Source of the DNA: a virus
Reading direction: 5' to 3' (one strand)
Virus record (IMG/VR): IMGVR_UViG_3300045988_069980
DNA length: 43,518 nucleotides
Positions 1 to 43,518 of the stretch are shown here, in pieces. Every line of letters begins with the position of its first letter. Within the stretch, counting starts at the first letter, position 1. The translations under genes and the position numbers were made by a program. The notes under the pieces were generated by a model. The model did not search any database. It had not been told where the DNA came from and worked only from the letters and a program-made list of their open reading frames with translations.

Positions 1-119
1 AGGCGGCGATATTGCAACCGTGGTCATTCCCATCGGCGCAAAGCTTAAAAATGAGGAAGGGCAGGACACGGATAAGCGGCTGACCATTGAAAGCGTGAAC
101 GGCGGTGTTGACTTTGTGC
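1..119. repeat. Left copy of the exact 119-bp terminal direct repeat (same as 43400-43518)
   Basis: aggcggcgatattgcaaccgtggtc...ggtgttgactttgtgc is present at both ends with no mismatch by eye. Confidence 0.95.
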
Positions 120-991
120 AGGATGCGGACGCAATAGCACAATTCGGCACGATTGTCAAAACGGTTATTTTCGATGATGTCACCGATGCAGAAAACCTCA
201 AAGCCAAAGGACAAGCACATTTAGCCGGTCTTGTCAAACAGCTTGAAACCATAGAGTTGACGGCGGCAGACTTGGCAACAGTGGATAAGGATATTACATC
301 GTTTCACCTTGGCACACAGGTTCGGGTTGACAGCAATCCGCATGGCATCAATCAGCTTTTCACGGTCAGCAAACTGTCCTTGAAGTTGCTTGACCCTGCC
401 GCAAACAAATTGACGCTCGGAAAGACTGTAGCGGCGTTCAGCGAAGCGGTCAAGGGCGTTTCTGATGGTCAGGGTGTGATTCTTCAGACCGTAGAGAAAA
501 CCGCACAGGCGGCTTCTGAAGCGGTCTATAATGTAGAAAGAAATCTGCTGTCATCCATTCAAGCATCGGAGGAAAACATCAAATCGACCGTTGCCGAAAA
601 CTACTATCTGAAGGAAGATACAGACGCGCTTGTTTCTTCGGTCAGCACGGAGATTGAGCAGACAAAAAACAGTGTTGAGATCGAATTTACATCTTTTCGC
701 GCAAATATTGATAGTATAGTTGCAAATACTGACGCAGAATTTGAAGAAATCCGCAAATTTATTAGATTTGTAGATGGAAAGATTCTGCTGGGCGAAGTGG
801 GCAACGAGCTTGAATTGCAGATAGCCAATGACAGAATCAGTTTTCTTCAGGACGGCGCAGAAGTGGCATACTTCAGCAACCGGAAACTGTATGTGACCGA
901 TACACAGATATTGCATAGCCTACAGCTTGGAAAGTTCGCTTTCATGCCGAGGGAAAACGGCAATATCAGTTTCAAAAAGGCGGTGGATTGA
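2..991 (+). CDS. Tal-like tail tip protein (phage minor structural protein / prophage-tail family), C-terminal part of the gene that starts at 42780
   Basis: Frame is open from base 2. Base 20 equals 43419, which is in frame with ATG 42780. Joined length is 1611 nt (536 aa). Gene follows a Dit-like gene. Confidence 0.8.
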   Translation, partial: GGDIATVVIPIGAKLKNEEGQDTDKRLTIESVNGGVDFVQDADAIAQFGTIVKTVIFDDVTDAENLKAKGQAHLAGLVKQLETIELTAADLATVDKDITSFHLGTQVRVDSNPHGINQLFTVSKLSLKLLDPAANKLTLGKTVAAFSEAVKGVSDGQGVILQTVEKTAQAASEAVYNVERNLLSSIQASEENIKSTVAENYYLKEDTDALVSSVSTEIEQTKNSVEIEFTSFRANIDSIVANTDAEFEEIRKFIRFVDGKILLGEVGNELELQIANDRISFLQDGAEVAYFSNRKLYVTDTQILHSLQLGKFAFMPRENGNISFKKAVD

Positions 992-992
992 T

Positions 993-3059
993 ATGGCATC
1001 ATCAGGAACCATTCAACAGGCTATCCGGACGGGCTATCGGTTGCAAATAGCGTGGTCGGTGGGTTCGCAGTCCGTAGCTAACAACACTTCCAGCGTAACG
1101 GCAAAGGTGCAGCTTGTGTCAACCGGCAGTAGCTACACTATCAATTCCAGCGCAAGCAAAAGCGGAAGCTTGACCATCAACGGCACAAAATACACCTTCA
1201 ATTTCACCGCTGCCCTGTCCGGCAATCAAACCAAAACGCTGTTCACAAAAACGGTCACGGTGTCCCACAATTCGGACGGAACAAAAGTTTGTTCGTTCTC
1301 TGCCACTTGTGGGATAAATGTTACGCTGTCCGGCACCTATTACGGCAATGTCACAGCATCCGGCAGCGGAACGTTCAACACCATAGCGCGGGCATCCAGC
1401 ATCAGCAGCGTGACTTCTTCTGTGTCCGTCACTGGAAGCAATGCTGTCACGGTAAATATTGACCGCAAGTCAAGCAGCTTCACGCACACAGTCGTATTTA
1501 GCTTTGGAAGCTATTCTAAAACGACCACAGGCGTTGGAACTTCTGCAAGCTACACGATACCGCAAAGCTGGTTAAACGCCATACCAAGCTCCACAAGCGG
1601 CACAGCAAAGGTCACAGTAACCACCTATTCCGGCAGTACGAAGATTGGGGCGGCAGTATCAAAAAGCTTCACCGTCACAGTCCCAGCAAGTGTTGTCCCA
1701 ACCATTTCAAGCGTTGCTATTGCTGATACTGTCACGGCGGTTTATAGCTTCTTCGGGAACATGGTGCAGAGCAAGTCAAAGCCTAAGTTCACGATCACGG
1801 CGGCAGGGGCTTTAAGCTCTACCATCAAGACCTATAAAACAGTTTTTGAGGGCAAGAGCTATTCAGGCGCTACGCCGACAGCCGGAGTGATTACGGGAAG
1901 TGGGACGGTATCAGCCAAAATTACCGTCACAGACAGCCGTGGACGATCTGCCAGCACAACAAAGACTTGGACTGTGCTTCCCTATTCCCCGCCCAAGATC
2001 ATCAGCTTTCAGGGCTTCAGGTGCCTTGCAGACGGCACAGAAAACTATGAAGGTGCATATCTTAACGCTGCTGTCAATTTTAGCATTTCGCCCGTGTCGC
2101 AGAAGAACACGGCGGCATATACGCTGGAATACAAGCTGCAAAGTGCCACGGCATGGACAAACTTGACAAGCGGCGCTGTATATGCATTGAAAGACAGCAT
2201 TATCAGCGCAAGCGGCATTTTCGGGCTTGATAACAGCTATGATGTGCGCTTGTCTGTTACAGATCATTTCACAACAATCAGAAGCATTATAGATATACCA
2301 ACAGCGTTCACGCTGTTGGACTTCAATGCTTCCGGTCGTGCTGTTGCCTTTGGCAAGGTGTCCGAGCTGACAGAGGGGATAGAATTTGCACTGAAAACAG
2401 TATTCAGCCACGCCGAAACACCGTCATCTGTCATATACCTGACGGAAGGGCAAGACCTGAATGAAATCCTTGAACCGGGATTCTATTCTATCCCGACATC
2501 AGCGGTTTCGGGGGCGTTGCTTAACAAACCGTATTCAGCAACTTCCACAGGCAGTTTGATTGTTTTAAGGGAAGGTAACGGAGTACAGAAAGCGCAAATT
2601 CTTCATGTTGCATCCAAGGCAAACGGCGCTATTTATGAGCGCTGTTATTATTCCAGCGCATGGGGCGAATGGAAAACGGTCTATAATGGCGGTGGAAAAA
2701 TCCTGTGGGAAGGTGCTATGTACATGACAGCCAGTCACAAAATCACCTTGGCCGAAGCAATCAGCAAACAGCCGTCCGGTATTGTCCTTGTGTTCAGCAG
2801 ATATGACAGTGCCACAAGTACGCCATCGGAACATAATTATAATTCGTTTTTCGTCCACAAGGCTCTTGTGGCTGCAAAGCCGGGTGTTGGTTCTGCGTTT
2901 TGCATGAATACTGTGAATTATAGCATGGTTGCGACAAAATACCTGTATATCAACGATACGACCATTGCCGGAAATGACAGTAACGATGACGAAGGGACGG
3001 GAAATGGCGTAACTTACAATAATAAAGCCTATGTACTGCGCTATGTCATAGGCGTATAA
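993..3059 (+). CDS. DUF859-type siphovirus tail fibre / receptor-binding protein
   Basis: ATG 993 overlaps the upstream stop (TGATATG). N-terminus MASSGTIQQAIRTGYRLQIAWSV...TVSHNSDGTK matches the DUF859 pattern as recalled. Ser/Thr-rich repeats. Last gene of the tail module. Confidence 0.75.
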   Translation: MASSGTIQQAIRTGYRLQIAWSVGSQSVANNTSSVTAKVQLVSTGSSYTINSSASKSGSLTINGTKYTFNFTAALSGNQTKTLFTKTVTVSHNSDGTKVCSFSATCGINVTLSGTYYGNVTASGSGTFNTIARASSISSVTSSVSVTGSNAVTVNIDRKSSSFTHTVVFSFGSYSKTTTGVGTSASYTIPQSWLNAIPSSTSGTAKVTVTTYSGSTKIGAAVSKSFTVTVPASVVPTISSVAIADTVTAVYSFFGNMVQSKSKPKFTITAAGALSSTIKTYKTVFEGKSYSGATPTAGVITGSGTVSAKITVTDSRGRSASTTKTWTVLPYSPPKIISFQGFRCLADGTENYEGAYLNAAVNFSISPVSQKNTAAYTLEYKLQSATAWTNLTSGAVYALKDSIISASGIFGLDNSYDVRLSVTDHFTTIRSIIDIPTAFTLLDFNASGRAVAFGKVSELTEGIEFALKTVFSHAETPSSVIYLTEGQDLNEILEPGFYSIPTSAVSGALLNKPYSATSTGSLIVLREGNGVQKAQILHVASKANGAIYERCYYSSAWGEWKTVYNGGGKILWEGAMYMTASHKITLAEAISKQPSGIVLVFSRYDSATSTPSEHNYNSFFVHKALVAAKPGVGSAFCMNTVNYSMVATKYLYINDTTIAGNDSNDDEGTGNGVTYNNKAYVLRYVIGV

Positions 3060-3091
3060 ATAGATAATCTACAAAAAAGAAGGTAAATCGT

Positions 3092-3349
3092 ATGGGCTTC
3101 GATATATCTACCATTATAGTCGCAATTTTGGCGCTGATTGGCACACTGACCGGCGCATATCTTAGCAACAGCAAAACGAAAGCGCTGCTCGCATATCGTC
3201 TGGAACGGCTTGAAGAACGTGTGAACAAGCACAACAACCTCGTGGAACGAACATACAGGATCGAAGAGGATCAAGAGATTCTAAAAGAAAAAATCAAAGT
3301 AGCAAATCATCGTATTGATGATTTGGAACGAGAAAAAGGCAAGGGTTAA
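3092..3349 (+). CDS. Small protein with N-terminal TM helix and coiled coil (XhlA-like lysis accessory is possible but function is unknown)
   Basis: RBS aagaaggt lies upstream. TM segment IIVAILALIGTLTGAYL, then heptad-like RLERLEERV...IDDLERE. Confidence 0.6.
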   Translation: MGFDISTIIVAILALIGTLTGAYLSNSKTKALLAYRLERLEERVNKHNNLVERTYRIEEDQEILKEKIKVANHRIDDLEREKGKG

Positions 3350-3368
3350 TCCCTTGCCTTCTTTTTTT
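3336..3368. terminator. Bidirectional rho-independent terminator
   Basis: Perfect 10-bp stem AAGGCAAGGG/CCCTTGCCTT with loop ttaat. T-run on the plus strand and A-run upstream. Lies between convergent genes. Confidence 0.85.
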
Positions 3369-3372
3369 ATGC

Positions 3373-3819
3373 CTATTCTTGTGTCTGCTCGGATGTGGTG
3401 TCTTTTTCAGCGCTATTGCCATTACTCGGAGCTGGTTTCGCTGCTTTCAGCGTAAACAGCCCCATGATTGCGGCAACAGCAATGCCGAATATAGCTGCGC
3501 CTATACTTGTACCAATATTACCTAAACCGCCAATTGCGAAAAGGACAATTAACGCTATGTACCACCACCGCAAGCAAATAGGTCTGCTATTAGTAACCGG
3601 CTTGCTGCTGCTTTTTGCACACTTTTTTCCGCTTCCAGAAATCTTAGTTGAATAGGATAACCCCGTGCCCGGAGCGGATGCCCTGACCCTTGCGCCGGTT
3701 TTGGAATTAAACGAAACACCGCCATATTTGCCGCCGATGCTCATACCTACGCTTTTTTTGCCGAAATTTAGCTTGACACCGGGCGCAATTTTTACGCTTT
3801 TGCGAAATCTGAACCCCAT
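3373..3819 (-). CDS. DUF4236-domain membrane protein (moron)
   Basis: N-terminus MGFRFRKSVKIAPGVKLNFGKKSVG...GLSYS is the DUF4236 pattern as recalled. C-terminal TM helices. Own promoter-like TTGTCT-17-TAGAAT on the minus strand. Confidence 0.7.
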   Translation of the reverse strand: MGFRFRKSVKIAPGVKLNFGKKSVGMSIGGKYGGVSFNSKTGARVRASAPGTGLSYSTKISGSGKKCAKSSSKPVTNSRPICLRWWYIALIVLFAIGGLGNIGTSIGAAIFGIAVAAIMGLFTLKAAKPAPSNGNSAEKDTTSEQTQE

Positions 3820-3956
3820 TCAATAGCCCCTGCCTTTCACTGTTATTTGACAAAAGATGCTTGTATTCTATTCCTGAAAATCACAAAAGACAATATCCCA
3901 CACAAATAATCAGCGTTTTGCACTTTTAAGACGGTCAAAAGCTGGTCGTTTTGACA

Positions 3957-3983
3957 AGGAAAAGGGACGGTTTGCACCGTCCC
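3957..3983 (-). terminator. Terminator downstream of the HNH gene
   Basis: Stem GGGACGG/CCGTCCC (3964-3983) followed by TTTT on the minus strand. Confidence 0.6.
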
Positions 3984-3990
3984 TTCGCTG

Positions 3991-4512
3991 TTAATCTTCG
4001 ATATCCGCTTGTGTGTCAGCTATTAGATTATCAAGCAGCTTTTCAGCCTTTTCATAATCCTTTTCTTTCAGCGCCGCTTTCAGGTCTTTCAAATCCCTTG
4101 CAAGCTTCCTTAGATAACTTTTGAATACTGCTGATTTCCTTTCTGCCCTTTTATTTTTTTCTGCTATCCTCTTATTTCTCGTGCCATAGTTTGCATTTTC
4201 CTTCCTCGTTGTCCACTCTAAGTTATCAACCCGGTTGTTCGACTTGTTTTCGTCCTTATGGTTGACTTCTGGTAGATTAAACGGATTAGGCAAAAAGGCA
4301 CACGCTACAAGTCTATGCACATAATATGCTTTACAGCTTCCATTCTTCGACAGTCGGATTTGTGTGTATTTACATTCACCGCTTTGCGGTTCGACTTTCA
4401 AGAACTTTCCTTTGTCAACATCTTTGGCAAAACTTCGCACCCTGCCATGATTGCTGACTTGGTAAAGTCCTTCATACCCTTGAATGTCTTTCCATATCTC
4501 ATTCATCTGCAT
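3991..4512 (-). CDS. HNH homing endonuclease with NUMOD4 motif
   Basis: IWKDIQGYEGLYQVSNHGRVRS (NUMOD4) and VNHKDENKSNNRVDNLEWTTRKEN (HNH_3-type motif). Confidence 0.85.
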   Translation of the reverse strand: MQMNEIWKDIQGYEGLYQVSNHGRVRSFAKDVDKGKFLKVEPQSGECKYTQIRLSKNGSCKAYYVHRLVACAFLPNPFNLPEVNHKDENKSNNRVDNLEWTTRKENANYGTRNKRIAEKNKRAERKSAVFKSYLRKLARDLKDLKAALKEKDYEKAEKLLDNLIADTQADIED

Positions 4513-4615
4513 TGTCTCCCGAAAGCTTCATCATCAGCGTGTAATAGAAGCACAACTGATTTTCGCTCATTTCCTCGATCTGCTCAAGGATTGCGTTCTT
4601 GTAATAGTCTGCCAT
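4499..4615 (-). CDS. Conserved 38-aa ORF preceding and overlapping the endonuclease start
   Basis: MADYYKNAILEQIEEMSENQLCFYYTLMMKLSGDNADE. RBS aaaggtggct. A paralogue lies at 25736..25858. Confidence 0.55.
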   Translation of the reverse strand: MADYYKNAILEQIEEMSENQLCFYYTLMMKLSGDNADE

Positions 4616-4782
4616 GTGATAGCCACCTTTCTTTTGATTGTGGCTCTATTATATACCATTGCGCAAGTACATACAATCGACATAGTTACTAAAATCATGT
4701 CATTGCGTTAGTACATTTTGTACACTTGCGCAATTACAAATCAGGTGATACAATGTTGCAAATCTCTTGAAAGGTGGTAACA
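4616..4782. promoter_or_regulatory. Divergent promoter region with three copies of the operator motif TTGCG(C/T)(A/T)AGTACA
   Basis: Rightward promoter: TTGCGC (4726-4731), 17-nt spacer, TACAAT (4749-4754) with an upstream TG. Leftward promoter: TTGTAT (complement of 4671-4676), 17-nt spacer, TATAAT (complement of 4648-4653). Motif copies at 4659-4671, 4703-4715 and inverted at 4721-4733. All are conserved in copy B. Confidence 0.65.
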
Positions 4783-5097
4783 ATGGGAACGGCAAGAACG
4801 AAAGCAAATAATAAGTGGAATGCAAAAGCCTATGACCGCATTAACCTAACTGTTCCAAAAGGGCAGAAAGAAGAAATTAAAGCCCACGCAGAAAGCACGG
4901 GCGAAACCGTGAATGCCTTTATCAAACGGGCAATCATGGAAGTAACCGAAATGGACAATATGCACCGCGCATATCAGCGTGGGCTTTTGCGGCAGCTTGA
5001 AAAAGTAACGGCTGCGCTTGACAGCGGCGATAGCGAAAGCGCAAAACGGTTGATCGGCGAGCTGGTAGAAGATACGAAAGCGGATATAGTGGATTAA
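4783..5097 (+). CDS. Ribbon-helix-helix (Arc/CopG-like) DNA-binding protein with a C-terminal helical tail
   Basis: MGTARTKANNKWNAKAYDRINLTVPKGQKEEIKAHAESTGETVNAFIKRAI. RBS aaaggtgg is 6 nt upstream of the ATG. Confidence 0.7.
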   Translation: MGTARTKANNKWNAKAYDRINLTVPKGQKEEIKAHAESTGETVNAFIKRAIMEVTEMDNMHRAYQRGLLRQLEKVTAALDSGDSESAKRLIGELVEDTKADIVD

Positions 5098-5100
5098 AAG

Positions 5101-5131
5101 AAAAGGGGCAGACTTCGGTCTACCCCTTTTT
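5101..5131. terminator. Bidirectional terminator
   Basis: Stem GGGGCAGAC/GTCTACCCC (one mismatch), loop TTCG, flanked by an A-run and a T-run. Confidence 0.75.
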
Positions 5132-5132
5132 G

Positions 5133-5300
5133 CTATCCGTTTATCTTTTCTTGCAATTCCTCATAGGTGATGATGTCCTTGACATACAGTTCAAACAGCA
5201 CGTCTATATACTGCGCTTTGCGCTTCTTGTATTCTGCTTCGCTTATTTCCCCGGCCATAAGCCGCTTTTCAAGATGGCCTAATACTATGTTGCCATTCAT
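5133..5300 (-). CDS. 55-aa hypothetical protein (SHOCT-like helical peptide)
   Basis: MNGNIVLGHLEKRLMAGEISEAEYKKRKAQYIDVLFELYVKDIITYEELQEKING. Read manually because it is below the ORF-track cutoff. Confidence 0.45.
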   Translation of the reverse strand: MNGNIVLGHLEKRLMAGEISEAEYKKRKAQYIDVLFELYVKDIITYEELQEKING

Positions 5301-5356
5301 TTCTATTCCCCATTTCTTTCGTGGTTGATATAATCAGTAATATCAGCGGTTTGGTG

Positions 5357-5408
5357 TTATTAGTAGCATGACAAGCCTACTAAAATAGACTTATCAAGCT
5401 ACTAATAA
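5357..5408. other. Candidate attP core for the serine integrase
   Basis: Two 24-nt inverted arms: TTATTAGTAGCATGACAAGCCTAC and ATAGACTTATCAAGCTACTAATAA. The outer 11 nt are perfect. They flank the central TAAA, 20 nt from the 3' end of the integrase gene. Confidence 0.55.
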
Positions 5409-5427
5409 TGGCTAAAAAAATTAGCCC

Positions 5428-7002
5428 TTATTTGAAAGTGATTTCTAACACGGGCTTGCCGCCTTTGCTTCTGCCATAGTCGATAACATCATATCTGATA
5501 TCTTCAATAAATTCCTTCAAAAAATCGTTCTTTGCTTGTGCATCAAGCGCAGGGTCTTTGAACGTTTCAATGATTTTCTGCAAGGTGATGATTCGTTCGG
5601 AATAGTCAATGACTTCCGGCACGTCCGCTTTCGCCTGCGCAAGCTGCGCTTTCAGATCGGCAATTGATTGCGCGTAAACCTGCTTTCGCTCTATGAATTC
5701 TTCTTTCGTGTATACTTCATCTTCGTAATCATCAAACAGTTTTTTGCGCTTCTTTTCCAGCTTTTCAAGCTCTGCATCCATCCGCGATATTTTTTCAAGG
5801 TGGCGGGCGCGTTCGGCTCCGTTGCCGTCATGGTTCATCTTATATTCAAAATCTTCAATGTGGGCTTCCAGCGCTTCAACAAGCGCGTCAAACACGATTT
5901 CCACACGCAAAGACTTTTTCTTGCAATAGGCGCTTGCTTTATGCGAATAGCGGATTCCACGGCTATCCTTGTAATTTATCCAGTCCAAAGCTTTCCCGCA
6001 GTCAGCGCAGTGAATCAGACCGGCAAGGGGGCTGACAAGCTCTTTCCCGTGGTTAATCGGGTTTTTCTTGAATCGACCTTGCGCCTTTCGGAACTGTGCT
6101 TCGCTGATAATTGGCTTGTGTTTCCCATTGATATACTTGACTTCTTCCGGCGATGCTTGCACACGCTTTTTTTGAACTTTGCCTGTTTTCGGGTCACGCA
6201 CCTTAACCGTTTTGCTTTTTCCCCAAGTGATGATACCGATATACAGCTTGTTTTTCAGCATACAAGATATTGTTTCCTTATGCCATTCCCGACTACCTTG
6301 CATAGTCGGAATCCCCATGGAAGTAAACTGCTTTGCAATCCAATCGCATGACCGGTTTTCTTCCGTGAACCAGTCAAACATCATCTGCACAAGCGGCCGT
6401 TCTTCTTCATTGATGACAAGATAGCGGTTATCTTTGCTTTTCCGAACGATGTTATAGCCGAATACGCGCTGCGGAAGAAGATAGTTACCTTCAAGCACGG
6501 CCTGAAGCTTACCGGCTTCCAAGCGGCGGCGAATCGTCTTGAATTCACGGCGCGACATAAACAGACCGAATTCAAAATATTCTTGGTCGAATTCGTTGTC
6601 CGGGTCATATACCTTGACAGGGGTGATGATTTTTGTGTCGGACATCTGAAAAGCTTCCGCAACTTCGCCCTGATCTTTCGTATTACCACGGGCAAGGCGC
6701 TCGACTTCGACCACCAAAACACCTTTATATTTTTCGGCATAAACATCTTCAAGAAGCCGCTGCACTTCTGGCCTGTCCTGAATGCTTTCGCCGGACACAA
6801 TTTCCTGATAGATGGTTATCTGACTTGGAAGAATATCATGTCTTGCAGCAAGATTGAAAAGCATGGTTTTGTGCTTCGCCAGTGTTTCACCTTCGCCAAG
6901 GGCTTCCATTTCGATGTCTGCCCTTGATTTTCTAAGGTACATTGCATACTTGTCTTGTGTATATTGACTTATTACTTTTTCTGTTATTTGGTCTGTATTC
7001 AT
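5428..7002 (-). CDS. int: Large serine recombinase (phage integrase)
   Basis: N-terminal resolvase motif YLRKSRAD. Recombinase domain. Cys motif CADCGK...C, and a C-terminal coiled coil. Confidence 0.9.
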   Translation of the reverse strand: MNTDQITEKVISQYTQDKYAMYLRKSRADIEMEALGEGETLAKHKTMLFNLAARHDILPSQITIYQEIVSGESIQDRPEVQRLLEDVYAEKYKGVLVVEVERLARGNTKDQGEVAEAFQMSDTKIITPVKVYDPDNEFDQEYFEFGLFMSRREFKTIRRRLEAGKLQAVLEGNYLLPQRVFGYNIVRKSKDNRYLVINEEERPLVQMMFDWFTEENRSCDWIAKQFTSMGIPTMQGSREWHKETISCMLKNKLYIGIITWGKSKTVKVRDPKTGKVQKKRVQASPEEVKYINGKHKPIISEAQFRKAQGRFKKNPINHGKELVSPLAGLIHCADCGKALDWINYKDSRGIRYSHKASAYCKKKSLRVEIVFDALVEALEAHIEDFEYKMNHDGNGAERARHLEKISRMDAELEKLEKKRKKLFDDYEDEVYTKEEFIERKQVYAQSIADLKAQLAQAKADVPEVIDYSERIITLQKIIETFKDPALDAQAKNDFLKEFIEDIRYDVIDYGRSKGGKPVLEITFK

Positions 7003-7003
7003 C

Positions 7004-7615
7004 CTATAAGTTCCCGCCTTTTATATGATTTATAACATTGTTTGCAAAATCCCCTATATCCGAATGATCTTCAAGCCAGAAGAAGCCCACGCCTTTATTA
7101 AGAACGTCAACGACAATCGCCAGCATGATTATCGCAATGGCTATAAAGGCAACAATGCAGAAGATGTTGCGCCATTTTTTGCGGTCATCGGACGTTGCGC
7201 GGACTTTCCGCAATTCGTCCTTCATAAATTCCGTTTGTTTATCTGCGTCCTTTTTCACTTCTTCAAGACGCTGTTCCAGTTCCTGCTTTTCCTTTTCCAA
7301 CCGTTCAATGGTTTCAAGGTGCTTGCTTTCTTCAACGGCCACTTCTGGGCAAGGTGTTTCTTCGTTCCCGCAGCCAATTAGCGCACAAAACATGGGCGCG
7401 AAAGTAGAATAATAGACATCCCTGTCTTTCTGGGAAAGGGTGTTTTTGATTGTCCCTTCCTTTACGCCGGATTCATCCGAAAGGTCGGCATTCTTCCAGC
7501 CCAAAGCGGTCATGCGCCGCTTTGCGAAGTGTCGCATATCATTTAGGGGCATAATGTAGAAATTCGGTATGCAATCGCACCCTAAATGCTGGCAACTGAT
7601 ACATTTTTCGTACAT
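7004..7615 (-). CDS. Membrane-anchored protein with Cys-rich N-terminus, HTH-like segment, coiled coil and a TM helix
   Basis: CISCQHLGCDC; LGWKNADLSDESGVKEGTIKNTLS; EKEKQELEQRLEEVKKD; TM IFCIVAFIAIAIIMLAIVV. Its stop is 1 nt from the integrase ATG. Confidence 0.6.
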   Translation of the reverse strand: MYEKCISCQHLGCDCIPNFYIMPLNDMRHFAKRRMTALGWKNADLSDESGVKEGTIKNTLSQKDRDVYYSTFAPMFCALIGCGNEETPCPEVAVEESKHLETIERLEKEKQELEQRLEEVKKDADKQTEFMKDELRKVRATSDDRKKWRNIFCIVAFIAIAIIMLAIVVDVLNKGVGFFWLEDHSDIGDFANNVINHIKGGNL

Positions 7616-7789
7616 TTCTAGTCCTTTCCAATAACGGTGCTATCAGTTCCCTTATCGTGCCATAATTGCACGGATGTAGGGTTGCAGCATAATTATTCCA
7701 ATGATAGGCTGTTGGCAGGTCAAACAAGACCTATCAGCCCATACGAAGTGTGGGGGTGCAGTGTGGCAGCTACATCCCCACACGGAGTT

Positions 7790-8155
7790 TTATTTTAATC
7801 CCCGCTTATGTACAATGTACTTCGCATAATTGATAATTTCCCGGTTTTCTTCATCGGTAAATTCAATATGGCCTAATTCGCGGCACCATGTGTCCAAGTG
7901 CCGAATTTGCACACCTTCCGATGCGACAAACGTTGCAATCGTTTCTTCTTCCTTTGTGCCAAGCCCCATCAGATAGGACGGCGTTGTTTGCAGCGCAGAG
8001 GCAAGCGTTATAAGGATTTCGGAACTTACCTTGTCAATATCTCCGCTTTCATATCGGTAAACGGTTGATCGGTCTTTTCCTATCAGCTTTGCCAAACAGT
8101 CAGCCGACATCTTTAATTCAGTTCTCCGCGCTTTGATTCTGTTACCGATGTGCAT
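7790..8155 (-). CDS. XRE-family HTH repressor (CI-like)
   Basis: Start at ATG 8155, preceded by aaaggtggtga. HTH LAKLIGKDRSTVYRYESG. Has a C-terminal extra domain. Confidence 0.8.
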   Translation of the reverse strand: MHIGNRIKARRTELKMSADCLAKLIGKDRSTVYRYESGDIDKVSSEILITLASALQTTPSYLMGLGTKEEETIATFVASEGVQIRHLDTWCRELGHIEFTDEENREIINYAKYIVHKRGLK

Positions 8156-8224
8156 GGTTTCACCACCTTTCAAAAACGCCGTGTCGCAGCTCTGCGACAA
8201 AACCGCATGATGTAAAAATAAACC

Positions 8225-8253
8225 AGTATACAGAAAATTTCCTATGGTGTTAA
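8225..8253 (-). promoter_or_regulatory. Sigma-70-like promoter for the 7790..8155 repressor
   Basis: Minus strand: TTAACA, 17-nt spacer, TATACT. The palindrome GTCGCAGAGCTGCGAC lies downstream of it. Confidence 0.55.
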
Positions 8254-8301
8254 GATTCCGATGTAAGCAACTGATTCATTTGCAAGAAAGGATGTACCAA
8301 A

Positions 8302-8415
8302 ATGGAAAAAGCGCAGTACATACAAGAAATCAATGACTTGCTAGACAAATGCGCAGATATTGACTTGATCGAACTTGTCTATCAAATATTATTTAAGGCT
8401 TCCCGCAAACATTAG
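8302..8415 (+). CDS. 37-aa hypothetical ORF
   Basis: MEKAQYIQEINDLLDKCADIDLIELVYQILFKASRKH. Weak RBS aaagga. Confidence 0.3.
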   Translation: MEKAQYIQEINDLLDKCADIDLIELVYQILFKASRKH

Positions 8416-8783
8416 TCCAAAAGGGCATTCAAGCTTTTTCGTTTTTCAGAATCCATTTTGCTGATTTTTAATACAATAGATAGGAAGTCTTCGTCACTCC
8501 GCAATAGCAAAACGATGTCAGAAATGGCATCGTTATTTTTTTGCGCCTTTGGTCGTTCCATCGGGACATCATATCCCATAAGCCATTGTTCGGAAACATC
8601 CAGTGCTTTTGAAAGTTCATAAATAGGCTTGTTTTTTGGTTCATATTCGCCTGATAAATATCTACTTATCGCGCTGCGATTTATACCTGTTTCCCTTTCA
8701 AGATCAACTTGCTTTTTCTTCCTTATATTCATAGCTTCTCGCAATCTTTTTGCAACAGAAGCCACCTGAACAAAGTCCGGCAT
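8412..8783 (-). CDS. XRE-family HTH repressor (second, switch-proximal)
   Basis: Start ATG 8783 after aaaggtggtga. HTH LERETGINRSAISRYLSG. Confidence 0.8.
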   Translation of the reverse strand: MPDFVQVASVAKRLREAMNIRKKKQVDLERETGINRSAISRYLSGEYEPKNKPIYELSKALDVSEQWLMGYDVPMERPKAQKNNDAISDIVLLLRSDEDFLSIVLKISKMDSEKRKSLNALLD

Positions 8784-8981
8784 TGCAATCACCACCTTTC
8801 AGCCAATGCAAGGAAATATTACCACGTTAATTGCGAAAAAGCAATACATTTTTAATGCAATCGGAAATATGATTGCTAAATCACAATTTTTCTATTGACA
8901 TTATTGTGATATAGCATTATACTAAGCCCAGAAATTGAGGAAACGCAATTTCAAAGGCCAACAGGCAGAAAGGAAATTGAA
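8784..8981. promoter_or_regulatory. Lysis/lysogeny switch: divergent promoters and three palindromic operators
   Basis: Rightward promoter: TTGACA (8895-8900), 17-nt spacer, TATACT (8918-8923). Leftward promoter: TTGCTT (complement of 8839-8844), 17-nt spacer, TAATAT (complement of 8816-8821). Palindromes: ATTGCGAAAAAGCAAT (8830-8845), GCAATCGGAAATATGATTGC (8857-8876), and TCACAAT...ATTGTGA (8881-8909). Confidence 0.7.
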
Positions 8982-9290
8982 ATGAAATACATTCTTTACA
9001 TCGATTACAGCGCATCCTACAAGCCCATGACTGCCGAATATATTGCCCTGAACGCAAAGACCATCGCAGAAGCGATCATCGAAGCTGATGCAATACATGA
9101 CCAGAAAACGATGTACCTCATCAAGATCATGGAAAAGCGCGGCAAGATTGAAAAAGTTGAGAGCGATGTTAAAGCTCAAACTTACACGGCGATCATGGAA
9201 AAGCGCTCCACGAAGTGGGCAGCAGCAGAGACAAACCACAGCGCAAAGCACTTCATGGCGAAGTTCTGCGATTGGTTTGAAATCGCATAA
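8982..9290 (+). CDS. Hypothetical early protein
   Basis: First ORF after the rightward promoter. RBS agaaaggaa. Confidence 0.6.
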   Translation: MKYILYIDYSASYKPMTAEYIALNAKTIAEAIIEADAIHDQKTMYLIKIMEKRGKIEKVESDVKAQTYTAIMEKRSTKWAAAETNHSAKHFMAKFCDWFEIA

Positions 9291-9338
9291 AACAAAAAGC
9301 CGAAGGGCGGCGGCTAAACCGCCCGGAAAGGAAGCAAC

Positions 9339-9704
9339 ATGAAAGCAGTCAAGAAACCGTTTGTTGGTCAGTTGGTGCAGATTCCTGCATTTGAATTTGC
9401 TCCGATGCGTTCCGGCTGGAACGGCTGGATTTTTCGAGTTGGTGTTATTGAAAAGCTGTACATTTCCAAGAGCGGTAGAAAATGCGCAAAGGTACGCTAT
9501 TGCACCAAACGCGCCGGACGGTATCAGCTTCTTCCTTGCACCGAGTATTCCAAAGGCTTCGCTATCGAAAATGTGTTTCAGTGGGACAAGCTGGACTTCG
9601 CGCAAAAAACTTATTCCGAGTTCAAAGCAGCAGAGGACAGCGGCGAGCCTGTTTGCTGGGACGAAGATACAGCGTTTCTGCTACAAAACGGATACATTCA
9701 TTAG
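9339..9704 (+). CDS. Hypothetical early protein
   Basis: RBS ggaaaggaagc. Fits the operon spacing. Confidence 0.6.
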   Translation: MKAVKKPFVGQLVQIPAFEFAPMRSGWNGWIFRVGVIEKLYISKSGRKCAKVRYCTKRAGRYQLLPCTEYSKGFAIENVFQWDKLDFAQKTYSEFKAAEDSGEPVCWDEDTAFLLQNGYIH

Positions 9705-9722
9705 AAAGTGGGGTGGCGTAAC

Positions 9723-10001
9723 ATGACAACTGAGACAATGCTTTACCGGCGCTACAAGCAGCATTTTTCGGACTGTGAGGCGGTCGCAGGAAGCTACGAC
9801 AAGGAACGCAAGACCATCGAAGTTTTGCTTCCTGATGGCCGTCTGAAGCCTTCAGGCGTTCGCGGTCAGACCTTTAAGCACATGGAGTTCAGCGGAATCG
9901 AAAATGCGACCGGCCGCACGGTGCGCTGCACCATCAAGGCCACGTGCAGACAAAATGCAATCAAGCGGCTTCCAAAGGACTGCACATGGGATTTAAGATA
10001 A
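9723..10001 (+). CDS. Hypothetical early protein
   Basis: ATG 9723 after ggggtgg. Confidence 0.55.
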   Translation: MTTETMLYRRYKQHFSDCEAVAGSYDKERKTIEVLLPDGRLKPSGVRGQTFKHMEFSGIENATGRTVRCTIKATCRQNAIKRLPKDCTWDLR

Positions 10002-10019
10002 CCGGGAAGGAGAATAACG

Positions 10020-10247
10020 ATGCCAAACATAATAGAATCGACAATTGAAGTATTCAAGCCGAAAGCAGAAGCGCAAGCCTTGAAGCCTTGCCCCTTCTGT
10101 GGCGGAACTGAAATCGTATATGAACGCTATCTGCACATGGCCGGAGAACGGTACCGAGTATGGTGTGCGGACTGCATGGCCAGAGTTGACCCCGGATATG
10201 CACGGGACATTGGAACGGTGCAAAACATATGGAATCGCAGAGTATAA
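10020..10247 (+). CDS. Lar-family restriction-alleviation-like zinc-ribbon protein
   Basis: LKPCPFCGG...VWCADC...IWNRR pattern. Confidence 0.65.
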   Translation: MPNIIESTIEVFKPKAEAQALKPCPFCGGTEIVYERYLHMAGERYRVWCADCMARVDPGYARDIGTVQNIWNRRV

Positions 10248-10358
10248 GCCGAAACGGCCTTCATGGCCGTTCCTTAATGCGGCCTTATGTGAAAGCATGA
10301 GCAGGTTGCAAGCCCTGACAAACGCAGAGCAAGGAATTTACAGAAAGGAATGGTATGT

Positions 10359-10583
10359 ATGAGCTATAACAAGCTCCGTGGCAAAATCCGTGAGGTGTTC
10401 GGTACACAGGAAGCCTTTGCTGCTGCTATGGATATGAACACAGCAACGGTCAGCGGGAAGCTGAACGGAAGATCAGATTGGACTAGGGCAGAAATGGAAC
10501 TTGCCTGTTCCCTTCTTGGGATTTCCATGTTGGAAATGCATTCATATTTTTTTTGCCCCAAAAATTGCGAAAACGCAATTTAA
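10359..10583 (+). CDS. Small HTH protein (DUF739/Cro-like)
   Basis: LRGKIREVFGTQEAFAAAMDMNTATVSGKLNGRSDWTRAEM. Confidence 0.6.
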   Translation: MSYNKLRGKIREVFGTQEAFAAAMDMNTATVSGKLNGRSDWTRAEMELACSLLGISMLEMHSYFFCPKNCENAI

Positions 10584-10601
10584 CGAAAGGAGACGCAAAT
10601 C

Positions 10602-10838
10602 ATGGCAAGAGAACTTTTGGCAGATGACCAGTTGGAAGCGGAGATCAAGCGGCTGTCTGAATCGGAGTATGTCAGGCTTGCCCGGAAGGAAAACCGACTG
10701 AAGGTCGAAAAGCAGAAGCAAAAGCTGTATGTCCTTCGCAGCCTTGAAAAGCGCGGGAAAGAGCTTTCCGACATGGGAATCACTTTCGGCAACATCAAGG
10801 ATGTGATGTTCGACAAAGCGGAAGAAAGCGAGGACTGA
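10602..10838 (+). CDS. Hypothetical coiled-coil protein
   Basis: RBS aaaggag. Charged helical sequence. Confidence 0.55.
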   Translation: MARELLADDQLEAEIKRLSESEYVRLARKENRLKVEKQKQKLYVLRSLEKRGKELSDMGITFGNIKDVMFDKAEESED

Positions 10839-10842
10839 CGCA

Positions 10843-11025
10843 ATGGAAATGACCGTCACAAGGCTTCCGGATGGCGGTGTTCGCTATGAATCGGAAAAGG
10901 CCATTGTCACGATTCGTGAGCGTGGGCGGTACATCCGGGATGGGAAATTCACCGAAGAAGGGCTGAAAACCCTGAAAGAATCAGCAGCGAGAATGTACAT
11001 GGCGAAAGCGGTGTGTGAACGATGA
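10843..11025 (+). CDS. Hypothetical protein
   Basis: ATGA overlap with the next gene. Confidence 0.5.
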   Translation: MEMTVTRLPDGGVRYESEKAIVTIRERGRYIRDGKFTEEGLKTLKESAARMYMAKAVCER

Positions 11026-12182
11026 ACAAGCACCTTCCACATGATCTGAAGCAAATGCAAAGCCTTCCGCTTGAAGCAAAAATAAGAATGACGAAAGAGC
11101 GCATCGAAGCATGGTATGAATCGTGGTGGCGATATGAGATTTATGACAAGGCAACCGGCAAAACGCGCTTTGTAACATTCGACAATCGCGATTATTCAGC
11201 GACGCCACCGATGAAGGAAACCGAATTTATTGAATCAGCAATTCCGGGCGCTGTTTATGTCAGCTTCAGCGGCGGCAAGGATTCCACGGTGTTAAAGCAC
11301 ATTGTTGATTCCATGTATTCAGATGTTCCGGCCGTTTTTGTTAACACAGGCCTTGAATACCCAGAAATTCAGCATTTTGTCAGAGAGGTCAAAGCTGAAA
11401 AATATGGCTGCTTCAATCCTGATGTCGAAATTATCCGGCCTGAAATGCGGTTTGATGAAGTCATCAAAAAGTATGGCTATCCGGTTGTTTCAAAGCGCGT
11501 TGCCGGATATGTGGAAACAGCAAAACGGAATCCAGATAGCAAAAGGGCGAAATGGATTCGTGGTGAAGAATGGACAAAGTTTGTTACCGGTGGCAAGTGG
11601 GCTTTTTTGATAGATGCACCTTTTATGGTGTCTGCCAAATGCTGCGCCGTAATGAAACACAAACCGATCAACCAATATGGAAAGTTGACCGGAAGAAAAG
11701 CGATCATTGGCACGATGGCAACCGAAAGCCCTAACCGTGAACAGGCGTGGCTTGTTAATGGGTGTAATGCCTTTGAAGCAAAAACGCCGACATCGCAGCC
11801 ACTTTCTTTCTGGACTGAACAGGACATTCTTCATTACATCAAGGAATTCAATGTTCCATATTGCCCGGCATACGGCGAAATTAAGGTTGATGACAATCCA
11901 GAATTTGAAGGGCAAATAAATTGGATTGATTATCTGGAATGCTACGAACCGCAAGACCACCTTGTTACCACAGGGTGTAACCGCACGGGTTGTATGTTCT
12001 GTATGTTTGGATGTCACCTTGAAAAAGAACCGAACCGATTTCAACGCCTGAAGCAGACGCACCCAAGGCAGTATGAATACTGCATTTGTGGCGGCGAAAT
12101 GGTTAATGGGAAATGGCAGCCGAACAAAAAAGGGCTTGGCCTTGGTCATGTCCTTGACTACATAGGCGTGAAATACGATTAA
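11022..12182 (+). CDS. PP-loop ATPase of the PAPS-reductase superfamily (DndC/IbrA-like) with a C-terminal Cys cluster
   Basis: VSFSGGKDSTVLKHIV (PP-loop) and C-terminal TTGCNRTGCMFCMFGCH. Confidence 0.8.
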   Translation: MNKHLPHDLKQMQSLPLEAKIRMTKERIEAWYESWWRYEIYDKATGKTRFVTFDNRDYSATPPMKETEFIESAIPGAVYVSFSGGKDSTVLKHIVDSMYSDVPAVFVNTGLEYPEIQHFVREVKAEKYGCFNPDVEIIRPEMRFDEVIKKYGYPVVSKRVAGYVETAKRNPDSKRAKWIRGEEWTKFVTGGKWAFLIDAPFMVSAKCCAVMKHKPINQYGKLTGRKAIIGTMATESPNREQAWLVNGCNAFEAKTPTSQPLSFWTEQDILHYIKEFNVPYCPAYGEIKVDDNPEFEGQINWIDYLECYEPQDHLVTTGCNRTGCMFCMFGCHLEKEPNRFQRLKQTHPRQYEYCICGGEMVNGKWQPNKKGLGLGHVLDYIGVKYD

Positions 12183-12239
12183 AGCAAAGGGATGATAGGT
12201 GCTTTTTGACCTTAAAACATAGTGAAAGGTGAAAAAGCA

Positions 12240-13052
12240 ATGAAAGAATTCAAGAGTTTTTACAAGGAAGTCAAAGGAAACGAGGGCGGCAAATGCCGGT
12301 ACAACAAGCGTCTGGACACCTACGGCTGCGGCTGCGCCCATGATTGTTCATACTGCTATGCGAAATCCCTGTTGAGCTTTCGGGGCTTGTGGGACGCTGT
12401 AGAGCCGTCTGTGGCAAGCTTGGCGAAGATCGAGCGCAAGATAGCAAAGCTTGAACCGGGAACGATTGTCCGGCTTGGCGGTATGACGGATTGCTTCCAG
12501 CCGCTTGAACGTCGGGAGAGGGTCACCAAAGGCACAATCGAGCTGCTGAACAAGTACGGCATCGGCTATCTGATTGTCACGAAGTCTGACCTTGTATGTG
12601 AATACATGGATATTCTTGACAAGCAGCTTGCTCACATTCAGATCAGCATTACCTTTGCGCCGTGCGAAAAGGCAGTAAGCGTCGAAAGACGAATAAAGGC
12701 AGTAGAAATGCTGTTTGCTTCCGGTTTTGATGTGGCTGTCAGGCTTTCCCCGTACATTCCGCAGTTCGTGGACTTTGACCGGCTGAACGGTATCCGCTGC
12801 AACAAGATCATCGTGGAATTTCTCCGCGTGAACCATTGGATCAAGAAATGGCTTCCGCTGGATTATTCCGACTATACGGTCAAGCAGTCCGGCTATCAGC
12901 ATTTGCCACTGGAAAAGAAAATTGAATATCTGTCAAGGGTTACAGGCTTTGACGAAGTTTCCGTCTGCGAGGACGTTTCCGAGCATTACGAATACTGGAA
13001 AGAATGCGTGAACTTCAACAAAGAAGATTGCTGCAATCTTCGGAAAGGGTGA
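12240..13052 (+). CDS. Radical-SAM protein, SplB/COG1533-like
   Basis: GCGCAHDCSYCYAK (CxxxCxxC). RBS aaaggtga upstream of ATG 12240. Confidence 0.75.
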   Translation: MKEFKSFYKEVKGNEGGKCRYNKRLDTYGCGCAHDCSYCYAKSLLSFRGLWDAVEPSVASLAKIERKIAKLEPGTIVRLGGMTDCFQPLERRERVTKGTIELLNKYGIGYLIVTKSDLVCEYMDILDKQLAHIQISITFAPCEKAVSVERRIKAVEMLFASGFDVAVRLSPYIPQFVDFDRLNGIRCNKIIVEFLRVNHWIKKWLPLDYSDYTVKQSGYQHLPLEKKIEYLSRVTGFDEVSVCEDVSEHYEYWKECVNFNKEDCCNLRKG

Positions 13053-13128
13053 TCCGGTGCTGAAAAATATCATCCGCGCTTACAAGGCGTGGAAAACCAT
13101 CATGAAAGACGCGAAAGGAGAAAAGTAA

Positions 13129-13605
13129 ATGGCTTCCATCTATCAAATCCGCAGAGAAATTGAAGATTTTGAATATGAATGCGATCCCGAAACCGGCGAG
13201 CTTCTGAACGCGCTGGAATGGGACAAGCTGAACATGGCCTATGAAGAAAAGGTGGAAAACATCGCCTGTTTCATTAAGAACCTGACAAGCGACATTGCCG
13301 ACTTCAAGGCCGAAGAAGCGAACCTTGCTGCACGGCGCAAGACGCTGGAAAGAAAGGCCGAGTTTCTGAAGCGGCTGCTTCTGGACAACATGGACGGACA
13401 GAAATTCAGCACGGTCAAATGCGCCGTCAGCTTCCGGAAGTCCGAAGCCGTACAGGTTGATGATGTGAATCTTATCCCTGCGGAAATGCTTCGCGTCAAG
13501 ACAACCTATGAGCCGGACAAGACGGCGATAAAAGCGGCAATCAAGTCCGGGCGTGAAATTAACGGCTGCAAGCTGGTTGAAAACACCAGCATTCAAATTA
13601 AGTAA
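13129..13605 (+). CDS. Siphovirus Gp157-family protein
   Basis: MASIYQIRREIEDFE...coiled coil...AIKAAIKSGREINGCKLVE. Typical position upstream of a Sak4-like ATPase. Confidence 0.7.
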   Translation: MASIYQIRREIEDFEYECDPETGELLNALEWDKLNMAYEEKVENIACFIKNLTSDIADFKAEEANLAARRKTLERKAEFLKRLLLDNMDGQKFSTVKCAVSFRKSEAVQVDDVNLIPAEMLRVKTTYEPDKTAIKAAIKSGREINGCKLVENTSIQIK

Positions 13606-13618
13606 AGGAGCTGAAAAA

Positions 13619-14227
13619 ATGGGAATCCCGGTTTTGATTCTTGGCGAATCCGGCAGCGGCAAATCTGCCAGTCTGCGGAACTTCGAACCGGCTGACGTCA
13701 GCATTTTCAACGTGGCAGCAAAGCCCCTGCCCTTCCGGAAGAAACTGCCGATGAAGTCCACGGCGGACTACGGCACCATCCAGCAGGGCATACAGGCGAG
13801 CCAGAAGAAAGCTTTTGTAATTGATGACAGTCAATACCTGCTTTGTTTTGAAAGCTTTGCAAAGGCCAAAGAAACGGGCTACGGCAAGTATACGGATATG
13901 GCACTGCATTTTTACAACTTGGTGCAGTTCGTAATCCGGCAGACGCCGCCTGACGTGATTGTCTATTTCCTGCATCACACGGAATCAGACAGTAACACGG
14001 GCAAGGTCAAAGCAAAGACAATGGGCAAGATGCTTGACAATCAGTTGACCCTTGAAGGACTGTTTTCCATCGTTCTGATGGCTTACACAGACGGCAAAAA
14101 GCACATCTTTGTAACGCAGTCAGACGGCATGACCACGGCGAAAAGCCCGATGAAAATGTTCCCGGCCGAAATCGACAACGACCTGAAAGCCGTAGATCAG
14201 GCAATCAGAACCTACTACGAAATTTAA
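13619..14227 (+). CDS. AAA_24/Sak4-like recombination ATPase
   Basis: Walker A ILGESGSGKSAS. Walker B-like FVIDDS. RBS aaaggag. Confidence 0.8.
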   Translation: MGIPVLILGESGSGKSASLRNFEPADVSIFNVAAKPLPFRKKLPMKSTADYGTIQQGIQASQKKAFVIDDSQYLLCFESFAKAKETGYGKYTDMALHFYNLVQFVIRQTPPDVIVYFLHHTESDSNTGKVKAKTMGKMLDNQLTLEGLFSIVLMAYTDGKKHIFVTQSDGMTTAKSPMKMFPAEIDNDLKAVDQAIRTYYEI

Positions 14228-14247
14228 TTTGAAAGGAAATAAAAATC

Positions 14248-14853
14248 ATGATTAACAGACCAAAAAATTGGGATAACGTTCAGACATTCAGTGACAGACA
14301 GAAGCTTCCTGTCGGCGCGTATGTGTGCAAAGTCAAACAGGCGGTTGTACAGTCTACGGACTACGGCGATCAGCTCTGCGTGCTGTTTGACATCGTTGAC
14401 GGCGAATATGCCGGATATTACGAAAGTGATTTCACTTCCAGACAGCAGCAGGATAAGAAATGGAAAGGAATCCTTCGGCAGTTTCTTCCCAAAGACGATG
14501 GGTCTGAAATGGACGAATGGACGAAATCTTCTTTCAAGGGCTTGACCACGGCTTTCGAAAATTCCAACCGTGGCTATCAGTGGGATTGGGATGAAAAATC
14601 CCTTGTCGGGAAAGAAGTTGGCATCATCTACAGAAACGAAGAATGGGAATACAAAGGGAAAACAGGATGGACGGCAAGACCGTTCCGGGCTTGCTCTATC
14701 GACATTGTTCAGGATGGCAAATTCACAATTCCGAAGGACAAGCCGCTGAAGAAAAAAAGCACCGATACATATAGCCAGCCTACTTATTATGCGGAACAGG
14801 TTTCGCAAAACAGTTTTACGGAGCTGGACGATGACGGCGATCTGCCGTTCTAA
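14248..14853 (+). CDS. DUF669 SSB-like protein
   Basis: Acidic SSB-type tail DDDGDLPF. Synteny with Gp157 and Sak4. Confidence 0.7.
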   Translation: MINRPKNWDNVQTFSDRQKLPVGAYVCKVKQAVVQSTDYGDQLCVLFDIVDGEYAGYYESDFTSRQQQDKKWKGILRQFLPKDDGSEMDEWTKSSFKGLTTAFENSNRGYQWDWDEKSLVGKEVGIIYRNEEWEYKGKTGWTARPFRACSIDIVQDGKFTIPKDKPLKKKSTDTYSQPTYYAEQVSQNSFTELDDDGDLPF

Positions 14854-14868
14854 GGGGTGGGCTGCCGA

Positions 14869-15396
14869 ATGCGCGGAAGCACTTGGAATTCTGTTGATTT
14901 AAGTGGTCAGCGGTTTGGAAGATTGGTTGCCGTGGAAAGGGCTGGGCGTTCTGGCTGTGGCGCAACCATGTGGCTATGCAAGTGTGATTGCGGCAACTTC
15001 GTTTCCGTTCAGTATTCAAACTTAAAAAGTGGCGCGACAAAAAGCTGCGGGTGCTTGAACCGTGAAAACCGTGAAAAGAGAAACTATAAACACGGTGGAA
15101 GCCAAAGAGGTAAATGCGAACGCCTTTATAGGGTTTGGAGAGGAATGCAAGAAAGATGCAAAAATCCAAAGAGCATTTCATACAAGCACTATGGGGCTGT
15201 CGGCGTTTCTGTGTGCGAAGAATGGAATGATTATGCAGCTTTTAGAAGTTGGGCTATCGAAAATGGGTATGATTCATCGGCCAAAAGGGGCGAATGTACG
15301 CTTGATAGGATTAACCCATTTGGAGACTACTGCCCTGAAAATTGCCGATGGGCAAACATGAAAACGCAAAGTAATAACAAGAGGGTGAACAAGTGA
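14869..15396 (+). CDS. Free-standing HNH/AP2-like homing endonuclease
   Basis: LSGQRFGRLVAV...WLCKCDCGN...SCGC and DRINPFGDYCPENCRWA. Paralogue of 25845..26474. Confidence 0.7.
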   Translation: MRGSTWNSVDLSGQRFGRLVAVERAGRSGCGATMWLCKCDCGNFVSVQYSNLKSGATKSCGCLNRENREKRNYKHGGSQRGKCERLYRVWRGMQERCKNPKSISYKHYGAVGVSVCEEWNDYAAFRSWAIENGYDSSAKRGECTLDRINPFGDYCPENCRWANMKTQSNNKRVNK

Positions 15397-15773
15397 GCGA
15401 ATTTCTGAAAATACCTTATCCGAAGCATCCAGCAGAGCGCAAGCGCTGGAATAAACAGTTTGGAGTAAATGCTTATTATTCTGGGAAAGCATGGCAGTAC
15501 AGAAAGCGCGACGCTGAATTCTGGCACATGATGGTTCGTTCCTGCATGAACAGTCAGGATGTCCGGCGCGTACCATTCAAGCGGCCTGTTGTCATTACCT
15601 TTCATTGGAACGACCGGCTTGACATCGACAATCACGCAATCATGGGAAAGATGATTGTGGACGCAATGAAAGGACGTGTGATTGAAGATGACAGCCGCCG
15701 TTGGGTAAAAGGCGTTTGCCACTACTTCCACGATGGGGATTACATCAGCGTAGAAATCCGGGAAATTTCATAG
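15393..15773 (+). CDS. rusA: RusA-family Holliday junction resolvase
   Basis: GTG start after agagggtga. RLDIDNHAIMGKMIVDAMKGRVIEDD. Confidence 0.75.
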   Translation: MSEFLKIPYPKHPAERKRWNKQFGVNAYYSGKAWQYRKRDAEFWHMMVRSCMNSQDVRRVPFKRPVVITFHWNDRLDIDNHAIMGKMIVDAMKGRVIEDDSRRWVKGVCHYFHDGDYISVEIREIS

Positions 15774-15791
15774 TTTGAAAGGAAAGCAAAA

Positions 15792-16127
15792 ATGACAATC
15801 AATGAATATCAGTCGCTTGCCATGCGGACAAGCAATAAAGACCTGTCCCCTGATTATAGGCTACTGAATGGAGCCTTGGGGCTTGCCGGTGAATCCGGCG
15901 AAATTGCCGACCTTGTGAAAAAGAACTTTATGCAAGGCCACGTTCTGGATTTGGAGCACGTTGCAAAGGAATTGGGTGATGTGTGCTGGTACATCGCCGA
16001 GACTGCAACAGCTATCGGCCTTGACTTGGAAACCGTCATGCAGATGAATATTGAAAAGCTGCGGAAGCGCTACCCTGACGGGTTCAATTCTGACCGTTCG
16101 CAGCACAGGGAAGCAGGTGATATCTGA
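15792..16127 (+). CDS. mazG: MazG-like nucleotide pyrophosphohydrolase
   Basis: INEYQ...GLAGESGEIADLVKK...ELGDVCWYIA...NIEKLRKRY. Confidence 0.85.
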   Translation: MTINEYQSLAMRTSNKDLSPDYRLLNGALGLAGESGEIADLVKKNFMQGHVLDLEHVAKELGDVCWYIAETATAIGLDLETVMQMNIEKLRKRYPDGFNSDRSQHREAGDI

Positions 16128-16759
16128 TGCTGAAAATCGAAAATGTTTCCACCAGCGGATGGAAAGCGGCAATTCGCGGGATGCGAAATCCTAAAAATTC
16201 ATGGGCGCAAATTGACAGCGCTGTCGTTAATGGAAATGGTTTCGTCGTTGGTAATAACGACTATGATTTGATGTACAAGCTTGCGTCTGCCGGAACCGAT
16301 CACGGGAAGTTCATGCGGATGATTCACGTGCAGTGTGACGTTACAGCCCCGCTGTACTGGTGGAAAGAAGCAGACCAGTACAAAGTTGGGACAGTTACAG
16401 ATTCGTGCAGCACGATGCACAAGATTCACGCGAAGGAATTCACGATTGACGATTTTTCGCACGAGCACCTGAACGATGAATCGACAGATTGTCTTTTGAA
16501 GCTTATTGATCTGCTGAATTGCAATCGCGAACTGTTCTTGAAAGACAAAAATAAAAGCTGGTGGTGGCAGATGATTCAACTTCTTCCGTCCAGTTACAAC
16601 CAGCTTCGGACGTGGGATTTGAACTATGCCGTGCTGCGAAACATCTACCACGCCCGGAAAGATCACAAGCTGGATGAATGGCACACGTTCTGCGATTGGA
16701 TTGAATCGCTTCCGTATTCTGATCTTATCACAGGAATCACAGGAAAGGCGGTGCTGTGA
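16127..16759 (+). CDS. Hypothetical protein with a ThyX-like core motif that lacks the RHR signature
   Basis: HGKFMRMIHVQCDVTAPLYWWKEADQYKVGTVTDSCSTMH aligns by eye with the ThyX segment E(H)..F.F.V.API...RQ..RHR..S....S.RY. Confidence 0.35.
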   Translation: MLKIENVSTSGWKAAIRGMRNPKNSWAQIDSAVVNGNGFVVGNNDYDLMYKLASAGTDHGKFMRMIHVQCDVTAPLYWWKEADQYKVGTVTDSCSTMHKIHAKEFTIDDFSHEHLNDESTDCLLKLIDLLNCNRELFLKDKNKSWWWQMIQLLPSSYNQLRTWDLNYAVLRNIYHARKDHKLDEWHTFCDWIESLPYSDLITGITGKAVL

Positions 16760-17136
16760 TGGAATGCGAACTGTGTAAGTATGATGCGCTTTCGTTCAGT
16801 GATTATCCTTGCCGCGAATGCAAAAACACAGCGCGAACCGATTCGGAAGAATACAATGCGCGGCCGGATATGTTTGAACCGGCAACCAGCCAAGAACCCG
16901 AAGCGGAAAACGATGTTATCAATCATCCATCCCATTACACGCAGGGTGGGATTGAATGTATTGACGCAATGGAATCTGCCTTTGGAGCTGCCCAGCTTGC
17001 CGTGTACTGCAAAATTGCAGCGTTTAAGTATATCTGGCGCTGTGAGTATAAAAACGGCGCAGAGGACGTTAAAAAGGCCATCTGGTACATGAACAAATTT
17101 CTTGAATTGAAAGGTGATGCAAATGACGCAGTGTGA
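16756..17136 (+). CDS. DUF3310-domain protein
   Basis: INHPSHYTQGGIECIDAME...AAFKYIWRCEYKNGAEDVKKAIWYMN. Confidence 0.75.
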   Translation: MMECELCKYDALSFSDYPCRECKNTARTDSEEYNARPDMFEPATSQEPEAENDVINHPSHYTQGGIECIDAMESAFGAAQLAVYCKIAAFKYIWRCEYKNGAEDVKKAIWYMNKFLELKGDANDAV

Positions 17137-17350
17137 ACGCGTGCTGCGGCACATGAAAGACTATGGAAGTATCACGTCAGCAGAAGCCATGACCGAATAC
17201 GGAATTATGCGCCTTGCATCTCGTATCAGCGACCTGAAAAAGCTGGGCTTTCCAATCAGAAAAGAAATGGTCAGCGGCAAAAATCGCTATGGCGAACCTA
17301 CCAGCTACGCACAGTATTCAATTGTCGCAGCAGGTGATGCAGATGGCTGA
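17123..17350 (+). CDS. Winged-helix DNA-binding protein
   Basis: TQCERVLRHMKDYGSITSAEAMTEYGIMRLASRISDLKKLGFPI. Confidence 0.6.
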   Translation: MTQCERVLRHMKDYGSITSAEAMTEYGIMRLASRISDLKKLGFPIRKEMVSGKNRYGEPTSYAQYSIVAAGDADG

Positions 17351-18203
17351 TGTTAAGTGGATTAAGATCACCACCGATATGTTTGATAACCGGAAAATCA
17401 AGCATCTGCGGCGGCTTCCTGACGGTGACAGCATTGTCTTGATTTGGGTCATGCTTCTGACGTTGGCCGGAAGGTGCAATTCTGGCGGCATGATTTTTCT
17501 GACAGAAAACATCCCGTATACGCCGAAAATGCTTGCTGATGAACTGGATTTTGAAGAATCTACGGTTCAGCTTGCTTTGAATGCCCTTGAACAGCTCGGC
17601 ATGATTCAGACAAACGATAACGGTTTTCTTGCCGTCACTGGATGGGAAAAGCATCAAAACATCGAGGGCATGGAGAAAATCAGGGAAAGCAAGCGCCTTG
17701 CGCAAGCCCGGTGGAGAGCCAAGCAAACTGCGATAGCTGAAAAATCTACTGTAGATTCTACTGTAGATTCTACAAGAATCTCTGTAGACCATGCAGAAGA
17801 AGAAAAAGAAGAAGATAAGAATAAGAAGGAGAAAGAGAATAAGAGTGTAAGAGAAACCACACACACACTTTTCGTGCGGCTTCTTCCCGATTATCTTCTT
17901 TCTGATTCGCTTCAGGCCAAAATGGGCGAATGGGTCAAATATAAGACCGAGCGCAAAGAGCATTACAAAGAACAGGGTATGAAATCCCTTTTGCGTCAAG
18001 TTGAAAACAAGGCCATTCAATACGGCGATGATGCTGTTTGCAGCCTGATTGATGAATGCATGGCTAACAACTGGAAAGGTATTATTTTTGACCGGCTTCA
18101 GCAGAGCCAGAGGAAACCGGCTTCCGGTGGCTATCATCGGCAGACAAAGGCCGAAGAACTGAACGACTTTTACACTATGGCAGAGAATTGGAGTGAAACA
18201 TAA
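17343..18203 (+). CDS. Phage replisome organiser (N-terminal domain family)
   Basis: MADVKWIKITTDMFDNRKIKHLRRLPDGDSIVLIWVMLLTLAG. Confidence 0.8.
   Translation: MADVKWIKITTDMFDNRKIKHLRRLPDGDSIVLIWVMLLTLAGRCNSGGMIFLTENIPYTPKMLADELDFEESTVQLALNALEQLGMIQTNDNGFLAVTGWEKHQNIEGMEKIRESKRLAQARWRAKQTAIAEKSTVDSTVDSTRISVDHAEEEKEEDKNKKEKENKSVRETTHTLFVRLLPDYLLSDSLQAKMGEWVKYKTERKEHYKEQGMKSLLRQVENKAIQYGDDAVCSLIDECMANNWKGIIFDRLQQSQRKPASGGYHRQTKAEELNDFYTMAENWSET
17745..17789. repeat. Iteron-like repeats inside the replisome organiser gene (candidate ori)
   Basis: TCTACTGTAGAT occurs twice in tandem (17745-17768), and each unit contains the palindrome TCTAC-T-GTAGA. A third copy, TCTAC...GTAGA, has a 10-nt spacer. 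A purine-rich tract runs to about 17845. Confidence 0.5.
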
Positions 18204-18748
18204 TGGACAAAAAAGAATTTGCCCTGTTCGCGTCTGCCTTGCGTACCTATTACAGCAAAGAAAATCTTTTGCCCAACAGTCAAGCAATGGAACTGTGGTT
18301 TCGGCAGCTTATGGATATCCCCTATCCGGTTGCCGAAGCTACGCTGAATAAATGGGTGGCCACAAATAAATGGTCACCTTCCATTGCCGAAATCAGAGAG
18401 CTTGCCGCAGAAATCCAAAACGGCAAGCTCCCGGATTGGGGCGAAGCGTGGGAAGAAACCTGCAAAGCAATCAGCAGATACGGCTATTACAGGCCGAAAG
18501 AAGCGCTTTCGTCACTTAGCCCGTTGACACGGAAAACGGTTGAACGCCTTGGCTTTACAAATTTGTGCCTGTCGGAGAATCCAACAGCAGACCGGGCAAA
18601 TTTCCGGCAGTGTTATGAAATCGTGGCAAAGCGTGAACAGGAAGCGCAGGTGCTTTCGCTGCCGCTTCAGCAGATCATCCAGCAGCTATCTGACGGCATG
18701 GCACCAAATAGCGGACAGTCGCTTTTGACGGACAAAGAAAGGAACTAA
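18203..18748 (+). CDS. Replication protein (G40P-loader/inhibitor-like)
   Basis: ATAATG overlap with the organiser gene. FASALRTYYSKENLLPNSQAMELWFRQLMDIPY. Confidence 0.5.
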   Translation: MDKKEFALFASALRTYYSKENLLPNSQAMELWFRQLMDIPYPVAEATLNKWVATNKWSPSIAEIRELAAEIQNGKLPDWGEAWEETCKAISRYGYYRPKEALSSLSPLTRKTVERLGFTNLCLSENPTADRANFRQCYEIVAKREQEAQVLSLPLQQIIQQLSDGMAPNSGQSLLTDKERN

Positions 18749-18749
18749 T

Positions 18750-18905
18750 ATGAAAATTTTTGGCGATGCAGAAACCAAGAAAAAATTTGATAAGGGCGCG
18801 GCGTTCATTGTTTATAACACCGCGCGTGCGCTGCTTCTTTTCGCCGCTGGCTGGATTTTGAGCTTCATCCTGTGGCTTGTGTTTAAGCTGTTCGGCGTGG
18901 CGTGA
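18750..18905 (+). CDS. 51-aa membrane peptide
   Basis: TM segment ARALLLFAAGWILSFILWLVFKLF. RBS aaaggaa. Confidence 0.45.
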   Translation: MKIFGDAETKKKFDKGAAFIVYNTARALLLFAAGWILSFILWLVFKLFGVA

Positions 18906-18919
18906 GGGGGGCGAAAATA

Positions 18920-19054
18920 ATGCTTTGTGATACTTGCGTATTCTACCCGCCGAGCGCATCAGACGGGAAACCATGCTGTATGTGTGATACTGATGATGTG
19001 CTGTTTAACTGCTATCAACCGGTTTGTGAAAAGGAAGGTGCTGACAATGGCTGA
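18920..19054 (+). CDS. 44-aa Cys-rich peptide
   Basis: MLCDTCVFYPPSASDGKPCCMCDTDDVLFNCYQPVCEKEGADNG. Ends in the ATGGCTGA overlap. Confidence 0.4.
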   Translation: MLCDTCVFYPPSASDGKPCCMCDTDDVLFNCYQPVCEKEGADNG

Positions 19055-19298
19055 ATATAAATTGAAACCGTGCCCGTTTTGCGGTGGTAAAGCAAAGTTT
19101 TTGGTTAAACGTCATATGGAGCGCGGAATCGCGAGAGGATATTCTTTCGGCATCTACTGCACAAAATGTGATATCACAACACCGAAAACAAATTATATCA
19201 TCGAGTTTAGGCTTAATGACGGCGGTGAAATTGAAACAACTGTTGACGAACGTCTGCTTGCAATTGAATCGTGGAACAGGAGGGCTGACAATGGCTGA
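19047..19298 (+). CDS. Lar-family restriction-alleviation-like protein (second copy)
   Basis: MAEYKLKPCPFCGG...YCTKCD...ESWNRR. Confidence 0.65.
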   Translation: MAEYKLKPCPFCGGKAKFLVKRHMERGIARGYSFGIYCTKCDITTPKTNYIIEFRLNDGGEIETTVDERLLAIESWNRRADNG

Positions 19299-19635
19299 AT
19301 ACATTCTGCGGAGTTACATCCGAAAAATGGCGATGTTTGAAATGGCATACACGATGGAAACACAGACTGATGCTGCGGTTGTTCTCCGTTTGATTGAAGA
19401 CGTTCCCGCCGCCGACGTCGCGCCGGTGGTGCATGGGCGGTGGATTCCGCAGCATGAAAGCGAAATAACCGGATGGAATCCCGAATTTGCAGGGCGTGAC
19501 CCAATCGGAAGCTATATCTGTTCGGAGTGCAAGCACGAAGCGGTCTATGATTGCAATGATGAGTTTGTGTTATCGGAATACTGCCCTTACTGTGGGGTGA
19601 AGATGGACGGAGGTGCGGACGATGAGAAAGATTGA
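19291..19635 (+). CDS. Cys-rich hypothetical protein (VVHGRW family)
   Basis: ADVAPVVHGRWI...CSECKH...CPYCG. Confidence 0.6.
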   Translation: MAEYILRSYIRKMAMFEMAYTMETQTDAAVVLRLIEDVPAADVAPVVHGRWIPQHESEITGWNPEFAGRDPIGSYICSECKHEAVYDCNDEFVLSEYCPYCGVKMDGGADDEKD

Positions 19636-19828
19636 GCATTTTGTTTGCGAGATCTGTGGGACTGAGTACAGGGACAGATTAGCAGCCGTAAGCTGCGAGA
19701 AGTGTCATAAAACGCCGGTAGCAATCATCAAGTCGCGGTATGTGAGCAAATCGCAAAATGGCGCGGGCTACCCGGTAACGATTGAAATCCAAATGAGCGA
19801 CGGGACTTTCCAGACGTACAAGAGGTGA
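19622..19828 (+). CDS. Zinc-ribbon hypothetical protein
   Basis: FVCEICGTEY...SCEKCH. RBS ggaggtg. Confidence 0.55.
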   Translation: MRKIEHFVCEICGTEYRDRLAAVSCEKCHKTPVAIIKSRYVSKSQNGAGYPVTIEIQMSDGTFQTYKR

Positions 19829-19833
19829 AGCAA

Positions 19834-20097
19834 ATGAGGTTAATTGACGCGGAGGAGTTGGAGCGCCTATTTAACGAGCATGTAGAGCGCGGCGCGACTG
19901 ATTTGTTTGATGCGTTTGACGATGCACTGCAAGATGCGCAATCGGTTGACGCTGTTCCCGTGGTGCACTGCCGTCACTGCCGATTCTACAATAAGCCGCG
20001 GCTGGGATGGTGCTCAGTCCACCTCGACCGCGAAGGTCCGGACGATTTTTGTGGCTACGGAGCGAGAATGGACGGTGATAGTGATGCGGTTGATTGA
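19834..20097 (+). CDS. Cys-rich hypothetical protein (RLIDAEEL paralogue)
   Basis: MRLIDAEEL...VDAVPVVHCRHCRF...DDFCGYG. Confidence 0.6.
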   Translation: MRLIDAEELERLFNEHVERGATDLFDAFDDALQDAQSVDAVPVVHCRHCRFYNKPRLGWCSVHLDREGPDDFCGYGARMDGDSDAVD

Positions 20098-20377
20098 CGC
20101 TGATGCATTAGAACTTAGATACGAGTTCGGATATGACCATTATGGGATTCTGTGTGTTCCGCTCCGAGACGTAAACGAATCAATCAAAAAGGCAAAAACT
20201 GTAGACGCTGTGCCTATTGTACGGTGTAGGGATTGCAAGCACTTCCGGGTATACATCGGGCGCGATATGTGCGCCCAAAATGTGAAATTGCTTGGCGGCC
20301 GCGAAGTTGGGCTGTGCGCAACCGGGAAAGACGATTTCTGTAACTATGGAGAAAGGAAAGAAAAAGAAAATGATTAA
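20084..20377 (+). CDS. Cys-rich hypothetical protein (RLIDADAL paralogue)
   Basis: MRLIDADAL...VDAVPIVRCRDCKHF...DDFCNYG. Confidence 0.6.
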   Translation: MRLIDADALELRYEFGYDHYGILCVPLRDVNESIKKAKTVDAVPIVRCRDCKHFRVYIGRDMCAQNVKLLGGREVGLCATGKDDFCNYGERKEKEND

Positions 20378-20675
20378 CGCAAAAGGCGAGGTTATTTACA
20401 CAAACGCAGAAATAGCTTACGAGGTTGGTCTTACACCGGCAACGATAAATGCTGTTGGTAAGCGTCTGTTTGGTAATGGACGAATTCCGCATTGGACACT
20501 TAATGACGCGATGCTGATTGTTAAATATATCAAGTCTATTTCCATCGAAGAAGATGCACAAAGGCTGTCCATTCTACATGATGCCGTACATGAAATCATG
20601 GGAAATTGCAAGCTGGATGCTGCCGACACAAGAAAACGTGTAGACAAAGATATTCATCTTATGTCGAAAGGATGA
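20370..20675 (+). CDS. Hypothetical protein
   Basis: ATG 20370 overlaps the upstream stop. The alternative start at 20346 is possible. Confidence 0.5.
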   Translation: MINAKGEVIYTNAEIAYEVGLTPATINAVGKRLFGNGRIPHWTLNDAMLIVKYIKSISIEEDAQRLSILHDAVHEIMGNCKLDAADTRKRVDKDIHLMSKG

Positions 20676-20947
20676 AGCACGAAATGAACGATAAAATTCC
20701 ATTTGCGAAAATGCTGGAAGATGGAATCAAAAAGCTGACAGAAGGTAAAGCGCAGAACGCAGTTTTGTGCGGGCTGCTGGAAGATGGCACAACGTGTGTT
20801 GCCTACGCAAATGCATCACCTGAAGATTTGGCGAACATTGCGTGTCATCTGCTGTCCGAAGCGTTTATGCGAACGGTTATTGTCAACATCGACATGGTAA
20901 AAGATGCCCTTGACGAATATGAAGGCGAAGAAGGTGAAGCGGAATGA
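20672..20947 (+). CDS. Small acidic hypothetical protein
   Basis: Ends DEYEGEEGEAE. ATGA-type overlaps on both sides. Confidence 0.5.
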   Translation: MKHEMNDKIPFAKMLEDGIKKLTEGKAQNAVLCGLLEDGTTCVAYANASPEDLANIACHLLSEAFMRTVIVNIDMVKDALDEYEGEEGEAE

Positions 20948-21165
20948 CAAGGGGCGAATATATGCGCATGGCACGAAACAGTGCGAAGCTGTCAGCAGCA
21001 CAGCTTTCAGTGATGTCCGGGGTTCCAGTGTGCACTATTAGATCGCTTGAATGTAACGTAAGCCGCTCCGGGCGGATTGACACGCTGGAATTGCTTGCAG
21101 ATGCGCTTGGAATCAGTATTGACGAATATGTCGGGCACAAGGTCATGGTGAAACAGCATGCCTAA
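20944..21165 (+). CDS. XRE-family HTH protein
   Basis: AAQLSVMSGVPVCTIRSLECN...LELLADALGISIDEY. Confidence 0.7.
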   Translation: MTRGEYMRMARNSAKLSAAQLSVMSGVPVCTIRSLECNVSRSGRIDTLELLADALGISIDEYVGHKVMVKQHA

Positions 21166-21475
21166 AAACAAAGGAATTTACCGCCTGTTTCGCACAAAAG
21201 CGGAATATGATTGGCACAACGAAAACATACGGCACGTCACAAGGGTTCTAACGCTTGACTATGTAACTGTTGCGCTTGGCAGAATGGGCTTCCGTGAAAG
21301 CAAATTCGCAGAGTTTGAAAGGGTATTTTCGGAAGTATATCAAGAATACATGGAAAGCTTTGCGGATGATCTGAAAGATGATAAGGAAATGGTTTATAGC
21401 CGTGCCGTGCTCGACAGGGAGCTGAAGCAATATGTCGGTAAGCTTTTTGCACCGGCTGAAGAACGATACCGATAG
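21158..21475 (+). CDS. Hypothetical protein
   Basis: Overlaps the upstream stop. Coding-like composition. Confidence 0.5.
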   Translation: MPKNKGIYRLFRTKAEYDWHNENIRHVTRVLTLDYVTVALGRMGFRESKFAEFERVFSEVYQEYMESFADDLKDDKEMVYSRAVLDRELKQYVGKLFAPAEERYR

Positions 21476-21490
21476 AAAGAAGGTGGTAGT

Positions 21491-21916
21491 TTGCTGGATT
21501 CACCAAAGAAATATCTTCAACAGATCAGGCTTTATGATTCGCATATCAACACGAAGCTGGAAGATTTGCATCAACTGAAAGAAATGGTAACAAAAATCAC
21601 GCCAACATTGAAGGATGATGTTGTTTCTGGCGGGGGCAATCAGGACAAGCTTGGTGATGCGATTGCAAAGATCGTTGACCTTGAAGCGGATATTGACCGG
21701 GATATTGACCGATATGTTGCAGCGAAGCAGGAAATCAGCGCCACGTTGGATAAGCTGACTGACCCTGACCAATTACAGGTATTGCATATGCGCTACGTGC
21801 AAAACAAGACGTGGGAACAGATCGCTTGCAATATGGGCTTTTCGTATCGCTGGGTTTGCACCATTCATGGTAGGGCGTTGCAGCAAATCGATAAAATTTT
21901 GAAAAACACACAATAG
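21491..21916 (+). CDS. ArpU/RinA-type late transcription activator (sigma region-4-like)
   Basis: TTG start after gaaggtgg. C-terminus LHMRYVQNKTWEQIACNMGFSYRWVCTIHGRALQQI. Last gene before the terminase. Confidence 0.6.
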   Translation: MLDSPKKYLQQIRLYDSHINTKLEDLHQLKEMVTKITPTLKDDVVSGGGNQDKLGDAIAKIVDLEADIDRDIDRYVAAKQEISATLDKLTDPDQLQVLHMRYVQNKTWEQIACNMGFSYRWVCTIHGRALQQIDKILKNTQ

Positions 21917-21981
21917 TACATAGAAGTACATAATTATAGTGTGATATTATTATACTGCAATAGTAAACAAGATATTCTTCC

Positions 21982-22022
21982 AAGCCTGACAGGTTCATTC
22001 TTCTTCCCTGTCAGGCTTTTTT
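21982..22022 (+). terminator. Rho-independent terminator ending the early operon
   Basis: 12-bp stem AAGCCTGACAGG/CCTGTCAGGCTT followed by TTTTTT. Confidence 0.85.
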
Positions 22023-22099
22023 AATTTCAAAAATGGCTGTTTTTGAAATTGAAAGCGTGAAAAGCTTCGTTTAATTATAATTTTCAGCATTGAAAGGCG

Positions 22100-22552
22100 G
22101 TGATGATTGTGGCGAAGTTAACAGCAAAACAGCAGCGTTTTTGTGATGAATATCTGATTGACCTGAATGCTACACAGGCTGCAATCAGAGCCGGGTATTC
22201 AAAAAAGACAGCGGGAAGAATCGGAACTGAAAACGTTCAAAAACCTGTAATTAAAGAGTACATAGCCCAAAGGATGGCCGAAAAGGAAAGCGCGCTGATT
22301 GCAGATCAGGACGAAGTGTTGAAGTATTTGACATCTGTTCTGCGTGGTGAAAGTCAGTCAGAGGAAATTGTTGTCGAAGGTATAGGTGACGGATGCAGCG
22401 AAGCAAGAACGATGCAGAAAGCGCCGTCCGAAAAGGATAGGCTGAAAGCTGCTGAACTTCTGGGCAAGCGTTATGGGCTGTACACTGATAGGGTCGAAGC
22501 TGATGTTGACATGGATTTGAACATCACGGTGGATTACGGTGATGACGGATGA
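22100..22552 (+). CDS. terS: Terminase small subunit (Terminase_2/P27 type)
   Basis: LTAKQQRFCDEYLIDLNATQAAIRAGYSKKTA. The start is ambiguous (GTG 22100, ATG 22103 or GTG 22109). Confidence 0.85.
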   Translation: MMIVAKLTAKQQRFCDEYLIDLNATQAAIRAGYSKKTAGRIGTENVQKPVIKEYIAQRMAEKESALIADQDEVLKYLTSVLRGESQSEEIVVEGIGDGCSEARTMQKAPSEKDRLKAAELLGKRYGLYTDRVEADVDMDLNITVDYGDDG

Positions 22553-23781
22553 ACATTAAAGTTCAAGCAAATCCATGTTTTAAGGAAGTTGACCAAAGCC
22601 GCAAACGCTACATCGTTATGCGTGGGTCGGCTGGTTCCGGGAAGTCCGTTGATACGGCGCAAAATTACATCCTACGACTGATGCGTGATAAGGGCAGGAA
22701 TCTTGTCTGCATCCGCAAATCAGACATCACAAACCGCGACAGCACTTTTGCAGAGCTGACCGGCGCTATTTACCGTATGTTTGGAGATCAAGCGGAACGG
22801 TACTGGCAAATCAATATGTCCCCTTTGCAGCTCACCTGCAAGGCCAACGGAAACAAGATCATCTTCAGGGGCATGAACGATGACAAGCAGCGTGAAAAGC
22901 TGAAGTCCATCACATTCCAGCGCGGCAAGCTGACTGATGTATGGTGCGAGGAAGCAACGGAGCTGACACAGGCTGATGTTGAAATCATAGATGACCGTTT
23001 GCGTGGCGAATTGCCGCCCGGTCAGTTTTATCAGATCAGAATGACCTTCAATCCGGTGAACAAGAATCACTGGATTAAGAAGGTCTTTTTTGATATGCCG
23101 GATGACAATGTTCTGACACACCATAGCACCTACCTGATGAACCGCTTCATAGATGACGCTTATAAAGCCCGTATGGAGCGCAGGAAGGTCGTTGACCCTG
23201 AAGGTTATCAGATATACGGTCTGGGCGAATGGGGCGAAATAGGCGGCTTAATTCTCCATAATTGGGAGGTTAAAGAGGTTAGCCGGAACCTGAACGATTA
23301 TGACGATATTGCCATAGGCCAGGACTTCGGATTTAACCACGCCAACGCTGTTCTGTTGCTTGGAATCAAGGACGATGATATTCATATTTTGTCTGAAATC
23401 TATGTCTTTGAGAAGGACACTTCAGAGATCATCCAGCTTGCAAAGGACATAGATGTCCCGGACAAAAAGCAAATGTGGTGTGATTCCGCAGAGCCGGACA
23501 GAATCAAGATGTGGCAGAAAGCCGGATTCCGCGCAAGAGGCGTGGACAAGGGCGGTTCTGCCGGGTCAGTCAAAGCACAGATTGACTGGCTGAAGCAGCG
23601 AAAAATATATGTCCATCCGCATTGCGTGAATACCATCAAGGAGTTGCAGCAATGGAAGTGGAAGAAGGATGAGAGAACCGGCGAATACCTTGACGAGCCT
23701 GTCCCCTTCCAAGATGACGCAATGGCGGCTTTGCGCTATGGCGTTGAGGGCTGGCGCAAGCTGAAGAAATGGATTTACTGA
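22549..23781 (+). CDS. terL: Terminase large subunit, PBSX family
   Basis: Walker A RGSAGSGKS and a C-terminal nuclease region. ATGA overlap with terS. Confidence 0.9.
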   Translation: MNIKVQANPCFKEVDQSRKRYIVMRGSAGSGKSVDTAQNYILRLMRDKGRNLVCIRKSDITNRDSTFAELTGAIYRMFGDQAERYWQINMSPLQLTCKANGNKIIFRGMNDDKQREKLKSITFQRGKLTDVWCEEATELTQADVEIIDDRLRGELPPGQFYQIRMTFNPVNKNHWIKKVFFDMPDDNVLTHHSTYLMNRFIDDAYKARMERRKVVDPEGYQIYGLGEWGEIGGLILHNWEVKEVSRNLNDYDDIAIGQDFGFNHANAVLLLGIKDDDIHILSEIYVFEKDTSEIIQLAKDIDVPDKKQMWCDSAEPDRIKMWQKAGFRARGVDKGGSAGSVKAQIDWLKQRKIYVHPHCVNTIKELQQWKWKKDERTGEYLDEPVPFQDDAMAALRYGVEGWRKLKKWIY

Positions 23782-23923
23782 GATAGCAGCGCAAAAGCAC
23801 CAGCGGCGGCAATTTCGACCATCTGGTTGCTGTTGTAAAATACTGTACTCCTTTGGGGCGCTTGATAGGTAAAGCGCCTATGGCGCTGCGCTGTTATCTT
23901 TTTGATTGAAAGGGGCGATTGTT

Positions 23924-25366
23924 ATGCTTACGCCAAGCGAAATTAGAACGTTCATTGACAACGATGCAGTTTCCACTCGAAAGCAGCTTGCGAAAGTTGG
24001 CTTGCGGTACTACGAGGGCAAGCACGACATCAAGGATTATCGTATTTTTTACATAGACGGAAACGGCGAGGTCAAAGAAGATAAGACGAAAAGCAATATC
24101 CGCATTTCGCATCCGTTCTTCACCGAAATTGTTGACCAAATCGTTCCGTATATCCTATCTGGCAAGGATAGGCTGATTAAGTCCGATGACCCTTCCTTGC
24201 AGGAACAGCTTGACACGTATTTTAACAACAACGATGAATTCATGGCAGAGCTGGCCGACACGATTACCGGCGTACAGTCCAAAGGTTTTGACTGGATGTT
24301 TGCCAACAAGGACGAGGACGGCAAGACCCGCTTCCAGTGGGCTGACTGCATGGGTGTTGTCGAGTGTGAAGCAAAGTACACGTCGGATAAGCGGCGCTAT
24401 GTGATCTACTACTACGAAGATAAAATTGACAATGAAGGAAACAGAATCGACAATATCCGGGTTTATGATAACAAAAATGTGTGGTTTTTCACATGCATCA
24501 ACGGCGGCGAAATCAAGCCGGACGAGACTGTAAAGCCAAATCCGCAGCCGCACAGCGTTTTTCAGATGGACGGCAACGGGAAAATGGGCGGCATGGGCTA
24601 CGGCTTCATTCCGTTCTTCCGGATGGACAACAACAAAAAGCGCGTGTCCGCTCTGCCGCCTATCAAAGACCTGATTGACGATTACGATCTTATGAACGCG
24701 GGGCTGTCCAATAACATTCAGGACACGAACGAAGCGCTGTATGTGGTCAGGGGCTTTCAGGGGGACAATCTCGACGAGCTGATGACCAACATCAAGGCAA
24801 AGAAGCATATCGGACTTGACGATGACGGCGGTGTTGACATCCAGACCGTTGACATCCCGGTTGAAGCTCGGAAAACGAAGATGGAAGTTGACGAAAAGAA
24901 CATCTATCGTTTTGGCTTTGCGCTGAATACTGCTGGCCTGAAGGACACAGCGGCCACTACAAACCTTGCTATTCAGTCGGCCTATTCCCTGCTGGAACTT
25001 CGTGCAAAGAAGCTTGAAAACCGTCTGAAGCCGTTTCTGCGCAAGCTGATTGACGTTGTACTGAAAGAAGTCAACGAAGAAAACGGTTCAGGCTACACAC
25101 AGAATGACGTTTATTTCTGTTTTGAGCGCGAAATTCCGACCAATGCGCAGGAAAACGCGCAGATTGAGCTTGTGGAAGCCCAGCGCAAGCAGACGGAAAT
25201 CACTACGATTCTGAACCTTGCCGGGACGATTGATGATGAAACCAAGCTGCAACTGATTTGCGAACAATTAGACTTGGATTACACAATGCTGAAAGATAAG
25301 TTCCCGAAAGCGGACGAAGAAACAGCAGCAGCGCAAGAACTTCTAAACGGCATTTCAGAAGAATAA
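23924..25366 (+). CDS. Portal protein, SPP1 Gp6-like
   Basis: MLTPSEIRTFIDNDAVSTRKQLAKVGLRYYEGKHDI. Size and position fit a portal. Confidence 0.85.
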   Translation: MLTPSEIRTFIDNDAVSTRKQLAKVGLRYYEGKHDIKDYRIFYIDGNGEVKEDKTKSNIRISHPFFTEIVDQIVPYILSGKDRLIKSDDPSLQEQLDTYFNNNDEFMAELADTITGVQSKGFDWMFANKDEDGKTRFQWADCMGVVECEAKYTSDKRRYVIYYYEDKIDNEGNRIDNIRVYDNKNVWFFTCINGGEIKPDETVKPNPQPHSVFQMDGNGKMGGMGYGFIPFFRMDNNKKRVSALPPIKDLIDDYDLMNAGLSNNIQDTNEALYVVRGFQGDNLDELMTNIKAKKHIGLDDDGGVDIQTVDIPVEARKTKMEVDEKNIYRFGFALNTAGLKDTAATTNLAIQSAYSLLELRAKKLENRLKPFLRKLIDVVLKEVNEENGSGYTQNDVYFCFEREIPTNAQENAQIELVEAQRKQTEITTILNLAGTIDDETKLQLICEQLDLDYTMLKDKFPKADEETAAAQELLNGISEE

Positions 25367-25394
25367 AAAAGAGGACTTTTCAGCCCTCTTTTTT
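25365..25394. terminator. Bidirectional terminator between the portal gene and RHH-B
   Basis: Stem AAGAGG/CCTCTT plus a C-G pair, flanked by an A-run and a T-run. Confidence 0.55.
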
Positions 25395-25568
25395 GTCTGT
25401 TTCCATTGTTTGTTTGATTGCCCGGTTTATAAAGCCGTTTACGGATTCGCCGTTGCTTTCTGCATGTGCTTTGATCGTCTCTTTCTCCCCTTTTGGTACG
25501 GTTAGGTTGATGCGGTCATAGGCTTTCGCATTCCACTTATTATTTGCTTTTGTTCTTGCCGTTCCCAT
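25380..25568 (-). CDS. Ribbon-helix-helix protein (short paralogue of 4783..5097)
   Basis: MGTARTKANNKWNAKAYDRINLTVPKGEKETIKAHAESNGESVNGFINRAI. Confidence 0.7.
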   Translation of the reverse strand: MGTARTKANNKWNAKAYDRINLTVPKGEKETIKAHAESNGESVNGFINRAIKQTMETDKKEG

Positions 25569-25735
25569 TGTTACCACCTTTCAAAAGTTTTGCAACATTA
25601 TATCACTTGCTTTGTAATTGCGCAAGTGTACAAAATGTACTAACGCAATGACATGATTTTAGTAACAATGTCAATTGAATGTACTTGCGCAATGATATAC
25701 AATAGAGCCACAATTAAATGAAAGGTGGCTATCAC
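25569..25735. promoter_or_regulatory. Divergent promoter/operator region, copy B
   Basis: TTGCGCAAGTGTACA, TGTACTAACGCAA and TGTACTTGCGCAA motifs, with TATAAT-like boxes preserved as in copy A. Confidence 0.6.
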
Positions 25736-25858
25736 ATGGCTGACTACTACAAGAACGCGATTCTTGAACAGCTTCAGGCAATGAGCGAAAACCAACTGTG
25801 CTTCTACTACACGCTTATGATGGAGCTTTCCGGGGGTGAAGCAGATGCCAAATCTTAG
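25736..25858 (+). CDS. Conserved 40-aa ORF (paralogue of 4499..4615)
   Basis: MADYYKNAILEQLQAMSENQLCFYYTLMMELSGGEADAKS. Confidence 0.55.
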   Translation: MADYYKNAILEQLQAMSENQLCFYYTLMMELSGGEADAKS

Positions 25859-26474
25859 AGATTTAACCGGGCAGCGCTTTGGACGGCTTACTGTTATTAA
25901 AAGGGCTAAAAACATCGGTAGGAAAACAGCGTGGTTGTGTCAATGCGAATGCGGAAACACGAAGGTTGTAACTGGCTCAAACTTACATAGTGGGCAGGTT
26001 CGCTCCTGCGGATGTCTTTGGAAAGAGGTTGTCCCAAAGCACAACCAAGAATTCAATTTTCGACATGGCGAATCTGGCAGTAAACTACATAGAACATGGT
26101 GTAATATGCGCTACCGTTGCAGCAATCCAAATTGCAAGGACTATAAAAACTACGGTGGAAGAGGCATCACAATCTGTGATGAATGGAGTTCTTACGAGAA
26201 TTTTAGGGCTTGGGCTTTGGATAATGGCTTTGCTGATGGGTTGAGCATCGACAGAATTGATGTTAATGGGAATTATGAACCGTCAAATTGCCGGTGGGTC
26301 TCAGATAAGGTTCAGCACAACAATACAAGGAGAAATCACTATCTGACTATGAACGGTGAATCGCACAACATTCAAGAGTGGTCGGAAATTACAGGAATTA
26401 AATGGACTACCATAAAAGCGAGAATTGAAATGGGATGGCCTATTGAAAAAGCATTAACTAAGGGAGCCACTTGA
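25845..26474 (+). CDS. HNH/AP2-like homing endonuclease
   Basis: LTGQRFGRLTVI...WLCQCECGN...SCGC and IDRIDVNGNYEPSNCRWV. RBS gggggtga. Confidence 0.7.
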   Translation: MPNLRDLTGQRFGRLTVIKRAKNIGRKTAWLCQCECGNTKVVTGSNLHSGQVRSCGCLWKEVVPKHNQEFNFRHGESGSKLHRTWCNMRYRCSNPNCKDYKNYGGRGITICDEWSSYENFRAWALDNGFADGLSIDRIDVNGNYEPSNCRWVSDKVQHNNTRRNHYLTMNGESHNIQEWSEITGIKWTTIKARIEMGWPIEKALTKGAT

Positions 26475-26542
26475 TGTGGCTTCCTTTTTCATGGTGGTGA
26501 TGATATATTAACCGATGGGAAAAAGAAGTCCAGCAGTCCCTT

Positions 26543-28231
26543 TTGGATAGCGAAGAAGCTGCAATCAAGGAGCTTGAAAAGCAGTACGCACGGGCGCTGA
26601 AGGACATCAACGATAAGGTCAAGTCATTTCAGGCAGACATTGACCTATTAGATCAGGCGCTTTCGCAGGACGGGCTTGACGATGCTACAAAGGCGCTGCT
26701 GCAATCGCAGAAGCGGTCAAAGGTCTATCAACAGAATTATCAAAAGGCGCTTAAAGGTCAGGTCAGCGGTGTTCTTGACAAGCTGCACGGCGATAATTAC
26801 GCCACAATTGACAAATATCTGAAAAGCTGCTATGAAGATAGCTATATCGGCGCACTTTACGATATTGCGCAACAGGGTATGCCGATTATCACGCCAATCA
26901 ATCAAGCTTCGGCCGTTCAAGCTATCCTGACGGATTCTAAGATTGTTGAGGGCTACTATAACCGTCTTGGCGTCAACTATGACAAGCTGAAAAAAACCAT
27001 CACGCAGGAGATCAGCCGTGGCATTGCTTCCGGTCTGCTTTACAGTGATATTGCTCGCAACATCAACAATGTGTCCAGCAGTGGCCTTTACAACGCGAAG
27101 CGCATCGCCCGAACGGAAGGCGGCCGAATTCAAAACACGGCTTCCAGACATGCGGCACTTGACGCAAAGGCGCACGGTGCTGATATCGTGAAAGTCTGGG
27201 ATGCCACATTAGACGGGAAAACACGAAGTTCGCATAGGCAAGTTGACGGCGAAATCAGGGAACTTGACGAAAAATTTAGTAATGGTCTTGACCGACCGTG
27301 TGACCCTGCTGGACGTGCCGCCGAAGTTATCAATTGCCGCTGCGTTGAAATCCATAAGCCGCGATGGGACGCAGATGGCGGCTTCCTGAAACGCGATAAT
27401 TTCACCGGAGAAGTGCTGTCGTTTGAAAATCCAAAAAATTATGCGGAGTTCAAAGAACGGTATTTTTCAGAAGAAAATGTTGCGTACATGAAAAAGACCG
27501 CCGCGCTTGAAGAAAAATACGACACAAAGGATTATGCAAGGCTGATCGGCAAAATGTCCGATAAAGAATATGAGCAGTTCAAAAAACTTGAATATTCCAG
27601 CCCTATGTGGAAGCCAAAAGATAAACTTGCAGACGCTGAAATTGGTGATATAATAGAGCCGAAAAAAACTGTAATAAAGCAATTTAGCAATCTTTCAGAT
27701 GATACATCGGAACGGTCAAAACAAATCAACGTTATTCTGAACGATTATTCTTCGCGGAAAAGCAAATGGTCTGGAAAAACAAATATTGTTCCTGTTGAAA
27801 AAATGCTTGGCGTTTCTGGCCGGAAAGAATGGTCGTGCGATATAACGCTTAGAGAAGATTCCGGTGCAAAAACAGCGATACATGAACATCTTCACGCAAG
27901 ATCGGTTAGCTATTATTCACCGCTGCAATATTTGAAATGGAAAGAATTAGAGGAAGGAAGCGTTGAACTGTATTCGCAAGAAATATGCAAACAAGCCGGT
28001 ATAGCATATAGGCAGTCATATAAAGACGAAGTTCAGCGCTTGCAAATTATAAATTCAATCACCAAATATGGTGACAGCTATTCTTTTGCCCGTGAATTAT
28101 TTGAAGTGCCTATGACAGAAAGATATTCATGGCTGCGTTCGAAAGCTGATGAAGCAATTAAGAGCGGCAAACTATCGCAAAAATCTGTTGAAGCATTAAA
28201 CAATTCGGTTGAGTATTTTAAGAAAGGGTAA
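26543..28231 (+). CDS. MuF/SPP1 gp7-family head morphogenesis protein with a C-terminal HExxH extension
   Basis: RIARTEGGRIQN...WDATLDGKTRSSHRQVDGE...VINCRC. HEHLH at 27881-27895. The listed start is TTG, and the frame is open back to 26504 with no ATG. Confidence 0.8.
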   Translation: MDSEEAAIKELEKQYARALKDINDKVKSFQADIDLLDQALSQDGLDDATKALLQSQKRSKVYQQNYQKALKGQVSGVLDKLHGDNYATIDKYLKSCYEDSYIGALYDIAQQGMPIITPINQASAVQAILTDSKIVEGYYNRLGVNYDKLKKTITQEISRGIASGLLYSDIARNINNVSSSGLYNAKRIARTEGGRIQNTASRHAALDAKAHGADIVKVWDATLDGKTRSSHRQVDGEIRELDEKFSNGLDRPCDPAGRAAEVINCRCVEIHKPRWDADGGFLKRDNFTGEVLSFENPKNYAEFKERYFSEENVAYMKKTAALEEKYDTKDYARLIGKMSDKEYEQFKKLEYSSPMWKPKDKLADAEIGDIIEPKKTVIKQFSNLSDDTSERSKQINVILNDYSSRKSKWSGKTNIVPVEKMLGVSGRKEWSCDITLREDSGAKTAIHEHLHARSVSYYSPLQYLKWKELEEGSVELYSQEICKQAGIAYRQSYKDEVQRLQIINSITKYGDSYSFARELFEVPMTERYSWLRSKADEAIKSGKLSQKSVEALNNSVEYFKKG

Positions 28232-28235
28232 TTAT

Positions 28236-28442
28236 ATGGAAAAAGCTTTAGACAATTTGATAAATCGAATCCTTAAAATGAATCACTCTGCGGAAGAATG
28301 GTTCGCGCTTGAAAAAGAAGTAAACGATCTTCTTCCGAAGCTGCCGATGGAACTTGAAATGAAATTCACAGAAAGCGGCGCAGGAGAAGCGTTGTATATG
28401 GTTTGCTCTGGATTGAGATTTGAACAATCAAAAAATGATTAA
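28236..28442 (+). CDS. 68-aa hypothetical protein (candidate immunity/partner of the MuF C-terminal domain)
   Basis: ATG 28236 after agaaaggg. AT-rich like the MuF extension. Followed by a terminator. Confidence 0.5.
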   Translation: MEKALDNLINRILKMNHSAEEWFALEKEVNDLLPKLPMELEMKFTESGAGEALYMVCSGLRFEQSKND

Positions 28443-28471
28443 AGCACCGTGCATCCGCATGGTGCTTTTTC
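28443..28471 (+). terminator. Strong rho-independent terminator
   Basis: 10-bp stem AGCACCGTGC/GCATGGTGCT, loop ATCC, followed by TTTTT. Confidence 0.85.
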
Positions 28472-28568
28472 TATGCCCCAACGCATTTTAATGCACGGCG
28501 TGTGTTTTTTTGTGCGTTTATCGTGTGTTCGCAAGTTACAGGCAAGTTAAAAAACATAGTGGTATCAA

Positions 28569-28596
28569 GGGTTTGCAGAATCGCAAGCCCTTTTTT
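28569..28596 (+). terminator. Terminator-like hairpin just upstream of the holin RBS
   Basis: Stem GGGTTTGC/GCAAGCCC (one G-U pair) followed by TTTTTT. Confidence 0.55.
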
Positions 28597-28633
28597 CATA
28601 CCAAAAAGCAAATTAAGAAAGGTGGAACAAACC

Positions 28634-28855
28634 ATGAAAAGATGCTGGAAAACATGGATTAAGGCCGCTGCTGTTCGCGCGGTCAAGACCGTTGCGCAGA
28701 CGGCGGTTGCAACTATTGGCACGTCTGCCGTATTCAGTCAGGTTGATTGGATGATGGTGGGCGGCGCTTCGCTTCTGGCTGGCATTCTGTCAATTCTGAC
28801 TTCGCTTGCCGGTCTGCCGGAATGCAAGGAAGGTGAAACCGATGAATCTGCATGA
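28634..28855 (+). CDS. Holin (r1t-holin-like)
   Basis: RBS aaaggtgg. VKTVAQTAVATIGTS...DWMMVGGASLLAGILSILTSLAGLPE. Confidence 0.75.
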   Translation: MKRCWKTWIKAAAVRAVKTVAQTAVATIGTSAVFSQVDWMMVGGASLLAGILSILTSLAGLPECKEGETDESA

Positions 28856-29837
28856 ATGCCTTGCCACAAATAACGCCTGTTACAAGGCTGGTCAGCGGAT
28901 TGCAGTCAAGGGCATCATGGTACACAGCACGGGCGCAAACAACCCGAATCTGCGGCGCTATGTGCAGCCTGACGATGGTCTGCTTGGCGTAAACCCGAAC
29001 GGCAACAGCTACAATACCAAATATCCCGGTGGAAGCGCCGTCTGCGTCCATGCCTTTATTGGCAAGCTGAAGGACGGCAGCATTGCAACCTATCAGACAT
29101 TGCCGTGGGATTATCGCGGCTGGCACGCTGGCGGCGCGGCAAACAACACACACATCAGCTTTGAAATCTGTGAAGATGGCCTGAACGATGCGGATTACTT
29201 CGGCAAGGTCTATCAGGAAGCGGTTGATCTGTGCGTGTACCTTTGTGAGAAGTTCGGCCTTACGGAAAAGAACATCATTTGTCACAGCGAAGGTTACAGG
29301 CTTGGCATCGCGACAAACCACGCGGATGTCATGCACTGGTTCCCGAAGCACGGGAAAAGCATGGACACCTTCCGCGCGGATGTGAAAGCAGCGCTTAACG
29401 GCGCTGTTGAACCTGTGAAGCCTGTTCAGCCGTCCACACCATCTACCACAGACGGCAAGATTGACACCGTGCGAGAAGTACAGCTTTGGCTTAACCGCAA
29501 CTATTCCGGTGGCCTTACCCTTGATGGCCTGTATGGCAGTCGCACCAAAGCGGCGCTGACCAAGGCGCTTCAGCGTGGGCTTGGCGTTGCTGCTGATGGC
29601 ATCTATGGCCCGAATACAAACGCAGCAGTACGCCGAAACAATCTGCAGAATGGCAGTACTGGCGAACTTGTGAAAGTGCTTCAGGGCTTCCTTGTCTGCC
29701 ACGGCCACAAAACGGCTTATGTGGACGGAATCTTTGGCGCTGGCACGCTGGCGGCGCTGAAATCGTTCCAGCGCGCCTACGGTTTGACTGCTGACGGTAT
29801 TGCCGGATGCAATACATTCGCGGCGCTATGTAGATAA
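28842..29837 (+). CDS. Endolysin: N-acetylmuramoyl-L-alanine amidase (Amidase_2) with three PG_binding_1 repeats
   Basis: IMVHSTGANNP...GWHAGGAANNTHISFEICED. Repeats LDGLYGSRTKAAL, ADGIYGPNTNAAV, VDGIFGAGTLAAL and ADGIAGCNTFAAL. Confidence 0.9.
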   Translation: MNLHECLATNNACYKAGQRIAVKGIMVHSTGANNPNLRRYVQPDDGLLGVNPNGNSYNTKYPGGSAVCVHAFIGKLKDGSIATYQTLPWDYRGWHAGGAANNTHISFEICEDGLNDADYFGKVYQEAVDLCVYLCEKFGLTEKNIICHSEGYRLGIATNHADVMHWFPKHGKSMDTFRADVKAALNGAVEPVKPVQPSTPSTTDGKIDTVREVQLWLNRNYSGGLTLDGLYGSRTKAALTKALQRGLGVAADGIYGPNTNAAVRRNNLQNGSTGELVKVLQGFLVCHGHKTAYVDGIFGAGTLAALKSFQRAYGLTADGIAGCNTFAALCR

Positions 29838-29841
29838 AAAG

Positions 29842-29868
29842 GCACGGTGCTTCGCACTGTGCTTTTTT
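29842..29868 (+). terminator. Strong rho-independent terminator after the endolysin
   Basis: Stem GCACGGTGC/GCACTGTGC followed by TTTTTT. Confidence 0.85.
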
Positions 29869-29983
29869 CATGCCCCGAGCATGGCGTTAAAACTGCTCCC
29901 ATTTTCCGGCGCACTCCCGGATTTAACAAAGTGCTTGCCGGTGGAGACACCACGCTTAAAAACAGCGGCAAGAAAGGATAAAC

Positions 29984-30643
29984 ATGGAATTCTTGAAAGC
30001 AATTTTGGGCGAAGAACTGTTCAAACAGTTTGCGGATAAGCTGAACGCCTATAACGGTGACGAAGCCAACAAAGACAAGCAGATCAAGCTTGCCAACCTT
30101 GGCGGCGGCGAGTATGTCGGCAAAGGCAAGTATGACGCGCTTCAGGCGCTGCTTGACGGCAAGACCGCCGAGCTTGACACGGCAAACGGCCTGATTGCCG
30201 ACCTGAAAAAAGGCACTAAGGGCAATGAAGAACTTCAGGGCAAGATCACAAGCTACGAAGGACAGATTCAGCAGCTTCAGGAGCAGCTTCAGGAGACAAA
30301 AATCAAGTCTGCAATCAAAGTGGCGCTTTTGTCCGAAAAGGCGCTTGATGTGGATTACCTGTCTTTCAAGCTTGAAAACAAGATGAAAGAGGACGGCAAG
30401 AAGCTTGAACTTGATGATGCAGACAACATCAAGGGATGGAAAGACCTTATTTCCGAACTGAAAACGCAGTTTCCCAACCAGTTTGAAAACGAAGGTAACC
30501 GCAAATTCCTTGATGGCAGTTTGCCGCCTACTGGTGGCAGCGGGACTGTTACGCTTGAACAGTTCCGGAAAATGGGCGTTGCAGAGCGCTCAAAACTCAA
30601 AGCGGAAAACGAAGAATTGTACAACCAGTACAAAGGAAACTAA
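29984..30643 (+). CDS. Scaffolding protein (phage GP20 family)
   Basis: MEFLKAILGEELFKQFADKLN, coiled coil. Lies upstream of the capsid gene. Confidence 0.8.
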   Translation: MEFLKAILGEELFKQFADKLNAYNGDEANKDKQIKLANLGGGEYVGKGKYDALQALLDGKTAELDTANGLIADLKKGTKGNEELQGKITSYEGQIQQLQEQLQETKIKSAIKVALLSEKALDVDYLSFKLENKMKEDGKKLELDDADNIKGWKDLISELKTQFPNQFENEGNRKFLDGSLPPTGGSGTVTLEQFRKMGVAERSKLKAENEELYNQYKGN

Positions 30644-30662
30644 AGAAATGAGGTAATTTATT

Positions 30663-31691
30663 ATGGCGAGAACTGGCCTTTTTGGTGGTTTTTCTTTCGA
30701 TGAAGAAGTTTTCACTGACATGATGCAGGAAGCGGATTATTGGAGTAATCCCGTTCTTGCGTCCGGCGTTATCCGTCAGGATGGTTCGATCATGGACATG
30801 ATCGGAAGCAAGGGCAACGTTGCGACTATCCCGATGTACACGCCTATCAACATCCATGATGCCAACATGGCCGCGCTCAACAACGACGGCCTGACTGACA
30901 ACACCCCGCAGGAGATTTCCGGCAGCAAGCAGACGTGCATGATGATTCAGCGCATGAAAGCTTTCAAGGCCAAGGACTTCACCCGTGAGCTGACCGGCGC
31001 GAAGCCGCTGGATTACATCAAGGGCAAAATCCAGAACTATTACACGCAGGTCTGGGAAGATGAGCTGATGAACATCATCAACGCCGTTCTTGGTGTGTCT
31101 GCGCTGTCTACCCACGTCACCGACCTGTCTGTCACGACCGGCACTATCGGTGACGCGAACAAAATCAGCGCGACCACGCTGATTGACGCGGAACAGGCTG
31201 CGCTTGGTGACATGGCCGGTGGCCTTGGCCTGATGGTCATGCACAGCAAGATTTATGCCGCGTATCGCAAACTTGGCCTTGTCGAGTATGAGAAGTTCGT
31301 TTCCGGCTCCGGCGCTATCAAGCAGGACATCCAGCTTCCGACCATCGGCGGCAAGGTGGTCAAGGTGACTGACTACTACACGCTGGACAGCACTACTACC
31401 GGTTTCCCGGTGTATAAGACCTTCCTGCTTGGCGAGGGCGCTATTCTGTCTTGCGACAAGAATAACTACGAGAAGCAGTACACCACGAACTACGACCCCG
31501 AGACTTCTGCTGGTACGGATAAGTTCTATACCAAGCAGGGCAAGGTGCTGCATCCGAACGGACTGTCTCTGGCCGTGGACAACATCGCGAAGGAATCCCC
31601 GACCAAGACCGAGCTGGGCACTTCCGCGAACTACAGCCTGAAGTTCAATTCCAAGAACGTCAGAATCGGCATGATTAAGTCCAACGGTTAA
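30663..31691 (+). CDS. Major capsid protein
   Basis: 342 aa. Immediately follows the scaffold gene. Strong RBS. Confidence 0.8.
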   Translation: MARTGLFGGFSFDEEVFTDMMQEADYWSNPVLASGVIRQDGSIMDMIGSKGNVATIPMYTPINIHDANMAALNNDGLTDNTPQEISGSKQTCMMIQRMKAFKAKDFTRELTGAKPLDYIKGKIQNYYTQVWEDELMNIINAVLGVSALSTHVTDLSVTTGTIGDANKISATTLIDAEQAALGDMAGGLGLMVMHSKIYAAYRKLGLVEYEKFVSGSGAIKQDIQLPTIGGKVVKVTDYYTLDSTTTGFPVYKTFLLGEGAILSCDKNNYEKQYTTNYDPETSAGTDKFYTKQGKVLHPNGLSLAVDNIAKESPTKTELGTSANYSLKFNSKNVRIGMIKSNG

Positions 31692-31703
31692 GGGGGAGCC
31701 AAA

Positions 31704-32045
31704 ATGCAGGAATTCATCATCATTGACGGCTTGCCTTATCTGTACGATGGGGGCAAAGCATACGCTGTCAGATGGGATGATGAAGGTTTCACATTGGGGG
31801 AAGTATTCCGCGAGAATATTTCCCACAATGATTTCATCATGCTTTCTGAACTGTCTGTCAAGGCAAAGTGTCAGGGGCGGCTTGACAGCATCGGCAAGCC
31901 TGAACCTGGACCTGAACCTGAACCTGGACCTGAACCTGAACCTGAACCTGAACCTGAACCTGAACCTGAACCTGAACCTGAACCTGAACCTGTGGAAGCG
32001 CCGAAGCCCAAACGGGGCAGAAAAGCGAAGGGTGAAACCGTATGA
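31704..32045 (+). CDS. Hypothetical head-associated protein with a (PE)n linker and a basic AT-hook-like tail
   Basis: KPEPGPEPEPGPEPEPEPEPEPEPEPEPEPEPVEAPKPKRGRKAKGETV. Confidence 0.65.
   Translation: MQEFIIIDGLPYLYDGGKAYAVRWDDEGFTLGEVFRENISHNDFIMLSELSVKAKCQGRLDSIGKPEPGPEPEPGPEPEPEPEPEPEPEPEPEPEPVEAPKPKRGRKAKGETV
31899..31988 (+). repeat. Hexanucleotide tandem repeat cctgaa/cctgga, 15 units (10 perfect consecutive cctgaa units at 31929-31988)
   Basis: Counted directly. In frame, encoding Pro-Glu/Pro-Gly. Confidence 0.95.
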
Positions 32046-32593
32046 TTATGACTGTTGCCGAACTTCGGCAGTATGTCACAACGGATGATGTAGATCAGGT
32101 GCTTGAAGCAAAGCTTCAGGCACTTGAACTGCTTATTCGGGCATACACCAATAACAACTTCCAGCAGCGGGCTTTTAGGGCGGTTGCCGTGTCCATGCCA
32201 GACCATGACATTGTTTGCAATGGTGTGGTTCCCTTCCGCGCTGGTGACACATTGCAGATCACAGAATCTGACCTTATGCCGGATTGCCTTGTCACGGTGA
32301 AAAGCGTTTCTGGTAGCACGGTCACGGTCAAGGAAAACCTGATTGATGAAAGCGGAATCGTTGTCACGAAGGTTGTTTATCCCGCAGATGTTCGGATGGG
32401 CTGCGCCAATCTGATGAAGTGGGAAATGAACAACCGCGACAAGGTTGGCGTTTCGTCTGAAACGATTTCACGGCATTCTGTGACCTATTTCAACATGGAC
32501 GGGGATAATTCCATCATGGGATATCCGAAGTCCCTGATGGGATTTCTGAAGCCCTACATGAAAGCGAGATTCGGACAGGGGTTGAGGGTATGA
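32042..32593 (+). CDS. Head-tail connector (gp6-like) protein
   Basis: VAELRQYVTTDDVDQVLEAKLQALELLIRAYTNNNF. Confidence 0.65.
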   Translation: MIMTVAELRQYVTTDDVDQVLEAKLQALELLIRAYTNNNFQQRAFRAVAVSMPDHDIVCNGVVPFRAGDTLQITESDLMPDCLVTVKSVSGSTVTVKENLIDESGIVVTKVVYPADVRMGCANLMKWEMNNRDKVGVSSETISRHSVTYFNMDGDNSIMGYPKSLMGFLKPYMKARFGQGLRV

Positions 32594-32934
32594 AAGGCAT
32601 CGGCGGCAACACCACAGCAGTCATACAGACATACACCGCGTCCAAAAACGAAATTGGCGAACAGGTGAAGTCATGGGTTGACAAGCAGACGCTGAAAGGC
32701 TGGCTTGACCTTCAGGCAGGTGATTCCAAGTACACCACGTTCAACGCCAAGATTCAGGAATCTACACACATTTTCGTTGCAGACTATGTACCGCTTGCCG
32801 ATGGCATACAGGCTGAAAACAGCCGCATGACCATTAACGGCAAGCGGTATGACATTCTGCTGATTGACAATCCGATGGAAATGGGCAGCGGTTCGCAGCT
32901 TGAAATCTATCTGAAATACACAGGGGGTCAGTAA
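32590..32934 (+). CDS. Head closure / head-tail adaptor protein
   Basis: Size, position and ATGA overlap. Confidence 0.55.
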   Translation: MKGIGGNTTAVIQTYTASKNEIGEQVKSWVDKQTLKGWLDLQAGDSKYTTFNAKIQESTHIFVADYVPLADGIQAENSRMTINGKRYDILLIDNPMEMGSGSQLEIYLKYTGGQ

Positions 32935-32935
32935 T

Positions 32936-33349
32936 ATGGCAGACGTGGAATTTCAGGACTTTTCACTTCAGGTCAAAGCAGCTATTGACGAGAATGCGGA
33001 AAAATTTCTTTATGAAGCCGGTGAATTGATTAAAGGTCAAGTTGTGCCAATAACGCCTGTTAAAACCGGGCAATTGAAAGGCTCGTGGGACTATAGGGTT
33101 GACCTTGGGCACGATGAAGTCAAGATTGGTAGTCCATCGGAAAACGCCATATGGAACGAATTCGGAACGGGCGAATATGCGGCCAAAGGCGATGGCAGAA
33201 AAGGCGGTTGGAGCTATAAGGATGATAGCGGCAACTGGCATCACACCACCGGCAAAAAGCCGAACAGGACGCTTCAGCGGGCTTTTGACAGCACGAAGGG
33301 CAAGATCATCAACCGCGCAAAACAGATTTTCAAGGAAGGGATGAAGTGA
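32936..33349 (+). CDS. HK97 gp10-family neck/tail component
   Basis: PVKTGQLKGSWDYRVD motif region, and position. Confidence 0.6.
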   Translation: MADVEFQDFSLQVKAAIDENAEKFLYEAGELIKGQVVPITPVKTGQLKGSWDYRVDLGHDEVKIGSPSENAIWNEFGTGEYAAKGDGRKGGWSYKDDSGNWHHTTGKKPNRTLQRAFDSTKGKIINRAKQIFKEGMK

Positions 33350-33350
33350 A

Positions 33351-33743
33351 ATGTCGAAAGAAGTTTTGGGCATCATTGACAATGCCATGAAATCCCTTGG
33401 CCTTGAATATGGCTTTGGTGAATACGGCGGTAACAGCAAGGGTGAAATCGTCTATCCCTATTGGGTTGGCAGCTACACGGAAACCGAACCGTACACCGAA
33501 GATGGCTTGCAGGAATCGACCGTCATGATTACCGGCTTTTCACGTGGGTCATGGCTTGACCTTGAAAACGGCAAAGAGAAAATCGAAAAGCACTTCAACC
33601 GGGTTTCCGGCAAAGTGGGCATCACGAGCAGCGGCAATGCCGTTGCTATTTTTTATGCTGGTGCTCTGATCGTTCCCACGGGGGACGCGGAGCTGAAAAG
33701 CATCCAAATCAATTTGAGCATCAAAGAATGGAAGGTGAATTGA
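33351..33743 (+). CDS. Tail completion/terminator-like protein
   Basis: Position immediately before the major tail protein. Confidence 0.45.
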   Translation: MSKEVLGIIDNAMKSLGLEYGFGEYGGNSKGEIVYPYWVGSYTETEPYTEDGLQESTVMITGFSRGSWLDLENGKEKIEKHFNRVSGKVGITSSGNAVAIFYAGALIVPTGDAELKSIQINLSIKEWKVN

Positions 33744-33744
33744 T

Positions 33745-34368
33745 ATGCCTAACAGCGGCATTACTTCTGGTACTCCCGCAAAAATCCCTTTCGGGGCTGG
33801 CGTATATTTTCAGGGTGTGACTTACGATGAGAAGGTTGCACCTACGTCTGAGGCTATTCAGGCGGCTATAATCGGGGCTACTCAGGACGGCGGCACGCTG
33901 ACTATCACGCCCGAATTTTTTGCCCCGGAGCTCGATGGGGCAACCGTTGCAATTAAAGAGCTTCAGCAGAAGGTCGGCGAAACTGCACAGATGGAAGTTT
34001 CTATTGCCGAGCTTTCGGCAGAGCTGGCGGCACATCTGGCTATCGGAAAGATCACCGAATCTACCGATAAGAATTATGATGTTGTCACTTCCTCTGAGCT
34101 TCGTGCCGGTCACTTCTATGAGGGCTTCGGCTATTACGGCAAGTTTACGGATGGTAGACCGATTATCATCCTCTTTAAGCACGCGCTTTGCACTTCCGGC
34201 TTCACGACCGAAGCGAAGAACAAAAACAATTCCGTGTTTAAGGGCACTTTTGCTTGCCAGTCCGATATTGCATATGGCACGACCAAACTGCCGTATGCAA
34301 TCTTTATCCGCAAGGCAACCGGCTGGACTGCCGCCACGCCCGAGGACATCACCGAAACTGCATCTTAA
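33745..34368 (+). CDS. Major tail protein
   Basis: 207 aa. Directly upstream of the chaperone pair. Confidence 0.65.
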   Translation: MPNSGITSGTPAKIPFGAGVYFQGVTYDEKVAPTSEAIQAAIIGATQDGGTLTITPEFFAPELDGATVAIKELQQKVGETAQMEVSIAELSAELAAHLAIGKITESTDKNYDVVTSSELRAGHFYEGFGYYGKFTDGRPIIILFKHALCTSGFTTEAKNKNNSVFKGTFACQSDIAYGTTKLPYAIFIRKATGWTAATPEDITETAS

Positions 34369-34393
34369 CAGCCAGAAAGGAATGTAAAAACCG

Positions 34394-34792
34394 ATGAGCA
34401 AAAAGGAAAACATTGAAATGACTGAAGAAGTAACGGAAGAAGTCAAGCCGTATAAGCTGCGCAGCCTGAAGGACAAAGACTTTTATCCCATGCTGGATAT
34501 CATCACGGCTACGCTTCCGGATGATCTTGCGGATGTGTTTGTGCAGCTTGCAACCGGCGAAAAGTCCGTTGACGAAATCGGCGGCATGGTGGTTTACAAA
34601 ATCGCTGTGTCCGTGCTGAAAAACATCAGCGCTATCCCTGATAAAATCTATCCGCTGCTTTCTGACCTGTCCGGCATCCCGGCTGACGAAATCCCTGAAA
34701 TGCCGTTCGGTACTACGCCCAGCATGATCTGGGGCATCATTGCCGATGCGAAGAATGCAAGTTTTTTCAGGGCGCTTTCCAAATTGCTTTAA
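34394..34792 (+). CDS. Tail assembly chaperone (G-like)
   Basis: Acidic 132-aa protein between the major tail protein and the TMP. Contains a slippery site near its 3' end. Confidence 0.75.
   Translation: MSKKENIEMTEEVTEEVKPYKLRSLKDKDFYPMLDIITATLPDDLADVFVQLATGEKSVDEIGGMVVYKIAVSVLKNISAIPDKIYPLLSDLSGIPADEIPEMPFGTTPSMIWGIIADAKNASFFRALSKLL
34762..34768 (+). promoter_or_regulatory. Programmed -1 frameshift heptamer T_TTT_TTC
   Basis: Zero-frame codons are AGT TTT TTC. The -1 frame is open from here (QGAFQIALIGEFKF) into the ORF at 34810..35121. Confidence 0.75.
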
Positions 34793-34809
34793 TCGGTGAA
34801 TTCAAGTTC

Positions 34810-35121
34810 ATGGACATGATATATCACAGATATTCATGTCCTATGGACTTGATGAATTCCTACATCAACCGTGGGCGATTTGGGGAGTTTGTAACGGGAT
34901 TCCTTCAATCGGAATACGACCGCCAAAAAGAGGAAATGGACAAGGACGAAGAAATGAAGCTATGGATTATGTACTGCCACAGCTATTCGGAAGATTCGTT
35001 CCTTGACTGGAAAAAGAAAGTCCTTAGAATCGGCAGCAACGGGCAACGCCAAGGCACGGATGCCGATCTGACGGATAAAGACATTCAAGCGATCTGCGAC
35101 GATTTGTTTGCAGAAGAATAA
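34810..35121 (+). CDS. -1 frame extension of the tail chaperone (T-like part, probably made as a G-T fusion)
   Basis: Start positions are 34394 mod 3 = 2 and 34810 mod 3 = 1. No stop between the slip site and 34810 in the -1 frame. Confidence 0.7.
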   Translation: MDMIYHRYSCPMDLMNSYINRGRFGEFVTGFLQSEYDRQKEEMDKDEEMKLWIMYCHSYSEDSFLDWKKKVLRIGSNGQRQGTDADLTDKDIQAICDDLFAEE

Positions 35122-35184
35122 GAATCTGATAAAAGTTCCTGATGGCTGATGGGCTGACCATTCGGGCATAAAGGGGTTATCCTT

Positions 35185-36921
35185 ATGGAACTTTTCAAAA
35201 TACTTGGCACTATTGCCGTTGATAACGAAAAGGCAAATCAGGCCATAGACGATACAGCGGCAAAAGCCGATAAATCCAGCGGCAAAACTTCGGAATCCTT
35301 CAAGAAAATCGGCAAAGCGGCCGGAACCGTTGCAAAAGGCATTGTCACAACGGGCGCAGCGCTGGGCGGCGCGTGGATTGCCGCCATTGAAGGAACGCGG
35401 GAATACCGGACTGAAATGGGAAAGCTCGACACCGCCTTTGTAACAAACGGCCATTCCACGGATGCGGCCAAAAAGACCTATCAGGATTTACAGGCGGTGC
35501 TTGGCGATACGGATGTATCTGTTGAAGCTGCAAACCATCTTGCGGTGATGACCGATAACGAAAAGGATTTACAGACTTGGACAGACATCTGTACCGGCGT
35601 TTTCACAACGTTCGGCGATTCTCTGCCCATCGAAGGGCTTACCGAAGCGGCCAACGAGACGGCGAAAGTCGGCGAAGTAACCGGCCCGCTTGCGGATGCT
35701 TTGAACTGGGCTGGCATTTCAGAAGATGCGTTTAATGAAAAGCTTGCAAAGTGCTCCACAGAGCAGGAGCGGCAAAAGCTGATAATGGAAACGCTGAACG
35801 GCACATACTCCAAGGCATCCGAACAGTACAAGAAAACCAACAAGGATGTCATGGATGCGAACCGAGCGAATGAGAAGCTAACAAGCGCCTTTGCGGAGCT
35901 TGGCCGGGTCGGAGAACCGATTTTGACCGCTATCAAAACCAAGGTTGCCGAAATGGTGACTGCTGCTGTTCCAAAGCTTGAAGCATTTATCAAGAAGGTC
36001 AAAGACCTGAAAAAATGGATACAGCAAAACAAACAGGCTATCCATAATTGGGCGGCGGTTATTATCGGTGCGACCGTCAGCGTTGGCGCTTTTCTTCTGG
36101 TATTGAAATGGGGCACTATAATGTCTGCCGCTACAAAGGCTATAAAAGGCGTTAGGGCGGCTATTCTGCTGTTTAATGCAGCGCTAAGGGCTAATCCCAT
36201 CGGGCTTGTTGTAAGCCTAATAGCTGGGCTTGTGGCGGCTTTTATCTACCTTTGGAACAACAACAAAGGCTTCCGCGATTTCTGGTTGAAAATGTGGGAG
36301 AAAATCAAGTCTGCGACAGGTTCAGCCGTGAAATGGATAAAAAACAAGTTTAACGATCTGAAAGACGCTGTTGCAAAAGTTAAGGCCACTTTTGAAAGCA
36401 TCAAAAGCGCTATCACAGACAAGATGGACGCTGCAAGGGATAAGGTCAAAGGTGTCGTTGATAAAATCAAGGGGTTCTTCCCCTTGAAAATTGGCAAGAT
36501 ATTCAGCGGCCTGAAAGTGCCTAAAATCAGCGTGTCAGGCGGCAAAGCGCCTTTCGGAATCGCCGGAAAGGGTAAGTTGCCGAATTTTAATGTTAAGTGG
36601 AACGCAGAGGGCGGTATATTTGACAAGCCAACGATTTTCAACACACGCGCGGGCTTTCAGGGTGTTGGTGAAGCTGGAAAAGAAGCCATTGCGCCCATAT
36701 CACTATTACAGGGATATGTCAAGGACGCTGTAAAAAGCGAGAATGACGGCATTATAAACACGCTTATCGACCAAAACCGGATGCTGATGGACTTTCTGTC
36801 ACGGGTCATCCCGAAGTCCATTGAGCTTGATTCCGGTGCGCTTGTGGGGAATCTACTTCCCGCGCTGGATATGGGGCTATCCAATCGGCTTGCCCATGCG
36901 CAGCGAGGGAATACACGTTAG
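35185..36921 (+). CDS. Tape measure protein 1
   Basis: PLADALNWAGISEDAF core. Central hydrophobic segments. C-terminal GVGEAGKEAIAPISLL motif. Confidence 0.8.
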   Translation: MELFKILGTIAVDNEKANQAIDDTAAKADKSSGKTSESFKKIGKAAGTVAKGIVTTGAALGGAWIAAIEGTREYRTEMGKLDTAFVTNGHSTDAAKKTYQDLQAVLGDTDVSVEAANHLAVMTDNEKDLQTWTDICTGVFTTFGDSLPIEGLTEAANETAKVGEVTGPLADALNWAGISEDAFNEKLAKCSTEQERQKLIMETLNGTYSKASEQYKKTNKDVMDANRANEKLTSAFAELGRVGEPILTAIKTKVAEMVTAAVPKLEAFIKKVKDLKKWIQQNKQAIHNWAAVIIGATVSVGAFLLVLKWGTIMSAATKAIKGVRAAILLFNAALRANPIGLVVSLIAGLVAAFIYLWNNNKGFRDFWLKMWEKIKSATGSAVKWIKNKFNDLKDAVAKVKATFESIKSAITDKMDAARDKVKGVVDKIKGFFPLKIGKIFSGLKVPKISVSGGKAPFGIAGKGKLPNFNVKWNAEGGIFDKPTIFNTRAGFQGVGEAGKEAIAPISLLQGYVKDAVKSENDGIINTLIDQNRMLMDFLSRVIPKSIELDSGALVGNLLPALDMGLSNRLAHAQRGNTR

Positions 36922-36981
36922 ACCATCTTTTTGATGGCCTTTTTTTAATATCAAAACCAATGGGAAAGGGGCTGATAACCA

Positions 36982-38646
36982 TTGGAATTGTTTAAGATTT
37001 TTGGAACCATTGCTTTGAAAGGCAAAGACCAATTCAACGGTGACATTGACGAATCTTCCAGCAAAGCCGAAAAATTATCCGGAAAGATCGGGAAAGGTCT
37101 TGTTACGGCCGCGAAACTTGGTGCTGCTGCTATTGGCGCTGCTGCAACGGCTGTCGGAGCACTGACAAAAACCGCACTTAACAACTATGCCGAGTATGAA
37201 CAGCTTGTCGGCGGCGTTGAAACGTTATTCAAGGACAGCGCTGATGTTGTCATGCAGTACGCAAACAACGCCTATAAGACTGCCGGTTTGTCAGCCAATG
37301 ACTACATGGAAACCGTCACAAGCTTTTCTGCTGCACTGTTGCAAAGCTTGGGCGGTGATACGGAAGCAGCGGCGAAGCAAGCTGATCTTGCAATCACTGA
37401 TATGGCTGATAATGCGAATAAAATGGGTACGGATATGGCATCCATTCAGAACGCTTATCAGGGTTTTGCAAAGCAGAATTACACAATGCTGGACAACCTG
37501 AAGCTTGGATATGGCGGCACAAAGGAAGAAATGCAGCGCCTTATTGACGATGCAAATGCCTTGAATGCTGCGCAGGGCAATCTTACGAATTACAGCATTG
37601 ACAGCTATGCCGATATTGTCAGCGCAATCCACGATGTGCAGACGGAAATGGGCATCACTGGAACGACCGCGAAGGAAGCATCAACCACGATTCAGGGAAG
37701 CCTTGCCGCGATGAAATCTGCATGGACAAATTTGCTTACGGGCATCGGCGATGATTCGCAGGATTTGGACAAGCTGATTAACAATTTTGTCGAAAGCACA
37801 GGCACGGCAGCGGAAAACATTCTGCCGAGATTGGATAAAATTATAGTCGGCGTAGGCAAGCTTGCGGAAAGGCTTGCGCCTGTTGTTGCTGCGGCAATAC
37901 CGGGACTTGTAACAACTGTTCTGCCGAAACTTGTGCAGTCTGGTATTTCAATGGTTGGCGCTATCCTGCAAGGGCTTGTGCAGATGCTCCCGCAAATCAT
38001 TCAGTACGGCGTTGATATGGTCATTACCTTGATCGAATCAATATCATCTGACCCAGAAAGTCTTGTCGAAACGGCAATAATGCTTATCGTGACCATCGTT
38101 TCCGGGCTTATTGATGCTTTGCCCAAGCTGATTGCGGCTGCGGCTGAACTTGTGACGGGGCTACTAAGGGCGCTGATTAGTAATGCGCCGAATCTTCTTG
38201 CCGCTGGCCTAAAGCTTGTGGGGAAAATCGCGGAGGGCATTGCAAACAGCCTTGGTGAAATCGTTAAGGCTGGCGCGAAAGTGGTTGATTCCATCATTGA
38301 CGGCATCGCCGGAGCATGGAAAAAGCTAACTGGATGGTTTAAGGGAATCTGGAATGATCTGTTCGGCGGCTTGTCAGCTAATGTTAGCGTAAATGGCAGC
38401 GCCAAAGGTGCAGTTGCAGGTGTTAACGGCTCCCATGCGTCCGGTCTTGACTATGTGCCTTTTGATGGCTACATCGCCGAGCTGCACAAGGGCGAAATGG
38501 TTGTACCGAAACGGGAAGCGCAGACGCTGCGAAACAGCGAAGAAACAGAATACCTTCTGCGACAGATTCTTGACTGCCTGAAATCTTCGCAGACGATCAG
38601 CATCAACAGCCGTGAATTCGGGCGTCTTGTTAGGGGTGTTACGTAA
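36982..38646 (+). CDS. Tape measure protein 2 (paralogous N-terminus, TTG start)
   Basis: MELFKIFGTIA compared with MELFKILGTIA in TMP1. YTMLDNLKLGYGGTKEEMQRL. C-terminal GLDYVPFDGYIAELHKGEMVVP motif. Confidence 0.75.
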   Translation: MELFKIFGTIALKGKDQFNGDIDESSSKAEKLSGKIGKGLVTAAKLGAAAIGAAATAVGALTKTALNNYAEYEQLVGGVETLFKDSADVVMQYANNAYKTAGLSANDYMETVTSFSAALLQSLGGDTEAAAKQADLAITDMADNANKMGTDMASIQNAYQGFAKQNYTMLDNLKLGYGGTKEEMQRLIDDANALNAAQGNLTNYSIDSYADIVSAIHDVQTEMGITGTTAKEASTTIQGSLAAMKSAWTNLLTGIGDDSQDLDKLINNFVESTGTAAENILPRLDKIIVGVGKLAERLAPVVAAAIPGLVTTVLPKLVQSGISMVGAILQGLVQMLPQIIQYGVDMVITLIESISSDPESLVETAIMLIVTIVSGLIDALPKLIAAAAELVTGLLRALISNAPNLLAAGLKLVGKIAEGIANSLGEIVKAGAKVVDSIIDGIAGAWKKLTGWFKGIWNDLFGGLSANVSVNGSAKGAVAGVNGSHASGLDYVPFDGYIAELHKGEMVVPKREAQTLRNSEETEYLLRQILDCLKSSQTISINSREFGRLVRGVT

Positions 38647-39467
38647 TGCTTGAAACAGTAAAATATCAGAATCATTTGGGCGAGGAAATTAACTTTTCCG
38701 AAAACGGCATCTATGTGAAATCATCCGATCTTCATGATTATGCGTGGAATTACACCGAGCGCGGAGGGAAAATCACATCCTTCAAGCGTGACGTTATCAG
38801 CAAAAAAATTGATCTTGCGATTTCGTGTGCGACAGAAGCTGCCGGAATTCAAAAGCGGAACGATTTGGTCGAATGCTTTGAAAAAGATGTCCTTGCAAAA
38901 CAGCCGGGTAAAATTTTCGTCAACGGGTACTATCTGAAGTGCTATGTAACAGCGTCATCGAAGTCTAAGTACTTGGATTCTATGAAAACGATGCTGGTTT
39001 CTTTGGAACTGCTATCTGATGAACCGTTTTGGGTCAAGGAAGTTGAAGCAACCTATGTGCGCGATTCCACTACCAATGAACTTACAGGCATAATCAATCC
39101 ATTGGATCACGAAGCGAATTTCCGTCTTACAATCTTCGGATCAACAACCGAAACAACGATATCTATTGGTGGCGCAATTCATGGCCTTAGTTATGGGCTT
39201 GAAGCTAACACACAATTGGTTATTGATTCGATTACGAAAGAAGTTTACGTACTTAAAAATGGCAAAAAGAATAATGCTTTTAGCGAACGCTATGTTTCTT
39301 ATATAAGCGGTTCAGCCGGTACAATGGTAGGCGGCGTAATAAAAGGCGTGTTGGTAGATGATACTTTCAAGAAAATTCCCAGCGGTAATAGCACAATAGG
39401 CAGAAGTGAATCTTTCCAGTGGTCGTTAATCCTTTACGATGAAAGGAGCGAACCGAAATGGATTTGA
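38646..39467 (+). CDS. Distal tail protein-like (Dit 1)
   Basis: TAATG overlap with TMP2. VNGYYLKCYV pattern. Position fits. Confidence 0.55.
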   Translation: MLETVKYQNHLGEEINFSENGIYVKSSDLHDYAWNYTERGGKITSFKRDVISKKIDLAISCATEAAGIQKRNDLVECFEKDVLAKQPGKIFVNGYYLKCYVTASSKSKYLDSMKTMLVSLELLSDEPFWVKEVEATYVRDSTTNELTGIINPLDHEANFRLTIFGSTTETTISIGGAIHGLSYGLEANTQLVIDSITKEVYVLKNGKKNNAFSERYVSYISGSAGTMVGGVIKGVLVDDTFKKIPSGNSTIGRSESFQWSLILYDERSEPKWI

Positions 39468-40630
39468 TCTATACAAATTCGTCAATGCAAGCTATTGGCG
39501 TAATGAAAGCGTATGATTTAGACCTTGCATTCGGTTCGGATGAAAACGATTTTGAGATAAAGGTTGATGCAAACAATCATTGCTGCGAAGCCGGATACTA
39601 TGTGTACATTATCGGCACAGAGTATGGCGGCGTAATTGATGCGGTAACTTCTGACACCGAAACCGGAGAAGTGACATATACCGGTAGGACATGGCACGGA
39701 ATTCTTAATTCCAAGGTGATTTGCCCCGACGCAGGTCAGGATTACTTAACGTTAAACAGCGAAGCAAACGGTGTCCTTAATTCACTGATTACAAGGATGG
39801 GTTTAACATCGATCTTCACTGTTAATATCTATGCTTCAGACCTTGAAATCAGCAACTATAAAATGCCGCGATATGTCACCGGCTATGACGGAATCATGCA
39901 GATGCTGAAATCCGTGAACGGAAAACTAGTTTTGTCGTTTGACGGGGAAAAGGTAATTTTGTCTGCCGCGCCTATCGCCGATCATACAAAAGATGGTTCC
40001 GTTTCGTCCGATGCGATGTCCTTACAAGTCAAAAAAACATCAAAGAAAATCAATCATCTGATTTGCTTGGGTCAAGGTGAACTGAAAGATAGAACGGTTG
40101 TACATCTTTACGCAGATGCAAGCGGCAGCATAAGCCAAACGCAGACGCTGACAGGCGCTGATGAATACGCGGCTGTCTATGACTATCCCAGTGCGGAAAG
40201 CACGCAAAAGCTGATTGCAGATGGTACGTCAAGACTAGCCGAGCTGCAAAAGCAAGACGATTTATCAGTCAGCTTGAACGAAGCGGAATATGCCTTTGAT
40301 GTCGGCGATGTGGTCGGCGCGGTTGATACCGTCACCGGAATTTCCGTTTCCGTACCTATTACCAAAAAAATCATAAGCATCCGAAATGACTATATGTCCG
40401 TATCTTACGAAACCGCGATCGGGAAGAACGGAGCATCAAGCAGCGGGTCAAGCGGCGGCAGTGGCGGCGGTGGCGGCGGTGGAACGTTTATTAACGTGGA
40501 CGCGGCGCTGTCTCTGACGTCTGCAAATCCAGTCCAAAATAAGGTAGTAACTGCTGCGCTGGATAGCAAAGTAGATGAGGACGAAGAAATGACAATCTTG
40601 GATGTTGTTAATATGTGGAATGATACTTGA
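39458..40630 (+). CDS. Siphovirus Gp37-like tail protein with a Gly run and a fibre motif
   Basis: MDLIYTNSSMQAIGVMKAYDLDLAFGSDENDFE. SSGSSGGSGGGGGGGTF. SANPVQNKVVTAALDSKV. Confidence 0.65.
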   Translation: MDLIYTNSSMQAIGVMKAYDLDLAFGSDENDFEIKVDANNHCCEAGYYVYIIGTEYGGVIDAVTSDTETGEVTYTGRTWHGILNSKVICPDAGQDYLTLNSEANGVLNSLITRMGLTSIFTVNIYASDLEISNYKMPRYVTGYDGIMQMLKSVNGKLVLSFDGEKVILSAAPIADHTKDGSVSSDAMSLQVKKTSKKINHLICLGQGELKDRTVVHLYADASGSISQTQTLTGADEYAAVYDYPSAESTQKLIADGTSRLAELQKQDDLSVSLNEAEYAFDVGDVVGAVDTVTGISVSVPITKKIISIRNDYMSVSYETAIGKNGASSSGSSGGSGGGGGGGTFINVDAALSLTSANPVQNKVVTAALDSKVDEDEEMTILDVVNMWNDT

Positions 40631-40644
40631 CGGGAGGAAAAATT

Positions 40645-41442
40645 ATGGCAACGAAATATGCGGGGCAAAACGCTTTGAACAAGCTGATGCAGTTGGTGAA
40701 AACGGCGCTGAGCGGAAAGCTGGACAAGACAGGCGGGACAATGACCGGCAAGCTGACTGTATCAGGCGCTAATATTGATGTGAAATCGAACAATGCGAAC
40801 GGTGGAAATATATCGGCAGATGGAAATGTATCGGCCGCTAATGGATCACTGACAGCCGGTGTGGCCGTATCCGTGCTAAACGGTAATAATTTTGTAAATC
40901 TGACATGTGCCGGGTCTAACGCAGCAAAAATTGCCGGGGCTGGAGGCAGCTATGCCCGCATGGCTGTAGGCACGCCGACCGGTGACAACGATGCGGCTAC
41001 AAAAGCGTATGTGGACAGCAAGGTCGCGGCCGGTGGCGTGACCGTGGACGCGGCGATGTCGAGCACATCGACGAATCCTGTACAGAACAAGACCGTGAAA
41101 AGCTACGTAGACAACAAGGTATCCGGTTTTCAGACGGCTTCGCAGGTGCAGGACGCGATCAGAAGCGCGGTATCCGGTGTGTACACACCGAAGGGGTCTA
41201 TTGCGTTTGCATCCCTGCCTGTGCCGGTTGCCGGTAAAGTCGGCTGGGTGTACAACATCACGGATGCGTTCACGACGGATAACCATTTTATCGAAGGCGA
41301 GGGACGCGACTACCCTGCCGGGACGAACGTCGTATGTGCGGAAATCAGCGCCGGTGATTACGGCTGGGACGTGCTCGCTGGCACGATCGACCTGACGGAG
41401 CTGACTGCCACCGAGGTGCAGACGCTCTGGGATTCAATTTGA
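40645..41442 (+). CDS. Tail fibre protein A
   Basis: ALNKLMQLVKTALSGKLDKTGGTMTGKLTV. STNPVQNKTVKSYVDNKV. Confidence 0.7.
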   Translation: MATKYAGQNALNKLMQLVKTALSGKLDKTGGTMTGKLTVSGANIDVKSNNANGGNISADGNVSAANGSLTAGVAVSVLNGNNFVNLTCAGSNAAKIAGAGGSYARMAVGTPTGDNDAATKAYVDSKVAAGGVTVDAAMSSTSTNPVQNKTVKSYVDNKVSGFQTASQVQDAIRSAVSGVYTPKGSIAFASLPVPVAGKVGWVYNITDAFTTDNHFIEGEGRDYPAGTNVVCAEISAGDYGWDVLAGTIDLTELTATEVQTLWDSI

Positions 41443-41458
41443 CAGGGGGAAAAATGCT

Positions 41459-42112
41459 ATGCAGACAAGTGGGAGTACAGCAATCAAAAAATTGATACAG
41501 CTCATAAAATCAGCGTTGGCCGGTAAGCTGGACAAGAGCGGCGGGACAATGACCGGCAACCTGTACGGCCGGTATCTCGTTGGCACGTGGCTGCAAACGA
41601 CTGAAACCAGTGACCTTGGTCGGACGCCGGAAAAAATTGCTGTGCTGGACGATGCCGGGTGGCTGTACTATCGAACTCTGGCTGAGATAAAGGCGGACAT
41701 CGGCGCAAGCTCAGGCGGCGGCGCGGATATCAGCACCGTTCTGTCAAAGGTGTACCCGGTCGGCTCCATTTATATGAGCGTAAACAGTGCAAGCCCAGCA
41801 ACACTTTTCGGCGGCACGTGGGTGCAGATCAAGGATAAATTTCTGCTGGCTGCTGGCACGACCTATAAAGCCGGTGCGACCGGAGGCGAGGCCACGCACA
41901 CACTGACAGTGGATGAGATACCGAACCATCAGCACGTCCTGTGGTATCCAAACGAGGGCGGCGAGCAGAGCGCGGCAATCGGCTACCCGGAGGCTGGCAG
42001 CAAAAAAACATGGTATGCCGAGGCAAGCAAAACGGGCGGCGCAGGCGGCGGCGGCGCGCACAACAACATGCCACCGTACTTGTCTGTGTACGTGTGGAGG
42101 CGGACAGCATAA
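41459..42112 (+). CDS. Tail fibre protein B with a tail-collar-like C-terminal domain
   Basis: N-terminus is paralogous to fibre A (AIKKLIQLIKSALAGKLDKSGGTMTGNL). GGEATHTLTVDEIPNHQH...HNNMPPY. Confidence 0.7.
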   Translation: MQTSGSTAIKKLIQLIKSALAGKLDKSGGTMTGNLYGRYLVGTWLQTTETSDLGRTPEKIAVLDDAGWLYYRTLAEIKADIGASSGGGADISTVLSKVYPVGSIYMSVNSASPATLFGGTWVQIKDKFLLAAGTTYKAGATGGEATHTLTVDEIPNHQHVLWYPNEGGEQSAAIGYPEAGSKKTWYAEASKTGGAGGGGAHNNMPPYLSVYVWRRTA

Positions 42113-42130
42113 TTTTATAGGGGGTTAAAA

Positions 42131-42778
42131 ATGAACGGAATCACATTCGGCAATTATCATTCGTATGATGATCTTCACCTGATTCTTGCGTCGAAAGAAA
42201 TCGGTGCGCCAACGGTGAAAACCATGAAGATTGATGTTGCGGGGGCTGATGGGTCACTGGATTTGACTGACTATTTCGGTGAACCTAAGTATGGGAATGT
42301 GATACACAAATTTCAGTTTTCAACAATTGGTTCGCGGTCGGAATTCCTTGCCACATTTTCGGCTGTTAAAAATGCTTTACATGGTAAAAAAATGCGGGTC
42401 ATCCTTGACGATGATTCGCATTTTTTCTATGTGGGGCGGCTTGACGTTTCAAGCTTTACATCGTCCAAGGGCATCGGCAAAATCAACATAGAAGCGGATT
42501 GTGATCCGTACAAGTACAAGGCGGCAAAAACTGTTGTCAGCCGTGCGGTGAATGGTACGGACACAATTGTCCTTACCAACAGCCGGAAACGCGCTGTTCC
42601 GGAAGTGGTGATTGAAGCGGAAAGCAGCTTGAATATCGTGTATCAGGTCGGCAATGTGTGGGATTTGGGCAGCGGTTCATATACGTTGCCCGAATTGGAG
42701 CTTGTAGAGGGTGAAAACGCTGTGACCGTAACCGGCACAGGAAACATCACCTTCACATGGCAGGAAGCAGGGCTGTGA
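42131..42778 (+). CDS. Distal tail protein (Dit 2, Sipho_tail family)
   Basis: MNGITFGNYHSYDDLHLILASKEIGAPTVKTMKIDVAGADGSLDLTDYFGEPKY. Confidence 0.75.
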   Translation: MNGITFGNYHSYDDLHLILASKEIGAPTVKTMKIDVAGADGSLDLTDYFGEPKYGNVIHKFQFSTIGSRSEFLATFSAVKNALHGKKMRVILDDDSHFFYVGRLDVSSFTSSKGIGKINIEADCDPYKYKAAKTVVSRAVNGTDTIVLTNSRKRAVPEVVIEAESSLNIVYQVGNVWDLGSGSYTLPELELVEGENAVTVTGTGNITFTWQEAGL

Positions 42779-42779
42779 T

Positions 42780-43518: not shown

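Follow-up and report, generated by a model that had tools for sequence, protein, structure and literature searches.

A probable self-contained, RHH-repressed accessory cassette with exchangeable homing-type nuclease cargo in temperate phages of gut Clostridia

When a phage genome carries the same control DNA twice, in inverted orientation and with a different predicted nuclease gene behind each copy, what kind of genetic unit is being repeated? The question is raised by IMG/VR record IMGVR_UViG_3300045988_069980, analysed here over its whole stretch of 43,518 nt (the window), with the cassette A region at 3991-5097. A sequence-only reading had judged by eye that 4499-4940 and the reverse complement of about 25410-25858 are 85-90% identical, and an inverted-repeat search of the whole window agreed, finding a single long inverted repeat in the 43.5 kb whose arms (4504-4958 and 25393-25847) are 86% complementary over 455 nt. 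Identity between copies A and B is 81% in a small ORF, 93% in the intergenic region and 85% over codons 1-52 of a ribbon-helix-helix (RHH) gene, and is at the random level (25-35%) in the 20-60 nt outside either repeat end. The left breakpoint is a common GCAGATG containing the nuclease start ATG (4506-4504 on the minus strand in A, 25845-25847 in B), so the proposal that homology ends at the nuclease start is confirmed by the alignment; the right breakpoint falls within the RHH gene, at about codon 52-58. The features of the two copies are as follows.

Copy A
3961-3986, minus strand: terminator-like hairpin 3' of NucA, -19.6 kcal/mol, z = -5.6, U run downstream
3991-4506, minus strand: NucA, a NUMOD4 + HNH_3 core (about residues 1-126) fused in frame to a 47-aa ORF
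3991-4131, minus strand: the resident 47-aa ORF portion of NucA
4499-4615, minus strand: leader ORF A, 38 aa, overlapping the nuclease start by 8 nt (14 nt if counted from the ATG at 4512)
4616-4782: control region A, with three boxes and two divergent predicted promoters
4659-4671, 4703-4715 and 4726-4738: putative operator boxes, direct repeats
4648-4653 (-10, TATAAT) and 4671-4676 (-35), minus strand: leftward promoter, assigned by eye
4726-4731 (-35) and 4746-4754 (extended -10, TGnTACAAT), plus strand: RHH promoter, assigned by eye
4783-5097, plus strand: RHH-A, long form, 104 aa, with an N-terminal arm, a ribbon-helix-helix domain and a 45-aa helical tail
5100-5131, plus strand: terminator-like hairpin 3' of RHH-A, -17.8 kcal/mol, z = -3.6

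Copy B
25334-26515: cassette B insert, between the portal gene (23906-25366) and a Mu-F-like head-morphogenesis gene (26543-28231)
25365-25394, both strands: hairpin 3' of RHH-B, minus -17.0 kcal/mol (z = -5.1), plus -13.8 kcal/mol (z = -4.1), each strand with a U run
25380-25568, minus strand: RHH-B, short form, 62 aa
25569-25735: control region B, with boxes at 25680-25692, 25636-25648 and 25613-25625 (minus strand)
25736-25858, plus strand: leader ORF B, 40 aa, overlapping the NucB start by 14 nt
25845-26474, plus strand: NucB, 209 aa, of a family annotated HNH endonuclease
26460-26486, plus strand: terminator hairpin 3' of NucB, -19.7 kcal/mol, z = -4.4

Each copy had been said to hold an RHH gene and an ORF of 38-40 aa, and each does. 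Both RHH proteins match phrog_13890 (RHH-A 5e-24, RHH-B 1.4e-26). The Pfam matches of RHH-A to RHH_5, RHH_1 and Arc are weak and all lie under the curated cutoffs (Arc 14.3 bits against 20.4; RHH_1 19.8 bits against 20.5); RHH-B scores 1.5e-5 on RHH_5 and 22.7 bits on Arc (PF03869), the latter being the only match to these three families that passes a curated cutoff. An AlphaFold2 model of RHH-A (pLDDT 86) has the RHH fold, an N-terminal strand (17-25) followed by two helices (28-38 and 43-80), with a further helix at 84-103. Foldseek placed Arc, NikA, AtaR and CopG at the top of its results for this model, all of them non-significant and the best being Arc (PDB 1bdv), and the best PDB sequence match was AvtR (E = 0.0014); both searches gave only non-significant matches of the RHH class and neither gave a link to Mnt. 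The arms of the two proteins are identical over residues 1-27. RHH-B ends with the RHH fold and lacks an extension for binding a partner, and the long form is represented by at least 120 clusters. The RHH-A tail also weakly resembles the C-terminal ends of portal proteins and the N-terminal end of the morphogenesis protein (E = 0.03-0.5), which was judged to be a chance likeness of helical charged segments.

The 167 nt between the RHH and the leader/nuclease transcription units are better conserved between A and B than the coding DNA on either side. Within them the motif TTGCGYWAGTACA, allowing 0-1 mismatch, occurs at three sites per cassette and nowhere else in the 43.5 kb. The boxes share a palindromic core, TTGCGCAA, and start 44 and 23 nt apart, and all three boxes in B are identical in sequence and position to their counterparts in A. 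The count of three per copy given by the sequence-only reading therefore holds, but its arrangement of two direct and one inverted does not, since all three are direct; likewise, an overlap with the -35 element was found for box 3 only, and box 1 falls within the leftward promoter's spacer. As for the divergent promoter pair, a simple promoter scan of the control region called neither member, which we attribute to weak -35 hexamers; the promoters are assigned on TGnTAtAAT and TATAAT elements conserved across 13 aligned loci.

Comparison with related loci ties the boxes to the protein. In 13 of 16 loci three boxes precede the RHH start, at about -120, -80 and -55 relative to it, and their sequence covaries with the N-terminal arm of the RHH protein, giving five arm/box types; the arm type 'MATSKAQQKAV' and ATCTGCGCAGATAT boxes are among the variants in relatives, and the arm/box module is the sole difference between loci L178 and L179. 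An exact scan of IMG/VR for the operator-pair pattern returned no match, since operators differ between relatives. Boxes at fixed positions that covary with the arm support the predicted repression by the RHH protein.

The leader ORF is best viewed as a gene in its own right. Over 32 codons, leaders A and B differ at 12 synonymous and 4 non-synonymous positions, and dN/dS is about 0.1-0.4 where computable; this synonymous excess indicates a real coding gene under purifying selection. An alignment-based protein search found 12 homologous clusters. In every cassette the end of the leader overlaps the nuclease ATG, and in A the nuclease ribosome-binding site lies inside the leader's 3' end. The same codons bear on how the window came to hold two copies, which the sequence-only reading had taken for a duplication. 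Synonymous sites are saturated between A and B, while leader A differs from that of the related locus L081 by 1 synonymous and 0 non-synonymous changes in its first 32 codons. Judged from these sites, copy A is not a duplicate of copy B; the two arrived separately. A distant-mode blastn search with the cassette DNA found no match among GenBank phages.

At the far end of each nuclease gene lies a hairpin. In A this is a perfect 10-bp inverted repeat (3962-3971/3976-3985) that closes the leftward nuclease unit; in B the NucB stop codon (26472-26474) sits in the loop. The stop-in-loop hairpin is common to both nuclease families, closing NUMOD4-HNH genes in L081, L177, L178 and L091, and in L181 it carries a compensatory change (GTCAC/GTGAC). 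The RHH-B stop codon lies at the loop edge of the hairpin that follows the portal gene. This last hairpin would halt late transcription too unless the phage antiterminates, a point for which the cassette model gives no explanation.

The cargo had been described as a NUMOD4-HNH enzyme in A and an unrelated HNH/AP2-like enzyme in B. The first part stands: NucA, whose mechanically called ORF extends to an ATG at 4512, upstream of the ATG it has in common with copy B, matches NUMOD4 (2e-13, 50.6 bits) and HNH_3 (1e-10, 41.2 bits), both over the Pfam cutoffs, and phrog_59 (8e-47). The lack of relationship stands as well (BLASTP E = 4). The identity of NucB as an HNH enzyme holds at the level of PHROG annotation only, through phrog_374 'HNH endonuclease' (4.5e-75) and phrog_3377 (2.4e-54); phrog_4578 matches both NucB (121-164) and NucA (82-108). 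NucB found no match in Pfam, NCBIfam or PDB sequences, nor did six members of its family in Pfam. An alignment of the family shows an invariant DRID...NCRW, with DRID at the position of the usual HNH histidine, and hhalign of the NucB family to the NUMOD4-HNH family aligned the expected motif at a non-significant E = 0.43; a single-sequence structure model (pLDDT 34) was of no use. Membership of a homing-endonuclease family is thus firm for NucA and at annotation level for NucB, as is nuclease activity of NucB given the atypical motif and the lack of Pfam and PDB matches.

Relatives without the cassette show how copy B came to its place. Homology to L082 and L087, whose portals are 95-96% identical to that of the window, ends at 25333 and restarts at 26516, and the portal-morphogenesis gap in these phages is 65 nt; it measures only 0-109 nt in 40 of 78 portal relatives. 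Since the site is empty in near-identical phages, copy B is an insertion. Its position is intergenic, within neither an intron nor an intein, and it is polymorphic for presence, as is the nuclease at site A, which is lacking in L265-L268. Cassette-bearing genomes also differ from empty ones in the final codons of the portal gene, an indirect hint of homing.

Another comparison isolates the cargo from the rest of the cassette. The window and L081 (portal 96% identical) match without a break from 22539 to 25847, part at the NucB ATG and match again from 26460, 14 nt ahead of the stop; between these points L081 carries a NUMOD4-HNH gene. The same boundaries recur in an independent pair, L178 and L181, where homology ends at the ATG (position 2613) and restarts 14 nt ahead of the stop. 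These two have an identical RHH protein and an identical 36-aa leader, with a 183-aa NUMOD4-HNH enzyme in the one and a 209-aa NucB-type enzyme in the other. The cassette of L180 is 97.5% identical to that of L178 but sits upstream of the portal gene, having brought along about 75 nt of the portal 3' end. Nuclease-bearing cassettes are thus found as intact units at several sites, with flanks 94-97% identical and different cargo, and the modular exchange foreseen among database neighbours does occur. A platform conserved on its 5' side (leader and ATG) and its 3' side (terminator) would let recombination swap the nuclease ORF cleanly.

Copy A has a different history, being a chimera in a resident locus of a long-form RHH gene and a 47-aa ORF. 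Residues 127-173 of NucA are identical to a free-standing 47-aa ORF in L169 and L265, and the DNA homology of copy A to these loci ends exactly at that ORF's ATG. By sequence comparison, the 47-aa ORF is a paralogue of the RHH repressor's own C-terminal tail (RHH-A tail against NucA C-terminus, 42% identical, E = 2e-9). Homology to L169, an integrated prophage, ends at window position 5125, adjoining tRNA-Leu and host genes, and the prophage/host junction of this relative falls just past the hairpin 3' of RHH-A. We suggest that a cassette recombined into the resident locus near the attachment site, an event that would have left a truncated nuclease core joined to the 47-aa protein. NucA is without the C-terminal module, the usual DNA-binding end, of its 183-aa relatives, and the fusion is a singleton among 5.8 billion protein clusters; for these reasons NucA may be decaying rather than active.

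From the anatomy, insertion polymorphism, swaps, portability and arm/box covariation established by these computational comparisons, we infer a model of DNA binding, repression, timing, nuclease activity and homing. We consider it fairly probable that the unit is a self-contained, RHH-repressed accessory cassette with exchangeable homing-type nuclease cargo, in which an Arc/Mnt-like RHH repressor gene is divergent from an operon of a 36-40-aa leader, a coupled nuclease ORF and a stop-in-loop terminator. RHH oligomers would bind the three palindrome-cored boxes, with box 1 in the leftward promoter spacer serving to turn off the nuclease operon and box 3, over the -35 of the RHH promoter, providing negative autoregulation. 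On entry of phage DNA into a cell without matching RHH protein, a burst of nuclease would be expected, followed by silence as RHH builds up and throughout lysogeny. Because their arms and boxes are identical, RHH-A and RHH-B would form one repressor pool acting on both cassettes. The nucleases would be free-standing enzymes of the homing-endonuclease type that cut cassette-less or rival relatives, and the cutting would lead to spread of the cassette by recombinational repair or to exclusion of competitors. Copy B is a plain insertion of such a cassette in the gap between portal and head-morphogenesis genes.

We used HMM searches for the two nuclease families to count nuclease cargo across 160 RHH-anchored loci, and also read cargo from called genes with Pfam matches. 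A nuclease is present in only 13 of the 160, in all 13 divergent from and upstream of the RHH gene. In L182, L269 and L271 the same leader and RHH gene go with a 46-aa or 52-aa non-nuclease cargo, and in L009 the cargo position holds a 49-aa ORF and then a 262-aa protein that looks Bro-N/antirepressor-like, by eye only. Thus, of the claim of a portable regulated platform for nucleases, portability and exchange survive but nuclease specificity does not: non-nuclease cargo and mostly cargo-free RHH loci mark the platform as a module for accessory genes in general, not as a device peculiar to nucleases. Taken further, this would make the cassette a generic RHH-controlled accessory ('moron') or immI-like switch, a platform that did not evolve for nucleases, with the nucleases as selfish passengers downstream of the leader that add nothing to its function. 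That L091 and L092 have a NUMOD4-HNH gene of the same type at the portal site with no RHH gene beside it would fit this, as would the degraded look of NucA. We nevertheless think it unlikely, both as to the switch and as to the passengers, given the intact nuclease cassettes at several sites and the terminator and ATG overlap shared by both nuclease families, which indicate long co-adaptation; it overlaps the main explanation more than it contradicts it.

The sequence-only reading had also offered a defence or toxin-antitoxin-like unit, and both fare poorly. As prophage defence or superinfection exclusion, the nuclease would degrade foreign phage DNA while RHH held it at a safe level. The place of copy A at a prophage end near the attachment site is typical of lysogenic-conversion and defence genes, NucA matches the PADLOC 'HEase' model (1e-26), and the arm/operator types resemble immunity groups. 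However, in PADLOC-DB 2.0 NucA matches generic HEase models only, RHH-A has only a spurious ZorA match (0.0014), NucB, RHH-B and the leader ORFs have none, and there is no system-level match. Copy B moreover lies inside the late structural operon, in late-gene orientation, and is missing from near-identical phages. Under RHH repression of the operon a lysogen would make no nuclease, the opposite of what a standing defence needs, and we regard such a role as quite improbable.

RHH proteins are common as antitoxins, and an addiction module would have the nuclease toxin neutralised through contact with the RHH (or small ORF) protein. The weak matches to NCBIfam RelB and Pfam TacA/DUF6290 point this way, but all lie far under cutoffs; the homologous 45-aa tail shared by repressor and nuclease in copy A suggests possible contact, but is a one-off fusion from the resident 47-aa ORF. 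Against this idea, too, the RHH and nuclease genes are divergent on opposite strands rather than co-transcribed, RHH-B has no extension with which to bind a partner, and an identical RHH and leader accompany two unrelated nucleases and, elsewhere, cargo that is not a nuclease, so that we rate it very improbable. A packaging role, in which the HNH genes would assist terminase and portal in the manner of HK97-like cos phages, has next to no likelihood. Copy B does adjoin the portal gene, with the large terminase gene two genes upstream of it. The site is empty, however, in phages whose portal and terminase genes are 95-96% identical, and two unrelated nuclease families alternate there. The enzymes belong to the NUMOD4/I-HmuI-like homing type, copy A lies well away from the packaging genes, and NucB is not a conserved, indispensable packaging partner of the HK97 gp74 type.

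The cargo of the cassette resembles the free-standing HNH homing endonucleases (T4 mob, I-HmuI-type), which are of the same NUMOD4 + HNH_3 family as NucA. Free-standing homing endonuclease genes and the cassettes alike occupy intergenic gaps, are present or absent among close relatives, alter the ends of flanking genes and carry terminators and promoters. The homing endonuclease genes known from phages either lack a promoter or rely on middle or late phage promoters, on RNA hairpins or on autorepression by the endonuclease (PMC2988022). The cassettes differ in that the nuclease is accompanied by a separate RHH gene, by three operators, by a leader to which it is coupled and by a stop-in-loop terminator, and in that ORFs of unrelated nucleases replace one another in frame; homing here is a proposal from sequence. 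In a literature search of incomplete coverage, and therefore weak as evidence of novelty, we found neither an RHH-regulated homing endonuclease cassette nor an HNH/RHH toxin-antitoxin pair.

In the immI region of phage P22, mnt is divergent from Pant-arc-ant. The cassette is similar in that an Arc/Mnt-class RHH gene is divergent from an operon, here predicted to be repressed, with putative operators overlapping both promoters; the long-form RHH has, like Mnt, a C-terminal helical tail of an oligomerisation-like kind, RHH-B passes the Pfam Arc cutoff, and the cargo of L009 is antirepressor-like by eye. It is dissimilar in having three boxes rather than single operators, nuclease or small-ORF cargo, a first operon gene that is not an RHH gene, and no significant sequence or fold match to Mnt. 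In acr-aca loci the Aca, usually of the helix-turn-helix class, is encoded after the cargo on the same transcript; these loci share with the cassette a conserved repressor with a strong promoter, variable small cargo, a frequent position among structural genes and a predicted burst and shut-off on entry, but nothing indicates that the leader ORF is an anti-defence protein. In restriction-modification systems the C proteins, which are helix-turn-helix activator/repressors sharing a transcript with the endonuclease, delay nuclease expression. They, too, are small DNA-binding regulators that travel with a nuclease and time its expression after entry, whereas the cassette model predicts early expression and then repression. 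Type II toxin-antitoxin systems likewise place a small RHH autoregulator (predicted here) beside a potentially toxic enzyme, and differ from the cassette in its divergent transcription, in an RHH-B that lacks a toxin-binding extension and in its unrelated cargoes.

Such cassettes are carried by temperate phages of Oscillospiraceae and other gut Clostridia. A bolder combination of these observations, which we put forward tentatively and consider somewhat unlikely as a whole, joins a selfish-nuclease dock to immunity types, giving homing-endonuclease incompatibility groups, and adds a tether of NucA to the repressor. Oscillospiraceae phages may carry a dock of fixed repressor and operators, coupled leader and stop-in-loop terminator, in which unrelated nucleases are exchanged in frame. 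If the arm/operator types act as immunity types, then a resident prophage would silence incoming nucleases of its own type and not those of other types. The fusion in NucA could tether the nuclease to the repressor, allowing post-translational control or operator-directed cleavage.

Phage homing endonuclease genes are usually seen as bare ORFs that borrow signals or repress themselves; here the gene comes with its own repressor, operators, leader and terminator. If the cassette model is true, it would show how a temperate phage keeps a DNA-cutting selfish gene safe through lysogeny, and how nucleases can be exchanged without rebuilding their regulation. Repressor/operator types could then set which related phages escape each other's nucleases. 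It would also provide, from the little-studied gut Clostridia, compact orthogonal repressor/operator pairs of five types together with an insulated expression cassette.

The virus genome examined here is complete, temperate and siphovirus-like, assembled circularly at about 43.4 kb, with bases 1-119 recurring exactly at 43400-43518 as a 119-nt terminal direct repeat. Oscillospiraceae, Ruminococcaceae and other gut Clostridia have genomes that encode relatives of its RHH protein. The two cassettes under study, copy A (about 3961-5131) and copy B (about 25334-26515), lie among the following features.

927-3059: tail-fibre gene
3092-3349: XhlA-like gene
3991-4506/4512, minus strand: NucA, nuclease of copy A, with NUMOD4 and HNH_3 domains
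4648-4653 (-10) and 4671-4676 (-35): putative leftward promoter of copy A, assigned by eye, box 1 filling its 17-nt spacer
4726-4731 (-35, coinciding with box 3) and 4746-4754 (extended -10): putative promoter of RHH-A, assigned by eye
5428-7002, minus strand: serine recombinase gene
22100-23781: small and large terminase-like ORFs
23906-25366: SPP1-type portal gene
25845-26474: NucB, nuclease of copy B, matching solely PHROG families annotated as HNH endonuclease
26543-28231: Mu-F-like head-morphogenesis gene, with head and tail genes after it

Two other repeats lie elsewhere. At 31881-32010, amid overlapping mechanical ORFs (31704-32088, plus; 31871-32206, minus), the hexanucleotide CCTGAA is repeated in tandem, with CCTGGA variants among the units. 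Provided that the plus-strand frames are genuine, this array would code for a low-complexity linker, rich in Pro and Glu, within a protein of the head region. Diverged direct repeats of 49 and 78 nt, 73-78% identical and spaced 548 and 808 nt, sit within adjacent tail-fibre-region genes at 40495-41563, which suggests duplicated fibre modules.

The window has a single long inverted repeat, and its arms lie in the two cassettes (4504-4958 against 25393-25847; 455 nt, 86% identical), much as had been judged by eye. Identity peaks at 93% in the intergenic stretch, against 81% in the small ORF and 85% for codons 1-52 of RHH, and falls to 25-35% just outside. The left edge is the common GCAGATG that contains the nuclease start codon, and the cargo beyond it is unrelated, there being no detectable similarity between NucA and NucB. 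The catalytic status of NucB, whose motif is DRID...NCRW, is presumed from its PHROG annotation. The 38-40-aa leader ORF ahead of each nuclease is a real gene, with 12 synonymous and 4 non-synonymous differences over 32 codons between A and B and homologues in twelve protein clusters.

The modular exchange of nucleases that the sequence-only reading had proposed was borne out by two independent comparisons of cassettes in related loci. L081 has a portal gene 96% identical to that of the window and a cassette at the same site; homology is unbroken over 22539-25847, the last base of the NucB ATG, and restarts at 26460, 14 nt ahead of the NucB stop, with a NUMOD4-HNH gene between in L081. Similarly, L178 and L181 have an identical 64-aa RHH protein and an identical 36-aa leader ORF, with a 183-aa NUMOD4-HNH_3 enzyme as cargo in the former and a 209-aa NucB-type enzyme in the latter, and their DNA homology again stops at the ATG and restarts 14 nt ahead of the stop. 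The 3' arm defined in this way is a terminator hairpin with the stop codon in its loop (...AAGGAAGCCACTTGA, then TGTGGCTTCCTTTTT), and because the stop lies there both nuclease families end in K-E/G-A/V-T. The L181 hairpin contains a compensatory change (GTCAC/GTGAC), and the stop-in-loop design is retained in L180 and L007 despite differing hairpin sequences. Every nuclease ORF examined, those of L007, L180 and L181 included, has its stop in or at the terminator loop; the stops of RHH-B (25380-25382) and NucB (26472-26474) are each placed so in the intrinsic-terminator hairpin closing their unit. At the other end, the leader ORF and the nuclease ATG overlap in every case, as TGATG, as ATGA or over 14 nt, and the nuclease ribosome-binding site falls within the last leader codons.

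Copy B is an insertion. We compared 80 loci encoding portal-protein relatives, in 78 of which both flanking genes could be placed, and found the portal and morphogenesis genes 0-109 nt apart in 40 of the 78. Among these 40 are L082 and L087, which match the window at 95-96% identity in the portal gene and have a gap of 65 nt; their homology to the window stops at 25333 and restarts at 26516, so the inserted segment is about 1.18 kb. It comprises the last portal codons, a both-strand hairpin, RHH-B, the control region, leader ORF, NucB and the terminator. The hairpin 3' of the portal gene should stop late transcription as well, which the model proposed below does not cover. Other relatives have other cargo at this junction, L091 and L092 having a lone NUMOD4-HNH gene without RHH, and the terminase-portal junction is variable too, with gaps of about 30 to 2675 nt. 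Both portal-flanking junctions are cargo hotspots: the terminase-portal gaps of L083-L089 hold, for example, a collagen-like-repeat protein (L084, 466 aa), and in about 34 relatives among L121-L160 the portal is followed by two additional genes on the plus strand, of about 245 and 180 aa.

Copy A had been taken for an intragenomic duplicate, and this did not hold: it is a chimera, synonymous sites are saturated between leaders A and B, and leader A differs from the L081 leader by one synonymous and no non-synonymous change over the first 32 codons. The same site in L265-L268, which are 96% identical to the window from 4792 on, holds a 155-aa gene (minus), a 47-aa ORF (minus), three boxes of another type, a long RHH gene (plus), SHOCT and recombinase, in that order; the integrated prophage L169 has the same module with an 82-aa gene replacing the 155-aa one. 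Residues 127-173 of NucA reproduce the 47-aa protein (MAVFKSYLRK...ADIED) without any change, and homology to the window breaks precisely at that protein's ATG (window 4131); NucA is therefore a NUMOD4-HNH core fused in frame to the resident 47-aa ORF. It is without the C-terminal module of about 58 aa found in 183-aa relatives, the fusion occurs in this phage only (3 contigs; next-best matches cover at most 77%), and NucA may be a decaying remnant. RHH-A is likewise composite, a cassette-type arm and operator joined to the resident long-form tail. A SHOCT-like 55-aa ORF (5133-5300, minus) between RHH-A and the recombinase gene keeps its position in L182, L265 and L269.

Another way to view this site is through the tail itself. 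The long form is common: in at least 120 clusters RHH is extended by a 45-aa tail bearing a near-invariant EMDNMHRAYQRGLLRQLEK, and all arm types are represented. The tails of NucA (3991-4128, minus) and RHH-A (4960-5097, plus) are 42% identical over 45 aa, ungapped (E = 2e-9), and both extend to the C-terminus; inverted coding copies of one helical tail therefore bracket cassette A. The 47-aa ORF is a paralogue of the long-form RHH tail, so that the native long-form locus combines a putative repressor with a free copy of its own tail. In L169 and L265 that copy is free-standing and divergent from the long RHH gene; in the window it is attached to a nuclease core. One possibility is that the paralogue competes for, or tethers to, the repressor's oligomerisation surface. 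Some RHH tails (P0074, L269) match the 47-aa ORF exactly in its C-terminal residues, suggestive of gene conversion between tail and ORF. The RHH module beside the recombinase/SHOCT genes occurs in both orientations relative to its flanks in different phages (L265, 2157-2824, against L269, 2066-2815, and L271), with breakpoints at or near tail-coding sequences and terminators, and the inverted tail repeats possibly drive this inversion polymorphism. The phage/host junction of L169 (3852-4130) lies directly past the RHH-A-type terminator (window about 5125-5131) and adjoins a tRNA-Leu(CAG) gene and the host genes DUF975 and mnmA; in other genomes a lone long-form RHH gene, P0036, occupies that chromosomal spot and looks like a prophage remnant.

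The 13-nt motif is confined to the two cassettes within the window at up to one mismatch. Three copies per cassette had been reported, correctly, but the reported two direct and one inverted are in fact all direct, spaced 44 and 23 nt and centred on a palindromic core, TTGCGCAA. Of the 16 loci examined, 13 have a trio of boxes, at about -120, -80 and -55 relative to the RHH start. Loci that differ in the N-terminal arm of RHH also differ in box sequence, with little change in either the box core or the strand motif DRINLTV; this covariation supports binding of RHH to the boxes, which we regard as candidate operators.

The five pairs of RHH N-terminal arm and candidate operator box
Arm MGTARTKANNKW; box TTGCGCAAGTAC
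Arm MAT(S/T)KAQQKAVNKY; box TATCTGCGCAGA
Arm MSNYSEARKNANKNW; box TACACTTnTTAA
Arm MGKAQTRAQNKY / LGTARTRAQNKF; box GTTGCGCAACG
Arm of L182; box ACATTGCGCAAT

Promoters were assigned by eye together with conservation: across 13 aligned control regions, a TATAAT adjoining box 1 on the leftward strand is kept, as are TGnTAtAAT and a GGAGG ribosome-binding site ahead of the RHH gene. A generic scan of the window called neither the leftward nor the RHH promoter, because their -35 hexamers are weak. In the predicted model of RHH-A (pLDDT 86) an N-terminal helix precedes a strand (17-25) and three helices (28-38, 43-80 and 84-103); structurally it comes nearest to Arc, NikA, AtaR and CopG, no match being significant. 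As RHH-A does not differ from RHH-B in the arm (residues 1-27) and the boxes of the two copies are identical, the two proteins should cross-regulate.

The idea of a portable platform for homing nucleases survived as to portability. The L180 cassette is 97.5% identical to that of L178, yet lies upstream of the portal gene, together with some 75 nt from the 3' end of portal; the 56-aa ORF that precedes it (L180 1963-2133) matches the portal 3' end and was apparently carried across when the cassette changed sides. A cassette of the RHH/NucB type, whose leader ORF is a different one of 53 aa, occupies the junction of the large terminase and portal genes in L028-L037; in L006 and L007 another cassette, with a 67-aa leader, follows a portal-like gene. 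Differences between L178 and L179 are confined to the RHH N-terminal arm and operator boxes; the sub-modules of the cassette thus reassort. Restriction to nucleases did not survive: the leader ORF, accompanied by an RHH gene, precedes a 46-aa ORF in L182 and L183 and, accompanied by a long RHH gene, a 52-aa ORF in L269 and L271, where the entire module is inverted relative to L265. When 160 RHH-anchored loci (80 viral, 80 from genomes) were surveyed for the two nuclease families, 13 contained one, in all 13 divergent from and upstream of the RHH gene. Of the more distant RHH loci, the majority face small-gene operons. Cultured-phage relatives are just 37-51% identical; three are annotated 'Arc-like repressor', and the one examined, in Flavonifractor phage Chenonceau, adjoins an integrase gene.

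Architecturally, the cassette comes closest to the immI region of P22, whose RHH repressor, Mnt, is encoded divergently to the operon under its control; acr-aca operons and R-M controller proteins come closest in logic. Phage homing endonuclease genes of the free-standing kind are well known, and the regulation described for them relies on promoters, borrowed or their own, on RNA hairpins and internal terminators, and on endonuclease autorepression (PMC2988022). In the literature searched, coverage of which was incomplete, we found no description of a homing endonuclease gene travelling with a separate repressor gene.

From this anatomy and these comparisons, both established by computation, we infer every functional step of the following model. 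RHH would shut the leftward promoter via box 1 and its own promoter via box 3, translation would be coupled from the leader ORF into the nuclease ORF, and hairpins on both sides would insulate the cassette. The conserved 5' and 3' arms would allow cargo to be swapped by recombination. The nucleases, as free-standing homing or competition enzymes, would be made upon entry into a cell without a matching RHH and silenced later and in lysogens.

Follow-up and report, generated by a model that had tools for sequence, protein, structure and literature searches.

Neighbouring PAPS-reductase-fold and radical-SAM genes assort independently in the early operon of gut temperate phages

Spore photoproduct lyase (SPL, SplB) is a radical-SAM enzyme that works on DNA without partners, and gp53 of Pseudomonas phage M6 is an SPL-like radical-SAM isomerase through which N-alpha-glycinylthymidine in DNA becomes C-alpha-glycinylthymidine (Lee et al., NAR 2022, PMC8989533). 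SplB-like genes of COG1533 have been described as SOS-regulated repair genes in non-sporulating bacteria, and splB as part of the core SOS gene set of several phyla, Bacteroidetes among them (PMC8565304; PMC3765255). For the PAPS-reductase-fold proteins of phosphorothioate-based systems (DndC, SspD, BrxP), the literature holds ATPase and DNA-recognition partners to be essential for phosphorothioate synthesis. In phages, a PAPS domain has been shown by genetics to overcome Dnd (10.1101/2021.05.05.442762), and Aca-regulated anti-defence operons include PAPS reductases (PMC13551039).

We analysed a phage locus where genes of these two folds, hereafter A and B, lie side by side. The original prediction read them as a joint module that modifies phage DNA or tRNA to evade restriction; such a pairing, if real, would point to an undescribed DNA-modification pathway. 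Its statement that no described pathway pairs the PAPS-reductase fold with an SPL-like radical-SAM enzyme still stands, and the A-B locus gives no evidence for one. What the data show is a modular 'cargo slot' of temperate gut phages, in which single counter-defence or repair genes are exchanged.

The early operon and its two genes

The window, i.e., the whole stretch of 43,518 nt analysed (IMGVR_UViG_3300045988_069980), belongs to a temperate siphovirus (prophage) from gut Clostridia, and the locus is part of its early operon (Table 1). The candidate promoter, which matches 11 of 12 consensus positions and is the top site in 8000-15500 (a consensus match only), precedes a rightward operon in which no convincing terminator was found between it and A and B. 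The two reading frames and the gap between them are as predicted, and the three quoted motifs are present; the domain assignments of both proteins lie well clear of chance. The claims on flanking genes fared less evenly: one of 'two Lar-like genes' was confirmed and the second was not, while downstream Gp157 was recovered, the 'Sak4-like' ATPase has only a sub-threshold AAA_24 match (E 6.8e-5) and the 201-aa ORF labelled 'DUF669' has no Pfam match at E <= 0.01.

Table 1. Features of the locus; coordinates are positions in the whole stretch.
Feature	Position	Strand	Basis or remark
Candidate early promoter of the rightward operon with A and B	8895..8923	+	TTGACA-17-TATACT, consensus scan
Lar-type restriction-alleviation gene, same operon, upstream of A	10020..10247	+	Pfam Lar_restr_allev E 2.8e-10, above cut-off
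60-aa ORF	10843..11025	+	Stop overlaps gene A start (ATGA)
Gene-A cassette, present/absent between near-identical phages	11010..12182	+	blastn and junction alignment
Gene A, stand-alone PP-loop / PAPS-reductase-fold protein, 386 aa	11022..12182	+	PF01507, phrog_424, AF2/Foldseek
PP-loop ATP-pyrophosphatase motif SFSGGKDST, A residues 81-89	11262..11288	+	
Cys-Cys pair C207-C208 of A, first half of CC...CxxC Fe-S-type motif	11640..11645	+	Invariant
C-terminal Cys cluster of A, CNRTGCMFCMFGC, residues 319-331	11976..12014	+	
A-B spacer, 57 nt	12183..12239	+	Carries ribosome-binding site AAAGGTGA
Ribosome-binding site of B, AAAGGTGA	12225-12232	+	8 nt ahead of ATG
Gene B, stand-alone SPL / M6-gp53-like radical-SAM protein, 270 aa from ATG	12240..13052	+	
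Radical-SAM cluster motif CAHDCSYCY, B residues 32-40 (C32-x3-C36-x2-C39 with Y38, Y40)	12333..12359	+	
C-terminal DCCN motif, B residues 263-266	13026..13037	+	Conserved
Downstream recombination module: Gp157, Sak4-like ATPase, 201-aa ORF	13129..14853	+	Pfam scan
Gp157 gene	13129-13605	+	Pfam E 1.9e-34

Gene A is a PP-loop protein of the PAPS-reductase superfamily, as anticipated (Pfam PAPS_reduct, PF01507: E 4.5e-24, 85.9 bits, cut-off 22.5; phrog_424: E 7.5e-49), the only other Pfam match at E <= 0.1 being a sub-threshold DUF7411. The PP-loop residues S81, S83, G84, G85, D87 and S88 show no variation in 22 homologues (lowest identity 46%), nor in an alignment of 30. C207-C208 pair with a CC at the same alignment position in P. 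aeruginosa APS reductase (2goy), and C324 and C327 (C324-x2-C327) are invariant among the aligned homologues (22 and 30); at position 331 some of them (L141, L147, L159) have Ala or Ser instead of Cys. As judged from the alignments, these cysteines fit the APS-reductase/DndC-type CC...CxxC pattern and predict an Fe-S-type site. Foldseek searches with the AF2 model (pLDDT 87.1) return CysH and APS reductases first (~1e-6), followed by the sulfurtransferases TtuA and LarE; the TM score of the CysH/APS-reductase matches is only ~0.35 when normalised to A, owing to extra segments in A at both termini and internally. An insertion of ~39 aa (residues 36-74) is lineage-specific and occurs in 3 of 22 aligned homologues. 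Assimilatory PAPS/APS reductases (CysH) carry the C-terminal catalytic cysteine motif ECG[LI]H, which is absent across the 386 residues of A, where the nearest stretch is FGCHLE and its Cys is not conserved. A also scores far below the NCBIfam cut-offs for CysH/APS reductases (bits/cut-off: NF002537 47.6/154, TIGR00434 38.7/165, TIGR02055 41.8/235, TIGR02057 28.5/254).

The 'DndC/IbrA-like' label attached to A was not borne out. No DndC model appeared among its NCBIfam matches (E <= 0.1) or PADLOC matches (E <= 0.01), and Pfam at E <= 0.1 found no DUF3440, the domain that accompanies the PAPS reductase in IbrA; nor was a ParB-like gene, as in IbrB, found among the scanned window ORFs. PADLOC gave weak SspD (7e-8) and BrxP (3e-7) matches confined to the PP-loop region. 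Beside A in the window there is no DndD/SspC/BrxC ATPase or DndE/SspB partner, its neighbours being small early genes, B, Gp157 and the AAA_24-like recombination ATPase. A conserved partner was not found over 80 A-anchored loci (the best 80 matches) either, as neighbours vary among them. Proteins of the stand-alone phage family to which A belongs have been annotated before in phages of Clostridium, Ruminococcus and Vibrio grown in culture, and A shares 33-45% identity over >=97% of its length with annotated cultured-phage proteins; relatives include gp07 of Clostridium phage phiCP34O and proteins of Ruminococcus phage NatCom_29429 and Enterobacter phage Tyrion. Solo homologues lie between portal and protease genes in a Ruminococcus phage and close to the portal gene in phiCP34O, and others adjoin N6_N4 methylase genes.

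Gene B, predicted to be an SPL-like radical-SAM protein, was confirmed as such by Pfam (Radical_SAM, PF04055: 34.3 bits, cut-off 29.5) and by structure: with an AF2 model of pLDDT 94.1, the top six Foldseek matches in the PDB are all SPL (E 7e-9 to 3e-8, query-normalised TM 0.60-0.65), the next family being biotin synthase (8e-4), and a profile search of the PDB also recovers SPL (E 1.8e-6). A GTG at 12222, upstream of the ATG, offers an alternative start. Across the wide family (33 sequences, with identities as low as 32%), Y38 and C39 never vary and C32, C36 and Y40 are kept in >=90%, as are C19, C243, C264 and C265; DCCN together with C19 and C243 is a candidate second metal or Fe-S site. 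The subfamily forms a compact group, for which a search of 1.84 billion representatives gave 79 clusters at 50% identity with E < 1e-30, and the family is abundant in gut phages and conjugative elements, with thousands of sequences and no cultured-phage representative. Bacterial hosts carrying B are gut anaerobes, including non-sporulating Bacteroides and Prevotella. The genes of distant homologues overlap N6_N4 methylase genes or lie amid RNR, PDDEXK and HIRAN genes.

Sequence comparison places M6 gp53 as the closest characterised relative of B found, nearer than SPL. The two align over 253 columns in hhalign (probability 98.6%, E 1e-15) and at ~21% identity in BLASTP (E 1e-9), and in hmmsearch at the same database size the B family profile scores 55.4 bits against gp53 and 30.7 bits against SPL.

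Independent assortment and the variable slot

The B-anchored and A-anchored scans each took the best 80 matches and are not random draws. Of the 80 viral B-anchored loci, 10 have A within 6 kb, as do 4 of 80 bacterial-genome loci; by profile search a PAPS-like ORF occurs within 4 kb of B in 16 of 160 loci, leaving 90% without. From the other side, B is near A in 9 of 80 A-anchored loci (~89% without). No A homologue below 55% identity has B nearby, and about a third of those at >=55% do (vs 16% in a neutral sample), these loci being phylogenetically non-independent. In the neutral sample, anchored on the neighbouring ATPase, both genes occur once, A only three times, B only eight times and neither 45 times (Fisher p = 0.51 for association), and B is an optional gene carried by 16% of these related phages. 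The original prediction had named in advance a lack of co-occurrence beyond chance as an outcome that would refute its module, and this is what was found: A and B assort independently and are not supported as a two-gene pathway.

Near-identical phages show the same at nucleotide level. In blastn, two of them (L002, L003) follow the window through 11009, at 99.7% and 99.4% identity respectively, and the match picks up again at 12183, with ~21 nt in place of the cassette; they carry B at 94-95% identity without A, keep the 57-nt spacer as B leader, and have a version of the 60-aa ORF that ends differently and runs directly into that leader. The exact absence of 11010-12182 in phages whose left flank is 99.7% identical defines A as a single-gene cassette. 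The reverse arrangement, A present (76%) and B absent, is seen in L083 and L084. Some phages with both genes have a methylase or other genes between them, with gaps of 750-1559 nt, and the close arrangement (gaps of 40-70 nt) recurs in ~10 loci. PAPS-like genes directly upstream of B belong in some phages to three divergent lineages, i.e., the A family, a 236-aa type and a ~281-aa type; their recurrence 5' of B, above the genome-wide per-gene background, could hint at a facultative link.

What lies 5' of B varies: a DNA methylase (C5 or N6/N4), a PAPS-like gene of another kind, YqaJ, or no gene at all. Among 118 non-redundant upstream genes there are 10 C5 methylases, 9 PAPS_reduct and 5 N6_N4 methylases, and among 105 downstream genes 11 Gp157, 8 YqaJ, 7 DUF1351, 3 SSB, 5 C5 methylases and 1 ArdA. 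No neighbour family holds a majority among the loci scanned. Recombination genes usually come after B, which lies directly 5' of them in ~30 of 105 loci; sister phages have YqaJ/RecT-type modules in place of the window's recombination module, whether or not B is present.

Alternative readings

We consider it probable that A and B are two independent, individually mobile accessory genes sharing an anti-restriction/recombination hotspot, and that their adjacency comes from each having inserted into one shared variable slot of the early operon. This slot extends from the small early genes (Lar, DUF739) to the recombination module, and is filled in sister phages by DNA methyltransferases and other counter-defence cargo. 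That both genes instead cooperate in one modification pathway, for example with A activating and delivering sulfur and B supplying radical chemistry, is very improbable. The two are indeed adjacent and co-oriented in one early operon, the tight arrangement and the three PAPS-like lineages upstream of B recur, some authors have claimed SAM-radical chemistry for DndC (cited and questioned in PMC10853773), and a possible auxiliary Cys4 site in B would recall sulfur-inserting radical-SAM enzymes; against this stand the rarity of the pair from either anchor, the lack of association in the neutral sample, the clean presence or absence of A beside a nearly unchanged B, the methylase genes lodged between A and B, and the A homologues at unrelated genome positions in B-less phages. 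Hardly better placed is the possibility that A is carried as an auxiliary metabolic gene and encodes a genuine PAPS/APS reductase of the CysH type, boosting host assimilatory sulfate reduction during infection. Its Pfam and PHROG names (PHROG category 'moron, auxiliary metabolic gene'), its top structural matches and its CC...CxxC pattern would agree with this, but every CysH/APS-reductase model falls far under its cut-off, the ECG[LI]H motif is missing, the sole Cys-His-like stretch has a Cys (C331) that varies among homologues, the A-normalised TM is low, and the neighbours of A are methylases, Lar and recombination/packaging genes, never sulfur-assimilation genes. In our preferred reading A is instead a PP-loop ATP-pyrophosphatase that stands alone and has an Fe-S-type site of the CC...CxxC pattern; most likely it would carry out ATP-dependent activation and then Fe-S-mediated sulfur handling on nucleic acid, and would serve as counter-defence, e.g., against the phosphorothioate-based Dnd, Ssp or BREX-4 of gut hosts. 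It probably needs host partners. The ATPase and DNA-recognition partners required by all known phosphorothioation systems are missing from A.

A more serious contender, if still the less likely course, is that B is purely a DNA-damage repair lyase of the SplB/COG1533 type, carried by a prophage or ICE to repair its own DNA during SOS-triggered induction, with no anti-restriction role and with methylase neighbours by coincidence. SPL is the only solved structure strongly similar to B, its radical-relay Tyr-x-Tyr is kept, splB belongs to the core SOS genes cited above, B like SPL has no partner genes and directly precedes recombination genes in the ~30 of 105 loci noted above, and in one distant phage it lies amid SbcCD-like, PDDEXK, RNR and HIRAN genes. 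Several observations argue against it: Gly81 occupies the position of the SPL H-donor cysteine, SPL models score far below cut-off, a spore photoproduct of the UV type has no relevance to an anaerobic gut and many hosts do not sporulate, the DNA-modifying gp53 is nearer to B than SPL, and B is an optional gene whose slot is enriched in methylase, Lar and ArdA genes. Under our preferred reading of two independent genes, B would work alone, as a radical-SAM enzyme from the SPL / M6-gp53 lineage that applies 5'-deoxyadenosyl radical chemistry to DNA, so as to reverse or remodel a covalent alteration already in the element's DNA. We give somewhat under half of the weight to protective, anti-restriction remodelling, slightly less to damage repair feeding the adjacent recombination genes, and a small remainder to other roles. 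An unlikely combination is that B represents a widespread stand-alone DNA-modifying or modification-erasing family and that, in the minority of phages which have a PAPS-like gene as well, the two might together perform a sulfur-dependent DNA modification of a new kind; B would then be a partner-free gp53 relative that has an auxiliary Cys4 metal site and defeats restriction by direct action on bases, canonical or methylated.

What remains of the predicted anti-restriction function is a nucleic-acid-acting role for each gene singly, which is credible because a Lar gene lies upstream, methylases occupy the same slot in sister phages, a phage PAPS domain has experimental precedent against Dnd and gp53, the closest characterised relative of B, modifies DNA; a joint pathway is not supported. 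The natural near-isogenic variants A+B+, A-B+ and A+B- make the function of each gene directly testable.

Comparison with described systems

Like DndC, SspD and BrxP, A combines the PP-loop fold with a cysteine-ligated Fe-S-type motif (predicted for A); those systems have ATPase and DNA-recognition partners, whereas A lacks them. A Bacteroides isolate with a solo PAPS-reductase beside an ATPase contains no phosphorothioate (PMC12914056), which argues that A alone does not phosphorothioate DNA. The Vibrio phage anti-Dnd protein, to which A is likened by description, is a PAPS-Dam fusion, whereas A is solo. The cultured-phage proteins of phrog_424 are solo and moron-like as is A, and none is characterised; their genes lie in the head-morphogenesis region, in contrast with A in the early operon. 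A is a further solo phage PAPS-reductase-like gene with a candidate role against gut phosphorothioate-based defences.

For B, the best NCBIfam matches are COG1533 SplB-like families (E 7e-22 and 2.5e-17 over the radical-SAM core; the PA0069 family NF033668, the Rv2578c family and radical SAM mobile pair protein B, TIGR04470), although it scores far below the family cut-offs (NF033668 77.9 vs 360 bits, TIGR04470 63.2 vs 410). No radical-SAM 'pair protein A' flanks B in the window or figures among its commonest neighbour families. These SplB-like proteins are uncharacterised and presumed to act in DNA repair, some of them on mobile elements, and the C-terminal DCCN motif sets the compact B subfamily apart from them.

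SPL (PDB 4fhc and further entries) is the best solved-structure match, at 15-17% identity, and B like SPL is encoded as a stand-alone gene. SPL CMGHCHYCY aligns to CAHDCSYCY, with the relay residues Tyr96/Tyr98 corresponding to Y38/Y40. B falls short of the SPL NCBIfam cut-offs (TIGR04070 19 vs 400 bits, TIGR03886 14 vs 437.55) and has four extra conserved cysteines, and the H-donor Cys140 of G. thermodenitrificans SPL (Cys141 in B. subtilis) corresponds to G81, a position read from a profile alignment in which PDB mutant entries have Ser or Ala; C85, four residues further on, is not conserved in the wider family.

M6 gp53, phage-encoded like B, has in common with it the motifs CxxxCxxC-Y and TD(C/P)F-P-E, and its RARPC, TCYE and DQC are the counterparts of C19, C243 and C264/265. 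It is longer, at 480 aa with N- and C-terminal extensions that the 270-aa B does not have, and sits in a cluster with a dUMP hydroxymethylase, a 5-hmdU DNA kinase, an aGPT-Pplase and a PLP decarboxylase, which the window lacks: in tblastn of M6 gp48-gp59 against the window and 160 B loci only gp53 matches, the match being B itself, no homologue of gp51, gp52, gp54, gp55 or gp58 was found in either, and Pfam scans of the window ORFs found no 5-hmdU pathway genes. With ~21% identity and no gp53 partner genes, B therefore cannot run gp53's reaction. Even without gp53's pathway, the abundant and uncharacterised B family is nearer to M6 gp53, the only known DNA-modifying radical-SAM enzyme, than to SPL.

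Setting of the two genes

The window is a temperate siphovirus genome of ~43.5 kb, in which tail genes come first, followed by the integrase and the lysogeny module, with structural genes running up to the end; the genome seems to be circularly permuted and, in essence, complete. A near-identical viral contig, IMGVR_UViG_3300045988_054702 (44,055 bp; loci L001/L081), carries gene A at 100% and gene B at 95% identity. Among GenBank phages, a near-identity DNA search with the window gave a sole match of 230 nt at 74% in an unannotated gut phage, and hence no annotated close relative.

Both genes, the PP-loop gene A and the radical-SAM gene B, are present as originally described, together with the three motifs quoted for them (SFSGGKDST and a C-terminal Cys cluster in A, CAHDCSYCY in B). 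The ATG of A overlaps the stop of a preceding 60-aa ORF (ATGA), and B, separated from A by 57 nt, is preceded at 8 nt from its ATG by a good ribosome-binding site. The MazG-type nucleotide pyrophosphohydrolase gene of the same operon is another small accessory gene, which could be of relevance to nucleotide pools or defence signalling.

Features of the window and of homologous loci (L numbers; locus coordinates)
Feature	Sequence	Position	Strand	Remark
DUF4236 gene	window	3373-3819	-	between tail genes and integrase
NUMOD4 + HNH_3 homing-endonuclease-like gene	window	3991-4512	-	between tail genes and integrase
Large serine recombinase	window	5428-7002	-	annotated
Two HTH repressors	window			annotated
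Candidate early promoter	window	8895-8923		strong consensus match
Lar restriction-alleviation gene	window	10020-10247		rightward early operon
DUF739 gene	window	10350-10583		rightward early operon, with small ORFs
Gene A	window	11022-12182	+	rightward early operon
Insertion in A, residues 36-74	window	11127-11243		between N-terminal helix and PP-loop domain
Gene B	window	12240-13052	+	rightward early operon
Gp157, AAA_24-like ATPase, 201-aa ORF	window			3' of B
MazG-type gene	window	15792-16127		early operon, directly after RusA
RusA, replisome organiser, G39P-like loader	window			further early genes
Terminase and structural genes	window
Divergent PAPS-reductase-like gene, 236 aa	L038, L040	5230-5940		directly upstream of B
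Divergent PAPS-reductase-like gene, 281 aa	L069	5101-5946		directly upstream of B
384-aa protein	L071, L073-L076, L079, L080	4274-5428 (L080)		directly upstream of B
B homologues in conjugative-like elements	L261, L275, L282, L287, L293, L300, L307-L309 and others	about 4000-9600
364-aa B-family protein and PUA-like + HNH nuclease	L322	6001-7937
364-aa B-family protein and PUA-like + HNH nuclease	L323	2646-4582
N6_N4 methylase	L325 (of L325-L328)	4697-6004
Radical-SAM gene	L325 (of L325-L328)	6001-7008
N6_N4 methylase	L329 (of L329-L331)	5285-6028
Radical-SAM gene	L329 (of L329-L331)	6001-6867

Linkage of A and B

The original prediction had joined the two genes into one nucleic-acid modification module directed against restriction, a proposal that failed its own co-occurrence test. 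Linkage was assessed in four samples, anchored on B in viral or bacterial genomes, on A in viral genomes, or on the neighbouring ATPase gene, with the best 80 matches per scan taken for the A and B anchors. A lies within 6 kb of B in 10 of the best 80 viral loci and nearby in 4 of the best 80 bacterial-genome loci; conversely, B is present in 9 of the best 80 viral loci anchored on A, and near none of the homologues less than 55% identical to A. Among the 57 ATPase-anchored loci, limited to those with at least 4 kb upstream, B occurs in nine, an A-like gene in four and both in one (Fisher p = 0.51). In a profile search, 16 of 160 B loci had a PAPS-like ORF of some kind no further than 4 kb from B.

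The junctions give the clearest, direct evidence. Two loci with B and without A (L002, IMGVR_UViG_3300045988_076461, and L003) share 99.7% and 99.4% identity with the window as far as 11009, and the match resumes at 12183, with ~21 nt in place of 11010-12182, which delimits A as a precise one-gene cassette, inserted after the 60-aa ORF and ahead of the leader that belongs to B, a clean indel beside a B that remains 94-95% identical. Reciprocally, L083/L084 keep A (76% identity), followed directly by a YqaJ-type recombination module without B, and in phages with both genes a C5 methylase or other genes sometimes stand between them. That A and B are independent is well supported and, in our judgement, highly probable. 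One fact speaks against complete independence, namely that three divergent PAPS-like lineages can each be found, in some phages, as the gene just before B; however, methylases show the same pattern, for which reason we read this recurrence as a property of the slot and consider facultative cooperation between A and B very improbable.

The slot is indeed variable. Across 118 non-redundant loci, B is immediately preceded by a C5 DNA methylase (10), a PAPS-like gene (9), a TraG/VirB4-type conjugative ATPase (8) or an N6_N4 methylase (5), the remainder being varied, and downstream (105 loci) are found Gp157 (11), YqaJ (8), DUF1351 (7), ParB_N (7), C5 methylase (5), SSB (3) and ArdA (1). Clustering of all neighbour ORFs gave no conserved partner of A or B in a majority of loci. 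This variable neighbourhood indicates that B is an optional, partner-free mobile-element gene, accompanied to one side by anti-restriction genes and to the other by recombination genes. An apparent enrichment of methylases beside B, compared with sister phages lacking it (2/9 versus 2/48 loci; 29/133 in B-anchored loci), was rejected as evidence, because the methylase seeds had been drawn from B/A neighbourhoods, an ascertainment bias, and the counts are low.

Several neighbours of B and of its homologues merit description. Two very divergent PAPS-reductase-like genes (L038/L040 and L069) lie 55-61 nt from the B start, and the 384-aa protein of seven other loci has sub-threshold matches to ABC-ATPase/AAA and GNAT acetyltransferase families. 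In some distant homologues (39-42% identity), the B-like gene shares 4 or 28 nt with the 3' end of an N6_N4 DNA methylase gene. The two phage contexts are unrelated, one lying immediately ahead of the small terminase gene and the other past the tape-measure gene, and the overlap hints at translational coupling with the methylase. Another distant homologue lies among RNR, PDDEXK, SbcCD-like and HIRAN genes. Finally, in a small integrase-bearing integrative element (L322/L323), the gene for a B-family protein (364 aa; faint match to DUF1848) is separated by 3 nt from a downstream gene for a PUA-like + HNH nuclease, and the two may form a modification-dependent restriction pair.

Gene A within the PAPS-reductase fold

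Gene A scores above the Pfam PAPS_reduct threshold (E 4.5e-24) and matches phrog_424 (E 7.5e-49). The label 'DndC/IbrA-like' initially attached to it is not sustained, since neither a DndC model match nor a DUF3440 (IbrA) domain was found in Pfam, NCBIfam or PADLOC; in PADLOC, SspD and BrxP matched weakly, over the PP-loop region only. In alignments that extend to homologues of 46% identity, the invariant elements are the PP-loop, the Cys-Cys pair C207-C208, the GCN motif (C248), C324-x2-C327 and C354. In alignment with Pseudomonas aeruginosa APS reductase, the Cys-Cys pair falls on the CC of that enzyme, so that the cysteine pattern of A is of the CC...CxxC Fe-S type. The nearest folds to its AF2 model (pLDDT 87.1) are CysH and APS reductases (E about 1e-6), followed by the sulfurtransferases TtuA and LarE, the TM-score normalised to A being only about 0.35 because of extra N-terminal, internal and C-terminal elements in A. 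Of the 22 homologues aligned, only 3 have the ~39-aa insertion, for which beta-strands are predicted.

Cultured phages of Clostridium perfringens, Clostridioides, Ruminococcus, Enterobacter and Vibrio encode annotated yet uncharacterised homologues (33-45% identity), which lie between the portal and head-protease genes in the Ruminococcus phage, near the portal gene in phiCP34O, and elsewhere next to SNF2 helicase and N6_N4 methylase genes, with no constant neighbour; plasmids gave distant matches only (23-34% identity). Gene A adds a new member to a solo phage family that was already annotated.

A role as a true CysH is unlikely despite the fold, as A fails all curated CysH, APS-reductase and CysD models by a wide margin and C331 is replaceable among homologues. 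Weak matches to TilS, TtuA and NcsA (E 0.015-0.09) would accord with tRNA modification, a reading that ranks below a DNA-related one because of the genomic company of A. Our best guess is that A would be an ATP-dependent, Fe-S-assisted sulfur-handling enzyme serving as counter-defence, given the genetic evidence that a phage PAPS domain counters Dnd (10.1101/2021.05.05.442762), the occurrence of PAPS reductases in Aca-controlled anti-defence operons (PMC13551039) and the reported prevalence of phosphorothioate systems among gut bacteria. All known phosphorothioation systems also require an ATPase and a DNA-recognition subunit, whereas A has neither partner, and would therefore have to co-opt host components or act otherwise.

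Gene B and the SPL/gp53 lineage

Gene B exceeds the Pfam Radical_SAM threshold, its best curated matches, the PA0069 family and 'radical SAM mobile pair protein B', being far under their cut-offs, and it reaches 19 bits against a cut-off of 400 for models of spore photoproduct lyase (SPL). Structurally, the affinity is clear: for the AF2 model (pLDDT 94.1, from an alignment of 33 sequences), the top six PDB matches are all SPL (E 7e-9 to 3e-8, TM 0.60-0.65), the next family being weaker by five orders of magnitude. Foldseek against viral predicted structures gave unnamed or generic radical-SAM matches only. The single sequence has no phmmer match in the PDB, whereas the family profile matches SPL (E 1.8e-6), so that a profile is necessary. 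In this alignment CMGHCHYCY of SPL corresponds to CAHDCSYCY of B, both tyrosines are retained, and the H-donor Cys140 of SPL aligns with Gly81. Four extra cysteines (C19, C243, C264 and C265), each at least 90% conserved in the wide family, suggest from their conservation a candidate second metal or Fe-S site.

The family is large (5,336 matches in 90%-identity-clustered proteins) and compact (79 representatives with E < 1e-30 in a 50%-identity library), and is nearly missing from GenBank phages (four records, from uncultured gut phages). Prophage hosts are mostly gut Clostridia (Hungatella, Blautia, Coprococcus, Eubacterium ramulus and Ruthenibacterium), but also Bacteroides and Prevotella, and plasmids again gave distant matches only (23-34% identity). 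Homologues at 55-62% identity occur in Clostridia and Bacteroides elements that look conjugative, beside TraG/VirB4-type P-loop ATPases, SpaA/SdrD-type surface proteins of 1000-1280 aa, sortase, DUF5697 and ArdA, hence the B family is not phage-specific.

A stand-alone B would act on something already in DNA, be it a lesion, a canonical base, or a host- or phage-modified base, and we slightly favour protective remodelling over damage repair. Literature searches returned no functional study of DUF1848, 'radical SAM mobile pair' or 'SPL family radical SAM', and no radical-SAM DNA-modification enzyme beyond gp53 of Pseudomonas phage M6, an SPL-like enzyme that isomerises glycinyl-thymidine in DNA and, in its authors' account, had no known precedent among radical-SAM enzymes for installing a DNA modification (PMC8989533). 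Homology between the B family and gp53 is clear (hhalign probability 98.6%, E 1e-15); the B profile scores gp53 above SPL (55.4 versus 30.7 bits with the same profile and database size), and gp53 has counterparts of the extra cysteines of B. Homologues of the other M6 hypermodification genes are absent from the window and from 160 B loci, and B therefore cannot perform the reaction of gp53. Gene B represents a new variant within the SPL/gp53 lineage, one free of partner genes, and its function is worth testing.
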